Made by a program: the position numbers and the translations under genes
Sequence record: OZ035750.1
Source of the DNA: Gamaleyavirus NAN33P5
DNA: 64,000 nucleotides
Reading direction: 5' to 3' (one strand)
The notes under the pieces: model-generated
Databases searched by the model: none
Seen by the model: the letters and a program-made list of their open reading frames with translations, nothing else
What the model was told of the DNA's origin: nothing
Shown: positions 1 to 64,000 of the stretch, piece after piece
How positions within the stretch are numbered: the stretch's first letter is position 1
Layout: every line of letters starts with the position of its first letter

Positions 1-29
1 AATAGACATAACTTTGTAGAGAGATAAGT

Positions 30-719
30 ATGAGTGAGCTAACTAAGCAGCAGATCATTAATGCCTTGCCTGCTAACTTCAAAAACAGTGTGAGCCAGGA
101 ATTGGTAGACACAATTAACAACATAACCCAAGACCAACTGGTTGCTGAAGCATTCCGTGAAAACTTCATCTCTTACTCTGGTGTTATGAAGGAGGGTAAG
201 TTTAAGACACAGGACTACATGAATGCAGTTCAGTATGTGACTTACAAACATATGGGCTATTCCAATAAGGAAGCCTACTTCAAAACATTCCCTAACCGAC
301 AAGCAGAACTTATAGCACGAGGAACCAGTGAGAAAGATATTAGTGCTTACGTATCTGCTTACCACAGGGGTAAGTTAGTTAACCTCATCATGGAACAAAG
401 TTTGGTTCCAGTGTGGATTGTGAACCAAGACAATTATCAGAAGGCTATTAATGTTCAGGTTGAACTGATGACTACAGCAGCAAGTGAGAAAGTAAGATGT
501 GATGCAGCTAACTCTATCCTTACTCATTTAGCTAAACCGAAAGACCAGGTAACGAATATCAATCTGGACTTGAGGGAGAACTCTGGGTTGACTGACCTCA
601 AGGCAACGCTTGCTGCATTGGCTGAACAGCAAATTAATGCAATCAATAGTGGTGTACCTACTAAAGAGATTGCTGGTTCTAAACTAGTACGTGCAGATGA
701 GGACATTACAGATGTCTGA
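30..719 (+). CDS. hypothetical protein immediately upstream of terminase large subunit; possible terminase small subunit
   Basis: 229-aa ORF overlapping the terL start; position equivalent to the small gene next to terL in N4-like genomes; no diagnostic motif seen. Confidence 0.3.
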   Translation: MSELTKQQIINALPANFKNSVSQELVDTINNITQDQLVAEAFRENFISYSGVMKEGKFKTQDYMNAVQYVTYKHMGYSNKEAYFKTFPNRQAELIARGTSEKDISAYVSAYHRGKLVNLIMEQSLVPVWIVNQDNYQKAINVQVELMTTAASEKVRCDAANSILTHLAKPKDQVTNINLDLRENSGLTDLKATLAALAEQQINAINSGVPTKEIAGSKLVRADEDITDV

Positions 720-2301
720 GTTAATTAAACAGGAACTAGATGAATGGTTGGACCAGGTGGATTACTCCCACCTTAATTCCTCTAACTATGTTCCCAGTCA
801 GTTTGCTCTTACCTTCGCCAACTTTATTAAACTGGTTAATGGCAAAGAAGGTGAATCCAACAAAACACCTCCGGTTCACCTGAAGATGTTGGACAAGATG
901 ATTACCCCGAACCAGTATGTAGTTAATCTGTGTTTCCGTGGTGCAGGTAAGACTGCTGTGTTCATGGAATACTTTACTTTGTTCTTGGCAGTGTTTGGAC
1001 ACTTACCAAGTTTAGGTAAGGTAGAGGGAATGATTTACGTATCTGACTCAATGGATAACGGTGCTAAGTCTGCACGTAAGAACATTGAGTTCCGTTACAA
1101 GAATAGTGAGTTCCTTCAACAGTGGATACCTGAAGCTACTTTTACGGATAACCTGTTAGAGTTCCGTAATGCAGAAGGTCATCGACTGGGTGTTAAGTTG
1201 TTTGGTGCTAAGACAGGTCTTCGTGGTACGAAGATATATGGTAAACGTCCAACACTCTGTGTACTGGATGACTTGATTAGTGATGGTGATGCTAACTCCA
1301 AGACCAGCATGGAAGCTATTAAGGATACTGTCTATAAAGGTGTGAACCATGCTCTTGACCCAACACGTCGTAAAGTAATCTTCAATGGTACTCCATTTAA
1401 TAAGGAAGACATCATCATTGAGGCAGTTGAGTCCGGTGCATGGGATGTCAACGTATGGCCTGTATGTGAGAAGTTTCCTTGTAGTAGAGAAGAGTTTCAG
1501 GGTGCATGGGATGACCGTTTCTCCTATGACTATATCAAAGCACAATACGATATGGCAGTTAAGACTGGTAAGTTGGCTGGTTTCTACCAAGAACTTATGC
1601 TTCGTATTAGTTCTGAAGACGAACGACTTGTTCAGGATAGTGAGATTAAATGGTATAGCAGACAACAACTGTTAAGGATGAGGTCCTGCTACAACTATTA
1701 TATTACAACCGACTTTGCTACTTCGGAGAAACAGACCAGTGACTACAGTGTCATATCAGTTTGGGCTTATAGTTCTAATGGAGATTGGTTCTGGGTTGAT
1801 GGCGTGGCTAATCGTCAGCTTATGGACAAGAACTTCGACGACTTATTCCGTCTGGTTCAGGAATACCAACCACAAAACGTTGGTGTCGAAATTACAGGGC
1901 AACAGAATGGATTCATCTCACTCCTTCAGAAAGAAATGATTAACCGTAATGTCTTCTTTAACTTTGCTACCTCTGAAGGTGGTAAGCCAGGCATCCGTCC
2001 TGTAACCTCTAAGCTGTCACGCTTTAACCTGGTAGTTCCTTGGTTCAAAGCTGGTAAGATGTACTTCCCAGAAGAGTTGAGAGATACAACTATTATGGGT
2101 CTGTTCATGGGCCAGATTAAACTAGCTACCATTAATGGAATCAAAGGTAAGGATGACTGTATTGATACTATCTCCATGCTGGGTTATCTCAATCCTTGGA
2201 AACCACAAGCAGGTATGACCATGGTGGATAACAAGGGTGACCCGATGTGGGATGATGAAGAGGAAGAAAGTGTTAATCCACTGCGTTCATACATTGTGTG
2301 A
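691..2301 (+). CDS. terL: terminase large subunit
   Basis: 536 aa; P-loop-like 'FRGAGKT', Walker-B-like 'LCVLDDLISD', C-terminal RNaseH-like nuclease region ('YITTDFATSEKQTSDYSVISVWAY'); true start may be the internal Met near 712. Confidence 0.85.
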   Translation: MQMRTLQMSELIKQELDEWLDQVDYSHLNSSNYVPSQFALTFANFIKLVNGKEGESNKTPPVHLKMLDKMITPNQYVVNLCFRGAGKTAVFMEYFTLFLAVFGHLPSLGKVEGMIYVSDSMDNGAKSARKNIEFRYKNSEFLQQWIPEATFTDNLLEFRNAEGHRLGVKLFGAKTGLRGTKIYGKRPTLCVLDDLISDGDANSKTSMEAIKDTVYKGVNHALDPTRRKVIFNGTPFNKEDIIIEAVESGAWDVNVWPVCEKFPCSREEFQGAWDDRFSYDYIKAQYDMAVKTGKLAGFYQELMLRISSEDERLVQDSEIKWYSRQQLLRMRSCYNYYITTDFATSEKQTSDYSVISVWAYSSNGDWFWVDGVANRQLMDKNFDDLFRLVQEYQPQNVGVEITGQQNGFISLLQKEMINRNVFFNFATSEGGKPGIRPVTSKLSRFNLVVPWFKAGKMYFPEELRDTTIMGLFMGQIKLATINGIKGKDDCIDTISMLGYLNPWKPQAGMTMVDNKGDPMWDDEEEESVNPLRSYIV

Positions 2302-2307
2302 GGAAAC

Positions 2308-3015
2308 ATGATTAAGTTAACAGAGTTATATAAGAGTCTGGCTATGTCTGTCTTGAATAACACCAGTGTGATAACTGATGACAAGAAAGACATTGAGCCA
2401 GATAAAAAAGAGTACATCCTTGAGTTTATTAATGAGGGACTGACCCGTCTACATGGTAGGTTCCCATTAAAGACAAACAATGTATTTGTTGAAATGCGTG
2501 AGGGTAGAACTGAATACCCTTTACTAGCTCGTTATTCTTTTATGGGATTCGATCCTGCCCTAGCACAGTACCCATTCATTATGGATTCTGCTAGTAACCC
2601 ATTTAAAGAAGACGTCATTAAAATCCTGATGGTGTATGATTCAGAAGGGCAAAGGCGTGGGCTGAATGATAATCACAATCCACATGGATTGTTTACCCCA
2701 CGCCCAGATACATTACAGTGTATTCGTCCTCGTCATTGCGAAGTACTTACGGTAACCTATCAAGCGAAACACCCAACTATTACTGTGGACGGTGAGAACC
2801 AGGAGATTGATTTACCTGATACCCTACTGCCTGCTTTAAAGTACTGGGTAGCTTATAGTTACTACACTGGACTCAATACTGCCGAGAGTACTAGCAAAGC
2901 AGCAGAGTACCTGCAAATGTACGAATCAATCTGTGGGGAAGTTAAGGACTACGACCTCGGAAGCAGTAGTGAGTCAAGCACAAATACATTATTTGAAAGA
3001 AGAGGATGGATATGA
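2308..3015 (+). CDS. virion structural protein (function unknown)
   Basis: 235-aa ORF between terL and tailspike genes, tightly packed in the late operon. Confidence 0.4.
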   Translation: MIKLTELYKSLAMSVLNNTSVITDDKKDIEPDKKEYILEFINEGLTRLHGRFPLKTNNVFVEMREGRTEYPLLARYSFMGFDPALAQYPFIMDSASNPFKEDVIKILMVYDSEGQRRGLNDNHNPHGLFTPRPDTLQCIRPRHCEVLTVTYQAKHPTITVDGENQEIDLPDTLLPALKYWVAYSYYTGLNTAESTSKAAEYLQMYESICGEVKDYDLGSSSESSTNTLFERRGWI

Positions 3016-5708
3016 ATTCTCATAACCCATTTAACACAGGCGGTAATGGTTGCCCTAATGACTTTCGGTCTGATGATCAGTTGGTTGACCGAATTATTGG
3101 AGATGCCTACCACGTAGTAAAGGAAGTTTACCTTGCACTTGGTAACCTTACCTACATTTATAACTACCTACAAAAGTATGGCCTGATTATTACTGTAGAT
3201 AGTGAGGAAGCAATCAAGGACATTCCACTCTCTATTGGGAAGTTTGCTCGTATTTATAATAAATCAGAGACGGCAGGTTACTACTTCACTGACTACCTTT
3301 ATGTAGATGATGATACTAGTGGTATTAAGCCTAACGAACCAGGTGCTACAGGTTCCTGGGTTAGTGCTAAAGCCACTGGTTCCAATGCCTCGTTTGTTCG
3401 TATTTGGAAATACGTTGGGGAGTATAATGGACAAACTATAATACAGTTACCTACTGATATTCCCATTATCGACGTTCAGACTATCTACGTCTCTGGTGTA
3501 CGCCAGAATAGTGGAGATGGTTTTGAGTACAACGAGGGTAGTAAAACCATCACCCTAGCTGATGAGCTTGAGATTGGTACACCGGTAACGGTTATACTCG
3601 GTATAACAGACCCTGACCTTGGTTTGGATATCTTCTCTATTCTGGCTAAAAGTGACGCAGCTTCCACTATAGGTGCTGTTAGTGAAACCAATGAACCATC
3701 TACCGTGGCTGACGAGTTAGTAGCAGCTCGTAATAAACTCAAAGCATTCGAGGATGCTTTAGCTAAGCCAGATGGCTACAAACTGGTCGGTAGTGTAGCG
3801 TCCTTTTCTTCTATGCGTTTGATGACTGGATTGGTCCCAGGGCAACGAGTAAAACTAGCTTCTTATTACTCAGGTGGTAACACAGGAGGAGGTGAGTTTA
3901 TTGTCAAGACTGGTTCAGCTGTGGATGATGCTGGTCATATTTGTGTACCTGCTTCTCAATCTGGTATTTACCTGGAACGTCGTACTAGTACTGTTAAGTT
4001 TAGCGACTATGGTATCACTACGGAGAGTAATAGCTCCGGCCCACGAGTTGACCAGTCTGACAAGGTACAGGCTGCTATTAACAGAGCTAAGAGCCTGAAG
4101 TATGTGTTGGATACTGAAATAGCTTCAGAAAACCACTACATTTATACTGGTATCTATGTAGAGAAAGGTATTGATATTACCGGGCTAAAAACTATTCGAG
4201 GTTGCTTCTCTTTACTGTTTGACTCTACTAAAATCGCTGGCTTATCAGCCCCTGGTTATTCTGACGTACAATGGGCTTTGGTTAACTTAAACGCTAAGTT
4301 TGACACTGCTGGTATCATCTTTGGTACTACTGTAGGTAACCAATCGTTCGATAGTATTGTGGTACGTGATGTATCTAACCGTGGTGCATCCTGCGGTGGG
4401 CAACTTCATGTTACATCCGGGACCATGGTATCTGGTGCATTATGTGCTACTGATGTTAATGGACCCGGCGTGTGGGTACTTGGTTCCTATGATTCTGTGA
4501 TTTCGGATATCCGTACAGTGAATTGCGGTAACGCTTTGTTGTGGGCTATCGATATTGCAGGTTACAGGGGTTCTCGCGTAGATAATACCAACTGCATGGT
4601 TATTAGTAGGATTGAGAGTCATGATTCACTAGACCGTGCTTTGCGTTGCAATGCAGACCTTTCAGACATTGGTGAGATTCACGTCGAGGCTACTGTAGTT
4701 GCTTCAAATGCTGTATCCAGTTCTGCAACTATTGCGGATAATGGCTGGGGATACGCAAACGTACTGCTTGCAGGATTAGGTACTACCTACGGTTCTGTAC
4801 GAGATTTACCTGTATCTGGTTCTATACCAGCCGTTTTTGAGCTAGTTGCAGATGATACCAGTATTGGTGAACTCAGCTTGCCTCGGTCTAGTCTGTCTAT
4901 TCACTACGCTTTTACTACACCAAGGGGGACTTTAAGTGCTGGTACTATAAACCTCTCCGGTGATGTTATTGTAAAGGATGGGGCTAATACCAATATAGAT
5001 GCACTGACTGTTACTGGGGCATCCTCTAAAATTACCAGCTCTTCTACTAACTTTAATGTTGGTATTTTAAGGGCTACTGGAGCTAATGCCTCATTTAATG
5101 GTATTGGTGGGCGTTACGGTAGACTTGATTGTGCTGTAGTTTTCCTGACCGGTAGTGATGTAACAAGAGGTTCTATCACCAATCTTACGTTGGGTGACCG
5201 CAATACATTAACTCAGGTTGCTGCTCAGACGCTTTTGGTTAATGGTACTCGAAACTATTTGTCTGATGGTTTTAGGGTTTCTGGTGTTAGTACTTTGAAT
5301 GGTATTAATAACGCTGCTACCAATGCGGTATTTGTTGGTGTTGTGACTCTTACAGACCCCTGGAAGTTTGATAAGGTATATATCAATGCTAACCTGGTTT
5401 ATACGGGCAATACCACATCAACCCTCTATGATGTTTCTTTCCAGGATGTGTTTATAGCAGGTGACTTAGTACTATCAGGAGCTTGCCGTATTCACGGTCA
5501 TAACCTTCGTGTTATCAACTTACGTATAGGCACTATGTCTGAAGGATTCATTGTATTGAATAACTGTGTAGTAGCAGGTGGAGTTGAGGGTAACTATGTA
5601 GATAGTTTTAATGTTCCTGCTATTGGGAGTATTACTCAGAACTTTACTACAGGTGTTCCTTACGTGTATACACCCACAGGATGGAAGCTACTTACAGCAG
5701 CAGCCTAA
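3006..5708 (+). CDS. tailspike/tail fibre protein with predicted right-handed beta-helix (possible depolymerase)
   Basis: 900 aa; Gly/Asn/Thr/Ser-rich periodic segments typical of pectate-lyase-like beta-helix; location in tail module. Confidence 0.55.
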   Translation: MDMNSHNPFNTGGNGCPNDFRSDDQLVDRIIGDAYHVVKEVYLALGNLTYIYNYLQKYGLIITVDSEEAIKDIPLSIGKFARIYNKSETAGYYFTDYLYVDDDTSGIKPNEPGATGSWVSAKATGSNASFVRIWKYVGEYNGQTIIQLPTDIPIIDVQTIYVSGVRQNSGDGFEYNEGSKTITLADELEIGTPVTVILGITDPDLGLDIFSILAKSDAASTIGAVSETNEPSTVADELVAARNKLKAFEDALAKPDGYKLVGSVASFSSMRLMTGLVPGQRVKLASYYSGGNTGGGEFIVKTGSAVDDAGHICVPASQSGIYLERRTSTVKFSDYGITTESNSSGPRVDQSDKVQAAINRAKSLKYVLDTEIASENHYIYTGIYVEKGIDITGLKTIRGCFSLLFDSTKIAGLSAPGYSDVQWALVNLNAKFDTAGIIFGTTVGNQSFDSIVVRDVSNRGASCGGQLHVTSGTMVSGALCATDVNGPGVWVLGSYDSVISDIRTVNCGNALLWAIDIAGYRGSRVDNTNCMVISRIESHDSLDRALRCNADLSDIGEIHVEATVVASNAVSSSATIADNGWGYANVLLAGLGTTYGSVRDLPVSGSIPAVFELVADDTSIGELSLPRSSLSIHYAFTTPRGTLSAGTINLSGDVIVKDGANTNIDALTVTGASSKITSSSTNFNVGILRATGANASFNGIGGRYGRLDCAVVFLTGSDVTRGSITNLTLGDRNTLTQVAAQTLLVNGTRNYLSDGFRVSGVSTLNGINNAATNAVFVGVVTLTDPWKFDKVYINANLVYTGNTTSTLYDVSFQDVFIAGDLVLSGACRIHGHNLRVINLRIGTMSEGFIVLNNCVVAGGVEGNYVDSFNVPAIGSITQNFTTGVPYVYTPTGWKLLTAAA

Positions 5709-5777
5709 CCTGGTAGCAAACACTGAACGACTAGCCCACTTAGGTGGGCTTTAAAACTACAACATGAGGACTAACCC

Positions 5778-7781
5778 ATGAATAAAATGTTCACACAGCC
5801 CACTGGACCAGTGGCTAAACAGACTAATAAACAAGCAATTGCTAGAATATTTTCCGTCAGGCAGGCAGATATAGGTTATATCAATGAGCATATACTAGTG
5901 GATGACTATACTCTGCTGTATGACCGTATCACAGAGGCTACGTGGTACAGAGGCACGGCAACGGGTACTCCACTCAGCTGGTCTGTAACTGGTTCCAAGC
6001 TTACTCTTACTACCACTACTGGTACTTATGAGCTAACTAAAGCTGCTGTTGTTACGGAAGCTTCTCTTAAGTCTCCTTCTGCTATGGAGTCTATTTATAC
6101 TCCTACGGGTGGTACACTGGCTTCTTTATTATTACGTACAGTTTCACCGGCAGAGTTTGGTTTAGTTAATGACCCAACCGGGGTTAATGCAGTTAAGAAT
6201 ACCAAAGCTGTTCAGGATGCGGTGCGTGAACTTAACCGTCTTGGTGGGGGCCGTCTTTTGTTCCCAACTGGGCAGTATACCTTTTGCTATGGCATTTGGT
6301 TATTCAGTAATATCCTTGTAGACCTTAATGGTAGTGTGTGTACATTTAAGGATGCTACCTTCCCATTACGTAGTCGTGCGTGTTTTGTCATGGGTTCTTC
6401 CTACGAGTCCAACCGAGAAAAAGCACTAGAGTTCTATGAAGATGGTTCTTTTGCTAACAATCCTAACCCTACTAATACAGCTTACGTTAACGTACCATTG
6501 GGTACTTTCTTACGTGACAATCCTAATAAGGTTGAGATTGAGAACTGCCATATCTATAACGGGCACTTAAAGGCTACATTCACATCTCCAACAGCTAATG
6601 GTGCATATGCAGTTAATATGGTCAATGCTCAGTATTGCTCAGCACACGACCTAACCTTTGATGGGTTTACAGAAGCTATTAACATGGGTTCGGATACAAA
6701 CAATGAAACCCCATCTTGTCATGGGTGCTCTGCTTATGACTTGGTTGTTTTATCCCCAGACCAGAATAAAACCTATTACTCCATTGGTTTTATTTCTAAC
6801 TCTACTAATTGTGCTATCTCCAGAGCACGGCAGATTGCACCATGTAAAGATGGTACAGAGAATGGTTCTGGCGTCGCTACTAACGTAGTAGAGGATTGCA
6901 TAATTGAGGATATCTTTATCCCATCCTTGGGTATTACTCAGTCTTCCGAGGGGGTACTACTTAATAATGCTAAAGGAAGTCTTGTCCGTAATATTTGTGT
7001 ACGTAATTGTAAGGTAGTTGTTGCTGTATTTTATGTAGGAACCAACTACATCAGTGCTGACAAATGGAACCATGTAACGGGGATTACTGGTAAGGGCACT
7101 ACTGCATTGATTGCAATTCGTGGTAAGTACACTACATTCTCTGACTTTGCTGCTGACTCTACTACCCCATATGAGATTTATTTTGGTACTTCCAACGGTT
7201 CCAATAACCGCATCGAACAAGAACCTAAGACCATCTATTTTACTGAGACGTCCACTATTAAGGCGTTCTGGTATTGCAACAATAACTACATTAAGGGGTG
7301 GGAGGTTAAGAGATTATACCTTAGACCTGCTCAAATATTACTGAATGATAAGGCGTCTGTATTCAGCTTCAATGCTAATAAGTCAGTAGCAATGAACGAT
7401 GATACGACCATTATGTTCTTGTATGACCTCCCACCAGGTATTAAAGCATTAAAGGCTGTTAAGTTGTTTGCCTACTACAACACTAACTCTGTGGCTAAAG
7501 GTAGTAGCATTACTATTGCTGTAAGGCGTATGGTAGCTATTGATGGTAACGCTAACGCTGAGCCATATGTAGAACCAGGTATTGCAGCTACTTCCAATGC
7601 TACCACTGATATGAAGGATATCTCTATGAGTGCTATACACTCAGATACAGTTAGTCCCGGTATGATTCGTATGGATGATACTACCAATGGACTGGCTAAT
7701 AATCTGGATGTACTCGTTACATTCTCCAATACAGCAAAAAACTCTTTGATGAAAGAGTGGGAAATAACTTACGTAGGATAA
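5778..7781 (+). CDS. second tailspike/tail fibre protein (beta-helix-like)
   Basis: 667 aa; N/T/S/G-rich repetitive segments; follows the first spike gene. Confidence 0.5.
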   Translation: MNKMFTQPTGPVAKQTNKQAIARIFSVRQADIGYINEHILVDDYTLLYDRITEATWYRGTATGTPLSWSVTGSKLTLTTTTGTYELTKAAVVTEASLKSPSAMESIYTPTGGTLASLLLRTVSPAEFGLVNDPTGVNAVKNTKAVQDAVRELNRLGGGRLLFPTGQYTFCYGIWLFSNILVDLNGSVCTFKDATFPLRSRACFVMGSSYESNREKALEFYEDGSFANNPNPTNTAYVNVPLGTFLRDNPNKVEIENCHIYNGHLKATFTSPTANGAYAVNMVNAQYCSAHDLTFDGFTEAINMGSDTNNETPSCHGCSAYDLVVLSPDQNKTYYSIGFISNSTNCAISRARQIAPCKDGTENGSGVATNVVEDCIIEDIFIPSLGITQSSEGVLLNNAKGSLVRNICVRNCKVVVAVFYVGTNYISADKWNHVTGITGKGTTALIAIRGKYTTFSDFAADSTTPYEIYFGTSNGSNNRIEQEPKTIYFTETSTIKAFWYCNNNYIKGWEVKRLYLRPAQILLNDKASVFSFNANKSVAMNDDTTIMFLYDLPPGIKALKAVKLFAYYNTNSVAKGSSITIAVRRMVAIDGNANAEPYVEPGIAATSNATTDMKDISMSAIHSDTVSPGMIRMDDTTNGLANNLDVLVTFSNTAKNSLMKEWEITYVG

Positions 7782-7784
7782 GCT

Positions 7785-8027
7785 ATGGATAACTCAGCAA
7801 GCCGTGATGTGATTCAGGTCTACCGTGCATTGTATGATTACCTGGTTAACCAGGAAAACCTAAATGCAGAGCAATCTCTTGTTAAAAGCAGACTTGAACA
7901 GGACCAGGGGATAATCTGTGATAGTTCCCTGGATAGTAAAGTATTTGCTATTCAGACCAGTGTGGCAAATGCCACTACAGACAAAGAACGGGATAGCTAC
8001 CTAGAAGCATTAGTTAGTATCCTGTAA
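7785..8027 (+). CDS. hypothetical protein
   Basis: 80-aa ORF, start 4 nt after spike gene stop, followed by terminator. Confidence 0.3.
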   Translation: MDNSASRDVIQVYRALYDYLVNQENLNAEQSLVKSRLEQDQGIICDSSLDSKVFAIQTSVANATTDKERDSYLEALVSIL

Positions 8028-8031
8028 ACAA

Positions 8032-8058
8032 AGCCCCCATAAAGGGGGCTTTTTCTTT
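8032..8058 (+). terminator. rho-independent terminator
   Basis: stem gccccc / gggggc, loop ataaa, followed by tttttcttt. Confidence 0.75.
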
Positions 8059-8123
8059 CTTCCTTACTCATACTTAAATCAGTATTATCATTCAGTCAGA
8101 CTCTTCTGATACGTCCCGAATGG

Positions 8124-8486
8124 GTGTTATTAAAAAACATTAAGGACTTTCTCATGAGCGATGAATCGACTTCGGTTCTTCTTGCCCGATTGGAGGAAAG
8201 ACTGGAAACACTATTTAAGAACCAAGAAAAAGAAGAACGCTCCAAAGATAGACTGGAGCAAACTCTATCTGGTTTGAGGGAGTCTGTTCAGCAAATGGAA
8301 GGCAGACTAAAGAACGTAGAGGATAGCCTTGCCAAGTCTGAACCCACCATAGAAGAGTTCATCACTATTAAACACAAAGTTGCTGGTGCTGGAATTTTTG
8401 GTAAGTGGGTATGGGCTGGAGCAGGTGCAATTATTGGCATATTGGCTGCTGCAAGACGGGAGATATTCGCATGGTTTGTAGGCTAA
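8124..8486 (+). CDS. coiled-coil protein with C-terminal transmembrane segment (possible lysis-associated/antiholin-like)
   Basis: 120 aa; charged helical N-terminal part, C-terminal 'AGAGIFGKWVWAGAGAIIGILAAA' hydrophobic segment; first gene of the lysis cluster. Confidence 0.35.
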   Translation: MLLKNIKDFLMSDESTSVLLARLEERLETLFKNQEKEERSKDRLEQTLSGLRESVQQMEGRLKNVEDSLAKSEPTIEEFITIKHKVAGAGIFGKWVWAGAGAIIGILAAARREIFAWFVG

Positions 8487-8731
8487 AAAGAAAGATAGGA
8501 CTAGTACCGAATTGGAAGAAGGCCTGGAAGTGGGCATCTGTTCAGATTAGTGCGTTTGGGTTAATTTTGTTTTCTGCTGTAGATATTATCCAACCAATGC
8601 TGACGGGATTGCCTCGTCACATCCTTGAAGATATTCCACATGGTTCCAGCATTACAATCGCACTGTTTGCCCTAAACATTGTAGGCAGACTAATACGATT
8701 CCATCCAAAGGATGATTCTCATGAAAGCTAA
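8471..8731 (+). CDS. putative holin (two transmembrane segments)
   Basis: Internal Met of ORF 8405..8731 ('MVCRL...'); two hydrophobic helices ('ISAFGLILFSAVDII', 'ITIALFALNIVGRLI'), charged C-terminus; stop overlaps endolysin start. Confidence 0.45.
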   Translation: MVCRLKRKIGLVPNWKKAWKWASVQISAFGLILFSAVDIIQPMLTGLPRHILEDIPHGSSITIALFALNIVGRLIRFHPKDDSHES

Positions 8732-9356
8732 ACAGAAACTTGCTGCAAAAGGTGGTGCAGTGGGAGGAGTTGTCGCTGCTATTCTGGGGGCAGTGTTCTA
8801 TATGGAAGGAGGGTATGTAAACAATCCTCGTGACCCAGGTGGGGAAACTAATCATGGTATTACTCAATCAGTAGCTAAGTCTCATAAAGAAGTTCTGGCT
8901 ACTGAGTATGGTTGGGATGGTTCCATGAAGGGTTTATCTAAAGAGATGGCTGCTGAGATATACATTGATGACTATGTACTTAAGCCTAACTTCGTAGCCT
9001 TCGCTGATATATCTCCTGCTGTAACACATAAACTGGTTGATGCTGGTGTTAATACCGGTGTAACCAGACCAGCTAAGTGGTTGCAGCAATCTCTTAATGA
9101 AATGTCCCGTGATGGCAAAGACTACCCTAAAGTACAAGTTGATGGTAAAGTCGGTGCAGGTACTATTAATGCATATAAAGCATTACAGAAAAAACGAGGC
9201 AAAGTTGCAGCATGTCAGGTAATGATTAAGTTACTTGATGCTAAACAACTGAACCACTACACCTCATTGAACATGCCAGACTTTACGTATGGTTGGGTAG
9301 CTAACCGAATCGGTAATGTGCCACTGGAGGCATGTAATGAAGATGCTAATCTCTAA
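8712..9356 (+). CDS. endolysin, GH108-type muramidase with peptidoglycan-binding domain and SAR-like N-terminal segment
   Basis: 'EGGYVNNPRDPGGETNHGIT' GH108 signature after a Gly/Ala-rich weakly hydrophobic N-terminus ('GGAVGGVVAAILGAVFYM'); N4 gp61-like position. Confidence 0.8.
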   Translation: MILMKAKQKLAAKGGAVGGVVAAILGAVFYMEGGYVNNPRDPGGETNHGITQSVAKSHKEVLATEYGWDGSMKGLSKEMAAEIYIDDYVLKPNFVAFADISPAVTHKLVDAGVNTGVTRPAKWLQQSLNEMSRDGKDYPKVQVDGKVGAGTINAYKALQKKRGKVAACQVMIKLLDAKQLNHYTSLNMPDFTYGWVANRIGNVPLEACNEDANL

Positions 9357-9837
9357 AGGTTGGCCTTATCTTCTGGTGGTGGTCCTTGGGGCCACCATTT
9401 ACTTTTGGGGTAATTCCAATGGACAGTCTACTGTTCAAAAGAAGTGGGATGCCCAAAAGGTTGAAGACCTGAAGGCAACGCAAAAACTACAGGACAAATA
9501 CAATGCTCTCCAAAGAAACCATAGTTATGAAGTCGGGCTACTCACTTCCCGGTTGCAGACGGCTGAGAGTAATTACGCAAGCGAGCTTGCTCGCGTTAGC
9601 AGTGATTACGACAGCCGGATGCAACAGTCTGAAAGACGAGCATCGGTATATAAACGTCAAGCCGAAGCCGGAACCCTTGAGTGCAGAAGTCTTGCAAGCC
9701 ATGCAGCCAGACTCGACAACAGTCTTGAAGAAGGCAGACGTTTGGTTGAAGAACTCCGGGCAACTGTTAGACTCCGTGACAACCAACTAATTGAGTTGGG
9801 TAAGCAAATTCAGGCTGACCGTAAACTTTTTGAATAG
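9316..9837 (+). CDS. i-spanin (Rz-like)
   Basis: 173 aa; N-terminal TM ('[17 protein letters not shown]') then coiled-coil-like charged periplasmic domain; immediately after endolysin. Confidence 0.6.
9527..9790 (+). CDS. o-spanin (Rz1-like lipoprotein) embedded in +1 frame of Rz
   Basis: Signal peptide with lipobox 'ITTAGC', short Pro-rich mature peptide; entirely nested in the Rz gene. Confidence 0.55.
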   Translation: MKSGYSLPGCRRLRVITQASLLALAVITTAGCNSLKDEHRYINVKPKPEPLSAEVLQAMQPDSTTVLKKADVWLKNSGQLLDSVTTN

Positions 9838-9845
9838 GATTAACT

Positions 9846-12116
9846 ATGGAACACCAAGACACTTTTAAGCCTTTACCAGACCCGGCTCAATCAGAGAAAC
9901 TAACGGACTGGAAGAAGGAACCAAGTATCCAATTACTGAAGGGTGATTTGGAATCAGCTAAACCTGCTCACGAAGCAATCATGGCACAGATTCGTGAGTG
10001 GAATGACCTGATGGAAGTCAAGGGTAAAGCTAAACCTCCAAAGGTTAAAGGACGTTCTCAAGTCCAACCTAGACTGGTTCGCCGTCAGGCAGAGTGGCGA
10101 TATGCTCCATTGTCTGAGCCGTTCCTCTCATCTAATAAACTCTTTAAAGTAACCCCGGTTACTTTTGAAGATGAGTTAGCTGCAAGACAGAATGAGTTAG
10201 TTCTTAACTACCAATTTCGTACCCAGCTTAATAAAGTGAAGCTGGTAGATGATTACGTACACAGTGTCGTAGATGACGGTACTGGTATTGCTCGTATTGG
10301 CTGGGAACGTAAGACCGTTAAAATTAAAACAGAAACACCGGTCTTCCAGTTGTATCCAATTGAGAACCAGGAACAGGCAGATGTTCTTCAACAGGCTTTA
10401 CAGCTTCAGGCAGAGAATCCTCGTGAGTATGATGAAACAATGCCGGAAGATATTAAGGAAGCTGTTAACTACTTCAATGAAACTGGAGAAGCTACTTATG
10501 CAATCCAGACTGGGATTACTGAAGTAGAAGTAGAGAAGGCACTGGTTAACAGACCTACCGTTGAAATGCTTAACCCCAATAACGTGGTTATTGACCCTAG
10601 TTGTAATGGTGATTTGGATAAGGCTCTGTATGCAGTTATCTCATTTGAGACATGCAAAGCAGACCTCATGAAGAACAAGGACCGTTATCACAATTTAGAT
10701 AAGATTGACTGGGAAAGTTCTAGCCCTATGACTGACCCAGACCATGAAAGTAAAACTCCAAGCGACTTCCAGTTTAAGGATGCACTTCGTAAGAAAGTTG
10801 TTGCCTATGAGTACTGGGGATTCTACGACATCAATGATGATGGCTCTCTGGAACCAATTGTTGCTACCTGGATTGGTTCTACCCTTATTCGTATGGAGAA
10901 GAACCCATTCCCGGATGGTAAGTTACCTTTAGTAGTTGTTCCTTACATGCCCCGTAAACGCGAACTCTTTGGTGAAGCTGATGCTGAACTATTAGGTGAT
11001 AACCAAGCAATCCTTGGTGCAACTATGCGTGGGATGATTGACCTGTTAGGTCGAAGTGCAAATGGTCAACGTGGTTACCCTAAAGGGATGCTGGATACAC
11101 TGAACCGTCGTCGATATGACGATGGACAAGATTATGAATACAACCCAATGCAGGGTAATCCTAGTCAGGCCATTATGGAACATAAGTTCCCTGAGTTACC
11201 TCAGTCGGCAATAGTAATGACCCAGATGCAAAACCAGGAAGCAGAATCCCTAACTGGTGTTAAAGCATTCTCTGGTGGTGTAACTGGTTCAGCTTACGGA
11301 GATGTGGCTGCTGGTATTCGTGGTGCACTTGACGCAGCATCTAAACGTGAGATGGCAATCCTTCGTCGATTAGCTAAGGGTATGGCAGATATTGGTACTA
11401 AGATTTGTGCAATGAATGCCGTGTTCTTATCGGAGAAAGAAGTAGTACGTATTACTAACGAGCAGTATGTAGAGATTAACCGTGAAGACCTTAAAGGTAA
11501 CTTCGATATTGAGGTTGATATTAATACTGCTGAAATTGATAACCAGAAGTCTCAGGACTTGAGCTTCATGGTTCAAACACTGGGTAATACGGTTGACCAG
11601 ACTATTACGTTATCTCTTGTAGCTAAGATTGCAGAACTTAAACGTATGCCTGACCTGGCTCATGAGTTACGTACTTGGCAACCACAGCCAGACCCTATGG
11701 AAGAACAGCTTAAGCAATTGGCAATTCAGAAAGCACAGCTTGAGAATGAAGAGCTGCAAAGTAAGATTGCACTCAATATGGCTAAGGCTAAAGAGGCAGC
11801 TTCTGCTGGTGACCTTAAAGACCTGGATTATCTGGAACAGGAATCTGGTACTAAACATGCTCGTGATATGGAAAAACAAAAAGCACAATCTCAAGGAAAC
11901 CAGAACCTTCAAATAACTAAGGCATTGACAACACCTATTAAAGAAGGTGAAACTACCCCCAACATATCTGCTGCTGTTGGATATAATACATTGACTGACG
12001 GGAACTCTATACCAGAACGTGATTTAGCTGCTCAGCAAGACCCGGCTTATTCACTCAGTTCCCAATACTATGACCCTAGCCAAGACCCAGCATCGGCTCT
12101 TGGCATGAACCTGTAA
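9846..12116 (+). CDS. portal protein
   Basis: 756 aa; size and position (between lysis genes and scaffold/capsid) match N4 gp59-like portal; acidic C-terminus. Confidence 0.65.
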
Positions 12117-12129
12117 GGCAGACCTTCAC

Positions 12130-12474
12130 ATGAGTAAAGAATCAACAATCGCTGGACTGGAACATCGACTGGAAGCTGCTAAAGGTGCAGTTGCACATGC
12201 AGAAGATGTACGTAAACTTCTGGAGAATCCACTGTTCCGTAAAGTAATTCTTCGCCAGTTCTGTGTGGAAGATTGCGCACGTTACGTGCAAGAGTCTGGT
12301 GACCCACTGCTTGAAGCTAATAACCGTGCAGATGCATTGAACATGGCTCAAGCTGCTGGTCACTTACGTCGTTGGCTCGACCTCGCTATTCGTATGGGTG
12401 AAAACGAAGCTGACGTTATTCTACAGGTAGAAGAAGAACTCGACGCAGTTCGTGCTGAACCTGAAGACGAATAA
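12130..12474 (+). CDS. hypothetical head-module protein
   Basis: 114-aa ORF between portal and scaffold-like gene. Confidence 0.35.
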   Translation: MSKESTIAGLEHRLEAAKGAVAHAEDVRKLLENPLFRKVILRQFCVEDCARYVQESGDPLLEANNRADALNMAQAAGHLRRWLDLAIRMGENEADVILQVEEELDAVRAEPEDE

Positions 12475-12493
12475 TTAACCGGAGATATTTCCT

Positions 12494-13714
12494 ATGACTA
12501 CGGAAGCTGCAACCACAGCTTCCGACATTCTCGCAATGTCGGATGATGAGATTCTGAATATGGAAGCCCCAGCAGTTATCGCTGAGGAAGAAACTTCCAC
12601 TCAGAACAACCCTGAAACCAACGGCGTACAGACTCCTGAAGAAGAAGTTTACACCCCTGCTGTTGAAGACCTACCAACCGAAGAAACCTCCCCCGAAGCC
12701 GAACCAGATGAAGAAGATTCAGCAAATACTTTAACTTCTGATAAAGTTGATGATAAAGTTGTTGACACAGAAGTTGATAGTAACGGTGAGCCGATTACTA
12801 AAGCTGAACCTTCTACTACTGAACCAGGCCAGGAACAGAAAGAAGAAGGCAAACAGTCTGAAGGTCTGCCTGCTGACTTCAACTATAAGGAAGGTTACGA
12901 GAAGTTGATGGCTCCTTTTAAAGCTAACGGCAAAATGATTACTCCCCGTTCACCGGAGGAGGCCATTAGCCTGATGCAGATGGGTGCTAACTATACTCGT
13001 AAGATGCAAGAACTACAGCCTTACCGTAAGGTAATGTTGATGTTACAGAACAACGGTTTGATGGATGAGGATAAACTTTCTTTCCTGATTGATCTGGATA
13101 AAAAGAATCCTGAAGCCATTAAGAAGTTGCTCAAAGACTCTGGTACAGACCCTCTGGACTTTAACCCAGATGAGGAAATTAACTACCAGGGTGGCAATCA
13201 CCGTGTTACCGACACCGAAGCAGATTTTGCAACCGAAATTGACGACTTAAAGTCTACTCAAGAAGGACAAGCTACATTAGGTGTTATTAGTTCGACATGG
13301 GATGCTGTCAGTAAAGATGCTCTTTACCAGAATCGTGGGCTACTCCAGACTATTCACGAACAACGTGAGAATGGTATTTATGACACCATTGCAAACGAAG
13401 TGAATCGTCTTCAGATGTTAGGCCAGATTCCGGTTGGTACTCCGTTCATTCAGGCTTATAACCACGTCGGTAACCTCCTTTCACAGCAAGGGGCATTTAA
13501 CCGAGTGGCTAAGCCTGAACCGGTACAAGCAGTTAAACCAGTGGTTCAGCCGGTAGTGCGTGTAGCACAACCTAAGCAGACCCTGGCTAACAGTGAGCAA
13601 GCTAAAGCAGCTTCCCTTAGTCGGGCTGCTACACGTAAAGCAACACCTATTGTAAACCCACTCGCTATGAGTGATGAAGATTTCGCTAAACTCCCAGTAC
13701 CGGGTAGTCTTTAA
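12494..13714 (+). CDS. putative scaffolding protein
   Basis: 406 aa, highly acidic Glu/Pro/Thr-rich N-terminal region, immediately upstream of major capsid gene. Confidence 0.4.
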   Translation: MTTEAATTASDILAMSDDEILNMEAPAVIAEEETSTQNNPETNGVQTPEEEVYTPAVEDLPTEETSPEAEPDEEDSANTLTSDKVDDKVVDTEVDSNGEPITKAEPSTTEPGQEQKEEGKQSEGLPADFNYKEGYEKLMAPFKANGKMITPRSPEEAISLMQMGANYTRKMQELQPYRKVMLMLQNNGLMDEDKLSFLIDLDKKNPEAIKKLLKDSGTDPLDFNPDEEINYQGGNHRVTDTEADFATEIDDLKSTQEGQATLGVISSTWDAVSKDALYQNRGLLQTIHEQRENGIYDTIANEVNRLQMLGQIPVGTPFIQAYNHVGNLLSQQGAFNRVAKPEPVQAVKPVVQPVVRVAQPKQTLANSEQAKAASLSRAATRKATPIVNPLAMSDEDFAKLPVPGSL

Positions 13715-13730
13715 ACAGGAATAAGATGAT

Positions 13731-14933
13731 ATGTTAAACTATAACGCTCCAGTTGACGGTCAGAAATCTAGCATTGATGGTGCTGGTTCCGACCAGATGA
13801 ATACCTTTTACTGGCTGAAGAAAGCTATTATTCAGTCCCGCAAAGATCAGTACTTCATGCCACTGGCTAACACCATCAACATGCCGAAGAACTACGGTAA
13901 GACTGTTAAGGTGTATGAGTACGTTCCACTGCTTGATGATAAGAACATCAACGACCAGGGTATTGATGCCAACGGTGCTACCATCGTTAATGGTAACCTG
14001 TATGGTTCGTCCAAAGACGTTGGTAACATCACCTCTAAACTGCCTCTGCTGACAGAGAACGGTGGTCGTGTTAACCGTGTAGGCTTTACCCGTATTTCTC
14101 GCGAAGGTTCCATTCATAAGTTCGGTTTCTTCTACGAATTTACCCAAGAGTCTCTGGACTTTGATTCTGATGACCAGCTGAAAGAACACCTGTCCCGTGA
14201 ACTGATGAACGGTGCTGTACAGTTGACTGAAGCTGTTCTCCAGAAAGACCTGTTGGCTGCTGCTGGTACTGTACTGTATGCAGGTGCTGCTACCTCTGAT
14301 GCTACCATCACTGGTGAAGGTTCTACCCCGTCCGTAGTTTCTTATAAGAACCTGATGCGTCTTGACCAGATTCTTACTGAGAACCGTACTCCGACTCAGA
14401 CTACTATCATCACTGGTTCTAAACTTACTGATACCAAAGTACTTGGTGGTACTCGTGTAATGTACGTTGGTTCTGAACTGGTTCCTGAACTGAAAGCGAT
14501 GAAAGACCTGTTCGGTAACAAAGCATTCATTGAGGTTCAGCACTATGCTGATGCTGGTACTCTGATGAATGGTGAAGTTGGTTGTATCGACAAGTTCCGT
14601 ATTATCCAGGTTCCAGAGATGCTGCATTGGGCAGGTGCTGGTGCTCAAGTCTATTCTAACCCGGGTTACCGTTCTTCTATGGTTAGTGGTCAAGAACACT
14701 ACGACGTATTCCCGATGCTGGTAGTTGGTGATGACTCCTTCTCTACCATTGGCTTCCAGACTGATGGTAAGTCTGTTAAGTTCTCCATCATGACTAAGAT
14801 GCCTGGTCGAGAAACTGCTGACCGTAATGACCCGTATGGCGAGACTGGTTTCAGTTCCATCAAGTGGTACTACGGTATTCTGGTTAAACGCCCAGAACGT
14901 CTGGCTCTGATTAAGACTGTTGCTCCTCTGTAA
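13731..14933 (+). CDS. major capsid protein
   Basis: 400 aa; position after scaffold; strong hairpin directly downstream; size equals N4 gp56-like MCP. Confidence 0.75.
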
Positions 14934-14949
14934 TAGTCCTAAATAAAGT

Positions 14950-14975
14950 AAGGGGGACTTATGTCCCCCTCTTAA
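14950..14975 (+). terminator. hairpin/terminator after capsid gene
   Basis: gggggac-ttat-gtccccc stem-loop followed by weak T-tract. Confidence 0.5.
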
Positions 14976-15000
14976 CAAAACAAAATGAACCACAGGAAAT

Positions 15001-15642
15001 ATGAACATGAGCATTAACGATAAACCGACCACTGACGTAGAACTGGACGTACAGGGCAACGAAGATACCGTTAACGATATTGCAATGCCTAGCGAACTTG
15101 ATGTTCTTAAGCAACGTGCAACGTTGATGAATATTAAGTTCTCTAACAACATCTCCGTTGAGAAGCTCCGTGAGAAGATTGAAGCTGCACAAGCAAAAGA
15201 CGAACCAGAAGTAAAAGAATCTACTGTTAACCCTTTGGGTGAAAAACAAGAGGCAGGTGTTAAGAAAATGACTCTGGGTCAGAAGATTCGTGCAGAACAG
15301 ACTCGACTGATTCGTGTACGTATCCAGAACCTTGACCCTAAGAAGAAAGATCTGCCGGGTGAAATTATCACCGTAGCTAACGAATATATGGGTACTGTAC
15401 GTAAGTTTGTTCCATTCGGTGAAGTAACCGACAACGGTTATCATATTCCGTATTGTATTTATGAGTTCCTTAAAGAACGTAAGTTTGTCAATATTACGAC
15501 TCGCAAAGGTAAGAATGGCTTACCGGATATCCGTGCAACAGAAGCACGTGAGTTCTCCATTGAAGTATTGCCACCACTGACTGAAGCAGAATTGGCTCAA
15601 CTGGCTCAAGCACAGATTGCTGCTGGTAGCCTGAACGATTAA
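15001..15642 (+). CDS. virion protein (unknown function)
   Basis: 213-aa ORF in structural operon. Confidence 0.4.
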   Translation: MNMSINDKPTTDVELDVQGNEDTVNDIAMPSELDVLKQRATLMNIKFSNNISVEKLREKIEAAQAKDEPEVKESTVNPLGEKQEAGVKKMTLGQKIRAEQTRLIRVRIQNLDPKKKDLPGEIITVANEYMGTVRKFVPFGEVTDNGYHIPYCIYEFLKERKFVNITTRKGKNGLPDIRATEAREFSIEVLPPLTEAELAQLAQAQIAAGSLND

Positions 15643-15661
15643 CGTATAAGCTACAGTTCAA

Positions 15662-15700
15662 CACGGCTCACTGGGGTAACTCCGTGGGCCGTTTCTTTTT
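15662..15700 (+). terminator. putative intrinsic terminator
   Basis: acggctcac / gtgggccgt imperfect stem followed by ttcttttt. Confidence 0.45.
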
Positions 15701-15712
15701 GAACCAAGAGGA

Positions 15713-16555
15713 ATGATTATGTCTTGTTCTGCTGAGGTAGAAGCTAACCGACTCCTAGATGAGTTAACTAAGGGTGATGACTTTACCCTTCCTAATGTTG
15801 ATATGTCTGGTCCTGAATGGGATATCCCTGGTGGAGATAGCTCCCCAATCTTTGGTGCTATTACTAAAATAACAAACGAATCGCTTACTACCCGTGAAGT
15901 AGGTGGTAGTGGTACGTTTGATGCATTAATGGAATCTGCACACAATCACCTTAAAGCTGAGTATAAAGCTAACCGTATTACTGGTGGTGAATATACCAAG
16001 GCGTACATTGCTACGATGGAAGCCTGCATGAATAATGCTGTTCAGTTCTTACTTGGTCGTGACCAAGCATACTGGGCTGCTGCTATGGCACAGATTCAGG
16101 CAGTTACTGCACGTGTTGGTTTGGCAACGGCTAAAGCACAGTTTGTACTTGCTAAGGCACAAGCACTGTCTACTAAATCTGAGTATGCCTTAACTAAGCT
16201 GAAACTCTCTAATGAGGGCCAGAATTACTGTGCTGCAAAGTTCAATGTGGATGAGATTCTTCCTGCACAGGAACGCTTATTACAAGAACAATACGAAGTA
16301 CAGCGTGCACAAACCATGGAAACCCGTTCTGACTCTTTACCAATCAAAGGTAGTATTGGTAAGCAGAAGGAGCTGTATGACCAACAGATTACTTCTTATC
16401 AACGTGATGCAGAAGTTAAAGCATCCAAACTATTTACCGATGCGTGGATTACACAGAAGACTATTGATGAGGGCTTGAATCCTCCTAATGGTTTCACTAA
16501 CGCAAGTATTGATACCATTCTGTCCAAGCTGAAGTCTAACAACGGGCTGAACTAA
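15713..16555 (+). CDS. virion protein (unknown function)
   Basis: 280-aa ORF; stop overlaps next gene start. Confidence 0.4.
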
Positions 16556-16556
16556 T

Positions 16557-19211
16557 ATGGGCTTATTCAGTGGGAAGACCAAAGTATACGTAGCATCCTC
16601 TGTCTATAACATGGCAGGGGATATACATAAGCGTCCAAACTATATGAAGACTGTGGTTATTGGTAATATTGTTTTTAATACAGGATTCACTATGGCAGAC
16701 ACTATCTCCGATAGTTATCTGAACGGACCTGGTATTCGTATGCGACTGTTCTCCAGCTGGAGTAAGAACCACTATGATTCAGAAGTTGGTATGGCAGGTT
16801 CTTCATTGGGTGTACTGGCTAAGATTGACCCTACTGTTATAGAGGGTCAAATTACCCCACCTGCTGGAGAATCAGTCTATGTTCAGGCAGCAGAGATTGG
16901 CTTTGCTGACTTTGAGCAATGGTGTGACCAGTATCTTTATGAGAATGCCCCAAGTCGTATCATGGAACGATTCGACGTAGACATTGATGAAGATACTAAT
17001 GAAATTACTATGACTTCCCTGGATGGAGGTTCTACCATTACATTCACACCTACTAATTTTGAACCAGGTGCTTTGTATCTCTATGCTGATTACACATTCT
17101 ATAAGTCCCCGACTACTAATCCACCTGTAGTAGGACCGACTACTGTCTATGATGGTGAGGATGACTTACCATCTACTTTGTTGTGGACTACCATCTCAAG
17201 CGATACGACAGCTAATACAGCCAATCTTACCAAGACTATACAGACTCATTCTGTTTACTCTGATGGTAGGCCAGATGAAGACAGTACTGTTACTGAACCA
17301 AGTGTAGATAACTGGAACTCTTACGTTAAGGTTTACCGTAGAGGATTTACTGAGAAGCCTGATGATGTAACTGTAGTTGTATCTGACAGGGTAATGACTC
17401 ATACAAAGTTTGGTGAGATTCAATCCAATACTACTGTAACTACCAATGTAGTTGATTTAGGCGGTGGTGTTACTCGCACTGACACAATCACCACAATTAC
17501 AGAGACACTGGTTCGTAAATACTCATCTCAGATTACTCGTACTGATACTGAGATGGCTGCTGTTAGTACACCTAAGCTGCTTATCTATAAGCATAATTCT
17601 GGCAACGCTGTACTTGACTCCCTATTTGAGACTGAAGCTACTGATAACCGATTCTATCCATTCATTCCAATCAGGAATGATAAACAATGGGTAGAGTATG
17701 ACCCAATTTACCCCCACTGTAAGAAGGCACTCTATAAAGCTACTGGTGGTAAGCTTAATAAAGTAATGACGGAGCTTAAGAAGAATAAGGACATAGGTGA
17801 TATTCAGTACATTTATGGCACATTCGGTGTATCCCTTAATACTCCAGAGGATACTGCTAAGGAATATATCTACCGTTTCTTTCAGATGGCTACTGAAGCA
17901 TTCCCACCAGACCCAACTTACCCTACGCTGGAATCGGTAATTGCAGGTTATCAGGCAGCAAATGATGCAGTCGATGCATACGTAAAATGGTGGAACAGGC
18001 AGGAAGGTCTTATTGTTGGAACACCACCCCCCTTGCCGGAATATCCTGTCATACCTAAGCGAGAGTTTAGGGTGCATAGTAGTAAGCATTATAAGTATGA
18101 CATGACCATCCGTTGGAATTATGTATCTGAAACTACACATTCTGGTAAAGCATGGGCAGGTGCTAAACAAGGACAACTTCGAGCCAGGTATGCAGGGGAT
18201 ATAACTCTTACACGCAAGAACATACGTACAGCTAGTAACTCTGGTTCAACCAAAAGATTGGAAGTTATCCCTACGTTTTACTCTATGCAGGAATATGAGT
18301 TGCTTTGGCAAGATGGTAGTAACACCTATCGTAAACTTAGGGTACTTGGTCTACATCACAGCAACAGGGTGTATAAAAACAAGTCAGTAAACATTGATGT
18401 TGCTGAAGCAATGGGTGATGCAGAAGAGAGTGGATTCATTATCCCACTGCACACTAACATCTACCGTTCAATGTCACTGACTCGTAGTACTCAGCTGTCT
18501 ACTGCTTGTTCCTACTTAGTAATGAACTCATATAAGAAGGTTAAGAAGAAGTGGTATCAAACTTCTGCCTTTAAGATTGTGGTTGTTGTAGTTGCTGTCG
18601 TTGTATCTGTATTCACTATGGGTGCTGGTGGTGTAGGTATACTTGGGGCTTATGGTGCAGTTGGTGCATCACTCGGTTTTGTTGGATTAGCTGCTGCAAT
18701 AGTAGGTGCTGTAGCAAACGCCATTGCTGCAATGATTATGATATCTATTGTCACTAAAGTATCTACTTCACTGTTTGGTGATAAGCTAGGTTTTATCATC
18801 GCTGCTGTTGCTTCAATGGTAGCTATGAATGTTGGTACTGCTCTATCTACTGGTACATCCTTATCTACCTTAGCCAGCGAAATGATGAATGCCCAAAACA
18901 TCATGCAGCTCACCAGTTCAGTAGGTAACGGTATTAGCCAGTATATTAATGCATCTACGGCTGCTACTATTCAGAAAGCAGAGAGTGTAATGCAGAAGTA
19001 CAATACCGATATGATGGCAATCAATAAGCAGTATGAAGAAATGTTTGGTACTGCTGGACAGGGTGTAATTGACCCTATGCAATTCGTGTCAATGGAGTCG
19101 ATGGATTCTTTCCTCTCACGTACTCTTATGACTGGTTCAGATATAGCTGATATGTCTCTAAACATGATTGGCAGCTACACTGATATGACTCTTAATACTG
19201 ACCTTGTTTAA
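16557..19211 (+). CDS. large virion/ejection protein with C-terminal Gly/Ala-rich membrane-like region
   Basis: 884 aa; about 120-aa hydrophobic G/A/V-rich stretch ('VVVVVAVVVSVFTMGAGGVGILGAYGAVGASLGFVGLAAAIVGAV...') near C-terminus. Confidence 0.45.
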   Translation: MGLFSGKTKVYVASSVYNMAGDIHKRPNYMKTVVIGNIVFNTGFTMADTISDSYLNGPGIRMRLFSSWSKNHYDSEVGMAGSSLGVLAKIDPTVIEGQITPPAGESVYVQAAEIGFADFEQWCDQYLYENAPSRIMERFDVDIDEDTNEITMTSLDGGSTITFTPTNFEPGALYLYADYTFYKSPTTNPPVVGPTTVYDGEDDLPSTLLWTTISSDTTANTANLTKTIQTHSVYSDGRPDEDSTVTEPSVDNWNSYVKVYRRGFTEKPDDVTVVVSDRVMTHTKFGEIQSNTTVTTNVVDLGGGVTRTDTITTITETLVRKYSSQITRTDTEMAAVSTPKLLIYKHNSGNAVLDSLFETEATDNRFYPFIPIRNDKQWVEYDPIYPHCKKALYKATGGKLNKVMTELKKNKDIGDIQYIYGTFGVSLNTPEDTAKEYIYRFFQMATEAFPPDPTYPTLESVIAGYQAANDAVDAYVKWWNRQEGLIVGTPPPLPEYPVIPKREFRVHSSKHYKYDMTIRWNYVSETTHSGKAWAGAKQGQLRARYAGDITLTRKNIRTASNSGSTKRLEVIPTFYSMQEYELLWQDGSNTYRKLRVLGLHHSNRVYKNKSVNIDVAEAMGDAEESGFIIPLHTNIYRSMSLTRSTQLSTACSYLVMNSYKKVKKKWYQTSAFKIVVVVVAVVVSVFTMGAGGVGILGAYGAVGASLGFVGLAAAIVGAVANAIAAMIMISIVTKVSTSLFGDKLGFIIAAVASMVAMNVGTALSTGTSLSTLASEMMNAQNIMQLTSSVGNGISQYINASTAATIQKAESVMQKYNTDMMAINKQYEEMFGTAGQGVIDPMQFVSMESMDSFLSRTLMTGSDIADMSLNMIGSYTDMTLNTDLV

Positions 19212-19668
19212 CAGGAGAATCCTTATGGATTTGTCATTCTTAACAGGCAACCAAGCCCCTCAGCCAGGAGCTATGTCTTGGATGCCTAATAACAATCAGA
19301 ACTTTAATACCCCAGCTATGAACTATATCCCCGGTGCAACTATTGGTATGAATGCAGGTATAGGAGTAGCCTCCCCTACTTCTTTCTTGTCTGGTTCAGC
19401 TAATCAGTTGGGTATGAACGTACCTACCTTCCAGCTAGGGCTTGGTGCACTTGGTTCCTTAGCTGGTATCTATAGTGGTTTTCAGGCCAACAAGTTAGCC
19501 AAAGACCAGTTGAACTTCACTAAGAGTGTTACTAACACTAACCTGAATAACCAGATTAAGTCTTATAACACTGCACTGGAAGACCGTGCTCGCAGTCGTG
19601 CTACAGCAGAGAATCGTGACCAGTCTTCGGCTGATGCTTACATTGCAGCTAATAAACTAACTCGTTAA
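19204..19668 (+). CDS. virion protein (unknown function)
   Basis: 154-aa ORF overlapping the previous stop. Confidence 0.4.
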   Translation: MFNRRILMDLSFLTGNQAPQPGAMSWMPNNNQNFNTPAMNYIPGATIGMNAGIGVASPTSFLSGSANQLGMNVPTFQLGLGALGSLAGIYSGFQANKLAKDQLNFTKSVTNTNLNNQIKSYNTALEDRARSRATAENRDQSSADAYIAANKLTR

Positions 19669-19680
19669 TAGGAAACCATC

Positions 19681-21645
19681 ATGGCTCAGATAACGTGGAG
19701 AAATGTTGATGCACCTAACTTCTCTGGAGTTGGTGACAGCATTCGCACATTTGGCAGCATGATTGGTAACGCCACCTCCGGCTTAAGTGATGCACTGGGT
19801 AATTTCCAGAACGCTGCCAAGCAGGAGGCTGGCAATGCCGTCATGATGAATGCTATGCAGTATCAGGACCCGAATGAATACCGTAATGCTTTGGCATCCG
19901 GTGCTCTGTTTCAGGGGGTTGACCCTTCACTGGTAAACCAGCGTACTCTTCAGAATCTGGATGAGCGAGCAGGTACATTACTGACTCAACAAGGACAGCA
20001 GGGAACCAATGACTACATTGCATATCGCTTTGGACGTTTACAGGATACTAACACTGCATTAGATAATGCTTCCCCTGCTATTCGTTTACTGTCTGAGGCT
20101 TATCAGTCGGGTGACCAGAATCGTATTAATGCTGCATTAAGTCAGACCCGTGATGCATTGTCTGCACTCCCTGCTGACCAACAACTGGAGATGATGGGTA
20201 GTCTTCAAGGTCAGGGCAGTCAGGCTATTAATCAGGCACAGAACCGTTTTGATTTGGGTGTGGCTCAACGTAATGATGCTGATAGTCAGGCAGCTATGGG
20301 TGTAATGTCACAGATTACCCGTGGTGCTGAGAACCCAAATGATGCCCGTCTGTTGGCAGAAGCATATAGTAAGAACCTGTCCCCAGTTGCACAGGCACGT
20401 TTGCAGGGATTACTGGCTAATGCTTACCCAGGTGTTTACGGTAATGGTGTAGGTGCTGCATCTGCTCCGGGTACTGCTGGTACACGGCAGGGTTCGCCTT
20501 ATGATGTTACTTACCAGTTTGCTGGTACATCTACTCCTATTACTCAAATGAGTATTGGTGATGTAATTAAACACCAGGATGGTATGAAATCGAACCAGGG
20601 TGCTTCACCTGTTGGTGCATTCCAGATTAACCAAGCTACTCTGAAAGACTTCGCTCCCAAAGTTCTTGGTTCAGATTGGCAAAGCCAGCCTCTTTCTCCT
20701 GAGAACCAGGATAAGATTGGTAAGGCTATCTTTGAGTCTCGTAAGAATGGTAACCTTAAAGATACCTGGGCTGCTCTGCCTAACTCTACCCCAGGTGCTT
20801 ATAAGGATATGACATGGGAAGAGGTTAAACCTGTTATTGCCCAAGCTGAAGTAGGGGCTGACCCACTTGCTATGGTTCAGAATAATCAGGGCAATCAGGC
20901 AGTATCTACTCTGGCTCAGGGTATGATTGGTACACGTTCTATGCAGGATAACACCGGTAGTCTTAATACTGACTTCCTCGGTACTGTCACTGATAATACC
21001 CCAGTGGGTGATATTGCTAACCGTCTGTTGGAGGGTGATTTTAAAGGTGCTGACCGTAACTGGGTACTGAACCGGCTGAACGATATTTCTCAGCGTGGAA
21101 ATATGTCACCAGCTATGGCTGCTGCTGTTATGCAACGTGCACAGACTGGAGTACCTGAGGGTTATATTGGTCGTGCTATTGATGCAGTTAACCCATTCAT
21201 TACCAATGAAGCCGGTAATGGTATGCGTCTTAATGACCGTCAGGTAGAACAGTTAATTGAAGGTGTAAAACGGGGGGAGCCACTGGAAGGTAGTGTTCGT
21301 AACCTAGGTCGTGCTCAGGCTATGCAGAACATTCAGGCAGCACAGACTGCATATGATGCTGCCGTAGCTGCACTGGCAAATACCCAGAATAAGATTAACA
21401 CCGGACAAAGTGGTCTTACTGCACTGTTACCTGCACGTCAGGAGGCTGTTACTAAAGCTGCTGCAATGCTCCAAGCTGCACAGGCACAAGTACAGGCTGA
21501 CCCAGCTAACCTGGCTCCAAGGGGTTTCCAGTCACAGGCTAGTGTAGATAGAGCACGAGCTAAGGAAGATGAAGAACGTGCTGCACGGTACTTACGTCAG
21601 GCACAAGGACTGCCTGAGTATATGCAACCAAGGCAAAATCGGTAA
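19681..21645 (+). CDS. virion protein, possible muralytic (transglycosylase-like) ejection protein
   Basis: 654 aa; segment 'GASPVGAFQINQATL' weakly resembles SLT 'GLMQ' region; followed by strong terminator. Confidence 0.4.
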   Translation: MAQITWRNVDAPNFSGVGDSIRTFGSMIGNATSGLSDALGNFQNAAKQEAGNAVMMNAMQYQDPNEYRNALASGALFQGVDPSLVNQRTLQNLDERAGTLLTQQGQQGTNDYIAYRFGRLQDTNTALDNASPAIRLLSEAYQSGDQNRINAALSQTRDALSALPADQQLEMMGSLQGQGSQAINQAQNRFDLGVAQRNDADSQAAMGVMSQITRGAENPNDARLLAEAYSKNLSPVAQARLQGLLANAYPGVYGNGVGAASAPGTAGTRQGSPYDVTYQFAGTSTPITQMSIGDVIKHQDGMKSNQGASPVGAFQINQATLKDFAPKVLGSDWQSQPLSPENQDKIGKAIFESRKNGNLKDTWAALPNSTPGAYKDMTWEEVKPVIAQAEVGADPLAMVQNNQGNQAVSTLAQGMIGTRSMQDNTGSLNTDFLGTVTDNTPVGDIANRLLEGDFKGADRNWVLNRLNDISQRGNMSPAMAAAVMQRAQTGVPEGYIGRAIDAVNPFITNEAGNGMRLNDRQVEQLIEGVKRGEPLEGSVRNLGRAQAMQNIQAAQTAYDAAVAALANTQNKINTGQSGLTALLPARQEAVTKAAAMLQAAQAQVQADPANLAPRGFQSQASVDRARAKEDEERAARYLRQAQGLPEYMQPRQNR

Positions 21646-21653
21646 TACTAATA

Positions 21654-21678
21654 AAAGCCCTACGGGGCTTTTTTCTTT
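21654..21678 (+). terminator. rho-independent terminator
   Basis: aagccc-tacg-gggctt stem-loop followed by ttttcttt. Confidence 0.8.
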
Positions 21679-21721
21679 AACTGGCTTACTGTAGAGTAAG
21701 TTACCTATATACGATATAAGT

Positions 21722-24700
21722 TTGAACAGGAAACATGCTATGTCAACATTTGACCGTCTGGCAGGTTTCGCAGACAGCATCACTAATGCTAAGCAAGTCG
21801 ATGTCTCTACTGCAACCTCTCAGAAGCAAGCTGCACAAGGGCAAAGCCCTTTCCAATTAACCCCAGAGAATGCTTACAATCTCCAGACTGGACGAGTAGG
21901 TAATCTTGGAATCGGTGCATTCGAACCAGGTTCACTTCAGGCAGATTTCACTCAAGCCTCTCCATTAGAAATTATTAATAAATACGGTAATGAGCAAGGT
22001 CTACAAATTCTTAATAGCCGAGCTAATGCTGCGGATGTTGTACGTCAGGACTTATCTAAACAACGTACTAACGCAGAAGCATTTGGCGATACTCTTTCTG
22101 GTGTTGGTCTTGGTGTTGCTAATACCCTTGGGGGCATTGCTGCTCTTGGCACAGGTCTGGTCAATGATAATGCCGGGGCATCCATTTCTTCCGGGATGGA
22201 TTGGCTGAATGAAGGTGTACACAATTTACAATCTGATGCACTGAATGCTACCCGTAAAGTTGTTCAGAATCAGAACCAGATTTCTGCTCAAAAGAACCAG
22301 AAACTCTATGAGCAAGACATCAAAAATGGGGAGAGCGATTTGGTTGCCTCCCTGTCTCGTATTGGACGTGATGCTTTCGATTCTGTTGCTAATACACTTG
22401 ATAATGGCATGGCTGCTTCAGATGGACTGAGTGAAGGTGTTGGTTCCCTCTTTACTGGTGGTCCACTTATCCGTGGTGTATCTGCACTCGGTAAAGTAAT
22501 GGTAGGTGGTGATAAAGCTGTTAAGGGTATTACCTTAGCTGCTGGGTTAGGTTCACGTCCTGCACAGGTTGCATTGTCTGCTGGTCGTGTTGCTGCACCT
22601 GCTATTGCAATTGGTGGCATGGAAGCTGGTGGTGCATACCAACAGACTGCTTCTGAAATCATGAAGATGTCCCAGCAAGAATTGGCAAGTAAGTCTCCTG
22701 TTTACCAACAACATATTGCTGATGGCTTATCTCCTGATGAAGCACGTCGTCAGACTGCATCTGAAACAGGTATCATTGCTGCTGGCTTAACTGCTCCAGT
22801 TGCTGCTGCTACCGGTCCACTGGTATCCAAGTTTGAACTTAATCCACTTAAGGTAGGCTCACTTGCAGGTGCTGGTTCTAATATGCTGCGTGAAACAGTT
22901 GAAGAAGGTATTCAGTCAGGCTTTGGTCAGTATGCCCAGAACCGTGCAATCAAGGAAAATGTTGATGCATTCCGTGACACTCTCAAAGGGGTCGGTGAGC
23001 AAGCAGGTCTTGGTGCACTTTATGGCTTCGGTAGTGCTGGGGTTGCTCAAGCTCCTGGTGCAACTGTTAAAGCAGTTGGTGCTTCTGCTGGTCCTGCTCT
23101 TCGTACTACTCTGGCTGGTGCTTCTCTGGTTGGTAAAACATTAGCAAAAGCTGCGTCCCCTCTTACTAACATCCTGGTTCAACGTGGTGAAGAAGTTGCT
23201 AAGCGTAATGAACAAGCATCTCCTGTAGCTGATGCTACGGTTAACGCTGCTGCACAGGAAGCTGCTGCTCAAGCAGAGCAGGCACAAGCAACTGTACAGG
23301 AAGCAGTAGATGCAATGGATATCACTCCAGAGGAGAAAGCTGCTGCTACCCAGTATGCTGCTGATTTAACTCAGGCAATGAAGTTTGACCCAGTAGAATT
23401 GGAGCAAGCTAACCCTGCAATCCGTGAAGCTGTTTCTGGTTCCACTAACCGTGTAGAAGCTATTCAGAAGATGGCTGACCTGGTTAATACTGCCGAAGAC
23501 CCTAACGTTCAAATGGAAGCTGCAATCCAGATGTATGACAATATCATGTCTATGGATAGCTTCATTAACCGTGACCCAGGTGCTCTGGCTAATCTGGAAC
23601 AGGGTTCCCCTGCTGCTGCAATCGTAGACCAGTTCTCTGGCCTGATGGCTAACGTGCAGAATACCCCTAAAGTACTCCGTGCATTCCGTGCTATCCATTC
23701 TATGATTCAGGAACAGGCTGAAGCAGGTAAACTGAAAGCCACTGAAGAAGCTAGCCAAGCCCAAGCAAACAACATTGCTATGGCTGCTGATGTATCTCCA
23801 GAAGTACTGGATGCAGATTCAGTAAACATGGTTCTGAAACATGCAAGTGAAGGTAAGATTACACTTGGGAATCGTCAACGTGCTGCCCTGCAATCTGCTG
23901 CTGCCTTGTTACAGGGTGCACGTGAGTTCGACGCTAAAGCAGAAGAACTGGGCTTACGTCCTCAAGACATTGTTAGTAAACAGATTAAAACCGATGAGTC
24001 TCGTTCTAACGAAGGACAGTACTCTGCGTTGCAACATGCGAAACGCATTCGTTCTGCGTATAACTCTGGTAACTTCGATTTGGCCTCCGCTTATCTGAGC
24101 GACTTTATGAAGTTCGCCCAGCACATGCAGAATAAGGTCGGAGCATTGAATGAGCATCTGATTTCTGGGAATGCGGATAAGAATAAGTCTGTTCATTATC
24201 AGGCTCTCTCGCCTTCCCGTGAATGGGTACGTAGTCGTACTGGCCTTGGTGTTAACCCTTACGATACCAAGTCTGTTAAGTTTGCCCAGCAAGTAGCACT
24301 GGAAGCTAAGACCGTAGCTGATATTGCTAATGCACTTGCTACGGCTTACCCGGAGCTTAGTGTTTCTCATGTGAAAGTTACCTCGTTAGATTCACGTCTG
24401 AACAAACCTGCTGCCCAGGTAGTTAAAGAGTTCCGTCAAGGTGGTCTTGATGCCACTCAGTCTCAACAGACTAATGAACCAGTGAATCAGGTTGATGAAT
24501 CTCCTGCACCAGTGCAAGAGGTCACTACTACTGTACAGCCTAAAGCTAAACCAGTGGTAGAAAATAAGACTGCTCCTATTAAGGAGACTAGTCCAAAAGC
24601 AGAAGAAGTCTCTACTACTAAGACTGAAACAGTAGATGTTACCCTCACTAATGAGGGTAACATCCAGGAAGTAGCTGTAACCAAAACAGAAATGGAAACA

Positions 24701-27700
24701 GTGTTCCCTGTCTATAACAATGAAAAGACACCGAACCAGTTCCTGAAATCGTTTTCCCTGCCGGAAGAACCTAAGTCCCGTACCATTGGTTCTGAATCTC
24801 CTTTGGCTGATATTAAGCAAGCACTGTCTTCTGCTGCTCGCTTTGAAGCATTCACTCAAAAAGAAAATAACGCTCTCACTAGTGATGTGATGAAACGTTA
24901 TCAGGACTTGATGGACTTTGGGGAAACTCTGAAGACTACTCTGTCTGAACGTCTGGCTAAGTTCCTTGCTAACAAAAATGTTGGTAAACGTTTTGCAGAA
25001 GGTACTGAGGCTAATCGTTGGGTAGGTGGCAAACTGCTGAATATCGTTGAACGAGATGGTGATACCTTTAAGTTCAACGACCAGTTGTTAGAGACTGCTG
25101 TACTTGCTGGTCTGCAATGGCGACTGACTGCTACACAGAATGCTGCCATTAAAGATATGAAAGATGTAGCTGCTATTACTGGCGTAGAAGCATCTCTGTT
25201 ACCAGAAGGTATTCTGGCTGAGTTTGAGAATGCCCAGACTCTGGTAGAAGCTACTAACTCACTGGCTCAGAAGATTGAATCCTACTGGGGTTTGAATCGC
25301 AATCCTAATGCACCACTGGGTTATACGAAAGGTATCCCAATGGCAATGGCTACAGAGATTCTGTCTTCCCTCATTGAGATGGGTGAAGTTAAAGAGTCTA
25401 TGCTGGATGTGTCTGAGATTGACCCGAACTCCAATAAGACTGTTGGTCTGTATACTATTGAGAAGCTGGATGACAATGATGCCATTAATAAATTCCCTAC
25501 TGCTATTGAGGAAGCTGTCCTATTAGAACCAGAAGAGAAAATGTACTTTGGTGATGACATTCCTTCCGTGGCCCAGACTCAGTTACGTAATCCTGCTGTT
25601 AAAAATACCCCTGAGCAGAAAGCTGCTCTGAAAGCTGAACAGGCTACTGAGTTCCGTGTACATATGCCGATGGTTAACTTCTATGAAGCATTAGGCCGTG
25701 ACAACATTCTGGAACTGATGGGTGCTGGTACTCTTAATCCTGACTTACTGAATGAGAACACTGCTAAATCTCTGGAAGGTAAAAACCTGTCCGTGTCTAT
25801 GGCATATGATTCTCTGTTCGGTGTAATTAATCAGATACGGGAACAAGAGAATGGATTGGATACGCCTATCCATTACGGTTACAACATGACCCGTGTAGGT
25901 CGTATGCAGATGCTTGGTAAGAACAACCCACAATCCAGTAAGCTGGTTCGTGAAGCAATTCTGCCGACCTTCTCTACTATCGACTTAAGTAATGAAAACA
26001 GCCAAGCGTACTCTGACTTCCAGCTAGGACTGGCTCAGGCATTGGGCATCAAGGTACATAACATGTCCCGTGAGGCTATGTCTGAAAAGCTGACCAAGGC
26101 TCTGGAAGGCAATCTGAAGCCAGCTGTTGATATGATGGTTGAGTTCGATAAGTCTGGTCACTTACCTGCCGATGCAGTAGATATTCTGAAGACCTCTCTG
26201 GGTGGTGACAAATCCTTTGTAGCTCTCATGGCTCTGATGGAATATGCCCGTTACCTGAACAGTGATGACCGTGCCAACTTTAATACCCCACTGTACGTTG
26301 AAGCTGATGGTGTAACCAACGGCCCAATCAATGCAATGGTATTAATGACTGGTGGTAAATTCACTCCAGACTGGATTAAGAATACTGCCAAAGGTGGTTT
26401 GTTCTTCGGCAAAGCTGGTAAGACTATGAACGAACATCGTTCACAGGATGATAGTGTTGACCTGTATGAAGCATCTACTAATGGTTTGCAACAAGCACTA
26501 AATGAGTTACGTACTACTTACCGTAACAACGTTCCTGTTATGAGCCAGATGAATCATCTCCAGAAGTTAATGGACCTGTTCATTAAAGACTTTAACCTGA
26601 ATGAAGACGGTACTCTGGACCTGAAACGTGGTATCGCTAAAAACCCACTGACCATTACCATCTATGGTTCTGGTGCTCGTGGTATTGCTGGCAAGATGGT
26701 TAGTGCAATTACTGACACCATCTACGAACGCCTCAGTGACGTTTTGCAAGCACGTGCTGCTGACCCTAGCATTTCCCCAGCTATGGCAATGTTTGGTAAG
26801 GAGGCTGCGTCTGAGGCTGATGCTCAGGCTATGCTGGATACTTTCCTTACTTCTATGGAAGCACTGACTGGTAATGTTCCAGTTATGCGTAAGGGTGAGT
26901 TATCTATTCAACAAGTAGAGGGTGCACTGACTGGTAAGTTAAACCCTCAGAAATTTACAGTATCCGGTAATGCCCTGAAGAATTTACAGGAGAACATGCT
27001 CCACCTGTTCGTTGAACCAATGCGTACTGGTATCCGTAATACTGTTGGTGAAGGTCTGATGCACTCTACTGAGAACTTGCAGAAGGCTACCCAGATTCAG
27101 TCTCTGGTATTGCAGGATATGTTCCAGCAAGCAGTACAGGCTAAACTAGCAGAAAAAGAAAAAGACTCAACCTGGAAGAAGGGTGATTTCTTAACGCAGA
27201 AAGAACTGAATGAAATCCAGGAATCATTATCCCCGCTGGCTCCAATGATTGAGACTGGCTCACAGACTTTCTACATTGCTGGTAGTGAGAATACTGATGT
27301 TGCTAACCAAGTACTGGCTACCAACTTAGATGACCGTATGCGTGTGCCAATGAGTATCTATGCTCCTTCGCAGGCAGGTGTTGCAGGTATTCCGTTTATG
27401 ACCATTGGTACTGGTGATGGCATGATGATGCAGACCCTTTCTACTATGAAAGGTGCTCCGAAGAATACCCTGAAAATCTTTGATGGTATGAACATTGGTA
27501 TCAATGACATCACTGATGCGAGTCGTAAAGCGAATGAGGCTGTATACACATCCTGGCAGGGGAACCCTATCAAGAATGTTTATGACTCCTACGCTAAGTT
27601 CATGAAGAATGTAGATTTCAGCAAACTGTCTGATGAAACCAAACAGGCTATCGCTAAATCTGCTCTGGAATATGACCAGCGTGAAGGTGCTACCGATGAC

Positions 27701-30700
27701 CTGTTACGTGCGGGTGCTGAACAGATTGAACGTAACCTGCGTAACATTGCCCTGGGTGTAGATATTCGCCACAAAGTAATGGACCAGGTGCAGACCACTG
27801 TTGATCAGATGGCTGCTGTGGGTGCTCCTTATGTGAACAACGGTAAAATCTCTCTTGAAGGTCTTACTGTAGACCAGCAAGTAGCCAAACTGAACGAACT
27901 GTTTGATGCTGAATTAAACAAGCGTCGTGATGCAGTACGTGCTGCTAAAGCAGAACCAGTGAAAGAAGTACCGGCAATGGAACAGGTTGGTCGTGTTCTT
28001 AAGTCTGGTGTACGTCTGCTGTCCAATACTGCTATTGCTAAGCTGGCTAAAGAGATGTCTCCTGAACAGCAAGCAGTATTGAAAGAAGTACAGAAATCCC
28101 TTGCTGCCAAAGACTATAAGGTTGTTTACGGTACTCCTGCTCAACTGGATGCTTACGCTATTGAGAAGAACATTACTCGCCCAGCACCAGAAGATATTGA
28201 AGCTGCCGAAGCTGGTAATGCATACGGCTGGACTAACTTTGATGATAAGACCATCTACTTGGTTACCCCTTCCTTAGAGACTCTGGTTCATGAATTAGTA
28301 CATGCTTCTACTTTTGAATCTGTACTGGCTCATTATGAGGGTACTCCTAACGAAGCAGTCCAGAATATTGAAGACCTGATGAATCAGTTCCGTACTTTGG
28401 ATGTTAAGAACGAATCCACGGTAGTACGTGAAGCATATGCTGATGCTCTCAATACCATTAATGGTCACTTGTCTAATGGCTTTATTGAACCAGCAATGGC
28501 TAAAGCTGCTGCACTGAATGAGTACATGGCATGGGGCTTAACTAACCGTGAGCTGATTAGTAAGCAGAAGAAGACCACTGCACTGAAAGCTATGGTTCAG
28601 TCTGTATATGAAGCAATCAAACGTCTGGTATTCGGTCGTAAGAAAGCTCCTGCTAATGCAGATGATATGTTCTCAGGCTTATTGTTTAACTCATCTGTAG
28701 TTATGCGTGGACAGGCTCCTACGGCTGTTGTATCCAAGGACACTACCTTGTTCCATAACAAAGCGTATGGTGACAATACCCGTCTGGAAGAGTTAGGACA
28801 GACCTTTGATAAGCTGATTACTAACTACATTGGTTCAGAACCAGTACAGCAAGTAATTCGTAAAGGTAAGTTTTCTGATGCAGTAGTGAATGCAACTAAA
28901 GTAACCCGCGATGTTCAGGCTCATGGCTTCACTATGAATATGCAGGAACAGCGTCTGTTCACTAATATCGTTGCTGCTTTGGCTACTGAAGCTGCTATTA
29001 GTCCTGCTGCTCTTTCTCGTGCACAGGAATATTATGCACACGTTACCAAGAACCTGACTGTTGAAGCATTCATGGCTGACCCAGATAGTACTGACCCTGC
29101 TGACCGTTACTATGCTCAGCAGAAGTTTGATACCATCATGGGTGCTAACAATATTGAGTTTGATGCACAGGGACGTTCTTCCTTACTGCCTACCTTTGTT
29201 GGTCTGGCAATGGTAAGCGAAGAAGTACGTAATGTACTGGCTAACATTCCTGTTATGAAAGCAGATAAGAAATCTGGTAATACCGTTGATGCAATGCTGA
29301 CTAACATTGGTACTGCTGCAATGTCCAGCCTGAATGCTCGTGTAGCAGGTGATACCAAAGCTACCAACGTGCAGGACGGTATGGATGCACTGGCTCAGAC
29401 AATCATGCAGACTAGCCTTAATGCACAGTCATTCTATGATTCCGTTGCTACTCCTAGTGGTAATGCTATTGACCGTGCTAACCAGTATCTGGTGGATTCT
29501 ATCGATGCACTGTCTACTCGTGCTTTAGAAAGTGCTCGTGAAGTTGCAGCCAATACCAAGAACCCGTTGGTCAAAGGTGCTGCTCATGCTGCACAACTGG
29601 TAGCTGCCATTGCTACAGAGAAGAACGGTGCAATCGTGGCAGAAGGTGTTATGGCTGCAATGAACCAGGGTAAAGTATGGCCACCCTTCCATGACTTAGT
29701 TAATGACTTAACCGGTCGTACTAAGAGCAATGCTTCTGTATACGATTTGATTAAAGCAGTTCGTGCACAGGTACAAGCAGACCGACAGCAATTCCGTGAA
29801 CGCCTGCCTACCACTATTGCATCTAAGTTCAGCCGTAAGCTGACTAATGATGAGTGGAAAGCAATGCACACTGGTATGGGTAAAACTGATTTAGCTGTCC
29901 TGCGTGACACCATGTCTCTGGCTGAAATCCGTGACCTGCTGTCTGACCAGAAGATTGTTGACCGTGAAGTGAATAAGCTGGAAGCAGATTTGCAGAAGCA
30001 AGCTGGTCGTAACTGGCCTCTTATTAGTCGTAAATCTAAGCAACTGGCTCAGTACATGATTAACGGTACAGTCGGTAATAACCTGCTGCGTAATGCTACT
30101 GCAATCTCCCGTATGCTGGGTGAACGACAGGCTGCTCGTTCTACTGTAGATGTAGCTCAGCTGGATAAACTGATTACCCTGTATGCACTGGAAGCAATGA
30201 ATAAGACTGATCGTGAGATGTTATCTTCACTGGCTCAGACAGAAGTTGATGGAATGGACTTTGCTACTTCTTATCTGGTTGGTCAGCGTAAAGATGAAAT
30301 GGCTAAAGCCAAGTCTGACCCACGTGCAACTCTGAACCAGTACAAAGGGCATATCCCTAGTGAGACTAAACAGGGTGTTAATCTGATTGTTGCTGAAGAT
30401 AGCCAGTTTGCTGATTTAATTGAGAAGTCTTATGTACGTCTTGGTACTTATCAAGGTAGCTCTGCCAACCGTGGTCCAGCACGTAGCTATTACTTTGCTC
30501 CAGTACAGGCACAGGCTCCCTTCTCACAGGGTATCCTACAGAACGTTCGTGATACTGCTGGTGGTGTAGACCTCGGCACAGGATTTACGATGGGTTCAAT
30601 GGTAGCTGGTCGTATTACTGACAAGCCTTCCGTAGACCGTATTACTAAAGCACTGGCTCGTGGTGAACGTGGCAATGAACCATTGCTGCCTGTATATGAC

Positions 30701-32092
30701 GATAAAGGTAATGTAGTTGCTTATGAGCAATCCATTGACCCTAACATGCTGAAGCATATTGAAGGTGAGAACCACCTTGCCCGTGCAATTGGTGTATGGC
30801 GTGGTCGCCAAGTGGAAGAGGCTAAGGCTCAGCGTTTTAACGATATGCTGATTGAGAACCTGCACAGCATGTATGAGAACGACATTAAGATGTCTGCCTC
30901 TAATAAGTCCCAGTACGTTAACCTTCTTGGTTCTAAACTGGACCCAGTAACTGCTGATGCTCTCAAGCTGATGAACAGTGAAACTCGACGGAAAGCAGAA
31001 AGCCTGTTTGGTGATGGCGAACTGTGGGTGCGTCGTGACATGCTGAATGATGCACTTGGTTATCGTGCAGCTTCTGTTGGTGATGCCTGGTCTGGTAATT
31101 CTCGTTGGTCCCCGGAAACCCTGGATACCTTCAAGAAAGCTATGCTGGGTGTATTTGGCAACCGTGCTTATAAGTACACAATAGGTGGTGAGAACCTGGT
31201 TCAGAACTTAGTTAAAGAAGCCAAGACTCTGATTGTAGTTAAGTCAGTAGTCGTACCTGCTGTTAACTTCTTGGCTAACCTTTACCAGATGGTTGCTCGT
31301 GGTGTACCGGTTAAGAACATTGCTAAAAGCATTCCACAGAAAACTGCTGAGATTAACCAGTACCTGAAATCTCGTTTGCGTCAGGTAGATGCAGAAGCAG
31401 AATTACGTGCAGCTACTAACCCGAACCAGATTCGTAAACTTAAGGCTGAGATTCAGTCTATCACTGATAGCCATAAGCGTATGAGTATCTGGCCTCTGTT
31501 AGAAGCTGGTGAGTTCTCTTCAATTGCAGATGCTGGTATCGGTCGTGATGACATTCTGATCACTGAAGGCAAACTTCACGAATACATGGAAAAGCTGGCT
31601 GATAAGTTACCTAAGTCAGTACGTACTGCTGGTCGTTATGCACTTATCACTAAGGATACTGCTTTGTTCCAGGGTATTCAGAAGACGGTTGAGTACTCTG
31701 ACTTTATTGCTAAAGCAATCATCTATGATGAATTGACCCAGCGTAAAGGTAAGACTCGTGAAGAAGCACTAGGACGTGTGACGGAAGAGTTCGTGAACTA
31801 TGACCGTTTACCGGGTCGCTTCCGTGGGTATATGGAAAGTGTTGGTTTAATATGGTTCTACAACTTTAAGATTCGTTCTGCAAAAGTTGCAGTGTCCATG
31901 ATTCGTAACAACCCAGTACATGCAGCAATGGCGATGTTGGCTCCAACTCCTACCATGTTTGGTAATGTTGGCTTACCTATTCAGGACAACATCTTTAGCA
32001 TTGCTGCTAAGGGTGGACTGGATTACTCATGGGGCTTCGGTCAAGGGCTTCGTGCTCACAACCTGAACCCTTGGATGAACTTAGTAAACTAA
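21722..32092 (+). CDS. virion-encapsidated RNA polymerase (giant vRNAP, N4 gp50-like)
   Basis: Single 3456-aa ORF, hallmark size and position for N4-like phages; central region has single-subunit RNAP-like acidic motifs ('YVEADGVTNGP', 'KIFDGMNIG'). Confidence 0.85.
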   Translation: MNRKHAMSTFDRLAGFADSITNAKQVDVSTATSQKQAAQGQSPFQLTPENAYNLQTGRVGNLGIGAFEPGSLQADFTQASPLEIINKYGNEQGLQILNSRANAADVVRQDLSKQRTNAEAFGDTLSGVGLGVANTLGGIAALGTGLVNDNAGASISSGMDWLNEGVHNLQSDALNATRKVVQNQNQISAQKNQKLYEQDIKNGESDLVASLSRIGRDAFDSVANTLDNGMAASDGLSEGVGSLFTGGPLIRGVSALGKVMVGGDKAVKGITLAAGLGSRPAQVALSAGRVAAPAIAIGGMEAGGAYQQTASEIMKMSQQELASKSPVYQQHIADGLSPDEARRQTASETGIIAAGLTAPVAAATGPLVSKFELNPLKVGSLAGAGSNMLRETVEEGIQSGFGQYAQNRAIKENVDAFRDTLKGVGEQAGLGALYGFGSAGVAQAPGATVKAVGASAGPALRTTLAGASLVGKTLAKAASPLTNILVQRGEEVAKRNEQASPVADATVNAAAQEAAAQAEQAQATVQEAVDAMDITPEEKAAATQYAADLTQAMKFDPVELEQANPAIREAVSGSTNRVEAIQKMADLVNTAEDPNVQMEAAIQMYDNIMSMDSFINRDPGALANLEQGSPAAAIVDQFSGLMANVQNTPKVLRAFRAIHSMIQEQAEAGKLKATEEASQAQANNIAMAADVSPEVLDADSVNMVLKHASEGKITLGNRQRAALQSAAALLQGAREFDAKAEELGLRPQDIVSKQIKTDESRSNEGQYSALQHAKRIRSAYNSGNFDLASAYLSDFMKFAQHMQNKVGALNEHLISGNADKNKSVHYQALSPSREWVRSRTGLGVNPYDTKSVKFAQQVALEAKTVADIANALATAYPELSVSHVKVTSLDSRLNKPAAQVVKEFRQGGLDATQSQQTNEPVNQVDESPAPVQEVTTTVQPKAKPVVENKTAPIKETSPKAEEVSTTKTETVDVTLTNEGNIQEVAVTKTEMETVFPVYNNEKTPNQFLKSFSLPEEPKSRTIGSESPLADIKQALSSAARFEAFTQKENNALTSDVMKRYQDLMDFGETLKTTLSERLAKFLANKNVGKRFAEGTEANRWVGGKLLNIVERDGDTFKFNDQLLETAVLAGLQWRLTATQNAAIKDMKDVAAITGVEASLLPEGILAEFENAQTLVEATNSLAQKIESYWGLNRNPNAPLGYTKGIPMAMATEILSSLIEMGEVKESMLDVSEIDPNSNKTVGLYTIEKLDDNDAINKFPTAIEEAVLLEPEEKMYFGDDIPSVAQTQLRNPAVKNTPEQKAALKAEQATEFRVHMPMVNFYEALGRDNILELMGAGTLNPDLLNENTAKSLEGKNLSVSMAYDSLFGVINQIREQENGLDTPIHYGYNMTRVGRMQMLGKNNPQSSKLVREAILPTFSTIDLSNENSQAYSDFQLGLAQALGIKVHNMSREAMSEKLTKALEGNLKPAVDMMVEFDKSGHLPADAVDILKTSLGGDKSFVALMALMEYARYLNSDDRANFNTPLYVEADGVTNGPINAMVLMTGGKFTPDWIKNTAKGGLFFGKAGKTMNEHRSQDDSVDLYEASTNGLQQALNELRTTYRNNVPVMSQMNHLQKLMDLFIKDFNLNEDGTLDLKRGIAKNPLTITIYGSGARGIAGKMVSAITDTIYERLSDVLQARAADPSISPAMAMFGKEAASEADAQAMLDTFLTSMEALTGNVPVMRKGELSIQQVEGALTGKLNPQKFTVSGNALKNLQENMLHLFVEPMRTGIRNTVGEGLMHSTENLQKATQIQSLVLQDMFQQAVQAKLAEKEKDSTWKKGDFLTQKELNEIQESLSPLAPMIETGSQTFYIAGSENTDVANQVLATNLDDRMRVPMSIYAPSQAGVAGIPFMTIGTGDGMMMQTLSTMKGAPKNTLKIFDGMNIGINDITDASRKANEAVYTSWQGNPIKNVYDSYAKFMKNVDFSKLSDETKQAIAKSALEYDQREGATDDLLRAGAEQIERNLRNIALGVDIRHKVMDQVQTTVDQMAAVGAPYVNNGKISLEGLTVDQQVAKLNELFDAELNKRRDAVRAAKAEPVKEVPAMEQVGRVLKSGVRLLSNTAIAKLAKEMSPEQQAVLKEVQKSLAAKDYKVVYGTPAQLDAYAIEKNITRPAPEDIEAAEAGNAYGWTNFDDKTIYLVTPSLETLVHELVHASTFESVLAHYEGTPNEAVQNIEDLMNQFRTLDVKNESTVVREAYADALNTINGHLSNGFIEPAMAKAAALNEYMAWGLTNRELISKQKKTTALKAMVQSVYEAIKRLVFGRKKAPANADDMFSGLLFNSSVVMRGQAPTAVVSKDTTLFHNKAYGDNTRLEELGQTFDKLITNYIGSEPVQQVIRKGKFSDAVVNATKVTRDVQAHGFTMNMQEQRLFTNIVAALATEAAISPAALSRAQEYYAHVTKNLTVEAFMADPDSTDPADRYYAQQKFDTIMGANNIEFDAQGRSSLLPTFVGLAMVSEEVRNVLANIPVMKADKKSGNTVDAMLTNIGTAAMSSLNARVAGDTKATNVQDGMDALAQTIMQTSLNAQSFYDSVATPSGNAIDRANQYLVDSIDALSTRALESAREVAANTKNPLVKGAAHAAQLVAAIATEKNGAIVAEGVMAAMNQGKVWPPFHDLVNDLTGRTKSNASVYDLIKAVRAQVQADRQQFRERLPTTIASKFSRKLTNDEWKAMHTGMGKTDLAVLRDTMSLAEIRDLLSDQKIVDREVNKLEADLQKQAGRNWPLISRKSKQLAQYMINGTVGNNLLRNATAISRMLGERQAARSTVDVAQLDKLITLYALEAMNKTDREMLSSLAQTEVDGMDFATSYLVGQRKDEMAKAKSDPRATLNQYKGHIPSETKQGVNLIVAEDSQFADLIEKSYVRLGTYQGSSANRGPARSYYFAPVQAQAPFSQGILQNVRDTAGGVDLGTGFTMGSMVAGRITDKPSVDRITKALARGERGNEPLLPVYDDKGNVVAYEQSIDPNMLKHIEGENHLARAIGVWRGRQVEEAKAQRFNDMLIENLHSMYENDIKMSASNKSQYVNLLGSKLDPVTADALKLMNSETRRKAESLFGDGELWVRRDMLNDALGYRAASVGDAWSGNSRWSPETLDTFKKAMLGVFGNRAYKYTIGGENLVQNLVKEAKTLIVVKSVVVPAVNFLANLYQMVARGVPVKNIAKSIPQKTAEINQYLKSRLRQVDAEAELRAATNPNQIRKLKAEIQSITDSHKRMSIWPLLEAGEFSSIADAGIGRDDILITEGKLHEYMEKLADKLPKSVRTAGRYALITKDTALFQGIQKTVEYSDFIAKAIIYDELTQRKGKTREEALGRVTEEFVNYDRLPGRFRGYMESVGLIWFYNFKIRSAKVAVSMIRNNPVHAAMAMLAPTPTMFGNVGLPIQDNIFSIAAKGGLDYSWGFGQGLRAHNLNPWMNLVN

Positions 32093-32128
32093 AATAAAAA
32101 AGCCCCTCATAGAGGGGCTTTGCTTTTA
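32093..32128. terminator. bidirectional terminator between convergent late (+) and minus-strand genes
   Basis: agcccctc-atag-aggggct hairpin flanked by A-rich (upstream) and T-rich (downstream) tracts. Confidence 0.75.
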
Positions 32129-32132
32129 GAAG

Positions 32133-32363
32133 TTAGGGTGTTTTCCACATTTTAGGCTTACGCCCTTCGCTTGGAAATTTACCAGTCTCTTTAATCTTCC
32201 GTAATGTTTCTTCTCCCGGGAACCACAGGAAAGAGAAGTAGAGTTTCTTAGCTACGTAACGAGTTACTCCCAGCTTCTCTGCGATTTCATCGAATGAGTA
32301 TGTACGGACGGTATTGTTGAGAATGGCCTCACGAACAACAGAGGTAATAGATACTTGCGTCAT
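32133..32363 (-). CDS. small hypothetical protein, possible HTH
   Basis: 76 aa; 'SFDEIAEKLGVTRYVAKKL' helix-turn-helix-like segment. Confidence 0.3.
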   Translation of the reverse strand: MTQVSITSVVREAILNNTVRTYSFDEIAEKLGVTRYVAKKLYFSFLWFPGEETLRKIKETGKFPSEGRKPKMWKTP

Positions 32364-32372
32364 AATAGTTTC

Positions 32373-41585: not shown

Positions 41586-41986
41586 GTGTATGTTTTACAA
41601 TGGTTTTTGTACTCATACTCAATCTTCTTCCACTTACGCATGAAGGAAGGTCTTTCATTACTGTAAACCCAATCGGTACAGGATTCTTCCAACTTAACTA
41701 CTTCACCGCTATCCCCATAATCAAGGTAAGCTTTAGCAAGTAGACGATTAGCGTAATGAACTAGCTTCTCACAATCATACACTGTAGTGTTTCCAGGTTT
41801 ACCATTACCCATACGGGCAGCAGCATTTCGCCATAGGGCTTTAAAGGCACAACCTTCATCGAAGGTCATGCCCAGTGCTTGGATAATATCCTCACACTCT
41901 GCTTGATATGGCTCTTGCTCTTTCCGTTGGGGATTCTTAATTGAAACTACATAGTAGTTATTAAGACCACCGGAGAGCTTAGTCAT
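41510..41986 (-). CDS. hypothetical protein (DUF3310-like?)
   Basis: 158 aa; 'FKALWRNAAARMGNGKPGN' region loosely resembles DUF3310. Confidence 0.3.
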   Translation of the reverse strand: MTKLSGGLNNYYVVSIKNPQRKEQEPYQAECEDIIQALGMTFDEGCAFKALWRNAAARMGNGKPGNTTVYDCEKLVHYANRLLAKAYLDYGDSGEVVKLEESCTDWVYSNERPSFMRKWKKIEYEYKNHCKTYTCFPRELHFQSIRWADIYRYRITYL

Positions 41987-42291
41987 TATTCCCCCTTGGG
42001 AATCATATTTGCCTGGAACTCTGGTTCAGACATCAGACCCAGGTTATTGATGGACAGATAAACAATGTCTTTCAGGTCAACCGAGGTATCAAAACGCTGG
42101 TCCAGACTAATCTTCAGAGAGTGATTGACACGGGCCAAATCTTTATAAGTCACATGAGGTTCGTCAGTGAGCAGCATTGTATTCATGGTAAGCAGGGAAC
42201 CATCATCAGCTTTAGGAAGCTGGAAGATTACCTGTGCTGCCACCATCCAATGATATTTTTTGACGACGGTTTCTTTAGTACTTTTAGTCAT
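41986..42291 (-). CDS. hypothetical protein
   Basis: 101-aa ORF, start overlaps DNA polymerase stop. Confidence 0.3.
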   Translation of the reverse strand: MTKSTKETVVKKYHWMVAAQVIFQLPKADDGSLLTMNTMLLTDEPHVTYKDLARVNHSLKISLDQRFDTSVDLKDIVYLSINNLGLMSEPEFQANMIPKGE

Positions 42292-44867
42292 GCGAATGCC
42301 TTTTGAATTATTTGATGAACTTCTTCTGGGGTAGCGTGATTTGGAATCTCAATCTCGTTAGCCCACGTTGGGTAGAACAAGGATAGTTCCCCACCCAAAC
42401 CAACTTCTGGATGAGCAATATCAGGATGGTCTTGCCAGTTAACGGCTTCAACCAAGTGCTTGTTCGTGTACTGCAAAGTATCCATGTTGTCACGAATCAT
42501 GAAGTACTGGGCATCGTGAATGTGAATACTAGGACGTATATCTAACCTGAACTCACTGGCTCTGACTTTACGCATAAATTCTGAACCAGCACGGTTATTC
42601 AGAAGACACCAGCTTTGCCCCAAGGCATTACCAGCAGTTCTACCTTCAGCTTCTGCTTCATATGGAGTCTTACATGTCCCACGTAATACCTGAGCCAGTA
42701 AAGGAGTACGCACTCTCAAACCAAATGCAGCAGTTACATAACCAGTCTTGGCAGCTTCATCTAGCTTAGCTTGAACCCACATATCGCTAACTACATAGAG
42801 GTCGTGATAACGTTTCTCCGTTGTTTTAGCTTTCTCTTCCGAGAAGCCACAGTTTTTCATCAAGCCCATATATGTGCCACCATAGGTAAGCAAGAATGTT
42901 GGGGCTTTAGAATCACTACGCAAGTGCTTGTACTTCGTCTGAATAGAATTAATTGACTCAACTGTGTCTACTATGTCTGGCATCTGCTCACCGAAGTAAG
43001 CATACGCACGTAGACTATGCCCATCATAACCATCGGTATATACCTTAAGTTTCTGGGGGTCTTTAGTAGTCAATGCAGATATTCTGTCTTCCAGCGAGGC
43101 GAAGTCCAAACCGCAAAATATCCAGCCAGGTGGGGCTTCGAAGCATTTCTTAATCTTCTTGGCATATTTAGAACCGGATGGAATTGTTTGTAGATTTGGC
43201 TCTGAAGCCGATAGCCTACCGGAGACTGTGCCTCCCAGATTGAGGTTGCCGAATAGGTAGTGCCAGCCATCCGGCCCCGGTTGGGCATTCCTGAAAGCTG
43301 GTATAAAACTAGTGATAATCTTATCCACGAGCTTATAGTCGATAAGTGCATTGAGCAGTTCCTTAACATCTTCACTCTGCGTATGTGTACGCAGTGCTTT
43401 AATAGTGTCACCGTCAGTAGCAGGTTGCTTGCTCTTAGTAAGACCAAGAACCGGTAAGCCAATATAATCAAATAACAGTTTCTGTAATTGTGGACCGGAG
43501 TTAGGATTAAACTCGATGTCACAATCAGCCAGTGTTACCTGCTTTTTCTTAAGCTTAGCATTCTTATCGTCTACCCATTCCTGACGAAGCATCAGGGTGA
43601 AATTCTTCATGAGCTTAGACTCATGAATAGTTTTCAGAGCCTGGTTCCTGTCAGTTTCCATCTCTTCAGCTACTTGGTTAACGGTTTCCATATTCATGGG
43701 CATACCGGTTAACTGCATCTGAATAATGTCTTCACAGGCTGGTTTAAAGATGTTGTTATAAACATCCAGTTGGTCATCAGCAATGAGAGTATCCCAGTGC
43801 TTCTCGTAGGTGTACCACGTACACAAACCATCAATGAGGTTGTAGCGTAACAGTTGCTCATTAGGAATAAGACGAATGTCTTTAATATCATCCTGAGCAT
43901 AGTTACCAGCATACTCCTGAGCCTGGTCTTTCAGACTAAGGTGATTTCCAGCACAACTGTTAGTAGCCAGGTAGGTAATTAACTTAGTACAGTCCCAATT
44001 GCGTAGCATGATGTCCATGCCATGCAGCAAGCCTTCCGTATCAATCAGGTTATCCATGAATAGCTGATAGATAAGTATGTACACGTCATAGCTAATGTTG
44101 TGATACATCTGCCGTTGAGTGTACTTAATGAAGAACTCACGTAATAGGTTACGAACAACATCGTTCCTGTTAATACGCCCATAGGGTGCTTCAGTAGCCC
44201 CCTTAATTGGCTCGTAGTCCACATTAAAGGCTATGCCTTGTGTCTTACTCCAACAGAACGTAATCGTTCCTATACCTGCGTTATAGTGCTTTAAACCGAA
44301 TGATTCGATGTCTATAGCCAGAGGCTTATTCATCTCAAGCAACTGGTCTAACCAGGCTTTAATCTTTTCTGGTGTATCTGGGTAGGCTTCAAACTCAATT
44401 ATTCCCTGTCCTGGTTCAGCATACTGCCCACGAATGTGGTTAAGTAATGCATCCATACCCTGAGCAATTTTGGCTTTCACTACAGGTGGGTCGTAAAAGA
44501 CCTGTCTGTAGCTAGGTGTATAGATAACCTTCTGTTTACCCCATACTGAATCACAAACATAGCCGAGGTTAGCCTCTGCTTTAGCTTCTTTAGTCAGTAT
44601 TTTGAAGTAGTCAGAATCTGTACAGATAATGTACTGAGTCTCTGCATCATCCAGTACTTGTTGCAGTTCCTGCTGTATGAACTCTTTAATCTCCCTTACA
44701 GGAGTTTTCTTCTTGCCGGGGGCGGAATGAAGTTCAAGGAATATGAAATCTTCCATGCTTAGGTCATAAGGCAGCAGGTAGGTTTTAATCATCTCCTCCC
44801 TTCGGATTTGATGACCGAGGATAGCAATAGGATACTTACCAGTATCCTGAGAGGTGATGTAACGCAT
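42288..44867 (-). CDS. DNA polymerase, family A, with 3'-5' exonuclease domain
   Basis: 859 aa; Exo I 'LAIDIESFG', pol motif A 'GLDFASLEDR', motif B 'RSDSKAPTFLLTYG', motif C 'IHIHDAQ'. Confidence 0.9.
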   Translation of the reverse strand: MRYITSQDTGKYPIAILGHQIRREEMIKTYLLPYDLSMEDFIFLELHSAPGKKKTPVREIKEFIQQELQQVLDDAETQYIICTDSDYFKILTKEAKAEANLGYVCDSVWGKQKVIYTPSYRQVFYDPPVVKAKIAQGMDALLNHIRGQYAEPGQGIIEFEAYPDTPEKIKAWLDQLLEMNKPLAIDIESFGLKHYNAGIGTITFCWSKTQGIAFNVDYEPIKGATEAPYGRINRNDVVRNLLREFFIKYTQRQMYHNISYDVYILIYQLFMDNLIDTEGLLHGMDIMLRNWDCTKLITYLATNSCAGNHLSLKDQAQEYAGNYAQDDIKDIRLIPNEQLLRYNLIDGLCTWYTYEKHWDTLIADDQLDVYNNIFKPACEDIIQMQLTGMPMNMETVNQVAEEMETDRNQALKTIHESKLMKNFTLMLRQEWVDDKNAKLKKKQVTLADCDIEFNPNSGPQLQKLLFDYIGLPVLGLTKSKQPATDGDTIKALRTHTQSEDVKELLNALIDYKLVDKIITSFIPAFRNAQPGPDGWHYLFGNLNLGGTVSGRLSASEPNLQTIPSGSKYAKKIKKCFEAPPGWIFCGLDFASLEDRISALTTKDPQKLKVYTDGYDGHSLRAYAYFGEQMPDIVDTVESINSIQTKYKHLRSDSKAPTFLLTYGGTYMGLMKNCGFSEEKAKTTEKRYHDLYVVSDMWVQAKLDEAAKTGYVTAAFGLRVRTPLLAQVLRGTCKTPYEAEAEGRTAGNALGQSWCLLNNRAGSEFMRKVRASEFRLDIRPSIHIHDAQYFMIRDNMDTLQYTNKHLVEAVNWQDHPDIAHPEVGLGGELSLFYPTWANEIEIPNHATPEEVHQIIQKAFA

Positions 44868-44876
44868 AGCTTTACC

Positions 44877-45407
44877 TTAGAAGATCAGATGTGAAGCTGC
44901 ATAGTACTCAATAGAAGGTAGAATCTTCTCATACTGTTTGATTGCCATAACATCACCAGCAAGAGTCCAAGCTGCTTCACGAGTACGTGGTAGCCCTTTG
45001 TACTGACCAGTCTGGTCTTGAGCTACCAGACATTCAGGTAGAGCATCACGTACATCCTGATAGGACATACAACCGCGAACCAGTCGATATACTGTCTGGT
45101 TCACAAGGTGTACTTCCATAATCAGACGACTGGAGGCTTTCAGATACTTGTCCATTGCAGGCCAAAGTTCTGGATTAAGTGTTAACCGTTCACCGTAGGT
45201 TGGAGGTCTGGTAGCATTAGAACGCTGATAGAACTCTCCTTGGTGAAGGAATCCAGCTGATACATCTACACCATTGATACGGTCATTCTTATCAATGATG
45301 CCGTTTAACACACCATCAAGACGAACCAGTTCTGCTAAGAACAGGTGCTTGACTATCTCGCTGCTATTGGCAACCTGACCAATAGTTGCTGAACCAATCT
45401 GAGGCAT
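44877..45407 (-). CDS. hypothetical protein
   Basis: 176-aa ORF between helicase and polymerase. Confidence 0.35.
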   Translation of the reverse strand: MPQIGSATIGQVANSSEIVKHLFLAELVRLDGVLNGIIDKNDRINGVDVSAGFLHQGEFYQRSNATRPPTYGERLTLNPELWPAMDKYLKASSRLIMEVHLVNQTVYRLVRGCMSYQDVRDALPECLVAQDQTGQYKGLPRTREAAWTLAGDVMAIKQYEKILPSIEYYAASHLIF

Positions 45408-45417
45408 ATGTCCTCCC

Positions 45418-46728
45418 TTAGAAAGTTAGACCACCATACTTACTGGCAAGATTGCCATAGAACACTACACGCTTACGGGCACGAGACACAGCAACATAAA
45501 GCAGGCGGGCAACCATATCAGGTTGGCGACAGCTTGAGAGGTCATTTGCATCAATGAAGATTGTGTCGTAAGTAGAGCCTTGTGATTTATGAACAGTACA
45601 TGCATGTGTAGCACGTAGGTCTGGAATAGTTTCTTTAAGACGGAAGTAAGGTTCCCAGTTCTTCTCTTTACCTAACCACTTAACCAAACGGTTGAAGTAG
45701 TCTGAGTCTGTAGGGACTGGGACTTCACTAACAATACCACCATAACCAAGGTCTAGAGTACTATCACGGACTTCCAGTTCCAGGTCACCTGTAACCTGAA
45801 TCATGCGAGTACTACTATCCTGGTCGATAAGTTTTACTTCTTGCTCAATAGACAGACGGTCTTCCTTCCCTAAGCGAACGGCTGAGTTAGAGACTAGCTG
45901 TTCACCAATGGAGTATTCACCTACATATCCGTTAGCTTCACGAATGTAGTTATTGTAATTAATAACCTGGTCATTGGTGTAAGCGACAATACGGCTATTG
46001 GTAGGCTGAGTGAAGTGACTGAGAACCAGTTTCTCCATCTCTTCACCCTGTACCCAGTCAATAATTCCTGGAATACATTTAATAGGCAGGAAGCCTGTCT
46101 TACCTTCCACCGTATCACGCAATTGCTGGTGCAATGCTTTGAGTTCTGGTGTATCGGTACGCATTTGTTCAGTCAGATAGTGTGTTGGGATATTACCTGC
46201 ATACACTGGAGACTTACTCTCTTTAACAGGCAGAAGCTGAGAAGCATCACCTACGAATACCAGTTTACACTGGTGAGTACCTTCACGAGCATACTTAAGT
46301 AACTGACGGTCAATCATGGATGCTTCATCTACGAAGATAATCTTGTTCTTCTTAATGGTGAATGACTTAGAGGGTACGACATTAGCCTCACCAGTCTTAA
46401 AGTCATTCTTAACAATCAGCCCCTGAAAGGAATGATAGGTAGACGTTGGACGCCCGGTAGCTTGAGCCAGAACTTCAGCAGCTTTGTTCGTGGTCGCTGT
46501 CATGACAACTTCGTTATACAGGGGCTTGGTTCCCATCAGAGAACAGGTTTCCATATATGCAGGCATAGTGTCATCAATAAGGTGCGACATCAGGAATGTC
46601 TTACCAGTTCCTCCAGGTCCACTGATTCCGAACTCTGTGGCATTAGGGTCGAGCAGGAAGTCGAAGAACTCCTTCGCAACCGCTTCTTGCCCCTGGTTCA
46701 ATGGGGCTTTGGTAGGTTTGGAAAACAT
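45418..46728 (-). CDS. SF1 DNA helicase (Dda/RecD-like)
   Basis: 436 aa; Walker A 'GPGGTGKT', Walker B 'IIFVDEASM', motif 'TVHKSQGSTYD'. Confidence 0.8.
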   Translation of the reverse strand: MFSKPTKAPLNQGQEAVAKEFFDFLLDPNATEFGISGPGGTGKTFLMSHLIDDTMPAYMETCSLMGTKPLYNEVVMTATTNKAAEVLAQATGRPTSTYHSFQGLIVKNDFKTGEANVVPSKSFTIKKNKIIFVDEASMIDRQLLKYAREGTHQCKLVFVGDASQLLPVKESKSPVYAGNIPTHYLTEQMRTDTPELKALHQQLRDTVEGKTGFLPIKCIPGIIDWVQGEEMEKLVLSHFTQPTNSRIVAYTNDQVINYNNYIREANGYVGEYSIGEQLVSNSAVRLGKEDRLSIEQEVKLIDQDSSTRMIQVTGDLELEVRDSTLDLGYGGIVSEVPVPTDSDYFNRLVKWLGKEKNWEPYFRLKETIPDLRATHACTVHKSQGSTYDTIFIDANDLSSCRQPDMVARLLYVAVSRARKRVVFYGNLASKYGGLTF

Positions 46729-46739
46729 TTAAATCTCCA

Positions 46740-46765
46740 GTAAAAAACCCTCCGTAGAGGGTTAG
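46740..46765 (-). terminator. intrinsic terminator (minus sense)
   Basis: accctc-cgta-gagggt hairpin with plus-strand A-run = U-tract on minus transcript. Confidence 0.65.
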
Positions 46766-47214
46766 ATGTATGGTTTTAAGTTGGGCTTGGTGTAATGCGG
46801 TCCTTTCATTACTTTCTGATTCTCGTTGAAGATAGGATTACCATCTTCGTCGAACTTGGAATAGTTTGAGCGATTGACTTCAGCCAATGCTCCAGGGACA
46901 TTCATCCCAAGGAAAGTACCGACGCCAGTTGCTGTAACGATCTGGTCTGCCAGAGCATCCAGAAGTTCCTGACGGTCTTCTTCTTGAATGAAGAAACTGT
47001 CTTCTTCCTGCTTCAATAAGTTAGAAATGAAGCGTAAATGTTTACGAGCATCATCTAACTTATTTTTGTAACCAGGGTATTTAGTCTGGAGTACATCCAG
47101 CATTTCCACTACTTCTTCCAGATGGCAACCCATCTGGGTACTGATGTTCTTACTCGTCGGATTCGGTACTGCGATTTCAAACCATTCTTTGGTTTTAGTG
47201 ATAATATCTGACAT
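46762..47214 (-). CDS. putative MazG-like nucleotide pyrophosphohydrolase
   Basis: 150 aa, predicted all-alpha with acidic 'HLEEVVEMLD' segment; assignment by resemblance only. Confidence 0.3.
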   Translation of the reverse strand: MSDIITKTKEWFEIAVPNPTSKNISTQMGCHLEEVVEMLDVLQTKYPGYKNKLDDARKHLRFISNLLKQEEDSFFIQEEDRQELLDALADQIVTATGVGTFLGMNVPGALAEVNRSNYSKFDEDGNPIFNENQKVMKGPHYTKPNLKPYI

Positions 47215-47216
47215 TG

Positions 47217-47687
47217 TTATTTCCCATGATTTGGGTGAAAGTTATAGAGTATTTCAGCGTCTTTCCTGGCTTTTGCAGCCTCATTTAAGTCATCAAATGT
47301 GCCCAAATGCTTTCGTTTACCCTTGATGGTTATACTAGCTAACCAGTTAGAGTCACGTTTATTCCAGCATACGCCTGTTACCCCAGAAGTATTCTTAGGG
47401 GATTTTGCTCTATTCCTATGATTATCTAAGACTGTAACTAATCTTAGATTCTCAATTCTGTTATCCAACTTGTCATGCCATATATGGTCAACCTGCATAC
47501 CTTCCGGTATGGGTCCGTTGTGCATCTCCCAGATTACTCTGTGAACTAAGAAGTTCTCCTGTAGATACTGGAATTTCAGGTAACCACTCCCATTTGGCGA
47601 GCCAACTAAATCTCCTATTTTAGTTCTGTTTCTATGTTTTACAGCCCAGTAGAGCTTTCCTCTACTGGGCTGAATATTTCTTTCCAA
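47217..47687 (-). CDS. free-standing HNH homing endonuclease with AP2-like DNA-binding domain
   Basis: 156 aa; 'HRVIWEMHNG...VDHIWHDKLDNRIENLRLV' HNH motif plus 'SGVTGVCWNKRDSNWLASITIKGKRKHLGTFDDLNEAAKARKDAE' AP2-like domain. Confidence 0.8.
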   Translation of the reverse strand: MERNIQPSRGKLYWAVKHRNRTKIGDLVGSPNGSGYLKFQYLQENFLVHRVIWEMHNGPIPEGMQVDHIWHDKLDNRIENLRLVTVLDNHRNRAKSPKNTSGVTGVCWNKRDSNWLASITIKGKRKHLGTFDDLNEAAKARKDAEILYNFHPNHGK

Positions 47688-47712
47688 TTATGCATTGATA
47701 CCTCTATGGAGA

Positions 47713-48099
47713 TTATTCTTTACCCTCATGTGCACGAAGGTATCGGATATGGGCAGGCAAATCGGTTGCCTGTCTGTTTTTATAGGCATCCAGTAATAGA
47801 TCACGAACAAACTGTCGGATTTCATACTTCGGCCCTAATTGCTCCGCAATCCAATCTACAATTGGAGTAGGCATTGGTGTAAGAACATTCTCCATAAAAG
47901 TTCTGCGAGTGTCCGCTGGTTCTATATTCAATGACCGCAGACGTAGTGTAACCGTAGTGGGGTGAACCCCCAACGTCTTAGCGATAGTTGCGAGGGACAG
48001 ACCAACAGCATTCATACGAATGATGTCTTCATCAGTTGCTTTGCGATTACTTCTGAATACTTTACTCATAGTACATTTCCTCTTCAAATTTACCCTCAC
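47713..48099 (-). CDS. HTH DNA-binding protein
   Basis: 128 aa; 'LSLATIAKTLGVHPTTVTLRL' helix-turn-helix. Confidence 0.4.
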   Translation of the reverse strand: MRVNLKRKCTMSKVFRSNRKATDEDIIRMNAVGLSLATIAKTLGVHPTTVTLRLRSLNIEPADTRRTFMENVLTPMPTPIVDWIAEQLGPKYEIRQFVRDLLLDAYKNRQATDLPAHIRYLRAHEGKE

Positions 48100-48295
48100 T
48101 TTATTATAAGTGAGGGCATTTGAACAGGCTAGGACTGGTTCTTATACCATTCCCCGAACTCTTTCATTGCATCTTCTAAGGACAAGCCTTCGAAGAATTG
48201 ACCAAAGTGCCCGTTGTACATTACACAAATCCTTGTAACGGTTTGCTTTTGGGGTGTGATTACTTCCCGTATATCCACCTTATCAATGCTAACCA

Positions 48296-50347
48296 TTACT
48301 TGGCAGCCTTGACTAGCTTGGTTGCTAACTTAGCTTCTTCTTCAGTCAGACCCATTGCAGTGAATGACTTCTTAGCATGACGCTTATAGTCTTGCAAAGC
48401 ATGGCCTTTCTGATAGTCAGAGTAGGACGTATCGTTCAGGATGCTACGCAGGTTATCAACGTGTTTACCAGATGGTGCTACCTTAGTAGCAGTAGCCGAA
48501 CGGTTAACCTTAGTTTGCTTCACCGGTTTAGGTTTACCGATTGGTTTAGCTGTGTAGGTTGTACGTACATCAGCAATCTTAGATACCACATCGGAACCAA
48601 CACCCAAAGCAGCCCATGGCTTACGAGCCTTACCCCGCATTTCCACAAGTAAATCAGCAGCAGCTAATTTATCTTCTGGAGTAGTAGCGTTAAGGAACTC
48701 TTTGATCAGTTCCTGAATTTGTTCTTTCACAGTAGGAGCCTTATTAACAATAGGTTTAAGGTCAGTAGCCTTCACTGGTTCAGCAGCTAAAGCTTCATTC
48801 AGTGACTCTTCCATATTCAGTGCTTCTTTACTGGCAACTGTACGGAATTGTTCTACAGAACCAGATGAGAGATTAGTGTATTTGAGGTTAGTGCCATAAT
48901 GTCCACCAACCATGACAAGTGTGGTAGGTGAACTATGGTTCCCAACGATGGCATCATTAAGCAACTTCTTACCTACTTCTGTCTTAGACAGGTAGATACC
49001 ACTGTTAACGTTGCAACGTTCCTCTTCCGGTAGTTCAGCAATAATGTGATACGCAGCTACACGCATCTTATTAGTGTTGTACTCAGGAACAGCAAATACA
49101 TCTTCTGGTGCTACTTTACCAAGGATAGTTACGTTACCACCGAAGTGACGGATGTAGCTCATGGATGCTACGTGCAGACCATTAGAGCAGTCTTGTCGAC
49201 GGTCAGGGTCTACCAGGTCTTCTCGTACCTGTACTTTACAGCCTACCCACTGACGGATGTTGCCTGAGTGACAGTCAACGAATACACGTTTACCATTTTC
49301 TTCACCCCTGAACTTAAGGCGTTTCAGGAACAGGATTGAGCCATCATCAGCGATAGGTAGTTCAGCAGTTTCCATGAATTTCATCAGGTCTTCTACTGAG
49401 TGCAGACGGTCTTTAATAACCGGAGCCAGACGCTCAAGGAACTTAGTAAAGCCCTTGTAGTCTTTCAGCTTGGCAGACTGACGCAGATGACGGTGCAGGT
49501 TCTCAACCCCAGGGATAACCCCATTGTTGGTAACAGCAACAACCACTTCATCTTCCTTCACATCAGTGTGGAAGTTAGCATCATCGGTGCTGATAGCACC
49601 TAATGCAGCCAGCTTCTCTGAAGCAGCAGCTAGCTTATCCTGGTTCGTAGTTTTAGCTACTTCCACATAAGGTAGTGGTGTTTCCTCACGGTTGGTAAAT
49701 ACAATGTGTACACCTTTGATGTTCTGAGCTTGTTTAGCAAACTCACCCATTTCATCATCAGATACTGCACGAATTGCAATAGGCCATTCTTGTGCAAGAG
49801 TACGAGCGGTGTGGGCATACCCCCAGCATAGTACGTCGTTAATAAAACGAACCAGTGCAGGATGGTTATGGTCCTTGTCCCAACCAATAACCCACATCAG
49901 ATTGTCACGTTTGTCGTAACAACCATCTGCTACCGTTACTTCTGGTTCATTAGCCTGGACAGCCAGGAAGGTATCCATAGCTTTAGATACTAATGTCTTA
50001 GTAGGATTACCCAGCTTAATATCTGAGACGATACGGGCTGGTTGAACACCTGTACCATCCTTAAAGAACTCTTTGAGTTTAGCTTTAGCTACCTTGAAGA
50101 AACGAACGAATCCGTTGGTGTTCTTCTCTGCTTCCAGATATTCAGTACGTAATTCTACTTCTGGTGCAATGTTTACTTCTATTTGATCATGAGTAGTACC
50201 CAGACCTTTAGTCTGTGCTTCAGACACAATGCGAGCAACCCGTGGGTCGCTCTGAGGATATACAACCGTGGAGCCATCAGGCTTCCACAGCGTGAGGTTT
50301 CGACTGTCAACTGCCAGTGCGATGATAGAAATCAATTCGATTTTCAT
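48296..50347 (-). CDS. rIIB-like protein
   Basis: 683 aa, directly downstream of rIIA-like gene (T4-like rIIA-rIIB order); no motif-level confirmation. Confidence 0.45.
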   Translation of the reverse strand: MKIELISIIALAVDSRNLTLWKPDGSTVVYPQSDPRVARIVSEAQTKGLGTTHDQIEVNIAPEVELRTEYLEAEKNTNGFVRFFKVAKAKLKEFFKDGTGVQPARIVSDIKLGNPTKTLVSKAMDTFLAVQANEPEVTVADGCYDKRDNLMWVIGWDKDHNHPALVRFINDVLCWGYAHTARTLAQEWPIAIRAVSDDEMGEFAKQAQNIKGVHIVFTNREETPLPYVEVAKTTNQDKLAAASEKLAALGAISTDDANFHTDVKEDEVVVAVTNNGVIPGVENLHRHLRQSAKLKDYKGFTKFLERLAPVIKDRLHSVEDLMKFMETAELPIADDGSILFLKRLKFRGEENGKRVFVDCHSGNIRQWVGCKVQVREDLVDPDRRQDCSNGLHVASMSYIRHFGGNVTILGKVAPEDVFAVPEYNTNKMRVAAYHIIAELPEEERCNVNSGIYLSKTEVGKKLLNDAIVGNHSSPTTLVMVGGHYGTNLKYTNLSSGSVEQFRTVASKEALNMEESLNEALAAEPVKATDLKPIVNKAPTVKEQIQELIKEFLNATTPEDKLAAADLLVEMRGKARKPWAALGVGSDVVSKIADVRTTYTAKPIGKPKPVKQTKVNRSATATKVAPSGKHVDNLRSILNDTSYSDYQKGHALQDYKRHAKKSFTAMGLTEEEAKLATKLVKAAK

Positions 50348-50351
50348 CAGA

Positions 50352-52913
50352 TTATTTACCTTTCAGTTTGTTTAGACGATTACGGTAGAGGGACTTAAAC
50401 CCAGGAATATCCTCTGGATTCTTCTTGAGATGTTTAACTAAACTACCTAAGTCCAGTCTCTGTAGAATGTCGCCAGCACTCCAGTTATAACTGAATAGTC
50501 CTTTGTACTCGTTAAGTACTTCGAAATGCTTATGCATACGAGGATTAACCATCCTTACATATGGCACTAAGACATCTACTGACTTAATGAGGCCCATCTC
50601 AACAAGTTTCTCTTTGTTGCGTGAATGACTTCTTAGGAAGTCACATGCCCATTCATATTCTGGTTTAAAAGTCAGACTCTGTAATGGTTTGAATGTTAGA
50701 CCCAGGATGTCGAGGATTTCCCAATATTCTCTGTCATCCAGTCCTACGTATTCCAGAACACCGATACGTTGCTCTGTGGCGTACTTCTTGAATCCCTTGC
50801 TGGTAATAACAGACATCAATTCATTAAGACGAATATCATCAATGTGAATAGCACCACGACGTTTGGCTTTGTTAACTTCGATTTGATTACGACAGACAAC
50901 AGTCTCTGCTTTCATCTCATCAGACAGTTCATACCATTTCCACATGGTTCCAATCTGGGCAGTTTCTGGTCTACCAGAAACAACCTGACTGGCTGGTACG
51001 TAGTACTTAGGTAATTCTACTTCAACAAAACCAGACTTCTCATGGAAGCTCGGGTCAGCAAACTCCCCCTGAATATATGGCCTGGATTCCCAATCACCAC
51101 TCGTATTTCGTTCACGAATAGTACCTAGTACAGCATTCAATGAAACCAGTGCATTAGTTTTACCGCCTGCTTTGGTTTTATTGGCAGCTATTGTCTTAGC
51201 ACGCTTCTCAGCAGCTATCTTAGCCTGTTCCCTGCGGAAGTTAGTTGGCTTGTCCCACTCATTATACTGAGTAAGGTCAATTACCCGATAACCCATAGCA
51301 GTGAACTTAGCTACAGCTTCTTCTGCTTCACCCTTCTTAGGTCCAACGACGTGAACAAAAGCTGTACGCTCCAGATCACCTCGGTTGTACTCAGGGAAGT
51401 ATGAGAAAGAGTCTGCACAGTCAGATAAACGTCTTGTAACTACAACGTTCTTGGTAGTGAATATACCGATACTCAAATGGCTGTTATATCTCATCTTAAA
51501 GTAGTCAGTAAGTTTACCCTTCACCAAGTCAACACTGTTACCCTGGTTCATTATGTAACCAGACCACTTAGCGCCAGTAGCTTTTAATGCAACAAGCTGA
51601 GGTAAGTGCAGATGACGGTATACTAAATCCTGGAATAAGGATGTACCGTCTGTACGAGTATGCTTAAGAGCACGCATAGCCTTACTATACAGTTTCTTAA
51701 GACCTGCATATTCAGGGCGAGCCAATAATGCCTTGTTGGATAGATTACGCCAGTGCTTAATATGATGCTTACGTTGCTTAGCCCACAAGCTAGAGGACAT
51801 ATAACGTTGAACAATTTCGTCTGTAACAACACCCAAGAAAGATGGATAGTCCCAGTAACGAGTAGAAGATTGGGAGGCATATTCTTCAATCTGCTTAATA
51901 GCTTCAGGAATCTTAGCCTTAATCTCTTTCTCCATTCGATCTACTAAATCTACACATAGAGCAGTAATACCATCGTCAGTTAACTTCTGGTTAGACAGTG
52001 TTTCACGACTAGGGGCAATAGCTAAGGTATCTGGTGCAGCCTGAACTACTAAAGTGTCAGCACCAATGATATTCATGAAGTTGAGAATAAGACCTACAGC
52101 CTCTTCACTAGCTGGACTGGATACTATTGGGTACATTACGTTACCGTAACGAACAAAGATGTTACTGCTACCCATATAGCCTTGATACCAGCTATTGGAC
52201 ATATCATATGAACCAGGTTCAAATGACATACCCAGCGTATTCAATAGAGTGTAGTCACCTTGCTGAATACTATTGCCTGCTTCTGTTTTAATGAGTTTAG
52301 GGATACTAAGCTCAGCTTTAATCTCACCGTTAAATACGATTGATGTGATGTAATGCACGAAGGTATTTACATCATGTTTACCCAACTGGAATTTAACTTC
52401 CAGACCGGATTCCTCAGTAGGAATATTGGTAACAATAGGAACAATACCCGGTTTACCATCATTCTCAATCGCAGCCTTAGCTACGTTATATACCGACATC
52501 TTTCCCTGGTTCCATGAAGTAACCTGGAAGCTGTCTGTATAAGCGAATGGGGATTTACATCCCAGACCAAAGCCACCAGTAACACTACTGTTGGACTTCT
52601 TGGTAGATGCACCATAGACACCATAAATGGAACCAATGAGTTCATCCGGGATTCCGTTACCAAAGTCACGGAAGGTAATAAAGTTGTCTGTATCAATGGT
52701 GATACGGATAGGAGTATCAGTCTTACCTGCTTCAATATGAGCATCCCAACTGTTACAGATAGTCTCACGGACTACTGCCAGAGTAGGGTTGTTATATAAG
52801 GAAGTACTTAATACGTGAAAGAATGCCGGGTCATCAGAGATGCCAAAGGCAATTGTTTCTTTGCCACCCAGTGTCGCTGAAGTGGCTGATTGATTGGTAT
52901 CTGCAACTAACAT
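50352..52913 (-). CDS. rIIA-like protein with N-terminal GHKL-type ATPase fold
   Basis: 853 aa; N-terminal 'ETICNSWDAH...FRDFGNGIP...GGFGLGCKS' resembles HATPase_c motifs as found in rIIA. Confidence 0.6.
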   Translation of the reverse strand: MLVADTNQSATSATLGGKETIAFGISDDPAFFHVLSTSLYNNPTLAVVRETICNSWDAHIEAGKTDTPIRITIDTDNFITFRDFGNGIPDELIGSIYGVYGASTKKSNSSVTGGFGLGCKSPFAYTDSFQVTSWNQGKMSVYNVAKAAIENDGKPGIVPIVTNIPTEESGLEVKFQLGKHDVNTFVHYITSIVFNGEIKAELSIPKLIKTEAGNSIQQGDYTLLNTLGMSFEPGSYDMSNSWYQGYMGSSNIFVRYGNVMYPIVSSPASEEAVGLILNFMNIIGADTLVVQAAPDTLAIAPSRETLSNQKLTDDGITALCVDLVDRMEKEIKAKIPEAIKQIEEYASQSSTRYWDYPSFLGVVTDEIVQRYMSSSLWAKQRKHHIKHWRNLSNKALLARPEYAGLKKLYSKAMRALKHTRTDGTSLFQDLVYRHLHLPQLVALKATGAKWSGYIMNQGNSVDLVKGKLTDYFKMRYNSHLSIGIFTTKNVVVTRRLSDCADSFSYFPEYNRGDLERTAFVHVVGPKKGEAEEAVAKFTAMGYRVIDLTQYNEWDKPTNFRREQAKIAAEKRAKTIAANKTKAGGKTNALVSLNAVLGTIRERNTSGDWESRPYIQGEFADPSFHEKSGFVEVELPKYYVPASQVVSGRPETAQIGTMWKWYELSDEMKAETVVCRNQIEVNKAKRRGAIHIDDIRLNELMSVITSKGFKKYATEQRIGVLEYVGLDDREYWEILDILGLTFKPLQSLTFKPEYEWACDFLRSHSRNKEKLVEMGLIKSVDVLVPYVRMVNPRMHKHFEVLNEYKGLFSYNWSAGDILQRLDLGSLVKHLKKNPEDIPGFKSLYRNRLNKLKGK

Positions 52914-53046
52914 TTATTTACTCTCCAGTTTAAATGTTGCTTATAGGAAAAGACTGAATACAACTATGGAAATACCTACGGCTGTACCGTATGTACCTAA
53001 TAATTCATTAAGTATGTAGGGTAGAGCCATGAAATAGTTGAATACT

Positions 53047-53361
53047 TCAACCATTACGTTTACCTGCCATTGCTTGAAGGATAAATACTACAGCATCAGA
53101 AATCTGATCATCAGTTGGCTCAACTAATTGTCCATCCTCATCATACATTTCTTTCAGAAGTGCATTCAGTTCAGACATACCAGCCAGTACCATTTGCTCA
53201 TTTGGTTCCAGCCATAATTTACGTTCTTCTGCTAGTGCAGCAATACACATACACAGAGAAGCGATGTTAGCTGGACAAGCAGCAATATCACCGGTAACTG
53301 CAATATCGCTAAGTGGAACAGCCTTGCCAGTTTTACTATGAATAACTTCAGGATTAATCAT
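53047..53361 (-). CDS. hypothetical protein
   Basis: ORF 53047..53409 trimmed to internal Met ('MINPEV...') to avoid overlap. Confidence 0.3.
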   Translation of the reverse strand: MINPEVIHSKTGKAVPLSDIAVTGDIAACPANIASLCMCIAALAEERKLWLEPNEQMVLAGMSELNALLKEMYDEDGQLVEPTDDQISDAVVFILQAMAGKRNG

Positions 53362-53566
53362 GGATTTGCTCCAGGTTGTGGGCAGGAATAGGGAAACATG
53401 GATAGTCACCGGTAGGATCCAGTGTTACTGATACATGCAGTGTATTTGTCATTTGGGTTAACATCAGGGCAGCATTGAAATCATCTTGGATACAGGCATA
53501 TACAATGTCACCTTTCTCACCCTCACACATTAGTGGAGTGTCTTTGATACAGTATTTAGCAGGCAT
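53354..53566 (-). CDS. hypothetical protein
   Basis: 70-aa ORF. Confidence 0.3.
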   Translation of the reverse strand: MPAKYCIKDTPLMCEGEKGDIVYACIQDDFNAALMLTQMTNTLHVSVTLDPTGDYPCFPIPAHNLEQIHD

Positions 53567-53588
53567 ATGCCCTCCTAAAAGAGTTAAT

Positions 53589-53622
53589 TGAAACCAAAAA
53601 AAGACCTCCCGAAGGAGGTCTT
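53589..53622 (-). terminator. intrinsic terminator (minus sense)
   Basis: gacctcc-cgaa-ggaggtc hairpin with plus-strand aaaaaaa (U-tract on minus transcript). Confidence 0.75.
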
Positions 53623-53626
53623 AGGT

Positions 53627-53863
53627 TTACTTACGATTTTCTTCTACGAATTGTCGTAGACGTTCCTTAGCATCATCATGTTCCTTGATAGCTACATAGT
53701 CACGTGCATAGTAATACACACACCACAAGCCAAGAACACATGCAGAGAAACGGGCTACTACAAAGAACATCTCTTCCAGGCTCTGTGCACCATGCAGTGC
53801 AAATACAAATTCCAGAACCAGGATGATACTTATAATCATTGCTTGTATAGCTAGACGTTTCAT
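53627..53863 (-). CDS. small membrane protein
   Basis: 78 aa, two hydrophobic helices. Confidence 0.35.
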   Translation of the reverse strand: MKRLAIQAMIISIILVLEFVFALHGAQSLEEMFFVVARFSACVLGLWCVYYYARDYVAIKEHDDAKERLRQFVEENRK

Positions 53864-54804
53864 TCTGTAATTGTTTCCCCAGGGATTAGTTTACGTAATT
53901 GGATAAAATCTAACAGGTTGCCTGAATACAGATTACCTACACGGTCCATAGATGTAACACCTTGTTCCCAGGTTAATGGGTTCTGGTTGTTAATGAACTT
54001 ATCACCAAACAGCATAGGAGTTGCTTGATGTTCAGTAGGTGAAGCATGGATAGGTTGGTCTTCAACCAACTTAGCGAACAACCCTAAGTCCTCTTCAATA
54101 GTAGAAGGACGGCCTTCGAAATTGTTGTAAGAAGCACGAGCACAGCGAGCAGCACTTACTTTAAGAAGTAAACCATACACTTCTGCACCACTTGGTTCAT
54201 CACGAGTAATTCGTTGATGTTTGCAGAAATCGTAAGCAGCAAAACGATCATTAGCAGTGATATATGGCATATGCCAATGCCCTTGCATGAGTTTTGATGG
54301 AACACTTTCATTATGAGCCTTACGCATTGCTTGGGCCAGTTCACGAATCTCTGGCTGTGCATCTTTATGGTCACGCAAGCCATAGAAGTTAGCCCAGCTA
54401 GTTGAAGTTACCACTACACGAATATGTGTGAAGGGTTCCAGAATACGGTTAACAATCTGTTTATGTACTTGTCCACGACGCAGTTGTTCAGCATATACAG
54501 CAGCAGCAGATGCAGCGTTATCCCAGATAAACTTAGCATCCTCAATCTCCATAGGAGTGAGTTCTTCATCTGCTTGCATACCTTTCTGGTTCTTGCCCCA
54601 GTGACTTGGCATCACTGGTTCATTACGAACCTGTTCGATGAACTTAGAGGTAGGGATAGCACGACTACTTGAAGCATTGCGGTTGAATACACGGTGGGTC
54701 ATAAACTCACTGTGAATGAATCGGGGATAAACCAATTCAAAGGTAGTAATACGAGTACCCGTTGCATGATGAACGGAATCTGCAATGACAGTTGCCTTAA
54801 TCAT
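53860..54804 (-). CDS. thyX: flavin-dependent thymidylate synthase
   Basis: 314 aa; 'THRVFNRNASSSRA' matches ThyX RHR...S...R signature region. Confidence 0.7.
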   Translation of the reverse strand: MIKATVIADSVHHATGTRITTFELVYPRFIHSEFMTHRVFNRNASSSRAIPTSKFIEQVRNEPVMPSHWGKNQKGMQADEELTPMEIEDAKFIWDNAASAAAVYAEQLRRGQVHKQIVNRILEPFTHIRVVVTSTSWANFYGLRDHKDAQPEIRELAQAMRKAHNESVPSKLMQGHWHMPYITANDRFAAYDFCKHQRITRDEPSGAEVYGLLLKVSAARCARASYNNFEGRPSTIEEDLGLFAKLVEDQPIHASPTEHQATPMLFGDKFINNQNPLTWEQGVTSMDRVGNLYSGNLLDFIQLRKLIPGETITE

Positions 54805-55247
54805 TAGAATGACCTTAGATAGTTGGTGATACCACTACGGCTTTCTGTAATCTTCTTGGCCTGAACATATACCAGCTTAAACTCACTACGTGGTAGTTCC
54901 TGTAATACTGCTATACCTTCAGTAAGAGCCACAGAACATGCTACAGCGGTTTCTTTTTTAAAGGAGTACAAGTCTTCATATATGAGGGACTCATACTCTT
55001 TGCGGAGCATACAGAGAGCATCTCTTGCCTTATCACTTACTTCTTGTGAACCAGCAGACATAGCTAAGCTGTATATGATAAAGACTTGTTCGAAAACAAA
55101 GTCCAGTAATCTATCAGGGTTGCTAGTCCCCATGAATAATTTTGTTGCGTAGGAACGGGCTTTACGGTTGAGTTCGTACTCATCCTCTATGCCTTTATTA
55201 TAAAGAACAGGACTTCGTTCCCTTTTTCTTAGGAATGGGATACGCAT
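54804..55247 (-). CDS. hypothetical protein
   Basis: 147-aa ORF. Confidence 0.3.
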   Translation of the reverse strand: MRIPFLRKRERSPVLYNKGIEDEYELNRKARSYATKLFMGTSNPDRLLDFVFEQVFIIYSLAMSAGSQEVSDKARDALCMLRKEYESLIYEDLYSFKKETAVACSVALTEGIAVLQELPRSEFKLVYVQAKKITESRSGITNYLRSF

Positions 55248-55633
55248 TAGTATTTACTACTTCTTCTATACCAAGGGTAATGGTGGGTAGTGCTCTTGCC
55301 TTTGAACACATCCTTGGTATATGGATTTTTTTGTATTTGAGCCAGGTAAAGATACATGTCGTTATAACACGGACTAAGCCAGAACTTATCTATGATTCGG
55401 TATACCTTAGATTTCAGATGAGGTTCAGGAGGGATGTATGGGAAAACATTAAATGATCTACTAGTCCATCCTTTCTGAATAAGAACTTGCATTGCTGCAT
55501 AAACATCAGAGTTAATCCCATTATTTTCCACCAGGTCATGCATAGTTTTACCTAAAGTAAGCATTGCAGTTTGTTCCAGTTTACTTAAGTCCAGTCCATA
55601 TAAGATAGACTTACCATTTTGTCTGTTTGACAT
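55247..55633 (-). CDS. hypothetical protein
   Basis: 128-aa ORF. Confidence 0.3.
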   Translation of the reverse strand: MSNRQNGKSILYGLDLSKLEQTAMLTLGKTMHDLVENNGINSDVYAAMQVLIQKGWTSRSFNVFPYIPPEPHLKSKVYRIIDKFWLSPCYNDMYLYLAQIQKNPYTKDVFKGKSTTHHYPWYRRSSKY

Positions 55634-55650
55634 AAGAGTACCTGTAATTA

Positions 55651-55676
55651 AAAAAGCCCACGGGTTAGGTGGGCTT
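55651..55676 (-). terminator. intrinsic terminator (minus sense)
   Basis: gcccac-gggttag-gtgggc hairpin preceded on plus strand by aaaaa. Confidence 0.6.
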
Positions 55677-55750
55677 GGATTAGGAGATGGATAAGCAATG
55701 AGCTGGAAGTAACTTCCACAAGCACCACCATATAATGATGCTTAGGTTAG

Positions 55751-56029
55751 TTACTCTGCTTTACTGTCACCATTGGTTTGAACAACAGTTACATTTGTAA
55801 CTTGGTTCTGACCTTTGTTAGACAATGACCAGATCAGTGCTACTACCCAGAAGATTAAAGACCAGCCTAATACGATATTGAGTACACCAATACCCCACTT
55901 AGAGGCATGGCCTCGTGCAAAAGCAATGATAGTAGGGATAAGGTATACAGCTAATATGAATAAGAAAACAAGGATTGCTGCTAAAGATTCCATGATGGTT
56001 CCTATGTGAGGTTTAGTTAGTTTCTTCAC
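55751..56029 (-). CDS. small membrane protein
   Basis: 92 aa with two predicted TM helices. Confidence 0.35.
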   Translation of the reverse strand: MKKLTKPHIGTIMESLAAILVFLFILAVYLIPTIIAFARGHASKWGIGVLNIVLGWSLIFWVVALIWSLSNKGQNQVTNVTVVQTNGDSKAE

Positions 56030-56066
56030 AAATAGCCCAACTATGCCGGGCTATTTAGGCAGCTAC

Positions 56067-56273
56067 TTACTCAGCATCTTTGCTTGCAGGAGCAAGAGCT
56101 TTCTTCAGGTAATTACGTACTGAACGATAGGTTTCTTTGGTAATTACTACATCACCACCTACGGTAGTAATAGCAGAGTTACCTGCGGTAAGTTCTTGTA
56201 CTGCAATCACTTGGTTCGCATTAATGGTCAGGCGAATACCAATACTTTCTTGAGTTACTTGAAATACTGACAT
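56067..56273 (-). CDS. hypothetical protein
   Basis: 68-aa ORF. Confidence 0.3.
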   Translation of the reverse strand: MSVFQVTQESIGIRLTINANQVIAVQELTAGNSAITTVGGDVVITKETYRSVRNYLKKALAPASKDAE

Positions 56274-56303
56274 ATTGTTTCCTTGATTAAGCCGGATAGC
56301 CTT

Positions 56304-56810
56304 TTATTTTGAAGGTCTAGCAGCTACTGGTTTGTTTTCCTGGTTATTGTACTTGCCAGTATATGTGGCAGGTTCTTGAACCAGATGAAATAATACTTGA
56401 GCTATCCCAGCACCAGCCGGGATATGCAGCTTCTTACGACCATGATAGACCAGTTCGAGGGTAAGATACCCTTTCCATCCTGGTTCTATTACAGTATTAA
56501 ATACAGATAATGCACGTCTTGCCCATGTGGATTTATCGTGAACGATAGCTACACAGGATGGAGACATGTTGAACTTCTCAATTGCTGAAGCCAATGCGAA
56601 TTTACCGAAATGGCGTGATACTTGTTTTCCATCAACGATTTTCACCATTGGAATCAACCCAAATAAGCGATAGAAGGTGATGTCTTGTTTGATACGAATA
56701 TCATATCCAGCTTCGCCCAACCCATAGCTTACACCATGCTCGGATACCTTACGGTCTGGGACATCCAGCAATTGAGATGAACGGTATAGAGAATTACCAT
56801 TAACAACCAT
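56304..56810 (-). CDS. dCTP deaminase / dUTPase-superfamily enzyme
   Basis: 168 aa; 'GYDIR' and 'GWKGYLTLELVYHG...IAQVLF' resemble dCTP deaminase motifs. Confidence 0.7.
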   Translation of the reverse strand: MVVNGNSLYRSSQLLDVPDRKVSEHGVSYGLGEAGYDIRIKQDITFYRLFGLIPMVKIVDGKQVSRHFGKFALASAIEKFNMSPSCVAIVHDKSTWARRALSVFNTVIEPGWKGYLTLELVYHGRKKLHIPAGAGIAQVLFHLVQEPATYTGKYNNQENKPVAARPSK

Positions 56811-57985
56811 TATTTCATTCCTTTAGGGATATGAACTACCTCCCCAAAAGGTACGGTAGCATTAGGATTATTCAGAACACACCAGATGATAGGGATATCA
56901 AATGGTAATTCTTCCATAGGACGAACATACATATCGGAGAATATGATTGCAGCGGTTGGCTTATTCTTAATAATCCATTCACGCACTGGTTCAAGGTTTG
57001 TACCACCACGACCAGTAATCTTAATCTCTTCAAAAGTATCTTCTTCAGTGATGTCCATCTCTTCTTGGATAATATCGTCGAAGGTAATTAAGGACATCTT
57101 CTTAGGATTGAACTGGCTCTTAACGTAGGCAACCTCTGAGTTAAAACGCAGAGAGTCAGCACTACTAATAGAACCAGATACATCCTCAAAGTAAGCTAAG
57201 TGTCGTAAGCGTCCTTCATCATCTTCCAGAGAAGGTAGATAGATGTCAGTGAAACGACGGTTAGGTCTGGCCCATGTATAGTGTGAGTCATCAATGTCGG
57301 TAAAGAAGTTCAGTAGGACTTCCTGCCAAGGAACCACTGGTTTAAGGAATTGGGTAATAACCTCTTCCATACGACCAGCACCCTTACCAGGCATCATTCC
57401 ACCAGCCATCTTCTGGCTTTGCATTGCACGTACTACGTTGTTGACAACAGCACCCTGGGACTGCCCCGAAGAGGGAGCTTTCATGTCGCCAGCAAGACCT
57501 GCTCCAGCACCCCCTGACGGCTTCTGCCTTTTCTGAGGGTTCTTCATCAGGTCATCGTAGATGTCTTCTTCAACCCATCCTTTATATTGAGGGTCTTTGC
57601 AAATGCCTTTATCGATACCAGTGAACTTGTAACCATCTTCCTCTAACTGAAGATTAATGAAGTGATCACATGCCTGGTTCCAGACTTCCGGGTCACGGCT
57701 TCCACAACGGATGCCATGGAGATATGCCACATGCCAGAGTTCGTGCATTAGTACTGTTTCTCTTGCATCGGGACACATCCAGACAAAGAAGTCTGGGTTG
57801 AAATGGAGTTCTATCCCATCAGTACATGCAGTGGGGCAGTCTTCACGTTTCCATGAGAACTTAAGACTACACAGCAATGAACCAAAAAATGCAGCAGAGC
57901 GTCCAAGGAATGCATTAGCCTGAATACGGTCATACTCACGCATGAGTTGTTCATCACTAAGTGTGTGCTGAGGTATCTGGTTCAT
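56810..57985 (-). CDS. VWA-like/putative metallopeptidase (DUF2201-like) protein, partner of MoxR-type ATPase
   Basis: 391 aa; HExxH 'HELWHVAYLHG' in N-terminal half; immediately downstream of split AAA+ ATPase gene. Confidence 0.55.
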   Translation of the reverse strand: MNQIPQHTLSDEQLMREYDRIQANAFLGRSAAFFGSLLCSLKFSWKREDCPTACTDGIELHFNPDFFVWMCPDARETVLMHELWHVAYLHGIRCGSRDPEVWNQACDHFINLQLEEDGYKFTGIDKGICKDPQYKGWVEEDIYDDLMKNPQKRQKPSGGAGAGLAGDMKAPSSGQSQGAVVNNVVRAMQSQKMAGGMMPGKGAGRMEEVITQFLKPVVPWQEVLLNFFTDIDDSHYTWARPNRRFTDIYLPSLEDDEGRLRHLAYFEDVSGSISSADSLRFNSEVAYVKSQFNPKKMSLITFDDIIQEEMDITEEDTFEEIKITGRGGTNLEPVREWIIKNKPTAAIIFSDMYVRPMEELPFDIPIIWCVLNNPNATVPFGEVVHIPKGMK

Positions 57986-57992
57986 GTTGTGA

Positions 57993-58398
57993 TTATCCGT
58001 GAATGTAACGAGAGATGTTGGCAGCAGCCTTACGCCATTCAGGGGTAGCCTGAATTTCTGGTAATGCTTTACCTACTGTACGGAAGTACAGAATCTTATG
58101 GGTGAACGTTTTAAAGCGTTCAATATACTGAAGTACATCAGCGAAGTTATCTTCAGTAGTCTTGTTAGCCAAATGGTTAACGGTAGCCCAACACAGGTTA
58201 TTATCTTCCGGTAGTACACAGCCCAAAGGGTCTTTAACTACCTTCTCAATCGTAATCATACGATTGTATACCTGAGTGAACTGAACAAATTCTGTAGCTT
58301 TACCGGCAGTAACGTGGCCTGCATAGTAGATAGAATCTTCATCAGGCAGAGCACCTTCCGGTCGGTTCTTAAGGTCTTTGTTAACAAAGTCCCAAGTC
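57993..58398 (-). CDS. MoxR-like AAA+ ATPase, exon 3 (C-terminal part)
   Basis: Frame continues from inferred 3' splice site (about 58399); ORF-track fragment 57993..58421 starts at a TTG inside the intron. Confidence 0.5.
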
Positions 58399-59261
58399 GT
58401 GATATTCGACGTAGTTCGCAAGACTACGCCCGTTCTCTTATGAACTGCTGCATGTCACCATGCAGACTAGACTATATCAACACCCTTAGCATTACCTGTA
58501 GGGTGGCTACCATTTCGAGCATCATTAGCTTATGCTCTACTCCCTCCCGGGATAGTCGTTGGACATTTATGGAAGTCAGAAATTACGTTTACGTCTAGTA
58601 TCCCCAATTGAGTCCAGATAGGCATCTACGGCTTTAGCAGCAGCTACCTCATCTTTAAACTGTTTGTAGAATACTACCTTGTAATTATCTTTAACCTTGG
58701 CTTCGTAATAAGTGTAAATTTTATCTTTATACTTACTACGACGTATGTGCACATTATGGTACACAGACTTACCTGGTTTAGGGGCTAGCCCAGTTTTATG
58801 AGCATGGAGATTATTGTCTTGTGTGGTGCATGGTTCCAGGTTGTCTTCATGGTTATTCTCCTTATTACCATCTAAGTGGTTAACAGGATCACCATACTTA
58901 AAGCCTGGTTTAAATGCTGCACAAACGAGTTGATGAATAGTTTTCTTATGGGTCTTCCCATCTTTGTACATAGAGGCATACAGATAGCCTAATCGGTTCT
59001 TGTTAAGTGCCCTGATAAGGGGCTTAACTTCTCTGTACTTATTTACAGATTGGCGTGACTCATGCTTACGGTATTTACCTGTATTAGATACTTGGTATAA
59101 ACCTTCAAATTCAACAACATCTTTCCAAATCTCACTCATGCTGACTCCCAATTTAGTAACGGATTGACTTTTACATATTACCTTTAGGCAACAGAAAGTA
59201 AAGTGTTTCCCGTTTTAGGCAGCTTTAGACAGGGAATTACTCCCCTGAATCGCAGTGTGTT
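58399..59261 (-). mobile_element. group-I-like intron B carrying HNH homing endonuclease ORF (boundaries approximate, 5' end uncertain)
   Basis: Interrupts ATPase ORF; contains HNH ORF 58576..59151 and a conserved about 150-nt core shared with intron A. Confidence 0.5.
58576..59151 (-). CDS. intron-encoded HNH homing endonuclease (NUMOD4-like N-terminus)
   Basis: 191 aa; 'EIWKDVVEFEGLYQVSNTGK' and 'HQLVCAAF...VNHLDGNKENNHEDNLE' HNH motif; TTG start in track. Confidence 0.75.
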   Translation of the reverse strand: MGVSMSEIWKDVVEFEGLYQVSNTGKYRKHESRQSVNKYREVKPLIRALNKNRLGYLYASMYKDGKTHKKTIHQLVCAAFKPGFKYGDPVNHLDGNKENNHEDNLEPCTTQDNNLHAHKTGLAPKPGKSVYHNVHIRRSKYKDKIYTYYEAKVKDNYKVVFYKQFKDEVAAAKAVDAYLDSIGDTRRKRNF

Positions 59262-59596
59262 TACGAGGACAACAGAATGTCTTGTTCTTATGGGCAGGGT
59301 CGAAGTCGTGCAGATAGCCAGGGTTAGCATGTAAGAATGCAACCAGACGCTCATCCCATTCTTGTGGAATCATTACGTCTTCAACAAAGATGTCGAAGTT
59401 AAGTTCCATTTCGAAGTGGACAACACGAGACTGCATTGCAGTACCCAGTGGGTTAACGATGGCTCGGTCAGTAGCTTTGTTACCGGCACAGATAATCATC
59501 ACATTAGGGTGAAGTTTTTTCTGTCCAGTCATACGGTCTAGAATCAGTTTGTATGCAGCAGCTACTACTTCTTTCTTAGCTGAGTTGAATTCGTCG
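59262..59596 (-). CDS. MoxR-like AAA+ ATPase, exon 2 (Walker B / sensor region)
   Basis: Begins 'DEFNSAKK...MIICAGNKATDRAIVNPLGTAMQSRVVHFEM'; joins exon 1 to give 'GWLLFLDEFNSA' Walker B; 3' boundary approximate. Confidence 0.5.
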
Positions 59597-60478
59597 CATT
59601 ATCTTCACATTAGTTCGCAACTACTAATGCCGTCAGTACACTCAGTGAATACTGACTGCTGCATGTCACCATGCAGAGGAGACTATATCAAAGCCCTATT
59701 GCTAGGGCTGTTACCGTTTCGAGTGCCATTGGCTTGCACCCTACTCTACTCACTTCCACATTTCTGTGTGTTTTCGATAGTCGTTTGGCGTTTAAATGAA
59801 ATTGGTACTGTACCCAATCTGTGTAAGATTGTTGTTAGTTACGTAGGAGTCATAGGCTTTGGCAGCCTCTTCCTCTGTTTTGTAACGTCCCAAACCAATA
59901 GATTTCTTGTTAACCCTTATATGGGCACACCATCTTTGTCTTTGCTCACTCCAGGATACACCTACGTATTTGGAGGAGCCTCCACGATTTTTGTTACTAG
60001 CGTTGGCATGTCTGTTTGACAATAATCCAGTATCCCAAGCATGTTTAATATTTTGGGACTGGGTACACCATTCCAGGTTACTCTCGTGGTTATTAAGAGG
60101 GTTTCCATCTATATGATTAATAACTGGATAGTTATTGGGGTTTGGTACAAAGGCTATGCCTACCAGACGATGAACTTGATATTTGTACACTTTACTATTC
60201 ATGTACAGGTTCACGCAGTAGTACCCTTTGTTATTAAGATACGGTTTTATATGTGTCCTATTTTTGTATTTATACTTTCCTTCTTTTCGGCGTACTACAC
60301 CAAAGTTGGAAACTTCATACGGTAAGTCGGGCACATCTTTCCAAATTTCATTATTTAGCACAGGATTGTCTCCAATTGATTAAAACTCAAGTATACACCT
60401 GAGCCAACCATATTAGAAGAGGTTCCCTGTTTAGGTAACTTTCGACATGAGATTGCTCTCATGAAGCCCCGTCAGTTA
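59597..60478 (-). mobile_element. group-I-like intron A carrying HNH homing endonuclease ORF
   Basis: Inserted exactly within the Walker B codons; exon 1 ends in U, inferred intron ends in G; contains HNH ORF 59792..60361 and the conserved core 59611..59788. Confidence 0.55.
59792..60361 (-). CDS. intron-encoded HNH homing endonuclease with AP2-like domain
   Basis: 189 aa; 'EIWKDVPDLPYEVSNFGVVRR', 'HRLVGIAF...INHIDGNPLNNHESNLEW' HNH motif and 'YVGVSW...RWCAHIRVNKKSIGLGRYKTEEEAAKAYD' AP2-like domain. Confidence 0.8.
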   Translation of the reverse strand: MLNNEIWKDVPDLPYEVSNFGVVRRKEGKYKYKNRTHIKPYLNNKGYYCVNLYMNSKVYKYQVHRLVGIAFVPNPNNYPVINHIDGNPLNNHESNLEWCTQSQNIKHAWDTGLLSNRHANASNKNRGGSSKYVGVSWSEQRQRWCAHIRVNKKSIGLGRYKTEEEAAKAYDSYVTNNNLTQIGYSTNFI

Positions 60479-60792
60479 AGGAACAAGAGCCAGCCATTAT
60501 AACCTTCTGGTACTTCGTCACCCTCGATAGGGAATAAGTCAGCGAAAGGGATAAACTCTGCACGATCACCATTACGGAATGGTAGACCAGACAAGTCTTC
60601 CGGGGCAGAAGTAGACAGACGATGGTCAATCAGCTTCATGCCAAATTCTTCTGCAACAGAACGAATAATTGCAGACTTACCCATGCCAGGTGATGAAGTC
60701 AGGAACGGTACGTTACCTGCTTGCAAGGCACGGATAATAAAGTTACGGGCTTGGCGTGTATTACATACAGTCAAGGAGTCAATGCTCGCCAT
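60479..60792 (-). CDS. MoxR-like AAA+ ATPase, exon 1 (Walker A)
   Basis: 'FLTSSPGMGKSAIIRSVAEEFGMKLIDHRL' P-loop; ORF terminates two codons after 'GWLLFL' where the intron begins. Confidence 0.55.
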
Positions 60793-60826
60793 TTACTTAC
60801 TCTCCTAAAGTTAATGGAATTACTAA

Positions 60827-61153
60827 TTAAGATTTAACGCAGGGATACGCTGTATCAATCGCTAACAGAACCATGTCTGACGATATTTTTACTGCATTTA
60901 CCTTTCGGTCATACAGAATAATAGATGCCACTCTGTCAAAAATGGGTCCTAACTTCATATCGTCAGGTACACAATTCTTTCCTGCTTCCACTCCCATAGT
61001 AACCATGCCCATGAAGTAACCCTGGTTCACAAAGTTTGCATTATTGGCTTTGTAATCAGCAGCAGCTTCCAACAAGGTTGCACGACTAGATGCCTGAGCA
61101 CCGAATGAAAGAACTGATAGAGCTACAAGAACAACAGCAATTAAAGTTTTCAT
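60827..61153 (-). CDS. secreted/periplasmic small protein
   Basis: 108 aa; signal peptide 'MKTLIAVVLVALSVLSFGAQA'. Confidence 0.4.
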   Translation of the reverse strand: MKTLIAVVLVALSVLSFGAQASSRATLLEAAADYKANNANFVNQGYFMGMVTMGVEAGKNCVPDDMKLGPIFDRVASIILYDRKVNAVKISSDMVLLAIDTAYPCVKS

Positions 61154-61339
61154 TTAGTTACCTTTTAACTCGTTGAGTTGAAGTACTCCGGTAGGGGTTA
61201 ATGACCACCCAAGACCAGTATTGAACTGTACTAAGCCCAGCTTCTTAAGAGACTGTGCGGTTTTGTTATTACGGTTGCTGGTGGCAGAACCACCTTGAAC
61301 CATGCGAAGGAAGATTGCTTGGGACTGGGTAAGTTTCAT
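61154..61339 (-). CDS. hypothetical small protein
   Basis: 61-aa ORF in tightly packed minus-strand operon. Confidence 0.3.
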   Translation of the reverse strand: MKLTQSQAIFLRMVQGGSATSNRNNKTAQSLKKLGLVQFNTGLGWSLTPTGVLQLNELKGN

Positions 61340-61545
61340 AGGTAATATGCTTCCAGGTTTATTGGCGTTACGAATGTACTTGCTGATAGACAGAATGATT
61401 TACCAGTCTCTACAGCAACAGCAGCAGGTTTACCATCTGGTAAGTGAATCTTTAAACACACAGACTGGTTATATATAAAACCGTTAGCAGGTTGCACATC
61501 ACCGAAAGTTACTTCAGTGTTTTCAGAACGATTTGTTACTCTCAT
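61336..61545 (-). CDS. hypothetical small protein
   Basis: 69-aa ORF, 4-nt overlaps with neighbours. Confidence 0.3.
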   Translation of the reverse strand: MRVTNRSENTEVTFGDVQPANGFIYNQSVCLKIHLPDGKPAAVAVETGKSFCLSASTFVTPINLEAYYL

Positions 61546-61730
61546 TTCTTCTCCGGTACGAACTGCATTACGCAGCTTTGATTACGAGGGATATTCAATT
61601 CACATTCATGCTTGAGGGTTTGCGTTACAGAATTTGGAGTAGAACCAAAGTAGGTATTAGAAATATCTACAATTCCTGCACCAATGATCCCACCTAGTAT
61701 GAATGAGAAAAATGCAATCTCTTTGTACAT
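61542..61730 (-). CDS. small membrane protein
   Basis: 62 aa; N-terminal hydrophobic helix. Confidence 0.3.
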   Translation of the reverse strand: MYKEIAFFSFILGGIIGAGIVDISNTYFGSTPNSVTQTLKHECELNIPRNQSCVMQFVPEKK

Positions 61731-61755
61731 TTCCTGGCTCCGGTTTGTTTAAGTC

Positions 61756-61785
61756 AAAAAAAGACCTCCCTTTAATATGGAGGTC
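61756..61785 (-). terminator. intrinsic terminator (minus sense)
   Basis: gacctcc...ggaggtc hairpin with plus-strand aaaaaaa; same gacctcc core as terminator at 53589..53622. Confidence 0.6.
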
Positions 61786-61836
61786 AAACATGAGGGTTTC
61801 ATATCAGGGTTTATAACTCCAAGAAAGCAATAATGC

Positions 61837-62181
61837 TTACTTGGTTATAGAATCCAGATACTCTTCTGGGTCTTCGAAGTATCCGTCTTCTGTTTCAATA
61901 TACCAATCTACCCAACGGTCATCCAATTCCATATCAATAAGGTCTTGGTCAGTGAGGGACTCATCCCACACCTCAATACCGTTAGCATTAGCGTAATCGC
62001 CTTTGACATTGTTTTCGTACTGGAATAGGTCATAGTCTGCTAATGCATTCTTAATTTTAACAGCTTCCTGAAGACTATCAGTCTCTACATGGAATGCTTT
62101 CATTGGCACTTGAGGAATGTGCCATACACGCAATTTCTGTGTCATTTTTACTCTCCTATGGATACAAAAAAGCCCTCTCAA
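61837..62181 (-). CDS. hypothetical acidic protein
   Basis: 114-aa ORF, Asp/Glu-rich C-terminal half. Confidence 0.35.
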   Translation of the reverse strand: MRGLFCIHRRVKMTQKLRVWHIPQVPMKAFHVETDSLQEAVKIKNALADYDLFQYENNVKGDYANANGIEVWDESLTDQDLIDMELDDRWVDWYIETEDGYFEDPEEYLDSITK

Positions 62182-62190
62182 GGAGGGCTA
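62165..62190 (-). terminator. intrinsic terminator (minus sense)
   Basis: agccctc-tcaa-ggagggct hairpin preceded by aaaaaa on plus strand. Confidence 0.65.
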
Positions 62191-62211
62191 TAATCACAAA
62201 AAGAAATACTA

Positions 62212-63045
62212 TTACTCTGCAACAGTAACTGCGATGGTTACATCGACAGTACCGTTGGTAACTACTACAGAAGTAGCATCACCAGCAGCCACTGGTTTAA
62301 CCGTCAGTACGTTACCAGAAATGGTAGCTGTAGCACGGGCAGAATTTGGAGCAGTTTTAATAGACAAAGTACCAGCAGATGAACCAACAGGCATAGAAGC
62401 AATGGTTACTTTCTTACCAGCGGTAGTATCAGCAGCAACAGACAGAGCCAGTGAAGCAGGAGTAGCTACCAGTGAGCTTGCTTCATAGTAACCTACAGCC
62501 AGCAACGAGGTATCTTCTACCGTGGTTCCATTGGCATCAGTAACAATCACTTTATAAGTACCAGCAGAAGCTGCTGTTACATTATTAAGGGTTAATGTTG
62601 CAGTAGCAGCAGACGGATTACTACTGGAAGCAATATCAGCAAATACTGCACCAGCAGTATCTGCTTTGAATTGCCACTTATAAGTAAATGGTGCTTTACC
62701 ACCTGCTACATCAATATGCCAGTTAACCTTCTTGCCTTCGATGGCAGAGACTACACGAGGCAGTTTGGTAGCAACAGTCAGACGTGGAGTAGCTTTCATG
62801 TCGATGGTAACTGACTGCATATCCACAATGTTGTTAGGCCAGAAGCCCGCTTTAGTAGGGTCTTTAGCAGAGCGTTTGTACAACAGGTCACGAACACCGT
62901 GAAAGATAACTAAGCTATCAGGGTAAGTGGCATCCGGATGTACAAAAGTACCTACTTCCACAGAACCACCTGGAACACTACCACCTGAATCCAGTACGGT
63001 AGCAACGTTGGTAGTTTTATTAAACGCAATCTTTAAGGTTGGCAT
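62212..63045 (-). CDS. Ig-like domain protein (possible capsid decoration protein, N4 gp17-like position)
   Basis: 277 aa; Thr/Ala/Val-rich beta-strand segments resembling bacterial Ig-like domains; sits just downstream of RNAP II gene. Confidence 0.4.
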   Translation of the reverse strand: MPTLKIAFNKTTNVATVLDSGGSVPGGSVEVGTFVHPDATYPDSLVIFHGVRDLLYKRSAKDPTKAGFWPNNIVDMQSVTIDMKATPRLTVATKLPRVVSAIEGKKVNWHIDVAGGKAPFTYKWQFKADTAGAVFADIASSSNPSAATATLTLNNVTAASAGTYKVIVTDANGTTVEDTSLLAVGYYEASSLVATPASLALSVAADTTAGKKVTIASMPVGSSAGTLSIKTAPNSARATATISGNVLTVKPVAAGDATSVVVTNGTVDVTIAVTVAE

Positions 63046-63119
63046 GCATGTATCCTCTTGAGTAAATATGCCTAATCATTATGAAGGCTGATAAAAAAGA
63101 AAGCCACCCTCAAGGGTGG

Positions 63120-63338
63120 CTAGTTGTTGACTTGGTAAATCCAGTAAGCTATCCAACCGGCTAATACAAAACATCCGGCAGAGTACGCTCCATAGTAGCA
63201 GTAAGCAAATTTGGATTTGTGAGCATTAACTATTGTGAATATCACAATAGCAGATAAAACTATCAGTACAGTTTTAGTAATAACATCATAGATGTCTGGC
63301 ATGTTGACTACCTCCAAGCAAAAAATAAAAGGCCTCAC
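63120..63338 (-). CDS. small membrane protein
   Basis: 72 aa with two hydrophobic helices. Confidence 0.35.
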   Translation of the reverse strand: MRPFIFCLEVVNMPDIYDVITKTVLIVLSAIVIFTIVNAHKSKFAYCYYGAYSAGCFVLAGWIAYWIYQVNN

Positions 63339-63356
63339 TCCCGAAGGAATGAGGCC
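63320..63356 (-). terminator. intrinsic terminator (minus sense)
   Basis: ggcctca...tgaggcc hairpin with ttcg-type loop region, preceded on plus strand by aaaaaataaaa. Confidence 0.65.
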
Positions 63357-63489
63357 GATTTATTAACACACTTTCACAGTCCAGCCTTTGTAAGCATCTA
63401 TAAAGGCAATCCAGTCATCTTCTGACCATAGTCTAGAACAAACTCCTGGGGCTTTGAATCTATATAAACTTTGTCTATAAGCTTCTTTT

Positions 63490-64000
63490 TTAGCTAAGGG
63501 CATAATCGGTCTCCAGAATGTCTTGCCAGAGGCTGTCATCCAGCTTACCAGCAGAGAACTCTTGTCCCAGTACCTGAGAAAGGATGAAGCCCAGCAGGTC
63601 ACTCTTAGCAATGTCAGACAGAATCTGATTGTACTGACGACGCAGGTCATTACCATAGTTAGGATGACAACGGAAGCAGTCATGTACAGTCAGTACAGGG
63701 AACGGTTTCTTAGGCATAGTATCAATCATATCGGCTACTACCTGACGGTCTACCAATGCAATAGTATTCGGGTCAAGGAAGTCTAGGATAGACAGCGACA
63801 GGAATCCTGATTTCTCATAATGATTCCAGATTTCCATAGTCTTCTCTTGGTTCCCTTCAATAACAGGGTATTCACTTGGCCCGATATTGCACAGTTCGCG
63901 TACATAGGCAACCAGTTTAGGGTCGTAGTTACAACGACGCAACATCTCACGTACCACCATCCCATCAATAGAGTGGGTGATGTTAGCAGAGAGCATACGA
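63490..64000 (-). CDS. T7-like single-subunit RNA polymerase catalytic subunit (N4 RNAP II gp16-like), C-terminal part; gene continues beyond window
   Basis: 'LTVHDCFRCHPNYGNDLRRQYNQILSDIA' resembles T7 RNAP motif C ('HDSFG') and C-terminal region; ORF runs to the window edge. Confidence 0.55.
   Translation of the reverse strand, partial: RMLSANITHSIDGMVVREMLRRCNYDPKLVAYVRELCNIGPSEYPVIEGNQEKTMEIWNHYEKSGFLSLSILDFLDPNTIALVDRQVVADMIDTMPKKPFPVLTVHDCFRCHPNYGNDLRRQYNQILSDIAKSDLLGFILSQVLGQEFSAGKLDDSLWQDILETDYALS

Follow-up and report, generated by a model that had tools for sequence, protein, structure and literature searches.

The window, a stretch of 64,000 nt from Gamaleyavirus NAN33P5 (OZ035750.1), carries five overlapping genes on the + strand between positions 8154 and 9837 (ORF listing). 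We read them, with a probability of roughly 0.9, as the ordinary five-gene host-lysis set of an N4-like (G7C-type) phage, working by a mechanism that would follow from orthology to N4. This type of lysis cassette is already known, and its counterparts in coliphage N4 were characterized experimentally as the pinholin gp63, the holin gp62, the SAR N-acetylmuramidase gp61, and the i-spanin/o-spanin pair gp60/gp60a (Awuah et al., bioRxiv 10.1101/2025.11.12.688109; for N4 lysis also Stojkovic and Rothman-Denes 2007, as cited therein). Conceptually, the window adds nothing beyond the N4 work, and its main value lies in correct annotation. Newly added here are a mosaic junction in the pinholin gene and a hairpin in the i-spanin ORF, both of which could feed follow-up work on lysis timing in N4-like phages.

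The source phage is a G7C-like podophage of the genus Gamaleyavirus (Schitoviridae), and the window is 99% identical to Klebsiella phage vB_Kpl_K57alpha1.2 (DNA comparison). By blastp, identities to N4 gp63, gp62, gp61, and gp60 were 66.7, 53.7, 69.8, and 57.9%, respectively; the alignment with gp63 covered 108 of 110 residues, and those with the other three spanned most of their length. Cassette proteins also matched the PHROG holin, endolysin, and Rz-like spanin families. The gene order (gp63-like gene, gp62-like gene, endolysin, spanins, portal) is common to N4-like phages of eight host genera, and the cassette is bounded by the terminator of the tailspike module upstream and by the portal gene downstream. 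Neighbouring genes overlap by 11–20 nt, which fits translational coupling. The sequence-only reading had described a complete lysis cassette; all five ORFs do lie on the + strand with the properties it gave them, and the relatives Bas96, Mimir124, and Paxi are annotated alike. Three of its start codons were probably placed 9–30 nt too far 5′ and are revised to 8154, 8721, and 9337. Start codons were chosen from Shine-Dalgarno spacing and the annotation in relatives, and topologies were derived from hydropathy, orthology, and inspection by eye of the residues that precede the lipobox Cys.

By orthology from the N4 experiments, lysis would proceed as follows. The endolysin would be exported via its weakly hydrophobic, Gly/Ala-rich N-terminal SAR segment and would remain inactive while tethered to the inner membrane, where the catalytic Glu of its EGGY motif is held right at the membrane. 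The tail-anchored 110-aa protein would build up in the inner membrane until it formed small holes, as a pinholin, at a programmed time. The membrane potential would be lost, the SAR endolysin freed synchronously, and the peptidoglycan degraded. The two-TMD protein would serve as an accessory, late-triggering, large-hole holin, able to free the endolysin if the pinholin were inhibited. Finally, the i-spanin, anchored in the inner membrane, and the o-spanin, a lipoprotein of the outer membrane, would form a periplasm-spanning complex that disrupts the outer membrane after the wall is gone. Since identity to the assayed N4 proteins is just 54–70%, timing and hole size could differ here.

Predicted hole-forming proteins

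The first gene (8154..8486, + strand) encodes a protein of 110 aa which, by orthology (E 3e-53), is a gp63-type pinholin and would act as the main hole-former of the cassette, not as an antiholin. It matched PHROG 5211 over residues 1–110 (E 2.5e-49). Its start was placed at ATG 8154 rather than at GTG 8124, which had given the protein a length of 120 aa; no Shine-Dalgarno sequence was found for GTG 8124, and this codon is unused in the annotation of relatives. The sole hydrophobic peak covers residues 81–99 (KD19 1.61), and the single, Gly/Ala-rich C-terminal TMD extends over about residues 77–100. The N-terminus is a long charged helix, predicted to form a cytoplasmic helical domain. An AF2 model had low confidence (pLDDT 55) and was too weak for a fold search, so only its secondary structure was used (helices at residues 3–61 and 73–109, DSSP). 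The holin-atypical topology noticed earlier, a soluble helix with a single C-terminal TM segment, is borne out by the hydropathy, and N4 gp63 has the same topology. On the orientation of gp63, TMD predictors disagree (Awuah et al.).

In N4, gp63 is the pinholin, sets lysis onset, and is the target of lysis inhibition. It is lethal alone, kills >99% of cells, and rescues a defect in the S21 pinholin, not one in lambda S; its holes are small, lethal, and depolarizing, and they release SAR endolysins, not soluble ones. Deletion of gp63 delays lysis onset by 20 min, and the deleted phage survives only via suppressor mutations in the SAR domain; neither the gp62 nor the gp63 deletion could be complemented in N4 phage (Awuah et al.). 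Six rapid-lysis (LIN-domain) mutations of N4 hit gp63 S62, T65, I70, T71, and I72 (Awuah et al.), and the window pinholin has the same residue at all five positions. The conserved LIN segment comprises residues 62–72 (SEPTIEEFITI). Across relatives, this segment (PTIEEFITIKHKV) is nearly invariant, and the C-terminal half of the pinholin is invariant (alignments).

The 110-aa gene commonly goes under the wrong labels of 'tail length tape-measure protein' or 'hypothetical' and should read gp63-type pinholin. The former name, found in many GenBank and UniRef records and carried by homologues in Bp4, U1G, ZQ2, KP8, Fifi450, and others, would make the product a virion or assembly protein, and weak coiled-coil matches at its N-terminus could be cited in favour. 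These matches are, however, generic and sub-threshold: for the protein and 10 orthologues, Pfam returned sub-threshold coiled-coil noise only, plus DUF1515, and a PDB profile search with the pinholin alignment returned generic coiled coils only. Kinship with DUF1515 was itself rejected (best E 0.001, in 2 of 11 members, below cut-off). Moreover, the protein has just 110 aa with a C-terminal TMD, its gene always lies directly 5′ of the holin and endolysin genes, and the lysis function of the N4 orthologue has been demonstrated. We give a structural role next to no probability; the name seems to be an annotation error passed on from record to record.

The second gene (8471..8731, + strand) encodes a two-TMD holin of 86 aa, the orthologue of N4 gp62 (E 7e-37). 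As described before, it overlaps the start of the endolysin gene and has two hydrophobic segments, located at residues 22–40 and 59–77 (hydropathy); it matched Pfam DUF7940 (E 9.6e-15, above cut-off) and PHROG 1356 'holin' (E 1.6e-29). The N-terminus is Lys/Arg-rich and the C-terminus charged; we infer that both are cytoplasmic (N-in/C-in). N4 gp62 is a nonessential, late-triggering holin that forms large holes and releases both soluble and SAR endolysins, and it can be deleted with plasmid-driven lysis unchanged (Awuah et al.). Delftia phage RG-2014 has kept a gp63-like gene and lacks the two-TMD holin, which fits an essential gp63 and a dispensable gp62. In a dual-start antiholin of the lambda S107 type, an upstream start adds a charged extension to the N-terminus of the holin; for the window holin, a long form starting at GTG 8405 or ATG 8411 (108 or 106 aa) is possible. 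In-frame upstream starts are kept in Enquatrovirinae and Achromobacter phages and are absent from the Erwinia Fifi450, Xanthomonas, Stenotrophomonas, and Pseudomonas loci examined; since GTG 8405 and ATG 8411 overlap highly conserved codons of the pinholin TMD, their conservation is uninformative.

Two-TMD class II proteins are the classical type of pinholin, as in S21 of phage 21, and this counts for a division of labour in which the SAR endolysin is partnered by the 86-aa protein as primary holin or pinholin, with the 110-aa protein as an antiholin or accessory regulator devoid of hole-forming activity. The PHROG labels point the same way, family 1356 being named 'holin' and family 5211 carrying no function label. 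Furthermore, the N4 rapid-lysis mutations cluster in gp63, and the pair of proteins co-occurs in 60 of 65 N4-like genomes (Awuah et al.). The N4 assays nevertheless make such an arrangement unlikely: gp63 alone complements the S21 defect and kills the cells, its deletion postpones lysis and is viable only with SAR-domain suppressors, and deletion of gp62 leaves plasmid-driven lysis as it was. The gene content of RG-2014 argues in the same direction. With gp63 as the pinholin and gp62 as the late holin, the roles given to the two proteins by the sequence-only reading are reversed. The 86-aa protein, taken there as the holin of the cassette, would correspond to the nonessential gp62. The upstream protein had been called an antiholin or regulator; its regulatory side stands, gp63 being the target of lysis inhibition, and its antiholin side falls, gp63 being a hole-former. 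A dual-start antiholin found no support for the pinholin gene, as the alternative start Met17 of N4 gp63 is Leu here and GTG 8124 has neither a Shine-Dalgarno sequence nor a place in the annotation of relatives.

Endolysin and spanins

The third gene (8721..9356, + strand; start at 8721 rather than 8712) encodes a SAR endolysin of 211 aa, an N-acetylmuramidase orthologous to N4 gp61 (E 8e-112). It matched GH108 (E 6.3e-20) and PG_binding_3 (E 2.3e-8), both above the Pfam cut-off, and the nearest solved structures are PDB 6V3Z and 6V40 (E 2.7e-27). The SAR segment corresponds to residues 11–28 (nt 8751–8804). Its core, GGAVGGVVAAILGAVFYM, has 18 residues, of which 50% are G/A/S/T, and a KD value of 1.87; it is preceded by four Lys (K2, K4, K6, K10) and directly followed by the catalytic motif EGGY, which begins at Glu29 (nt 8805; for the role of EGGY in GH108 enzymes, see PMC13284979). 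The design of basic N-region, SAR-like core, and EGGY recurs in all 20 relatives. A SAR-type GH108 endolysin had been proposed earlier from the position of the GH108 signature right after a Gly/Ala-rich, weakly hydrophobic N-terminus, and our results agree.

A Lys-rich N-region before an 18-residue hydrophobic core would also suit a cleavable Sec signal peptide or a permanent membrane anchor instead of a releasable SAR domain. Either is, in our view, very unlikely. Gly, Ala, Ser, and Thr make up half of the core, which runs straight into EGGY, and cleavage after it would remove sequence adjoining the active site. In addition, N4 gp61 behaves as a SAR endolysin: it works with a pinholin and in place of R21, it causes slow, holin-independent rounding like R21, and a negative charge in its N-terminal segment leads to rapid lysis (Awuah et al.). 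By orthology to gp61, the window endolysin would be of the SAR type, with export, tethering, and release on depolarization.

The fourth gene (9337..9837, + strand; start at 9337 rather than 9316) encodes the i-spanin (Rz equivalent) of 166 aa, the orthologue of N4 gp60, which matched PHROG 6197 'Rz-like spanin' (E 1.4e-77). Its hydrophobic peak covers residues 3–21 (hydropathy), and the N-terminal TMD was placed at about residues 8–24; the remaining 140 aa or so form a helical domain predicted to lie in the periplasm. No Pfam family exceeded the threshold, the only match being DUF2514 at E 0.02. Fully inside this gene, in the +1 frame, lies the gene for the o-spanin (Rz1 equivalent; 9503..9790, + strand), the orthologue of N4 gp60a, to which the embedded frame is 61% identical. 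Its lipobox is TTAG/C, with the Cys codon at 9620–9622 and Asn as residue +2; the mature protein has 56 aa, and the lipidated Cys is its only Cys. Read manually, the residues before the Cys appear to fit the PROSITE PS51257 lipobox pattern. The o-spanin probably starts at ATG 9503: an AGGA Shine-Dalgarno sequence lies upstream, and two loci (L011 and L013) have lost the equivalent of ATG 9527 and retained that of ATG 9503. Relatives are annotated with a start at ATG 9527, and only with this start does the Cys fall within positions 15–35, presumably the range of PS51257.

No Pfam or PHROG match was obtained for the o-spanin, and several GenBank records leave the embedded ORF unannotated, as might be expected of a chance open frame in a phage that relies on Rz alone. 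Conservation speaks against chance. The embedded frame, with its lipobox Cys, a mature part of 56–59 aa, and a residue other than Asp at +2, was found in the window and in 19 of 19 comparison loci (stop-to-stop translations). The latter consisted of 12 close Gamaleyavirus relatives and seven distant loci, namely those of N4 and of phages of Achromobacter, Erwinia, Xanthomonas, Stenotrophomonas, Pseudomonas, and Delftia. In the seven distant loci, tblastn identity in the embedded frame (48–67%) was equal to or higher than that in the Rz frame. Synonymous sites of Rz are constrained in the overlap, where 17 of 96 third-codon positions vary, compared with 21 of 55 upstream (Fisher p = 0.0066). 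Also, N4 gp60/gp60a complement lambda Rz/Rz1, for which gp60a is needed together with gp60 (Awuah et al.). We consider the chance of a spurious frame negligible. An Rz gene with a lipoprotein ORF embedded in its +1 frame, as first proposed from the letters, is upheld, with the lipobox kept in 20 of 20 genomes. Both the i-spanin, which GenBank records often truncate, and the embedded o-spanin deserve full annotation.

Hairpins, upstream motif, and mosaic junction

Upstream of the cassette, a terminator scan detected an intrinsic-terminator-like hairpin (8030..8052, + strand), composed of AAAGCCCCC-ATAAA-GGGGGCTTT and a T-run. Its folding energy is −16.4 kcal/mol (z = −3.81), with 0 of 200 shuffles as stable, and a similar hairpin is found at the equivalent place in several relatives. 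It closes the upstream tailspike module, and the lysis cassette therefore begins after it. The first lysis gene is preceded, at a distance of about 65 nt, by the conserved motif TAAATCAGTATTATC (8075..8089, + strand); among Gamaleyavirus relatives, AGTATTATC is conserved (alignment of upstream regions). Possibly, the motif is a −10-like element of a late promoter. It did not recur in the window beyond chance (7 matches at ≤3 mismatches vs 8.8 expected), which leaves it without independent support, and no promoter is claimed. A sigma-70 promoter scan gave nothing convincing, and an Rfam search over 7900–10000 gave nothing near any gathering score.

A second, putative terminator-like hairpin (9375..9399, + strand) has the sequence GGTGGTGGTCC-TTG-GGGCCACCATT followed by TACTTTTGG. 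It begins 19–20 nt 3′ of the endolysin stop and lies in Rz codons 13–21, which encode part of the TMD. It is the top terminator-like site within positions 1–20000 of the window, with a dG of −16.8 for the stem alone; the z-score of the hairpin is −2.69, and no 40-mer in the surrounding 7 kb is more stable than the best 40-nt window at this site (dG −17.9). N4, Moo19, Bp4, and the L035 group have a hairpin at this position too. In the comparison, 98.7% of cells were paired, 4 of 11 pairs showed compensatory changes on both sides, and the covariation score was reached by 0 of 500 shuffles. It is annotated in PhAPEC7 (as an ARNold-predicted terminator) and in SP5M (as a terminator). We tentatively propose it as a candidate for a functional transcription attenuator or mRNA 3′-end element, although we lean against this being its role. 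If true, the hairpin would let the spanins and the downstream portal be expressed independently of the pinholin-holin-endolysin unit, and would thereby contribute to lysis timing or lysis inhibition among N4-like phages.

N4 virion-RNA-polymerase promoters, which are also hairpins, need a conserved loop purine. The hairpin at 9375 was rejected as such a promoter because it occupies the late strand of the late region and because its central loop base varies among relatives (T, C, A, or G). In a literature search for mapped N4 late terminators, we found only the ONT-cappable-seq study of LUZ7, in which the lysis genes are not discussed. In the N4 plasmid assays, the cassette was expressed under lambda Q antitermination, by which terminators are read through (Awuah et al.), so that an element of this kind may have been masked.

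Within the pinholin gene, there is a mosaic junction near position 8316. The 5′ half of this gene and everything upstream, including the tailspikes, belong to a different lineage in G7C, Bas96, and PhAPEC5-type phages. In comparison with these types, synonymous sites 5′ of the junction are saturated (pS 0.72–0.76), whereas dS in the endolysin gene is 0.06–0.10. Since synonymous sites are saturated as well, positive selection on the pinholin N-terminus was rejected in favour of recombination. Recombination at this junction exchanges the host-range module and, with it, the cytoplasmic domain of the pinholin. G7C is reported to show no lysis inhibition (Awuah et al.), and regulation may therefore differ in Gamaleyavirus; the LIN segment is identical in G7C-type phages. 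As a weaker lead, an interchangeable N-terminal cytoplasmic domain of the pinholin may decide whether lysis inhibition is present in N4-like phages.

Comparison with known systems

The release of a membrane-tethered SAR endolysin by small depolarizing holes would follow the S21/R21 logic of phage 21. There is, however, no sequence relationship to S21/R21. In S21, there are two TMDs, of which TMD1 is SAR-like and leaves the membrane, whereas in the window pinholin a cytoplasmic domain of about 75 residues precedes the single C-terminal TMD; the window endolysin belongs to GH108 and is not of the T4-lysozyme type. Membership in the S21-type pinholins was rejected for both membrane proteins, the 110-aa protein having one TMD and the N4 orthologue of the two-TMD protein being a large-hole holin. 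The spanins resemble lambda Rz/Rz1 in the embedded +1 frame and in the pairing of a type II inner-membrane protein with an outer-membrane lipoprotein, but the i-spanin falls into a separate spanin family (PHROG 6197). Membership in the lambda sequence families was rejected on the Pfam results (DUF2514 at E 0.02 for the i-spanin, nothing for the o-spanin), and the window spanins are, by analogy, functional counterparts of lambda Rz/Rz1, not members of their families. Muramidases of the TtsA/Sen1395 type (Salmonella type 10 secretion; PDB 6V3Z, 6V40) share the GH108 + PG_binding_3 fold family and EGGY with the endolysin, and TtsA has been assigned to the N4 gp61 family (PMC13284979). They differ in being bacterial and secretion-associated, and the phage enzyme aligns with them only from residues about 19–23 onward.

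Among the closest systems are those of G7C-like coliphages (RudolfBernhard_Bas96, PQ850623; Mimir124, PQ310662; vB_EcoP_G7C), whose DNA is 92–97% identical along most of the cassette. Bas96 is annotated with holin, endolysin, Rz-like spanin, and o-spanin, and lengths and overlaps match the starts proposed here except for that of the o-spanin; in G7C-like records, the gp63-like gene is left as 'hypothetical'. N4 itself belongs to Enquatrovirus and differs from the window as follows: (i) the two pinholins have diverged in their N-terminal cytoplasmic half; (ii) the alternative start Met17 of gp63 is Leu in the window; (iii) the o-spanin signal peptide is longer in the window; (iv) the lipobox is TTAGC here and TIVGC in N4; and (v) G7C-type phages are reported to show no lysis inhibition. 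Shared with N4 are the same five genes at 54–70% identity, with the same order and overlaps, directly upstream of the portal gene; a pinholin of 110 aa with the same residues at the LIN positions; a mature o-spanin of 56 aa; a SAR core followed by EGGY; and a hairpin in the region coding for the i-spanin TMD.

Phage identity and the genes of the cassette

A megablast search with window positions 7700-10000 matched 86 phage records. The best match was Klebsiella phage vB_Kpl_K57alpha1.2 (Gamaleyavirus) with 99.0% over the entire query, followed by G7C-like coliphages with 92-97% across 72-86% of the query. Gene order in the window runs from the terminase through two tailspikes and the lysis cassette to the portal (SU10_portal, E 1e-150) downstream of it. 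Further large plus-strand ORFs follow, including one of 3456 aa downstream of the portal, presumably for the virion RNA polymerase, and large minus-strand ORFs are found from about 36 kb onward. From this gene content and these matches, the window is most of an N4-like podophage genome. The closest public record (OY979416.1, K57alpha1.2, 22116-27416; 99% identical) carries annotation mismatched to its sequence: pseudo-CDS entries named 'RIIA/RIIB lysis inhibitor' span the tailspike and lysis region on the opposite strand, and the feature table seems shifted relative to the sequence. Elsewhere in the window, ARAGORN detected a tRNA-Ile (anticodon aat) and, adjoining it, an unusual tRNA-like sequence whose anticodon has two bases (33799-33958, minus strand). 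A strong, bidirectional-looking hairpin at 14950-14971 (GAGGGGGAC-ATAA-GTCCCCCTT on the minus strand), directly 3′ of a 400-aa ORF (13731-14933), may be another late-region terminator; the 472-aa antisense ORF at 13734-15152 is probably spurious.

All five ORFs of the complete lysis cassette proposed in the sequence-only reading were found on the plus strand. The first (8154-8486) encodes a 110-aa protein with a single hydrophobic segment near its C-terminus, as had been claimed (residues 81-99, 47% Gly/Ala/Ser), and matches PHROG 5211 of 'unknown function' (2.5e-49). The 86-aa holin (8471-8731) indeed shows two hydrophobic segments (22-40 and 59-77), with matches to DUF7940 (9.6e-15) and PHROG 1356 'holin' (1.6e-29), and overlaps the endolysin start by 11 nt. 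The endolysin (8721-9356) fits the suggested SAR-type GH108 enzyme: a Lys-rich N-terminus is followed by an 18-residue core, GGAVGGVVAAILGAVFYM, running straight into EGGY, and matches were obtained to Pfam GH108 (6.3e-20), PG_binding_3 (2.3e-8), and PHROG 315 'endolysin'. Rz, the i-spanin gene (9337-9837), encodes an N-terminal TMD according to hydropathy and matches PHROG 6197 'Rz-like spanin' (1.4e-77). Shine-Dalgarno spacing and the annotation of relatives support starts at 8154, 8471, 8721, and 9337, giving overlaps of 16, 11, and 20 nt between consecutive genes; the starts chosen earlier at 8124, 8712, and 9316 probably lie upstream of the true ones. For the two-TM holin, Enquatrovirinae conserve a possible long-form start (GTG 8405 or ATG 8411); this conservation says little because the site overlies conserved pinholin TMD codons.

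An embedded frame and a hairpin within the i-spanin gene

The lipoprotein ORF expected inside Rz in the +1 frame (9503-9790) was recovered with a signal peptide ending TTAG|C; searches of Pfam and PHROG returned no family match for it. We compared the window with 19 loci (20 sequences in total), comprising 12 close Gamaleyavirus relatives as well as N4 and phages of Achromobacter, Erwinia, Xanthomonas, Stenotrophomonas, Pseudomonas, and Delftia (seven loci). In all 20 sequences the frame is open, includes the lipobox Cys, and keeps the motif INVKPK.EPL...LQAMQP.ST.LLKKA; the mature o-spanin measures 56-59 aa, and Asp at +2 occurs in none. For the seven distant loci, tblastn identity of the embedded frame (48-67%) is at least as high as that of the Rz frame (40-58%). 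Among 13 close relatives, 21 of 55 third-codon positions of Rz vary upstream of the overlap versus 17 of 96 inside it (Fisher p = 0.0066), the pattern expected of dual coding. The start annotated in phage Bas96 (ATG 9527) is replaced in two relatives (L011 and L013), both of which keep the ATG equivalent to 9503. Since an AGGA Shine-Dalgarno also precedes 9503, the o-spanin precursor probably comprises 95 aa. In four records (PhAPEC7, SP5M, HN03, and Bp4), the i-spanin is annotated as a C-terminal fragment (72-95 aa) or as the embedded frame alone, and the first ~260 nt after the endolysin are unannotated. PHROG 20026 (74 positions) appears to have been built from such truncated fragments.

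The strongest terminator-like site within window 1-20000 lies at 9375-9399, beginning 19-20 nt past the endolysin stop and inside the TMD-coding codons 13-21 of Rz. Its 11-bp stem is capped by a 3-nt loop, and TACTTTTGG follows; the z-score is -2.69 versus shuffles, and no 40-mer in the surrounding 7 kb is more stable than the one containing it. At the equivalent position, N4 carries a hairpin of different sequence (GGGGTAGCTC-TGG-GAGCTACCCT, then TTTTCTTCTT); N4, Moo19, Bp4, and others retain the structure with changes that compensate each other. In a seven-sequence Enquatrovirinae alignment, 98.7% of cells pair and both sides have changed in 4 of 11 pairs; the covariation score was reached by none of 500 shuffles, and slid registers pair at only 42-61%. 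For seven related sequences, such a result is supportive but not conclusive. In KP8-like phages, the hairpin is shorter, lies in a shifted register, and precedes TTTATTTGTT. In Achromobacter, Xanthomonas/Stenotrophomonas, Pseudomonas, and Burkholderia lineages, a top-ranked hairpin lies 10-76 nt beyond the stop of the endolysin; none is seen there in several Erwinia-like and environmental lineages. With lineages grouped by eye, block-wise p was below 0.1 in about 11 of about 24. The PhAPEC7 record labels the hairpin 'putative terminator determined with ARNold' and SP5M labels it terminator; as both truncate the Rz ORF, neither shows a hairpin within a gene. The simplest idea is a putative attenuator or mRNA-end element between endolysin and spanins. 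The hairpin goes unmentioned in a preprint on N4 lysis (Awuah et al., bioRxiv 10.1101/2025.11.12.688109), whose plasmid assays used lambda Q antitermination, under which transcription would continue past a terminator.

A mosaic junction within the pinholin gene

Relative to G7C, Bas96, and PhAPEC5-type phages, a mosaic junction lies near 8316, exactly where their megablast alignments begin. Synonymous sites are saturated in codons 1-55 of the pinholin gene (pS 0.72-0.76; pN 0.42), whereas pS is 0.20-0.31 in codons 56-105 and endolysin dS is 0.06-0.10. The entire upstream tailspike region is common at high identity only to K57alpha1.2. These data place the right-hand edge of a host-range module swap inside the pinholin gene, where its conserved half starts, and the cytoplasmic N-terminal domain appears to be exchanged together with the tailspike module. 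The tailspike genes (3006-5708 and 5778-7781) and an 80-aa ORF (7785-8027) have high-identity matches only in K57alpha1.2; other Gamaleyaviruses match up to ~3465-3900 and again from ~8031. Window ~3465-8030 thus looks like the swapped module, consistent with a Klebsiella host. We regard junction and i-spanin hairpin as minor leads; no description of either was found in the literature consulted.

The pinholin family and the N4 lysis system

Proteins resembling N4 gp63 were found by tblastn in 145 phage records and form 349 clusters in a large protein database, none with a Pfam domain; many of these clusters, including most present on more than one contig, sit on contigs of 70-75 kb. Many homologues carry the name 'tail length tape-measure protein' (Bp4, U1G, ZQ2, KP8, Fifi450, HN03, UniRef), apparently an annotation error that the coiled-coil N-terminus prompted and that has spread between records; 'chromosome segregation ATPase' is another name in use. 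Two partial tblastn matches to the pinholin, in Salmonella phage SKML-39 (JX181829.1, 1-195, at the very start of the record; residues 23-87, 66%) and Klebsiella phage ZCKP1 (MH252123.1, 68846-68986; residues 41-87, 72%), come from records of ~150-160 kb that are not N4-like and could reflect chimeric assembly or gene fragments.

The N4 record holds gp63, gp62, gp61, and gp60 in the same order, directly upstream of the portal. Their counterparts here are the 110-aa protein (66.7% over 108 of 110 residues, E 3e-53), the 86-aa holin (53.7%, E 7e-37), the endolysin (69.8%, E 8e-112), and Rz (57.9%, E 1e-60); the embedded frames share 61%. This order, from gp63-like gene through gp62-like gene, endolysin, and spanins to portal, recurs in Schitoviridae of eight host genera. 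The N4-like Delftia phage RG-2014 (NC_027348), in which the gp63-like gene directly precedes the endolysin and the two-TM holin is missing, is a natural 'gp62 deletion'.

The gp60-63 cluster lyses E. coli ~25 min after induction (Awuah et al., bioRxiv 10.1101/2025.11.12.688109). According to the same study, gp63 (110 aa, anchored at its C-terminus, with a helical N-terminal domain for which a cytoplasmic location is predicted) can stand in for a defective S21 pinholin, though not for a defective lambda S, and alone kills >99% of cells; gp62 is a nonessential, late-triggering holin that lets out soluble and SAR endolysins; gp61 acts as a SAR endolysin, negative charge added to its SAR segment causing rapid lysis; and gp60/gp60a fully complement lambda Rz/Rz1. 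The SAR N-acetylmuramidase label had been given to the N4 endolysin by 2015 (PMC4319500), and its family shares the EGGY catalytic motif with TtsA-type muramidases (PMC13284979); the solved structures closest to our endolysin (6V3Z and 6V40) are of TtsA type.

Six rapid-lysis mutations define a 'LIN domain' in gp63 (S62, T65, I70, T71, and I72; bioRxiv 10.1101/2025.11.12.688109), and all five residues are the same in the window protein. The pinholin segment PTIEEFITIKHKV.GAG.FGKW.W is nearly invariant among relatives. The juxtamembrane LIN segment (residues 62-72) is identical in G7C-type sequences, yet G7C is reported to be without lysis inhibition (bioRxiv 10.1101/2025.11.12.688109), so that this segment alone does not predict the phenotype. 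The alternative start reported for gp63, Met17, is Leu in our phage.

Given the N4 protein experiments and the conserved LIN residues, a pinholin-type mechanism is most likely: the 110-aa pinholin would trigger release of the membrane-tethered GH108 endolysin, the late two-TM holin would back up this release, and the spanins would then disrupt the outer membrane. The earlier assignment of the upstream protein as 'antiholin or regulator' holds insofar as the protein is a site of lysis-timing regulation, but by the gp63 data it is itself the hole-former; the sequence-only reading was largely right except for what it had the two membrane proteins do. Close relatives already have the cassette annotated, and it is orthologous to the experimentally characterised N4 system.

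Follow-up and report, generated by a model that had tools for sequence, protein, structure and literature searches.

Genes and features of the locus

The window, by which we mean the whole 64,000-nt stretch of phage DNA that was analyzed, begins at its left end with the large terminase gene, the gene of a virion protein, and two genes for tail or tailspike proteins. On the + strand, the genes follow in the order portal (gp59-like), gp58, gp57, major capsid protein (gp56), gp55, gp54, gp53, gp52, gp51, and the long gene studied here, a predicted virion RNA polymerase (vRNAP) gene. The genes after it are convergent and located on the - strand (gp49-like, gp48-like, tRNA, SSB, gp44-like, primase, exonuclease, and DNA polymerase). 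The SSB has 60% identity to N4 SSB. The ORF cut off by the right end of the window encodes the C-terminal part of the large RNAPII subunit, with 76% identity to PhAPEC7. We found gene-for-gene synteny between the window and phage PhAPEC7. Two tRNA-like genes were observed side by side in the window, and a tailspike replacement is common to the window and a Klebsiella phage only.

The features of the locus are listed in Table 1. The long ORF was found at 21722..32092 (+), where 21722 is the first in-frame TTG after a stop, and consists of 3,456 codons with no internal stop. In the five remaining frames of this stretch, 83-437 stops were counted, with open runs of no more than 231 codons, and a chance origin of the ORF is therefore excluded. 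An earlier reading of the DNA made from the sequence alone (the sequence-only reading) had described a single uninterrupted ORF, which was borne out, and a product of 3456 aa. This figure is correct for the ORF counted from the TTG, but not for the protein, since translation most likely starts at ATG 21740, 18 nt after the mechanical TTG start. The predicted start codon lines up with Met1 of N4 gp50 (MSTFDRLAGFADS versus MSVFDRLAGFADS) and is preceded by a Shine-Dalgarno-like motif. The CDS counted from it (10,353 nt) is equal in length to the annotated PhAPEC7 CDS. With this start, the product has 3,450 aa rather than 3,456 aa, a mass of 374 kDa, and a pI of 5.6. The antisense ORFs (118-155 aa) inside the gene were unsupported and were rejected as open frames of the kind commonly seen antisense to a long gene with codon bias.

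Table 1. Features of the vRNAP gene, its product, and its neighbors. Positions are those of the window unless given as residues (aa) of the vRNAP; residue numbers in brackets are those of N4 mini-vRNAP.
Feature	Position	Strand	Basis or remark
gp52 homologue	19204..19668	+	55% identity to N4 gp52
gp51 homologue, 654 aa	19681..21645	+	49% identity to N4 gp51, 565 bits
Terminator-like hairpin with a T-run behind it, downstream of the gp51 homologue and upstream of the vRNAP gene	21653..21672	+	terminators annotated at this site in PhAPEC7 and PhAPEC5
Shine-Dalgarno-like motif AGGAAA	21728..21733	+	6 nt 5' of ATG 21740; read from the sequence
vRNAP CDS (N4 gp50 orthologue)	21740..32092	+	3,450 codons and stop; phmmer, Pfam, PHROG, PhAPEC7 CDS length
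NTD (aa 1 to ~914; = N4 1-919)	21740..24481	+	alignment onto the N4 domains of PMC13492108
Linker 1 (aa ~915-983), low-complexity T/E/K/P/V-rich NTD-Pol tether	24482..24688	+	indel hot spot
Pol / mini-vRNAP domain (aa ~984-2071)	24689..27952	+	T7-like single-subunit RNAP fold, N4-specific plug and motif B loop
-11G readers R1084 (N4 R119) and W1094 (W129)	24989..25021	+	alignment VGKRFAEGTEANRWVGGKLL; conserved
PF21867	aa 1292-1407		Pfam
R1388 (= R424), T/DxxGR motif MTRVGR	25901..25903	+	alignment; conserved
PF21624 'plug insertion'	aa 1424-1505		Pfam
D1523 (= D559), motif A catalytic aspartate, YVEADGVTNG	26306..26308	+	alignment; conserved
PF21894 'N4 RNAP helical'	aa 1583-1799		Pfam
Motif B K1634 (= K670) and Y1642 (= Y678), in RGIAKNPLTITIYGSG	26639..26665	+	alignment; conserved
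PF21769	aa 1881-2025		Pfam
D1915 (= D951), motif C catalytic aspartate, KIFDGMNIG	27482..27484	+	alignment; conserved
Linker 2 (aa ~2072-2081)	27953..27982	+	shorter than N4's, which has 8 aa extra
CTD (aa ~2082-3450), alpha-helical	27983..32089	+	homology to N4 CTD
G+C-rich hairpin, 7 nt past the vRNAP stop	32099..32121		terminator score on the - strand; meeting point of the late (+) and middle (-) genes

The gene upstream of gp51 also appears to start later than its ORF. The alignment of N4 gp52 begins at Met8 of the query, and PhAPEC7 gp79 has 147 aa. The likely start of the gp52 homologue is thus ATG 19225, predicting a protein of 147 aa.

Hairpins are located on both sides of the vRNAP gene. 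Because of the terminator-like hairpin in front of it (21653-21672), simple co-transcription with the upstream operon is not established. The gene had been placed at the end of the structural operon; it is indeed the last gene on the + strand, and the hairpin qualifies its assignment to one transcription unit. At the site of the hairpin behind the gene, terminators are annotated on both strands in PhAPEC7 and PhAPEC5.

Identity of the gene product

Comparison of the product with PDB sequences by phmmer identified full-length N4 virion DNA-directed RNA polymerase (3,500 aa; 11gp, 9pnq, 9pnr, and others) with 5,013 bits. The match is one collinear stretch, from 1-3449 of the query to 1-3499 of the target. 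The central region, which the sequence-only reading had proposed to compare with N4 mini-vRNAP, matched the mini-vRNAP crystal chains 2po4, 3c2p, and 3q0a over residues 996-2069 with ~1,699 bits. The outcome that would have refuted that reading, a central domain unlike the N4 enzyme, was decisively not obtained. Four vRNAP-specific Pfam families were matched with E values from 1e-28 to 6e-101, and PHROG 2206 'virion RNA polymerase' covers residues 25-3449. In the MAFFT alignment, the amino acid identity was 67% to N4 gp50 (YP_950528; PDB 2PO4, 3C2P, 3Q0A, 9PNQ-9PNW, 11GP) and 97.9% to PhAPEC7 gp81 (YP_009056186), which has the same length.

The protein resembles N4 gp50 in its three-domain architecture, in its collinearity over the full length, in its identical T/DxxGR, A, B, and C motifs, and in the conservation of the plug, the motif B region, and the -11G readers. 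In both phages, the gene is the last late gene, after gp51 and gp52, and is convergent with gp49. Another shared property is the absence of Cys. We found no Cys among the 3,450 aa, where ~30 would be expected from the other long ORFs of the window, and the vRNAP orthologues of N4, PhAPEC7, PhAPEC5, and K57alpha1.2 are likewise free of it. This absence is a noted trait of the vRNAPs of N4 and its relatives (PMC2784036). Every feature of the N4 gp50 / PHROG 2206 family that can be tested in a sequence was found in this gene, namely the size of one giant chain (~3,400-3,500 aa), the mini-vRNAP core of ~1,100 aa, the catalytic motifs, the plug, the -11G readers, the homologous NTD and CTD, and the lack of Cys.

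The closest relatives support this assignment at the level of the genome. The vRNAP gene has 98.3% DNA identity to that of Klebsiella phage vB_Kpl_K57alpha1.2, and 92-95% DNA identity over its full length to about 40 records of Escherichia and Shigella phages (including SP5M, PhAPEC7, IME11, Mimir124, and phi G17). Across the window, the DNA identity is 97-98.7% to vB_Kpl_K57alpha1.2 and 92-96% to SP5M, PhAPEC7, and Mimir124. These relatives are classified as Schitoviridae, Enquatrovirinae, Gamaleyavirus, and many GenBank records label near-identical genes 'virion RNA polymerase'. The sequence-only reading had called the element an N4-like phage, and this holds: the vRNAP matches, the 92-98% DNA identity to Gamaleyavirus, the synteny with PhAPEC7, and the gp51, gp52, SSB, and RNAPII homologues all agree with it.

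Domains and functional residues

The vRNAP is laid out as 'beads on a string', with three domains in the order NTD, linker, Pol, linker, CTD. Compared with N4 gp50, 50 aa are missing, almost all of them from linker 1 (at aa ~927-992) and from linker 2 (at aa ~2077-2104). For N4, linker 1 has been described as 907-1006 (PMC13434306).

In the numbering of mini-vRNAP, the catalytic residues of the N4 enzyme are R424, D559, K670, Y678, and D951 (PMC2784036, citing Kazmierczak 2002). All five were found in the gene product, each within a local motif identical to N4. The acidic motifs that had been noticed in the center of the ORF proved to be motif A, YVEAD(1523)GVTNG, and motif C, KIFD(1915)GMNIG. 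R119 and W129 of N4 mini-vRNAP read the -11G of the promoter hairpin (PMC13492108), and both have conserved counterparts (Table 1).

A right-hand fold of palm, fingers, and thumb together with motifs A, B, and C ties N4 vRNAP to T7 RNAP (PMC13492108, PMC2784036). We take this kinship with the T7 and mitochondrial single-subunit RNAPs, which share the fold and the motifs A, B, and C, from the N4 literature. In contrast to T7 RNAP, the vRNAP is ~4x larger and, by analogy with N4, would be packaged and injected, would read a DNA hairpin instead of a duplex promoter, and would be autoinhibited by its CTD.

Selection and variable parts

We estimated dN/dS against PhAPEC7 by the Nei-Gojobori method. 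The value for the whole vRNAP was 0.051, with 0.077 for the NTD, 0.033 for Pol (the lowest), and 0.042 for the CTD. These values indicate strong purifying selection on all three domains. Linker 1 (92 codons) gave a dN/dS of ~1.4 from few substitutions and looks relaxed. Judged by its sequence, this copy of the vRNAP is intact, catalytically complete, and under selection.

Compared with N4, the amino acid identity was 60.5% in the NTD, 47% in linker 1, 71.8% in Pol, and 68.8% in the CTD. The NTD is the most diverged domain, and the identity falls to 43-45% in some of its 100-aa bins. Most indels relative to N4 are located in linkers 1 and 2, and all indels relative to PhAPEC5 and K57alpha1.2 are located within linker 1, at aa 969-982.

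A similar picture was obtained from more distant phages. When 50,697 phage records were searched identically by tblastn, 222 of them matched the NTD, 377 matched Pol, and 467 matched the CTD; these counts are a rough measure only, because the query lengths were unequal (906, 1,072, and 1,361 aa, respectively). For Delftia RG-2014, the identities were 34.8% (NTD), 42.6% (Pol), and 44.9% (CTD), and for Achromobacter phages about 49-51%, 54-56%, and 60%. For Roseovarius Plymouth podovirus 1, Pol had 25.2% and the CTD 29.4% identity. Wherever the same phage, or close relatives from one host genus, appeared in several of the tblastn lists, the identity rose in the order NTD < Pol < CTD.

These comparisons identify the NTD and the two linkers as the variable parts of the vRNAP, and the CTD as a conserved part. 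The N- and C-terminal thirds had both been expected to vary. The expectation held for the NTD (60.5% identity, 222 records) and failed for the CTD (68.8% identity, 467 records versus 377 for Pol). The CTD is conserved at least as well as the polymerase core, and across Schitoviridae no other part of the vRNAP is detected as widely; its autoinhibitory and packaging roles were structurally defined only in 2026.

Promoter hairpins

We searched the window for the core of the N4 P2 promoter, allowing up to 3 mismatches, and found 7 matches to the 13-mer, where 9.8 were expected, and 0 matches to the 17-mer. A scan of the window for a 5-bp stem with an NGN loop gave one GC-GGA-GC candidate near 47850 on the - strand, where ~2.7 are expected by chance (an estimate from the 43 hairpins found). 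This hairpin was dismissed as a chance occurrence, and its strand is wrong for the local genes. An inverted-repeat search of 56000-64000 gave nothing promoter-like. Nothing in the window thus exceeds the chance level. This is as expected, because the window breaks off within the gene of the large RNAPII subunit and does not include the left ~6-7 kb of the genome, and the cognate promoters lie outside it.

In the reference genomes, the N4 P2 hairpin was recovered at N4 559-575, upstream of gp2. In PhAPEC7, a relative with 95% identity, a P2-like hairpin, ATAAGACGCGGAGCGTC (GACGC-GGA-GCGTC), is located at 910-926, upstream of a gp2-like gene. Compared with N4 P2, it keeps the GGA loop and has two compensatory changes in the stem, from GAAGC/GCTTC to GACGC/GCGTC.

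Proposed role and alternative explanations

In N4, about four copies of the vRNAP are packaged, and packaging depends on the CTD (PMC13434306, PMC13492108). In the phage studied here, a few copies would likewise be packed into the capsid late in infection, with the CTD required. Mass spectrometry has detected a vRNAP orthologue in the virions of Moo19, which belongs to the same subfamily, and of B2, with 25% identity to N4 (PMC11654681). The packaging proposed here is thus phylogenetically bracketed.

During N4 infection, gp51 is co-ejected and forms a complex in the outer membrane, and gp52 is co-ejected and forms a periplasmic tunnel (PMC13434306). Because its domains are loosely tethered, the ~380-kDa chain can move along the 30-35 A tail channel and through the gp51/gp52 conduit (PMC13434306, PMC13492108). 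By analogy, the vRNAP would be threaded domain by domain at adsorption, through a tail channel of ~30-35 A and a conduit formed by gp51 in the outer membrane and gp52 in the periplasm. The N4 enzyme is autoinhibited by its CTD, which packs against palm and fingers and keeps the motif B loop inside the active site (PMC13434306, PMC13492108), and the CTD of this vRNAP may hold its polymerase inactive in the same way.

Engagement of the promoter hairpin activates the N4 enzyme; supercoiling by gyrase extrudes the hairpin, and the host SSB stabilizes it (PMC13434306, PMC13492108). Transcription of the early genes by the N4 vRNAP follows and does not need host RNAP; the enzyme also helps to pull in the genome (PMC13434306, PMC13492108). 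In the infected cell, the promoters bound by the vRNAP studied here would be DNA hairpins with a stem of 5-7 bp, a 3-nt loop, and a G at -11, located at the genome's left end and presumably extruded with the help of host gyrase and SSB. This vRNAP would transcribe the early genes with no need of host RNAP and so start a cascade leading to RNAPII and then to SSB-directed late transcription.

We weighed this role against two other explanations. The ORF could be a decaying or catalytically dead relic of a vRNAP, kept as a structural or ejection protein, with another enzyme carrying out early transcription. The NTD and CTD (about 2,400 aa) do have non-catalytic roles, which is a general point only, but the 10,353 nt contain no stops or frameshifts, none of the five catalytic residues or the two -11G readers is altered, and the dN/dS of Pol, 0.033, is the lowest of any part. 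With this evidence, a dead relic is barely credible. It is also very unlikely that the gene encodes a fusion of a cytoplasmic T7-like RNAP with large unrelated domains, made after infection and neither packaged nor injected. Such an enzyme would fit the terminator-like hairpin that sets the gene apart from the upstream virion genes. However, the NTD and CTD of the gene product are homologous end to end to those of N4 gp50, whose location in the virion and ejection are established, and packaging has been seen by mass spectrometry in both closer and far more distant relatives. The protein lacks Cys, as do other injected vRNAPs, and its gene is located in the late block beside the gp51 and gp52 ejection genes; a late gene can supply early transcription only if the particle carries its product in.

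We found nothing that contradicts the identity as an N4-type vRNAP. Taken together, the sequence evidence supports, with a probability of about 97%, that the gene is the orthologue of N4 gp50 and encodes a virion-encapsidated, single-subunit, T7-like RNAP of a Gamaleyavirus, for which packaging, ejection, and the use of hairpin promoters are predicted from its homologues. The original observation is correct but ordinary, as the vRNAP of N4-like phages is already known. Its mechanism was worked out in N4 decades ago, and the understanding of the system is therefore unchanged. The value of the result is in annotation: the vRNAP marks the window as the genome of a Gamaleyavirus (N4-like), and the start codon and the domain borders are now set.

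Linker forms and close relatives

Among Gamaleyavirus vRNAPs, two forms of linker 1 were observed. The short form is found in the window, PhAPEC7, SP5M, IME11, and K57alpha1.2, and the long form, which carries an orphan insert of ~121 aa, in G7C, PhAPEC5, and Bp4 (29 records). The vRNAPs of the G7C, PhAPEC5, and Bp4 type (3,571 aa) are products of the same gene, with 97% identity outside the insert. They differ from the vRNAP studied here by this extra segment, which is not of low complexity. A search for a Pfam or PDB identity of the PhAPEC5-type insert found none. The dimorphism might be functional, for example if an extra 'bead' altered threading through the tail channel or docking to the envelope, but we consider this unlikely relative to neutral churn of the linker.

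For the NTD, Pol, and CTD alike, the K57alpha1.2 vRNAP has ~99% amino acid identity to the one studied here; the two differ by a 7-aa indel in linker 1. A near-identical vRNAP may serve both Escherichia and Klebsiella hosts, in which case host range would be set entirely by swapped tailspikes.

The exact vRNAP protein is on record once only, in the 74,407-nt Logan contig ERR12949720_4. We also observed that the feature table of the closest GenBank record is mis-registered.

Variation in the NTD-Pol linker of the virion RNA polymerase

We found that the vRNAPs of Gamaleyaviruses of the G7C, PhAPEC5, Bp4 and EC1-UPM type carry an extra segment of ~121 aa inside the linker between NTD and Pol (linker 1), which the vRNAP of the window lineage lacks. 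The composition of this insert is normal and not low-complexity, in contrast to the low-complexity linker that surrounds it. It was found in 29 phage records, all at >91% identity and confined to the vRNAP gene, and it had no match in Pfam or PDB.

Furthermore, we calculated dN/dS for the window gene against PhAPEC7. The three vRNAP domains gave values of 0.03-0.08, and linker 1 (window 24440-24715, aa 901-992) gave ~1.4 on few substitutions. With that caveat, this value fits a spacer constrained in composition and not in sequence.

Annotation of the closest relative

The closest deposited relative is Klebsiella phage vB_Kpl_K57alpha1.2, where OY979416.1 1245-12176 is the counterpart of window 21740-32092. 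The K57alpha1.2 gene is intact in sequence and encodes 3,443 aa. The sequence and the feature table of this record are out of register. About 30 small CDSs, nearly all pseudo or partial and the majority on the opposite strand, are annotated over the vRNAP gene together with a 'terminase' CDS, and the 'virion RNA polymerase' label sits under the replication-gene region. The annotation seems to have been made for the same sequence in reversed or rotated form.

Tail genes and a possible change of host

K57alpha1.2 alone covers 100% of window 1-21700; E. coli Gamaleyaviruses cover 72-79% of it. The uncovered part probably corresponds to two tail genes, which in the PHROG comparison have conserved N-terminal anchors and are divergent in the rest. 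This pattern would be in line with an exchange of tailspikes, by which a genome that otherwise resembles those of coliphages is redirected to a Klebsiella capsule type.

Features located in the window and in related phages (L003, PhAPEC7; L004, N4; L005, PhAPEC5)
Feature	Sequence	Position	Strand	Details
~121-aa insert	L005 protein	aa ~970-1103		equivalent site: window aa 969-982, nt ~24644-24685
Tail/tailspike ORF	window	3006-5708		PHROG matches: tail, tailspike, EPS-depolymerase
Tail/tailspike ORF	window	5778-7781		PHROG matches: tail, tailspike, EPS-depolymerase
tRNA-Ile	window	33799-33877	-	ARAGORN; unusual anticodon AAT
tRNA-like gene	window	33883-33958	-	ARAGORN; ambiguous two-base anticodon
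P2-type early promoter hairpin	L004	559-575		GAAGC-GGA-GCTTC
P2-type early promoter hairpin	L003	910-926		GACGC-GGA-GCGTC

Early promoters, tRNA-like genes and introns

The stems of the P2-type hairpins of N4 and PhAPEC7 differ at two paired positions, one change compensating the other; the GGA loop is unchanged. This small natural covariation supports recognition by structure over sequence.

The two tRNA calls in the window are spaced by 5 nt. The equivalent site of PhAPEC7 has a single annotated 'tRNA-Xle'.

In PhAPEC7, intron-encoded endonucleases are annotated within the gp44-like ATPase and DNA polymerase genes, a region whose counterpart is window ~37570-44870. Since the window DNA polymerase appears as a single 859-aa ORF (42288-44867), the introns carried by these two closely related phages may not be the same.

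Follow-up and report, generated by a model that had tools for sequence, protein, structure and literature searches.

An HNH-AP2 open reading frame (ORF) lying next to a small gene for a putative helix-turn-helix (HTH) protein in an N4-type phage raises the question of whether the nuclease is encoded within an intron, serves the phage as a resident gene or belongs to a mobile element, and whether the copy found here is still functional. The window, by which we mean the whole stretch of 64,000 nucleotides that was analyzed (OZ035750.1), comes from a G7C-like N4-type phage (genus Gamaleyavirus; Schitoviridae). Over 5 kb around the locus it displays 96% identity to Klebsiella phage vB_Kpl_K57alpha1.2 (hereafter K57alpha1.2) and 88-94% identity to Mimir124, Bas96, PhAPEC7, G7C and others, and it contains, letter for letter, a 4.4-kb piece of Logan contig ERR12949720_4. 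All genes of the region are found on the minus strand, and the two ORFs of interest are located, as the earlier note had stated, between the helicase (45418-46728) and the rII modules (48296-52913); the coordinates of the individual features are given in Table 1. A scan of the locus for sigma-70 promoters and terminators performed no better than on shuffled sequence. The hairpin just upstream of gp35 is kept across the aligned relatives, the outermost stem pair differing in pSb-1 through a compensatory change, and is outside the mobile element described below. Rfam also gave a weak hit to sR084 (48092-48165, E 0.19), which was taken as chance.

Table 1. Features of the gp35/gp36 locus and its surroundings (positions in the window).
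Feature	Position	Strand	Basis or remark
rIIA	50352-52913	-	First of the region in transcription order
rIIB	48296-50347	-	After rIIA
55-aa ORF	48129-48296	-	Between rIIB and HTH gene
Hairpin, 7-bp stem	48093..48116		Just upstream of gp35; annotated stem_loop in G7C
HTH gene (N4 gp35 homologue, 118 aa)	47713..48069	-	PHROG 6377, 1.5e-61; tblastn
Inferred mobile cassette (gp35 3' part, HEG, first ~17 rebuilt gp36 codons)	47164..47950, ~790 bp	-	60-nt sliding comparison
Stranded native HEG 5' end	47639..47695	-	ATG 47695-47693, AGAGG 6 nt upstream
Perfect 13-bp inverted repeat, 5-nt loop, containing the frameshift	47642..47672		-15.7 kcal/mol as DNA
HNH-AP2 ORF body (156 aa if TTG 47687 is the start)	47217..47687	-	Pfam, PHROG and structure matches
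gp36 homologue, MazG-like nucleotide pyrophosphohydrolase, 150 aa	46762..47214	-	PHROG 671, 9e-37; gene alignments
Dda-like helicase	45418-46728	-	Downstream of gp36 homologue
176-aa ORF, then DNA polymerase		-	Transcribed after Dda-like helicase

The two other HNH ORFs of the window are intron-encoded, and the ORF studied here could by the same token be a third intron-encoded endonuclease, with the gp35 and gp36 sequences as its exons or within an unrecognised intron. The two intron inserts (58398-59261 and 59596-60477) are precisely missing from K57alpha1.2 and have a core of 36-43 nt in common, and an Rfam scan of 57800-61000 gave sub-threshold Intron_gpI matches around both of their ORFs. 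Although the same search detects both real introns (58448-58770 and 59659-59969), it returned nothing for Intron_gpI within 46000-49000, even at E<=10, and the 36-nt core occurs only twice in the whole window, at the two introns and nowhere near the 47217-47687 locus. Moreover, the genes that flank the endonuclease are full-length, separate homologues of N4 gp35 and gp36, and in endonuclease-free phages these genes overlap out of frame, which excludes their being exons of a single gene. The intronic reading is refuted by the Rfam, intron-core and flanking-gene tests, and we give it practically no weight. Given the absence of an intron core from the vicinity and the presence of complete, separate genes on both sides, the endonuclease gene is classified from these comparisons as a free-standing HNH-AP2 homing endonuclease gene (HEG). 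This agrees with the earlier note, which had based the free-standing state on the lack of a conserved intron core in the flanks and had named such a core, or spliced exons, as the findings that would speak against it.

The protein encoded at 47217-47687 matched Pfam HNH_3 over approximately residues 47-91 (E 4.1e-22, 78 bits, cut-off 24.8) and PHROG 99 'HNH endonuclease' over its whole length (2.9e-61), and a match to Pfam AP2 over approximately residues 101-140 (E 8e-7, 29.7 bits) fell under the cut-off of 33.3. The nearest named proteins are gp40 of phiEB49 (54%) and the HNH proteins of T1 (50%). A search of the PDB by sequence returned nothing significant, the ApiAP2 structure 3igm being found only at E 0.69, and a fold search was therefore needed; NCBIfam yielded no useful result. 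Modelled with AlphaFold2 (pLDDT 90.5), the intact allele had I-HmuI (1u3e) as its first PDB match in Foldseek (E 7e-4, probability 1.00), and later matches were the AP2 domains of Arabidopsis TEM1 (7et5, rmsd 2.7 A) and of a Plasmodium ApiAP2 protein (3igm); against the AP2 domain of AtERF1 (1gcc) an rmsd of 1.2 A over 48 columns was obtained, with a target TM of 0.65. In the AP2 region the model has strands at 109-112, 117-124 and 127-134 and a helix at 137-150. The modelled endonuclease thus contains a predicted AP2 fold, that is, a three-stranded antiparallel sheet on one helix, together with a predicted beta-beta-alpha-metal fold, and the order HNH-then-AP2 is confirmed by fold and sequence alike.

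These matches bear out the assignment of an HNH-AP2 endonuclease to this ORF. Across an alignment of 54 homologues D70, H71, N79, N92 and N95 are invariant, and the catalytic D-H...N...N..N residues are all kept in the ORF of the window (D67, H68, N76, N89 and N92), which agrees with the intact 159-aa allele (P0001) at every position of residues 8-156. The degenerate HNH motif that the earlier note had considered fatal to its reading is therefore not what the sequence holds. The likeness in domain layout to the intron-encoded ORFs was confirmed in part, as AP2 is detectable by Pfam in one of those two ORFs and not in the other. Membership of the CasPR (CapR+AP2) anti-CRISPR family was also considered and rejected, the protein having no CapR domain, an intact HNH and a different host range.

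The HTH protein is 74% identical in amino acids to N4 gp35 (tblastn). Homologues of gp35 were found by tblastn in 159 phage records, including N4, among N4-like phages of Escherichia, Klebsiella, Achromobacter, Erwinia, Pseudomonas and other hosts, and the position of the gene between rIIB and gp36 is conserved in N4-like phages. By homology and position the HTH gene is thus a resident core gene of these phages and no companion of the endonuclease, and the two do not form an 'HNH plus HTH' unit. That a real ORF lies beside the endonuclease is correct, but its start had been placed too far upstream, given that all gp35 homologues start at ATG 48069 (MSKVF...), which has a good ribosome-binding site, and not at GTG 48099. 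The HTH profile matches themselves were weak and below their cut-offs (HTH_38 with 21 bits and HTH_23 with 19.8 bits in Pfam), and the N-terminal HTH of IS21 transposase scored 23.5 bits against a cut-off of 160. A literature search gave no account of N4 gp35 function. The window gene resembles N4 gp35 in its position between rIIB and gp36 and in its assignment to PHROG 6377, and differs in that the HEG-linked allele encodes 118 aa instead of 131 and is divergent in its C-terminal half.

This difference coincides with the insertion site. In N4, G7C and Bas96, where gp35 encodes 131 aa, the two genes share 77 nt, the end of gp35 being read in a different frame as the beginning of gp36; IME11, F22 and PW8 likewise have a 131-aa gp35, with gp36 annotated from a later start in their records. 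The HEG is located exactly at this overlap. In HEG carriers gp35 is 13 codons shorter and ends in ...AHEGKE, about where the pSb-1 junction lies; a 17-nt spacer with AGAGG precedes the ATG of the HEG, and the ATG of gp36 follows 2 nt after the HEG stop codon, the new N-terminus MSDIITKTKEWFEIAV replacing the ancestral MTSSSVCTLENTRQWFLKAV. Over its 3' part of approximately 240 nt (from 47713 to about 47950), gp35 has a divergent allele travelling with the HEG: compared with G7C and Bas96, nucleotide identity is 93-100% at 48000-48200 and about 60% at 47800-47900, and positions 47700-47800 are unaligned in them. The 118-aa allele of gp35 is followed by the HEG in all ten public contexts listed and was found by tblastn in no HEG-free phage of the phage collection.

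The presence/absence polymorphism among N4-like relatives that a homing endonuclease gene had been expected to display was indeed found, and at a fixed site. The HEG is missing from N4, G7C, Bas96, IME11, F22, PW8 and most of 61 related records, and is present at the gp35/gp36 junction in K57alpha1.2, Mimir124, pSb-1 and Kpn16-P2; among 40 related phage records listed, the extra segment of about 500 bp is carried only by the first three of these. At least 24 public contigs encode the 159-aa protein with no residue changed; on all of them its gene lies between gp35 and gp36, and the backgrounds vary both in gp36, which encodes 146-150 aa, and in the presence or absence of the 55-aa ORF and a 43-aa ORF. 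Furthermore, one HEG with its rebuilt gp36 N-terminus is joined to at least four unrelated middle segments of gp36, two of which are the alleles of the HEG-free phages G7C and IME11.

A putative mobile cassette of about 790 bp (Table 1) was delimited by a 60-nt sliding comparison. In five contigs (L016, L017, L020, L021 and L026) the cassette matches the window at 92-100% identity, for the most part 98-100%, and over 46988-47107, in the middle of gp36, the same contigs display only 33-47% identity to it; in all of them except L020 this middle segment is 83-97% identical to that of HEG-free G7C or IME11. The recombination breakpoints are sharp and lie in conserved islands at 47108-47167 and at about 47950-48066. 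The contigs used for this mapping were picked for carrying an identical HEG or gp35 protein, a selection that biases HEG diversity downward but does not account for the abrupt change between gp36 alleles; as nucleotide diversity within the HEG is low among contigs selected by exact protein, the argument uses the flanks and the allele switches only. The pattern is that expected from homing with short co-conversion tracts, and ordinary homologous recombination at the conserved islands could, without any endonuclease, give the same mosaic. In either case segments of gp35 and gp36 travel with the HEG, in keeping with the suggestion in the earlier note that the endonuclease may mobilise adjacent genes. 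A near-identical tract of 2.4 kb around the HEG was at one point regarded as a sign of recent transfer between the window and K57alpha1.2, and this was dropped, because the two genomes are 97-99% identical overall, with longer identical runs elsewhere, and the tract is not exceptional.

Over 1.1 kb around the HEG, the window and K57alpha1.2 differ at one site only. At codon 10 a TA-to-C change (47667-47669 on the plus strand) has left GGG where intact alleles have GTAG, the intact allele reading TTCAGCTACAGTAGAGG and the window TTCAGCC-CAGTAGAGG; each of the 20 other loci examined is intact at this site and encodes 159 aa. Due to this frameshift, which the earlier note had overlooked, the body of the HEG is out of frame with its own ATG and ribosome-binding site: ATG 47695 opens an ORF of only 18 codons in the window (MHNWKEIFSPVEESSTGL, followed by a stop), and in K57alpha1.2 and no fewer than 20 further loci it is the start of the full 159-aa ORF. 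The affected site is within an inverted repeat that is perfect in the window and imperfect in intact alleles (8 bp, internal loop, 4 bp; -10.4 kcal/mol versus -15.7 kcal/mol as DNA), and with the TA-to-C change its two arms have become exactly complementary. The perfecting of a quasi-palindrome is a signature of template-switch mutagenesis and is unlike the miscalling of a homopolymer. The change consequently argues, short of proof, for a real mutation over a base-calling error, and the frameshift as read from the assembled sequence is probably genuine.

Nevertheless, the endonuclease might still be active in this phage, either as a 156-aa product initiated at TTG 47687 or because the frameshift is a sequencing or consensus error, a possibility that deserves attention even though we judge it unlikely. 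TTG 47687 is the only entry to the HNH body in the window, and from this codon the frame is open to the stop, with every family-invariant catalytic residue kept and the remainder of the gene identical to the intact allele; yet the only Shine-Dalgarno-like sequence, AGAGG, is 13 nt away from this TTG, at a spacing that suits the out-of-frame ATG, and the product would lose W4, F8 and Y10 of the N-terminal beta-hairpin, the last of these being more than 90% conserved. As for an error, the 156-aa form is recorded only in NCBI and Logan assemblies of what is apparently one genome and probably one sample, and a read-level error may lie behind it; against this, the frameshift was recovered in both assemblies, and a complex TA-to-C change that perfects a quasi-palindrome is typical of template switching and not of a homopolymer miscall. 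The copy in the window is most likely inactive, and appears to have been inactivated recently, having thus reached the decay phase of the homing cycle. For the HNH-AP2 class it is typical that elements, once they have spread, decay by frameshift (PMC2248197, PMC10448857).

The gp35/gp36 junction is occupied by four divergent HNH-AP2 alleles in different phages. Allele A is that of the window and K57alpha1.2; allele B, from Mimir124, is 72% identical to A in amino acids, and the values between them (dN 0.21, dS saturated) indicate long-term purifying selection on the HEG; allele C, from pSb-1, is 47% identical to A; and allele D, unannotated in Klebsiella phage Kpn16-P2, is about 50% identical to C. 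The pSb-1 copy was briefly suspected to be a second decayed one, as RefSeq gives it 102 aa, but starting at an upstream ATG gives an ORF of the full 159 aa, which continues in frame from the former start codon of gp36, and allele C is therefore intact. In the genome that carries allele C, gp35 keeps a G7C-like sequence as far as the junction itself, which implies that the target of this allele must lie at or downstream of the junction. A regulatory role for the hairpin at the 5' end of the HEG was considered and set aside, since the hairpin is specific to allele A and not conserved in B or C. We may tentatively suggest, as a rather doubtful extension of these observations, that the 77-nt overlap is a long-lived homing hot spot at which four HNH-AP2 lineages, each bringing replacement ends for gp35 and gp36, compete with or succeed one another, cutting at this site driving the diversity of gp36. 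Between genomes that are otherwise more than 90% alike, the middle segment of gp36 has 33-47% nucleotide identity, and if the hot spot is real, repeated cutting and co-conversion would be behind this diversity.

Taken as a whole, the locus is best explained as a HEG of the phage HNH(HNN)-AP2 class at the gp35/gp36 junction that spreads by homing with co-conversion and whose copy in the window has been inactivated by frameshift, an explanation that we hold with good though not full confidence. In a mixed infection the intact enzyme would bind and nick or cut the uninterrupted gp35/gp36 junction of a HEG-free phage, with the AP2 domain presumably supplying DNA binding, and recombinational repair by phage functions would then copy the HEG and short flanking tracts into the broken genome. 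Homing with co-conversion of this kind would show up as marker exclusion, and carriers would be protected because their site is split and the flank has diverged.

A quite different role, in which the protein is a domesticated nuclease or DNA-binding regulator serving the phage through degradation of competitor or host DNA or through AP2 control of neighboring genes, finds a precedent in other phages, where AP2 domains have been recruited as transcriptional silencers (bioRxiv 10.64898/2026.02.23.707548), and would suit the tight packing of the gene in a replication-gene operon, with its stop only 2 nt before the gp36 start. The HEG is, however, missing from most close relatives and from N4, and is thus dispensable; it moves in a cassette-like manner, as a HEG does, its catalytic motif is conserved across alleles, and it is decayed in the window genome. 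Domestication is for these reasons very improbable in our view, and homing is retained as the preferred reading.

Comparison with known systems places the HEG more precisely. I-HmuI of Bacillus phage SPO1 (PDB 1U3E) shares with the window endonuclease a beta-rich region at the N-terminus and, after it, a His-Me (HNH/HNN) core that lacks zinc-binding cysteines in both proteins, at a sequence identity of only 19%; I-HmuI is encoded by a group I intron and has a C-terminal helix-turn-helix for DNA binding, whereas the window protein is free-standing and has AP2. I-HmuI nicks one strand, and by analogy enzymes of the window type may do the same. The free-standing seg and mob endonuclease genes of T4 cause marker exclusion, and resemble the window HEG in being intergenic between conserved genes, polymorphic and co-inherited with short flanks; they differ in that most are GIY-YIG or of a different HNH type, and in that the insertion described here resolved a 77-nt overlap and brings replacement ends for both neighboring genes.

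The closest likeness is to the HNN-AP2 or 'IPA-HNH' genes of Xp10/OP1/Xop411, T1 and ICP1 (Magnani 2004), which are free-standing, have the same HNH-then-AP2 order and share the boxes HR..W, DH, DNR, NLR and N. Members of this class are found beside essential replication genes, as is the case here, and often decay by frameshift or truncation (PMC2248197, PMC10448857). Nuclease genes have also been reported to mark the boundaries of genetic exchange (PMC10448857), a view that the cassette pattern fits. What sets the present case apart within the class is its occurrence in Schitoviridae, in Gamaleyavirus, and its site, the gp35/gp36 overlap; a literature search returned no description of the window locus or of this overlap as a site, and no published assay of cleavage or of biased inheritance. 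The window HEG is accordingly a typical member of the free-standing HNH(HNN)-AP2 class known from T1, Xp10/OP1, ICP1 and numerous other phages, and records of relatives already annotate the gene as 'HNH endonuclease'; specific to this locus are the site, the resolution of the overlap, the four alleles and the palindrome-perfecting frameshift.

For annotation, the HTH gene should be recorded as the N4 gp35 homologue with its start at 48069 and the endonuclease gene of the window flagged as frameshifted, and among relatives the annotation of the pSb-1 copy is too short and that of the Kpn16-P2 copy is missing altogether. Beyond annotation the import of the locus is small. It offers a convenient pair for homing studies in N4-like phages, namely K57alpha1.2 with its intact allele and the HEG-free G7C, and it provides a well-bounded example of a free-standing HEG that entered a gene overlap with its own replacement gene ends, illustrating how such a cassette spreads across phage backgrounds.

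Between the rIIB and gp35 genes the window carries a 55-aa ORF with no family match, which is present in the phages Bas96, IME11 and Mimir124 and missing from G7C, pSb-1 and several contigs, and which therefore constitutes a second small presence/absence polymorphism. An extra 43-aa ORF lies between gp36 and the helicase gene in F22, PW8 and one GCA_003604455 contig (loci L007, L008 and L015), and is not found in the window at the corresponding place, about 46729-46761. The middle of gp36, which encodes a MazG-like pyrophosphohydrolase, is hypervariable: it falls into at least five allele families that match one another at only 33-47% of nucleotides, while identity over the rest of these genomes exceeds 90%. 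This variation is seen both with and without the endonuclease gene.

Features of the window and of related phage loci
Feature	Sequence	Coordinates	Strand	Remarks
55-aa ORF	window	48129-48296	minus	between rIIB and gp35
Hypervariable middle segment of gp36	window	46988-47107	minus	
AAA-ATPase gene	window	57993-60792	minus	three pieces, two inserts between
Inserts in AAA-ATPase gene	window	58398-59261 and 59596-60477	minus	each with an HNH_3 ORF
Endonuclease gene, pSb-1	L004	2307-2786	minus	annotated as 102 aa from an internal Met; 159-aa ORF open
Endonuclease gene, Kpn16-P2	L032	1494-1970		same junction as the pSb-1 copy; no annotation

The ORFs in both inserts of the split AAA-ATPase gene combine NUMOD4 and HNH_3 domains, with AP2 additionally found in that of the second insert. 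A 43-nt core is common to the two inserts, each of which also gives a sub-threshold Rfam match to group I introns, and both are precisely absent from the Klebsiella phage K57alpha1.2. The polA gene appears to be interrupted in the phages of several related contigs (L011, L012, L016-L018 and L020), as suggested by the DNA polymerase product at their downstream ends: in the window this product has 859 aa, and in the contigs it measures only 551-605 aa. The interruption may be due to an intron, an endonuclease gene or a frameshift.

In the GenBank record of K57alpha1.2 (OY979416.1; loci L005, L009 and L010) the feature table is out of register with the sequence: a "virion structural protein" feature, for example, is placed over the HNH gene, and the annotation of the rII-HNH-helicase block falls some 31 kb away, on the opposite strand.

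When the window is compared with K57alpha1.2, the most diverged block spans 48400-52000, comprising the 3' end of rIIB and the rIIA/rIIB region, with 60-120 differences per kb as opposed to 0-30 elsewhere. This block marks a boundary in the genome mosaic, which lies upstream of the endonuclease cassette at a distance of about 700 bp.

Follow-up and report, generated by a model that had tools for sequence, protein, structure and literature searches.

Conserved N4-type middle genes and small hydrophobic-protein genes, including a T4 Imm homologue, around thyX in a Gamaleyavirus

In an N4-like phage, the gene for the flavin-dependent thymidylate synthase (thyX) is surrounded by short ORFs, and two of them code for small membrane proteins. 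The question is whether these ORFs are genes, what they encode, and whether the membrane proteins could be superinfection-exclusion factors. We addressed it in a window of 64,000 nucleotides (the whole stretch of DNA analysed, from record OZ035750.1), which comes from a Gamaleyavirus (G7C-like, Schitoviridae), an N4-like podovirus, and is 98% identical to Klebsiella phage vB_Kpl_K57alpha1.2. The block corresponds to gp27-gp32, the ordinary "middle gene" region of a coliphage of the G7C type (N4-like); it has been annotated before and occurs in more than 50 GenBank genomes. Our main reading, with a probability of roughly 0.8, is that it consists of the conserved gp26-gp33 middle genes plus three added genes for small hydrophobic proteins, divided into four units by a hairpin and terminators. 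The evidence supports a block that is largely already known, and a superinfection-exclusion reading that holds for one gene only.

Gene content and the backbone common to N4

The seven short ORFs that the initial annotation placed around thyX were all found, on the minus strand between 53047 and 56273 (68, 92, 128, 147, 78, 70, and 120 aa), with thyX at 53860-54804 and the dCTP deaminase gene (56304-56810) adjoining the block. All seven are real, but the starts of the 92-aa and 120-aa ORFs had to be corrected, and an eighth ORF of 37 aa had been overlooked. Each of the seven matched a PHROG family (E about 1e-26 to 1e-87), and dN/dS values of 0.03-0.66 against ten relatives indicated purifying selection. 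Because of these two results, we regard them as genes and not as chance ORFs.

It is hardly credible that some of the small ORFs arose by chance in the spacers between thyX, dCTP deaminase, and rIIA. Besides the family matches of all seven and dN/dS well below 1 for every ORF, length and position are conserved across 50-70 genomes, and ribosome-binding sites and start/stop overlaps are present. The points in favor of chance concern two ORFs: orf37, which is short (37 aa), is found in few relatives, and has neither an NCBIfam match nor a Pfam match above threshold (DUF3961 weak, E 0.13); and orf68, which is the least constrained (dN/dS about 0.5).

Five of the ORFs are orthologues of N4 gp27, gp28, gp29, gp31, and gp32, and they lie in the same order and orientation as in N4, between dCTP deaminase and rIIA. 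Similarity at syntenic positions thus places them among the Enquatrovirinae middle genes orthologous to N4 gp27-gp32. They are soluble, non-structural proteins with no function assigned. The backbone common to N4 runs dCTP deaminase, gp27-like, gp28-like, gp29-like, ThyX, gp31-like, gp32-like, and rIIA, and its products would accompany nucleotide metabolism. N4 middle transcripts span the left half of the genome (PMC4496689), and the block would presumably be expressed at the corresponding time.

The five N4 orthologues are mainly limited to the subfamily Enquatrovirinae, with relatives of the gp27-like and gp29-like proteins in a few other Schitoviridae; by tblastn, the block ORFs were found in 54-74 phage records, nearly all of them Enquatrovirinae. 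JWDelta, Frozen, Piffle, and RPP1 have other small genes in the corresponding interval. No structural annotation was found for the block ORFs, and a literature search for Gamaleyavirus expression, localisation, or exclusion data on the block genes returned none. The expectation that they are variable accessory genes was half right, since five of the seven are conserved orthologues of N4 genes. The two membrane-protein genes, Imm80 and TM78, are about as frequent (52 and 54 phage records) as the Gamaleyavirus-type gp29-like gene (55). In line with the initial annotation, the ORFs were non-structural and not universal: N4 has no Imm, TM78, or orf37, and G7C has no gp28-like gene.

Directly 3' of the dCTP deaminase gene, orf68 (56067..56273, minus strand) encodes a small soluble protein orthologous to N4 gp27 (37% identity over the full length, pairwise E 4e-9; phrog_7594, E 6e-26), with relatives also in Erwinia and Pseudomonas N4-like phages. 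Some GenBank records name the gp27-like protein 'flagellar and swarming motility protein'. We rejected an assignment to FlbD/SwrD (PF06289), as the score of G7C gp27 was below the gathering cut-off (16.6 against 24.7 bits, E 0.006) and neither the window protein nor N4 gp27 matched. A profile search of the PDB with orf68 was empty.

The gp28-like protein (55247..55633, minus strand; phrog_12812, E 3e-70) is basic and has 128 aa, whereas N4 gp28 has 80 aa. Their 46% identity covers 43% of the length and is confined to the C-terminal half, and conservation in Klebsiella KP8-like phages extends over residues 73-128. Its AlphaFold model was unusable (pLDDT 50). The gp29-like protein (54804..55247, minus strand; 147 aa, 37% identity to N4 gp29) is predicted to be an all-alpha helical bundle, with a confident helical model, and its gene has TAATG overlaps with the gp28-like gene upstream and thyX downstream. 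In Jwalphavirus, the gp29-like fold and its place beside thyX recur. The fold search retrieved generic helical bundles only, and an all-alpha NTP pyrophosphohydrolase (MazG or dATP/dGTP diphosphohydrolase) was discarded as a candidate after neither profile nor fold similarity was found. ThyX itself, the counterpart of N4 gp30 (71% identity; Pfam Thy1 E 1e-13; phrog_85 E 4e-112), is encoded on the minus strand and anchors the block.

On the other side of thyX, the gp31-like protein (53354..53566, minus strand; phrog_7900, E 6e-29) is acidic, has 70 aa and four cysteines, and is preceded by a strong ribosome-binding site, AGGAGG. It is about 50% identical to N4 gp31 (50-54%), with dN/dS of 0.03-0.10 among Gamaleyavirus relatives and 0.25 against N4. 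For the gp32-like gene (53047..53361, minus strand; phrog_9004, E 1.5e-53), the mechanical ORF of 120 aa began at GTG 53409; the true start is most likely ATG 53361, giving 104 aa and an 8-nt overlap on the previous gene, and the phrog_9004 match begins at residue 17 of the longer ORF. The protein is about 52% identical to N4 gp32 (52-54%) and falls into two allele groups among relatives, about 72% and 91-96% identical.

The eighth ORF, orf37 (52941..53054, minus strand), was read from the sequence and corresponds to G7C gp32.1. It has a hydrophobic C-terminus, an 8-nt overlap with the gp32-like gene at the stop codon of the latter, and a dN/dS of 0.21. Identity to G7C is 97% over the ATG-internal 29-aa part (tblastn) and 92% over the full 37 aa. 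Other relatives carry unrelated ORFs of 63 aa (most of them) or 70 aa in its place, and orf37 may occupy a hot-swap slot ahead of rIIA.

Compared with G7C and its equivalents (PhAPEC7, SP5M, St11Ph5, ECBP1, and others), the three hydrophobic-protein genes are direct orthologues of gp27.1, gp30.1, and gp32.1 in the same order, with Imm80 84-96% identical and TM78 92-96% identical to class A alleles. The window differs from G7C in having the gp28-like gene and in lacking G7C gp30.2.

Hairpin, terminators, and putative transcription units

The short ORFs had been described as each bounded by hairpin terminators, which was not the case: we found two canonical coding-strand terminators (55676-55654 and 53622-53601) and one further hairpin only. 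Our scan returned seven terminator-like sites in 9 kb, against a chance expectation of 5.7 ± 2.6. The count alone is thus not above chance, and the two terminators carry weight because their position is conserved in relatives and in N4.

The hairpin (approximately 56030..56057, minus strand) lies directly 3' of orf68 and just 5' of the Imm gene. It has a 13-bp stem and a fold energy of -16.6 kcal/mol (z -2.25) and lacks a proper U-tract; a stem-loop is annotated at the matching position in G7C, and in N4 a hairpin of 11 bp stands there. The first terminator (55654..55676, minus strand), 3' of the Imm gene and 5' of the gp28-like gene, has an 8-bp stem with 5 G-C pairs followed by U6; the same gap in N4 holds a terminator of the same architecture. 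The second (53601..53622, minus strand), 3' of TM78 and 5' of the gp31-like gene, has a 9-bp stem, a UUCG loop, and a U7 tail (-17.2 kcal/mol, z -3.8); a terminator also stands between gp30 and gp31 in N4. Both are annotated in PhAPEC7 and SP5M. In N4, the hairpin and the first terminator stand back to back in the gp27-gp28 gap.

These signals would divide the block into four units: one ending with dCTP deaminase and the gp27-like gene; Imm80 by itself; the gp28-like gene, the gp29-like gene, thyX, and TM78; and the gp31-like gene, the gp32-like gene, and orf37, continuing into rIIA. Translational coupling was read from the sequence at TAATG, TAATG, and ATGA overlaps. Imm80 sits between a hairpin and a terminator that adjoin each other in N4, and TM78 between thyX and the terminator of thyX. 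Both membrane-protein genes lie just upstream of terminators common to N4, which suggests insertions. Together with orf37, they would form the additions absent from N4, all of them genes for small hydrophobic proteins.

Phage 'morons' are independently bracketed accessory genes inserted among conserved genes. Imm80 resembles them as a lone gene that the sister genus lacks, inserted in an intergenic gap and with its own terminator 3'. However, the bracketing hairpin and terminator already exist in N4 and therefore did not arrive together with Imm80, a promoter for Imm80 itself was not found, and the carrier phage is virulent, not temperate.

A T4 Imm-type protein and its possible target

Imm80 (55751..55993, minus strand) is a predicted superinfection immunity membrane protein of the T4 Imm type. 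The mechanical ORF of 92 aa began at GTG 56029; the true start is most likely ATG 55993, giving 80 aa, as relatives annotate it. The statement that nothing in this cluster could be assigned by motif fails here, because Imm80 matches Pfam PF14373 (Imm_superinfect) across all 42 positions of the model, with 61.6 bits (cut-off 27.9, E 6.3e-17). It also matches phrog_1039, 'immunity to superinfection' (E 3.7e-31), and aligns over its full length with T4 Imm (83 aa; BLASTP E 4e-11, 29% identity over 82 columns, and 32% in a MAFFT alignment). Mutation of either of two residues impairs T4 Imm: R33, in the helical core, or W50, in a loop turned toward the tape measure protein, to which T4 Imm binds (preprint 10.64898/2026.03.06.709160). 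The two residues correspond to R27 and W44 of Imm80 and are invariant in all five aligned sequences.

On sequence grounds, Imm80 is a clear homologue of T4 Imm, which stops the DNA of a second phage from entering. This homologue is not new, since the public records of G7C and many other phages already name it 'immunity to superinfection'. By tblastn, the Imm family was found in 850 phage records, T-even imm genes included. Imm homologues from myoviruses and siphoviruses of Acinetobacter, Klebsiella, Citrobacter, Escherichia, and Salmonella share 47-64% identity with the Imm80 core.

The paired transmembrane helices reported for two of the ORFs were recovered as two hydrophobic segments each in Imm80 and TM78 (Kyte-Doolittle, 19-residue windows). 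In Imm80 they span residues 7-25 (KD 2.87) and 35-53 (KD 2.27), and with about 80 aa it shares the hydrophobic helix pattern of T4 Imm; its hydropathy is that expected of a small integral inner-membrane protein. By homology, Imm80 would insert in the infected cell's inner membrane and block the pore-forming step of a later phage's genome delivery, like T4 Imm. A literature search found no published test of Imm80-type exclusion in any Gamaleyavirus. The proposal that the small membrane proteins are superinfection-exclusion factors stood for Imm80, which agreed with it in every sequence feature that could be tested; for TM78, a member of an orphan family, exclusion is neither supported nor excluded.

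A T4-type Imm with both important residues intact is fixed across a podovirus genus without a tape measure protein, the only known Imm target. N4-like podoviruses deliver their DNA via gp50, gp51, and gp52, and without a tape measure protein the T4 mechanism is not literally applicable to self-exclusion. Imm80 also differs from T4 Imm in the location of its gene, within an N4-type middle operon, between a hairpin and a terminator. The C-terminal half of N4 gp51 probably contributes to the inner-membrane complex. In the gp51-like ejection protein, this half is dimorphic among relatives (at least 92% against about 47% identity), whereas the Imm80 core is nearly invariant, which weakly suggests that this region is not the target of Imm80.

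The same observations bear on an alternative to which we give rather less than even odds, namely that Imm80 mainly excludes unrelated phages with a tape measure protein (T-even-like myoviruses and siphoviruses of the same enterobacterial host) and not its own kind. It would fit a protein type that works in T4 through tape measure protein binding, a carrier whose delivery proteins include none, the homologues in myoviruses and siphoviruses, and a core that stays invariant despite the dimorphic gp51-like half. However, identity between T4 Imm and Imm80 is only 29-32%, so the target specificity is not transferable, and self-exclusion, through some conserved portion of the ejectosome, is just as possible. 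If the alternative were true, which is the more interesting option, the Imm of a virulent podovirus would hit competitors that would otherwise take over its infected cell.

TM78, a predicted two-helix membrane protein

TM78 (53627..53863, minus strand) is the equivalent of G7C gp30.1 and a predicted membrane protein with two transmembrane segments. The TM78 start and the thyX stop share nucleotides in the sequence ATGA, so the 78-aa protein is translationally coupled to thyX. It matches phrog_12633 (E 2e-43), and all of its phage records are Gamaleyavirus-type phages of Escherichia, Shigella, or Klebsiella. A profile search of 1.84 billion representatives gave 6 matches, which makes it an orphan family. 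The hydrophobic windows (residues 4-22 and 32-50) are followed by the tail ARDYVAIKEHDDAKERLRQFVEENRK; the N-terminus is basic, the loop is acidic, and the conserved motif is GLWCxYYxARDYxAI(K/R)E. Judging from these features, TM78 may be an N-in/C-in membrane hairpin whose conserved cytoplasmic juxtamembrane motif and charged tail would touch a partner.

TM78 alleles fall into two classes (79-100% against 38-55% identity). The between-class dS of 1.2-2.0 is saturated, compared with 0.3-0.6 for the neighboring thyX, and the classes appear to be old. The alleles do not co-segregate with those of the gp52-like or gp51-like proteins, so no partner was identified among them. Only tentatively, and with more doubt than confidence, we consider that Imm jams the N4-like gp50/gp51/gp52 ejectosome or is a weapon against competitors bearing a tape measure protein, with TM78 as a second membrane factor of shuffled exclusion or interaction types. 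If so, the two ancient allele classes would be such types, shuffled among genomes that are otherwise about 90% identical.

Class II holins are small proteins with two transmembrane segments and a charged C-terminus, and TM78 resembles them in its pair of hydrophobic segments and its highly charged tail at the C-terminus. Moreover, about 700 bp downstream there are homologues of rIIA and rIIB, genes that owe their names to lysis inhibition in T4. Despite this likeness, it is improbable that TM78 is a holin, an antiholin, or a lysis-timing regulator. The N4 lysis cassette, gp60-gp63, with experimentally defined holins, occupies another part of the genome. TM78 follows thyX and precedes the gp31-like gene, in a nucleotide-metabolism operon of the middle-gene region. 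TM78 matches no Pfam or PHROG holin family, and its presence does not follow the lysis-inhibition phenotypes: N4 is lysis-inhibiting without TM78, and G7C, which has it, reportedly shows no lysis inhibition.

Most likely, from its sequence and distribution, TM78 would be another membrane-level accessory factor, in exclusion or host interaction, and outside the replication machinery, since N4 manages without it. Instead of such a factor, TM78 could be a tether for ThyX, for nucleotide-synthesis enzymes, or for a membrane-bound middle transcription/replication complex, which we consider unlikely. TM78 shares an operon with thyX up to the terminator, with the start overlapping the thyX stop; conservation in TM78 is strongest in the juxtamembrane motif and tail, both predicted to be cytoplasmic; and N4 RNAPII-gp2-DNA complexes bind the cytoplasmic membrane tightly (PMC4496689). 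However, no TM78 homologue follows thyX in N4, JWDelta, and other Schitoviridae that encode ThyX, and the synonymous divergence between the TM78 classes, far above that of the adjacent thyX, argues against tight co-evolution with ThyX.

Gene content of the block

The block at 53047-56300 is ordinary and in essence known already: public annotations show it as a standard feature of G7C-like phages. The 3.5 kb around it matched 77 phage records. Klebsiella phage vB_Kpl_K57alpha1.2 presented 98.3% identity, and 86-92% was found for dozens of Gamaleyavirus phages of Escherichia (G7C-like; Schitoviridae, Enquatrovirinae). Every gene of the region lies on the minus strand, and a one-to-one gene map was built from annotated genomes (PhAPEC7, G7C, 24-32N, St11Ph5, ECBP1, UE-S5a, SP5M, PW8, and nithesis) together with N4. 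Beyond the annotations and literature examined, we make modest additions: the 68-aa ORF as an orthologue of N4 gp27, the location of both membrane genes at terminators that N4 also has, and an ancient allele dimorphism in one of these genes, TM78.

For the closest relative (OY979416.1, L002), the deposited annotation does not fit its own sequence: a partial pseudogene, "virion RNA polymerase", spans the entire gp26-gp33 region on the opposite strand, and the feature coordinates do not appear to line up with the sequence.

The initial annotation described seven unknown ORFs around thyX (53860-54804), two of them membrane proteins that it took for possible superinfection-exclusion or host-takeover factors. 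Its observations were confirmed in part, and its interpretation is partly supported. All seven ORFs are present where it placed them, with mechanical lengths of 68, 92, 128, 147, 78, 70, and 120 aa, and two of the proteins do carry two hydrophobic segments each. All seven are genes: each matched a PHROG family (E 6e-26 to 4e-87), and dN/dS in codon alignments with ten relatives was 0.03-0.66 throughout.

Two of the starts need correction. Most relatives have the 92-aa ORF annotated at 80 aa, with 83-86 aa in G7C, St11Ph5, and nithesis, and an AGGAA ribosome-binding site precedes the ATG at 55993 that gives the 80-aa product, Imm80 (55751-55993, minus strand). In the 120-aa ORF, the PHROG match starts at residue 17, and the ATG at this residue overlaps the preceding gene's stop codon, leaving a gp32-like protein of 104 aa.

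An eighth ORF, overlooked in the initial annotation, is orf37 (53054-52941, minus strand), which encodes 37 aa with a hydrophobic C-terminus (MVEVFNYFMALPYILNELLGTYGTAVGISIVVFSLFL) and overlaps the gp32-like stop codon by 8 nt. It is the counterpart of G7C gp32.1, with 97% identity by tblastn over the ATG-internal 29 aa and 92% when the full 37 aa are aligned. Among relatives, the position ahead of rIIA is filled by one of three unrelated ORFs: the 37-aa one, a 63-aa one in most of them, and a 70-aa one in PW8.

By sequence comparison, five of the seven ORFs are orthologues of N4 middle-region genes. The 68-aa product of orf68 (56067-56273, minus strand) presented 37% identity to N4 gp27 over its full length (E 4e-9), the 128-aa protein 46% to gp28 in the C-terminal half only, the 147-aa protein 37% to gp29, the 70-aa protein 50% to gp31, and the 104-aa protein 52% to gp32. 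According to the published PhAPEC7 note, no N4 protein resembles PhAPEC7 gp27, which is the orthologue of orf68; our pairwise comparison of orf68 with N4 gp27 contradicts this.

These genes were found by tblastn in 54-74 phage records, nearly all of them Enquatrovirinae. The gp27 family is also located after the dCTP deaminase gene in the Erwinia N4-like phage Frozen and was detected in Pseudomonas phage CRC2. None is structural or core across the family, and JWDelta, Frozen, Piffle, and RPP1 carry other small genes in the corresponding regions, so the ORFs are not the conserved core genes with structural roles that would have refuted the initial annotation.

For the soluble proteins, a FlbD/SwrD identity of orf68 was rejected, as only one orthologue gave a sub-threshold match and the PDB profile search was empty. 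The gp28-like protein had no match in the PDB profile search either, and its structure model (pLDDT 50, from a shallow MSA of 76-90% identity) was not used. For the gp29-like protein, the model was all-alpha and of high confidence (pLDDT 87.9), and a structural neighbour search with it returned no informative match. A JWAlpha protein shares its fold (TM 0.77), and in JWDelta, of the same species as JWAlpha, the counterpart of that protein is encoded immediately upstream of thyX, with an overlap between the two genes. Thus, the pairing of gp29 and thyX spans two subfamilies, which hints at a functional link between the gp29-like protein and ThyX.

Imm80, a T4 Imm-type membrane protein

The initial annotation held that nothing in the block was assignable by motif, which is wrong for Imm80. 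It matches Pfam Imm_superinfect (PF14373) with 61.6 bits against a cut-off of 27.9, as well as phrog_1039 "immunity to superinfection", and aligns with T4 Imm over the whole length (E 4e-11). In T4 Imm, the R33A and W50A substitutions impair exclusion (preprint 10.64898/2026.03.06.709160); both residues are kept in Imm80 as R27 and W44 and are invariant across the alignment. Homologues were found in 850 phage records, including T-even-like imm genes, Acinetobacter myoviruses, Salmonella siphoviruses, and mycobacteriophages. The assignment is already in databases: the G7C record labels gp27.1 as an Imm homologue, and many later records do likewise. Our result mostly tidies annotation, and one of the "unknown" membrane proteins has a clear family assignment.

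The mechanism of T4 Imm was established only recently: by binding gp29, the tape measure protein of T4, it prevents the genome-translocation pore from forming (2026 preprint, 10.64898/2026.03.06.709160). By homology, Imm80 would most likely reside in the inner membrane and block membrane penetration by later-arriving phage. The phage of the window has no tape measure protein. N4-type genome delivery involves gp52, gp51, and the N-terminal domain of gp50, and the gp51 C-terminus is a proposed contributor to the N4 inner-membrane complex. The Imm80 core is nearly invariant, whereas the C-terminal half of the gp51-like ejection protein (20743-21642, plus strand) is dimorphic among relatives, with either at least 92% or about 47% identity; ECBP1, St11Ph5, CU10EC, and HK2 fall in the latter class among otherwise similar Gamaleyaviruses. 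This difference argues weakly against the gp51-like half being the target of Imm80. It leaves room for Imm80 to exclude competitors that do bear a tape measure protein.

Because the phage carries an Imm homologue but no tape measure protein, it offers a direct test of whether the Imm family acts on other ejection machineries or serves in cross-family competition, and the role of a T4-type Imm in such a phage is the one worthwhile follow-up question. G7C-like phages are candidates for therapy and biocontrol, where exclusion genes affect phage behaviour in cocktails. If Imm80 excludes T-even-like phages, mixing both types in one cocktail could be counter-productive. In the literature searched, we found no functional data on N4 gp27-gp32 or on Gamaleyavirus Imm, nor experimental work on the genes of this block.

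N4 (L003), which lacks Imm, displays lysis inhibition on superinfection. G7C is reported to lack lysis inhibition, and G7C-type phages carry Imm (55751-55993 in the window). This raises the question of whether blocked secondary DNA entry removes the lysis-inhibition signal.

Terminators, gene order, and TM78

Each ORF had been described as bounded by hairpin terminators, which was not borne out. Only two canonical sites lie on the coding (minus) strand, at 55676-55654 (U6 tail) and at 53622-53601 (UUCG loop, U7 tail, z -3.8), and a terminator consensus scan of 9 kb gave 7 sites, compared with 5.7 ± 2.6 in shuffles. A third strong hairpin, lacking a U-tract, follows orf68. In a search for structured RNAs, the sole Rfam match was a sub-threshold Trp_leader on the terminator, and the repeat search of the block found short chance pairs only. 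Sigma-70 promoters were scarce (11 found vs. 22 expected by chance), consistent with a phage RNA polymerase transcribing the region; the N4-type middle promoter is defined only loosely, as AT-rich from -7 to +2 (PMC4496689).

Stop/start overlaps (TAATG, TAATG, and ATGA) join the gp28-like gene, the gp29-like gene, thyX, and TM78 (53627-53863, minus strand), marking a translationally coupled operon with its end at the 53622-53601 terminator. The hairpin and the 55676-55654 terminator enclose Imm80 as a single gene. The gp27-gp28 gap of N4 has a hairpin and a terminator back to back, and one terminator lies in the N4 gp30-gp31 gap. Most simply, Imm would have entered between two elements that were already there, and TM78 between thyX and its terminator. 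Gene content also varies in G7C, which has no gp28-like gene and an extra gp30.2. Per-gene identities are mosaic: identity is uniformly 85-100% for the dCTP deaminase gene, the gp29-like gene, thyX, and rIIA; orf68, TM78, and the gp31-like and gp32-like genes switch allele groups independently of one another.

TM78 encodes 78 aa (G7C gp30.1), in which a basic N-terminus is followed by two hydrophobic segments, with an acidic loop between them, and by a charged tail; the positive-inside rule suggests an N-in/C-in hairpin. It is restricted to Gamaleyavirus-type genomes (54 records). Pfam and NCBIfam gave nothing above noise, and a profile search of 1.84 billion cluster representatives returned 6 matches, all from the same small family.

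Relatives carry two allele classes of TM78, with 79-100% or 38-55% identity to the window copy, and both keep the motif GLWCxYYxARDYxAI(K/R)E where the second segment ends. Between classes, dS was 1.2-2.0, compared with 0.3-0.6 for the adjoining thyX in the same genome pairs, and dN/dS was 0.18-0.41. The alleles are therefore old, selectively maintained, and exchanged by recombination, and do not stem from rapid positive selection. Allele co-segregation revealed no partner for TM78: its alleles did not co-segregate with the identities of the gp52-like protein or the gp51-like C-terminal half, because both classes occur with both types, nor with the gp31-like or gp32-like allele groups.

Gene position and phenotype distribution make a holin role for TM78 unlikely. 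It is also unlikely that TM78 tethers ThyX, since N4 and other ThyX-encoding relatives lack it and its alleles greatly predate those of thyX.

In the related Escherichia phage vB_EcoP_CU10EC (PQ435408; L017:1741-2340), a unit of about 100-200 nt is present in three extra tandem copies downstream of TM78. The unit comprises the 3' third of TM78 and the terminator, and the last, longer one adds the first gp31-like codons. Either the terminator region is truly duplicated in tandem there, or the repeats are an artefact of assembly.

Insertions in the gp24-like gene

The gp24-like AAA ATPase gene is uninterrupted in PhAPEC7 and lies in at least three pieces in the window (57996-60645, minus strand), at 60645-60475, about 59679-59263, and 58397-57996. 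The two insertions between these pieces, of about 800-865 nt, hold one NUMOD4/HNH_3 homing-endonuclease ORF each (59792-60361 and 58576-59151). Each also has a group I intron match in Rfam (35.6 bits, E 8e-7; 19.6 bits, E 0.049) below the gathering score of 50, so they look like two intron-plus-endonuclease insertions within the gene. In some relatives, such as G7C (L004:418-894) and UE-S5a (L008:7691-8167), a free-standing HNH endonuclease gene is located between gp24 and gp25. In the window, this interval is a 7-nt gap (57986-57992), and the endonucleases are inside gp24 instead.

Follow-up and report, generated by a model that had tools for sequence, protein, structure and literature searches.

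The gp24/gp25-type ATPase and zincin-VWA proteins of a Gamaleyavirus: a putative grip-and-cut pair with two group I introns in the ATPase gene

What is the role of an AAA+ ATPase that is encoded in three pieces and followed directly by a protein with the zinc-peptidase motif HExxH? The question is raised by the genome of Gamaleyavirus NAN33P5 (sequence record OZ035750.1), of which a stretch of 64 000 nucleotides, hereafter the window, was analysed. A preliminary description had reported a split ATPase gene adjoining the gene of a 391-aa HExxH protein, an arrangement that we found as described, with all elements on the minus strand (Table 1). We consider it moderately probable that the two proteins form an ATP-driven machine that grips and cuts a target outside the virion, and that two introns, mobile independently of each other, reside in the ATPase gene.

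Gene neighbourhood and relation to N4 gp24 and gp25

The window derives from a G7C-like, N4-like phage; its DNA is 92–97 % identical to Gamaleyavirus genomes and was matched by 103 phage records. Judged by sequence, the two genes are the G7C-group orthologues of N4 gp24 and gp25, i.e. a pair already known and already annotated: the annotation of the PhAPEC7 orthologues notes similarity to N4 gp24 and gp25, both of which are listed as core genes of N4-like phages/Schitoviridae (PMC7650795; PMC4193335). The order is that of N4, with the AAA+ ATPase (gp24) followed by the vWFA protein (gp25), the RNAP II/gp17 side upstream and the dCTP deaminase gp26 downstream, whereas the interruption of the ATPase gene by two group I introns sets the window apart from N4. 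The gp25-type protein shows 94–99 % identity to Gamaleyavirus proteins and 61 % to a homologue in AlfredRasser, an Enquatrovirus. Across the Schitoviridae, identity is around 50 % to diverse N4-like relatives and around 25–30 % in the most distant ones. A full-text search of the literature found no experiment on any member of the gp24/gp25 family, and nothing on N4 gp24/gp25 appears in the CRISPRi-ART paper or in a preprint on transposon mutagenesis of phages.

The operon (62171–55654) is bracketed by terminator-like hairpins and also encodes the dCTP deaminase and ThyX. The ATPase stop codon lies 7 nt ahead of the gp25-type ATG, and the gp25-type stop overlaps the dCTP deaminase ATG in the sequence TAATG. 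A scan for sigma-70 promoters returned fewer sites than in shuffled sequences, which is uninformative for N4-type middle promoters. The pair had been placed in a phage replication region; its surroundings are rather an operon of middle genes concerned with RNAP II and nucleotide metabolism, not replication proper.

Table 1. Features of the gp24/gp25 locus (positions in the window)
Feature	Position	Strand	Remarks
Terminator-like hairpin upstream of operon	62171..62189	-	just past Hoc-like gene; PhAPEC7 terminator annotated at matching place
ATPase gene	60792-57993	-	350 aa; three exons and two introns
ATPase pieces in mechanical ORF list	60792-60472, 59532-59215, 58421-57993	-	
ATPase exon 1	60479..60792	-	residues 1-105; Walker A, helix-2 motif; ends in LLFL of Walker B
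Walker A P35-G-M-G-K39-S40	60690-60673	-	in ATPase exon 1
Group I intron 1	59597..60478	-	882 nt; between L105 and D106, inside Walker B (hhhh/DE)
Homing endonuclease gene of intron 1	59792..60361	-	189 aa; GTG start; NUMOD4, HNH_3, AP2
ATPase exon 2	59263..59596	-	residues 106-216; Walker B D106-E107, putative sensor-1 N144, R162, putative sensor-2 R216 as last codon
Group I intron 2	58398..59262	-	865 nt; between R216 and T217 (CCPR/TW), just after putative sensor-2 arginine
Homing endonuclease gene of intron 2	58576..59139	-	187 aa; NUMOD4, HNH_3
ATPase exon 3	57993..58397	-	residues 217-350 and stop; remaining lid, family-specific all-helical C-terminal domain
gp25-type gene	56810..57985	-	391 aa; N-terminal zincin-like domain, C-terminal VWA domain
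DUF2201_N region	57227..57937	-	residues 17-253; HExxH; also H90, E140, motifs
HExxH H81, E82, H85	57745-57731	-	
VWA-like domain	56828..57199	-	residues 263-386; MIDAS with T329, D351
MIDAS D268-x-S270-G-S272	57184-57170	-	
dCTP deaminase gene	56304..56810	-	same operon as gp25-type gene
Terminator-like hairpin closing operon	55654..55676	-	after Imm-like gene; PhAPEC7 terminator annotated at matching place

Two group I introns in the ATPase gene

The exon boundaries were set by comparison with the uninterrupted PhAPEC7 gp24 and with the DNA. The joined exons comprise 1053 nt, i.e. 350 codons plus the stop, and the product spliced in silico matches PhAPEC7 gp24 at 344 of 351 positions, shows 98 % identity to uninterrupted orthologues and matches phrog_1297 (E 4.9e-134). 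With the splice sites marked by slashes, the junctions read CCU/UAAC...AAUG/CGAC for intron 1 and CGU/AAAC...CACG/ACU for intron 2; the 5' exons end in U, the introns end in G, and with the introns removed the exons are exactly in frame. For intron 2, a 5' splice site after CCT, the position seen in pYD6-A, was discarded, since it puts the exons out of frame. An intact ATPase would, on this reading of the junctions, be made only after RNA splicing, probably by self-splicing introns. It is because of the introns that automatic annotation fragments the gene.

Against the Rfam model RF00028, intron 2 scored 35.6 bits (E 1.8e-6) and intron 1 19.0 bits (E 0.17), both falling below the gathering score of 50 because of their inserted ORFs and divergent 5' halves. 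In a small sample of five related introns, P7 and P9 of the P7/P8/P9 core are invariant, while P8 and P9.x stay paired through two-sided changes (8 pairs). The same P7-P8-P9 core is found in introns of Autographiviridae DNA polymerase genes and of the phage pYD6-A ATPase. The Pf-WMP3 DNA polymerase intron (PMC3428280) is likewise an ORF-bearing group I intron at catalytic-motif codons of a conserved phage gene; in contrast to introns of that type, two paralogous introns are found here within one 1-kb gene.

Both intron ORFs are intact, with matches to NUMOD4 and HNH_3, and in intron 1 also to AP2, above threshold; the intron 2 endonuclease has an ATG at 59139, while the mechanical ORF begins at the TTG at 59151. 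Intron 1 and its counterpart in phage U1G share 95.4 % identity, and the alleles among close relatives comprise genes with no intron, with intron 1 only (U1G), with intron 2 only (L028) and with both (L032–L034), nearly all deposited ATPase relatives being uninterrupted. The two introns are independently mobile.

Of note, some gp25 homologues carry an intein between A105 and C106, inside an invariant motif. With the introns at Walker B and sensor 2, this bears out the earlier suggestion that selfish elements mark conserved and important sites, and makes introns and intein pointers to which residues matter.

Motifs and folds of the two proteins

All 23 sequences compared share, without change, the Walker A motif and, after splicing, LLFL-D106-E107; in the helix-2 region, exon 1 has the motif DHRLSTSAPEDLSGLP. 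N144, R162 and R216 are invariant as well, R216 lying in CCPR here and in SPR in plasmid homologues; from their positions, they would be sensor 1, the arginine finger and the sensor-2 arginine, respectively. A structure model, made on the uninterrupted P0121 (98 % identical to the spliced ATPase of the window), shows beta-hairpin insertions both within helix 2 and ahead of sensor 1. Its closest folds are MoxR, dynein, midasin, CbbQ and NorQ, the last two being the closest solved stand-alone MoxR proteins. None of the curated MoxR models was passed (AAA_5, 17.7 bits against a cutoff of 22; bpMoxR, 13.7 against 27), the generic PF00004 was the sole Pfam pass (28.7 against 21.2), and an NCBIfam search of the ATPase returned nothing usable. 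The homologue on plasmid pSYSA passes AAA_5 (25.3) and is named MoxR family ATPase by PGAP. The ATPase is thus MoxR-like by fold and context, as first described, but not by curated sequence models; it presumably forms a hexameric ring.

The partner had been described as a VWA/metallopeptidase-like protein, and its Pfam matches agree, placing it in a zincin-VWA family and not in an unrelated one: DUF2201_N (E 2.5e-54, 185.1 bits, cutoff 23.2) and DUF2201 (E 1.7e-34, 119 bits, cutoff 26.4). These values, like the phrog_1297 match of the spliced ATPase and the 103 phage records matching the DNA, are well outside what chance would give. The family comprises around 21 500 cluster representatives and carries the COG name ‘predicted metal-dependent peptidase’. 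The HExxH motif lies in HELWHVAYLHG (residues 81–91, bases 57745–57713), and the region also includes the motif N103-x-A-C106-D107, E140 and a conserved W238...RPNRR...YLPS segment. Among 150 representatives of 50 %-identity clusters, HExxH and MIDAS residues are kept in 138–150: H81 in 143, E82 in 138, H85 in 143, D268, S270 and S272 in all 150, T329 in 148 and D351 in 149. Conservation makes H90 (139/150), D107 (146/150) and E140 (142/150) candidates for the third zinc ligand. The VWA fold has a complete MIDAS (DxSxS...T...D) and matches NorD and BchD. The N-terminal domain gave a weak fold match to the minigluzincin selecase (E 0.058); searched alone in Pfam at E 10, it matched DUF2201_N only, and a PDB sequence search with gp25 and a profile of its N-domain returned no solved relative. 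For the gp25-type (DUF2201) family, no solved structure or assay was found. The gp25 model is of moderate confidence (pLDDT 75.8), with residues 227–256 unmodelled though conserved.

These similarities raise the question of whether the pair might be a chaperone for enzyme activation or cofactor insertion, comparable to NorQ/NorD, CbbQ/CbbO or the chelatases, maturing an enzyme of the same operon, e.g. a nucleotide-metabolism enzyme or RNAP II, with HExxH serving in metal handling. The proximity of the ATPase to CbbQ and NorQ and of the VWA domain to NorD and BchD would be in keeping with this, as would the dCTP deaminase and ThyX genes in the operon and the location of the Asteriusvirus pair 2 kb from thymidylate synthase. 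Nevertheless, the window pair differs from CbbQ/CbbO, NorQ/NorD and midasin in that a helical C-terminal domain of 125 residues is particular to its ATPase, which also falls short of curated MoxR sequence models, and in that the VWA partner bears a zincin domain; to our knowledge, the VWA partners of the known activases have not been described with such a domain, which counts against this explanation. The HExxH glutamate is the general base of zincin peptidases, and its retention in 138 of 150 homologues would not be required for pure metal binding. Since plasmid-borne homologues, moreover, have no such enzyme partners beside them, we regard an activase role as very improbable.

Occurrence in other mobile elements and possible function

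Relatives of gp25 were found in 679 phage records and relatives of gp24 in 806, the lineages being the same. In Asteriusvirus the two genes lie side by side; in one Vequintavirus and one Wroclawvirus they are around 3–4 kb apart. For the MoxR and peptidase-vWA pair of group 2.2 jumbo phages, a role in virion assembly has been proposed (Iyer et al. 2021, PMC7824862). That pair has the same two-protein architecture as the one in the window, and the same Pfam families occur in Asteriusvirus and Vequintavirus homologues; the jumbo-phage proteins are, however, longer (467–486 aa) and only around 22–28 % identical to those of the window.

The cassette of ATPase and zincin-VWA genes is also present on around 100 large plasmids, from which the cellular context was taken; a pattern scan of bacterial genomes had yielded for the most part phage contigs that were binned into MAGs. 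The two genes adjoin each other on pSYSA and pREL1 and are separated by a 300-aa gene on a conjugative plasmid from Burkholderia and on a plasmid from Rhodovastum. This intervening gene has no Pfam family and no counterpart in the window. Its equivalence with the ‘anti-sigma factor’ beside the Vequintavirus homologue was rejected, the two being unrelated. The Burkholderia and pSYSA ATPases, the two compared directly, are 27–30 % identical to gp24, the alignment running through the C-terminal domain for Burkholderia and to residue 271 for pSYSA. The surroundings vary, with T4SS genes on one plasmid, toxin–antitoxin genes on another and arsenic resistance on a third.

The occurrence of the cassette on plasmids without virion genes nearby argues against a purely virion-assembly role, i.e. 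a chaperone-protease that folds or assembles the tail, the fibres or the packaged giant RNA polymerase while its peptidase trims. Exactly such a role was put forward for the jumbo-phage pair by Iyer et al. (PMC7824862), citing p618 (MoxR) and p892 (VWA) of Acidianus two-tailed virus, a viral pair with a chaperone role (PMC7824862, PMC7911831) that is needed for tail development (cited in PMC7824862). This archaeal virus pair has no peptidase domain, and its likeness to the window pair was drawn without sequence comparison. The genes annotated ‘structural protein’ that flank the pair in Asteriusvirus A4 and the Hoc-like virion gene in the same middle region of N4-like phages are consistent with an assembly role. 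The published proposal does not, however, fit the plasmid-borne homologues; in addition, the window pair is predicted to be co-transcribed, and is translationally linked, with dCTP deaminase and not with late structural genes, and gp24 and gp25 are absent from the list of N4-like virion proteins in PMC4193335. Overall, we consider virion assembly unlikely.

On pSYSA the cassette sits amid toxin–antitoxin and DUF262 genes, which would suit an accessory conflict module directed against competing mobile elements or host defences, in which the peptidase would be the effector. MoxR-vWA systems whose vWA protein is fused to an effector peptidase have been described as conflict systems (PMC7159879), and an Imm superinfection-immunity gene stands at the end of the phage operon. 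Set against this, PADLOC gave only insignificant matches for the ATPase and none for gp25, and the pair is core to every N4-like phage and strongly conserved, which is atypical of conflict genes and renders such a module decidedly unlikely in our view.

We thus return to the ATP-driven grip-and-cut machine as the preferred reading. Transcribed in the middle operon together with genes of nucleotide metabolism, gp24 and gp25 would act as a two-protein machine, in which gp24, the MoxR/dynein/midasin-type AAA+ ATPase, would be the motor and gp25 its adaptor-effector, docking on the ring through the VWA domain. The metal site of the MIDAS may grip an acidic residue of the target protein, ATP hydrolysis would pull on or remodel the target, which the N-terminal zincin domain of gp25, with its HExxH motif, would cut. 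The presence of the cassette on plasmids that lack virion genes makes a target protein outside the virion most likely and a capsid or tail component less so; candidates are a host protein or a DNA-bound complex that any mobile element would encounter on entry or during replication.

It is tempting to go further and to see gp24/gp25 as the phage branch of a mobile-element cassette shared by N4-like, rV5-like and jumbo phages and by conjugative and other large plasmids, which would use ATP-driven cleavage of a host protein or of a DNA-bound complex to let incoming foreign DNA become established or replicate. This extension is possible, but doubtful. A point against the preferred reading is that host-directed or anti-defence genes normally vary, which makes universal conservation in the Schitoviridae unusual. 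The uneven gene surroundings on the plasmids also count against it.

The pair belongs to the conserved core of an entire phage family, some members of which are candidates for therapy, and its occurrence on plasmids narrows the possible functions. If the extended reading is true, gp24/gp25 would be the only universally conserved host-directed effector of the Schitoviridae and would represent a new class of AAA+-coupled zincin protease.

Layout of the interrupted ATPase gene and its operon

The window belongs to an N4-like phage of the G7C type (genus Gamaleyavirus, Schitoviridae). A 4.6-kb query region matched 103 phage records with top identities of 92-97 %, and 38 % of the query, i.e. two insertions, was absent from most of them. 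The layout was obtained by comparing the ORF list, the uninterrupted ATPase of phage PhAPEC7 and the window DNA. Once joined, the exons encode 350 residues, with 344 of 351 positions identical to PhAPEC7 gp24. Terminator-like hairpins, at places matching annotated terminators of the PhAPEC7 record, flank a single operon in the order small ORFs, ATPase (gp24), 391-aa gene (gp25), dCTP deaminase and Imm-like gene. The 108-aa protein encoded directly upstream of the ATPase carries an N-terminal signal peptide; it is called 'Tai4' in some relatives and is noted in PhAPEC7 as not in N4.

Features of the ATPase/gp25 locus in the window and in related loci (L numbers denote the extracted loci)
Feature	Position	Strand	Basis or remark
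Hairpin, upstream	62189-62171		terminator-like
108-aa gene	60827-61153	minus	
ATPase exon 1	60792-60479	minus	ORF list, PhAPEC7 comparison, DNA
Intron 1	60478-59597	minus	ORF list, PhAPEC7 comparison, DNA
ATPase exon 2	59596-59263	minus	ORF list, PhAPEC7 comparison, DNA
Intron 2	59262-58398	minus	ORF list, PhAPEC7 comparison, DNA
ATPase exon 3	57993-58397	minus	ORF list, PhAPEC7 comparison, DNA
Spacer, exon 3 to 391-aa gene	7 nt	minus	
391-aa gene (gp25)	57985-56810	minus	stop overlaps dCTP deaminase start
Hairpin, downstream	55676-55654		terminator-like
U1G gp25 orthologue	L002 1995-3169		two overlapping ORFs
G7C gp24.1	L003 1970-2446		free-standing HNH gene
Metagenome contig HNH gene	L034 5045-5524		free-standing
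300-aa gene, Burkholderia plasmid	L024 7013-7942		
300-aa gene, Rhodovastum plasmid	L025 7066-7965		
N4-like block	L007 4854-12279		Mesorhizobium yinganensis CN2-181 contig2 (727 kb), 434,974-448,110
N4-like block	L006		Roseococcus, 296-kb contig

Domains and conserved residues of the two proteins

The preliminary description of an ATPase followed by an HExxH/VWA protein at this locus was correct. Against Pfam, the generic AAA model alone matched the spliced ATPase above cutoff; the AAA_5 and bpMoxR models scored below it, and an NCBIfam search gave no match. In a set of 23 ATPase sequences reaching down to 50 % identity, no variation was seen in Walker A (G38-K39-S40) and Walker B (D106-E107), at N144, R162 and R216 (in the CCPR motif), or in the DHRLSTSxPxDLxGLP stretch after Walker A. 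The AlphaFold model, made on the uninterrupted orthologue P0121 (98 % identical to the spliced ATPase; pLDDT 83.6), has two hairpins, spanning residues 72-79 and 131-133, and its C-terminal domain (237-348) is helical. Based on this fold, the conserved motifs and the gene context, the ATPase is therefore MoxR-like as proposed, although it is not a MoxR member by curated sequence models.

The preliminary interpretation of the pair is likewise supported. Pfam assigned the 391-aa protein to DUF2201_N (E 2.5e-54) and DUF2201 (E 1.7e-34). Searched with a profile, 1.84 billion cluster representatives yielded 21,550 relatives; in the best 150 of these, the HExxH residues were conserved in 138-143, H90 in 139, D107 in 146, E140 in 142, and the MIDAS residues D268, S270, S272, T329 and D351 in 148-150. 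No solved sequence relative of the N-domain was found, and its sole fold match, with the minimal zincin selecase, was weak (E 0.058, probability 0.93). Directly N-terminal of the VWA domain lies a conserved W...RPNRR...YLPS segment, which is predicted to be disordered.

The family phrog_1314 is labelled 'HNH endonuclease', yet matches the full DUF2201_N-DUF2201 protein of the window (E 8.6e-144), and the gp25 gene is therefore named 'HNH endonuclease' or 'homing endonuclease' in many GenBank and RefSeq phage records. In phage U1G, both ORFs of the gp25 orthologue are annotated as 'HNH endonuclease'; tblastn also matched it in two pieces, which is due to a frameshift or sequencing error.

Selfish elements in the ATPase gene and in gp25 homologues

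An intact NUMOD4-HNH_3 endonuclease ORF is present in both insertions, and that of the first additionally encodes an AP2 domain. The Rfam group I model matched both introns with scores under its gathering threshold (intron 1, 19.0 bits; intron 2, 35.6 bits, E 1.8e-6). In each case, the 5' exon terminates in U and the intron in G. Five related introns were compared, i.e. the two of the window, those of an Aeromonas phage and of a Klebsiella podovirus DNA polymerase gene, and that in the ATPase gene of the distant N4-like phage pYD6-A; their 3' cores have an invariant P7 and P9 in common, and P8 and P9.x are preserved through two-sided changes. Intron 1 lies within Walker B, between LLFL and DE, and intron 2 directly after the sensor-2 arginine, between CCPR and TW, with the pYD6-A intron (between CP and R) located 3 nt upstream of the latter site. 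Of 50,697 phage records, U1G alone contained intron 1 and none the full-length intron 2; public assemblies contained an allele with intron 2 only, as well as at least six contigs of 70-74 kb with both introns.

In phage G7C and in a double-intron metagenome contig (L034), the ATPase and gp25 genes are separated by a free-standing HNH gene, so that the contig carries three endonuclease genes within a 4-kb locus. Considering these genes besides the intron alleles, the locus is a homing endonuclease hotspot. Moreover, two distant gp25 homologues contain an intein with Hint/Intein_splicing domains (P0244, residues 96-248; P0250, residues 112-415), in both cases precisely at the A105/C106 junction of the zincin domain's invariant N-x-A-C-D motif. 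Thus, selfish elements mark catalytic-looking sites in both partners.

Distribution and proposed role

Relatives of the 391-aa protein and of the ATPase were found in 679 and 806 phage records, respectively, and fall in the same lineages, i.e. Schitoviridae, Vequintavirinae, Asteriusvirus, Wroclawvirus and Atu_ph07. In Asteriusvirus the two genes are immediate neighbours; in the one Vequintavirus and one Wroclawvirus examined, around 3-4 kb lie between them. A strictly lytic lifestyle is ascribed to N4-like phages. A block of gp24-like ATPase, gp25-like, dCTP deaminase and thymidylate synthase genes, ordered as in N4-like phages, was located inside large Mesorhizobium and Roseococcus contigs; the Mesorhizobium gp25-like gene is 45 % identical to that of the window, which is near the values for free N4-like phages of other hosts (48-51 %). 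The block may stem from integration of an N4-like element or from a chimeric assembly.

The cassette is also found on around 100 large plasmids. It adjoins toxin-antitoxin genes on Synechocystis pSYSA, and the ATPase and VWA genes are adjacent on Rhodococcus pREL1. In two further plasmids, a conjugative one of Burkholderia and one of Rhodovastum, the cassettes lie near T4SS, toprim or ParB genes, and a conserved 300-aa gene separates the ATPase and VWA genes. Its product (32 % identity between the two plasmids) matched no Pfam family, has no counterpart in the 64-kb window and could be a third cassette component or a substrate. Identity to gp24 is 27-30 % for the ATPases of the Burkholderia plasmid and of pSYSA, the alignment covering the C-terminal domain in the former and stopping at residue 271 in the latter. 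The best plasmid match to gp25 (27.8 % identity, full length) was NZ_CP110465.1 (H121/H151), a 75-kb Acinetobacter baumannii entry submitted as a plasmid, which, judged by its size, corresponds to the genome of an N4-like phage rather than to a plasmid.

The analysis establishes the folds, the motifs and the gene coupling. Beyond these, drawing on fold matches and on the analogy with the MoxR-VWA systems CbbQ/CbbO, NorQ/NorD and midasin, we propose a mechanism in which every step is inferred: a gp24 ring would dock gp25, whose MIDAS site would grip an acidic residue of a target protein; ATP hydrolysis would remodel the gripped target, which the zincin domain would then cleave. Alternatively, the pair may activate an enzyme without proteolysis or play an accessory role in conflict. 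A further alternative is virion assembly, which, with proteolytic processing and by analogy with ATV p618/p892, was proposed for the MoxR and metallopeptidase-vWA pair of group 2.2 jumbo phages (Iyer et al. 2021; PMC7824862). However, a purely structural role is disfavoured, since the cassette is common to elements building no virions and the pair is linked here to nucleotide-metabolism genes in the middle operon. With modest confidence, we therefore favour a non-virion target, either a host or a DNA-bound protein.

The pair itself is already annotated and discussed: the PhAPEC7 orthologues are recorded as similar to N4 gp24 and gp25, which belong to the N4-like core genes of unknown function (PMC7650795; PMC4193335; PMC2784036), and no experimental study of a family member came up in our literature searches. 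To this, the present analysis adds the exact anatomy of the introns, inserted at catalytic codons, as well as the intein in homologues of the partner and the homologues carried by plasmids.
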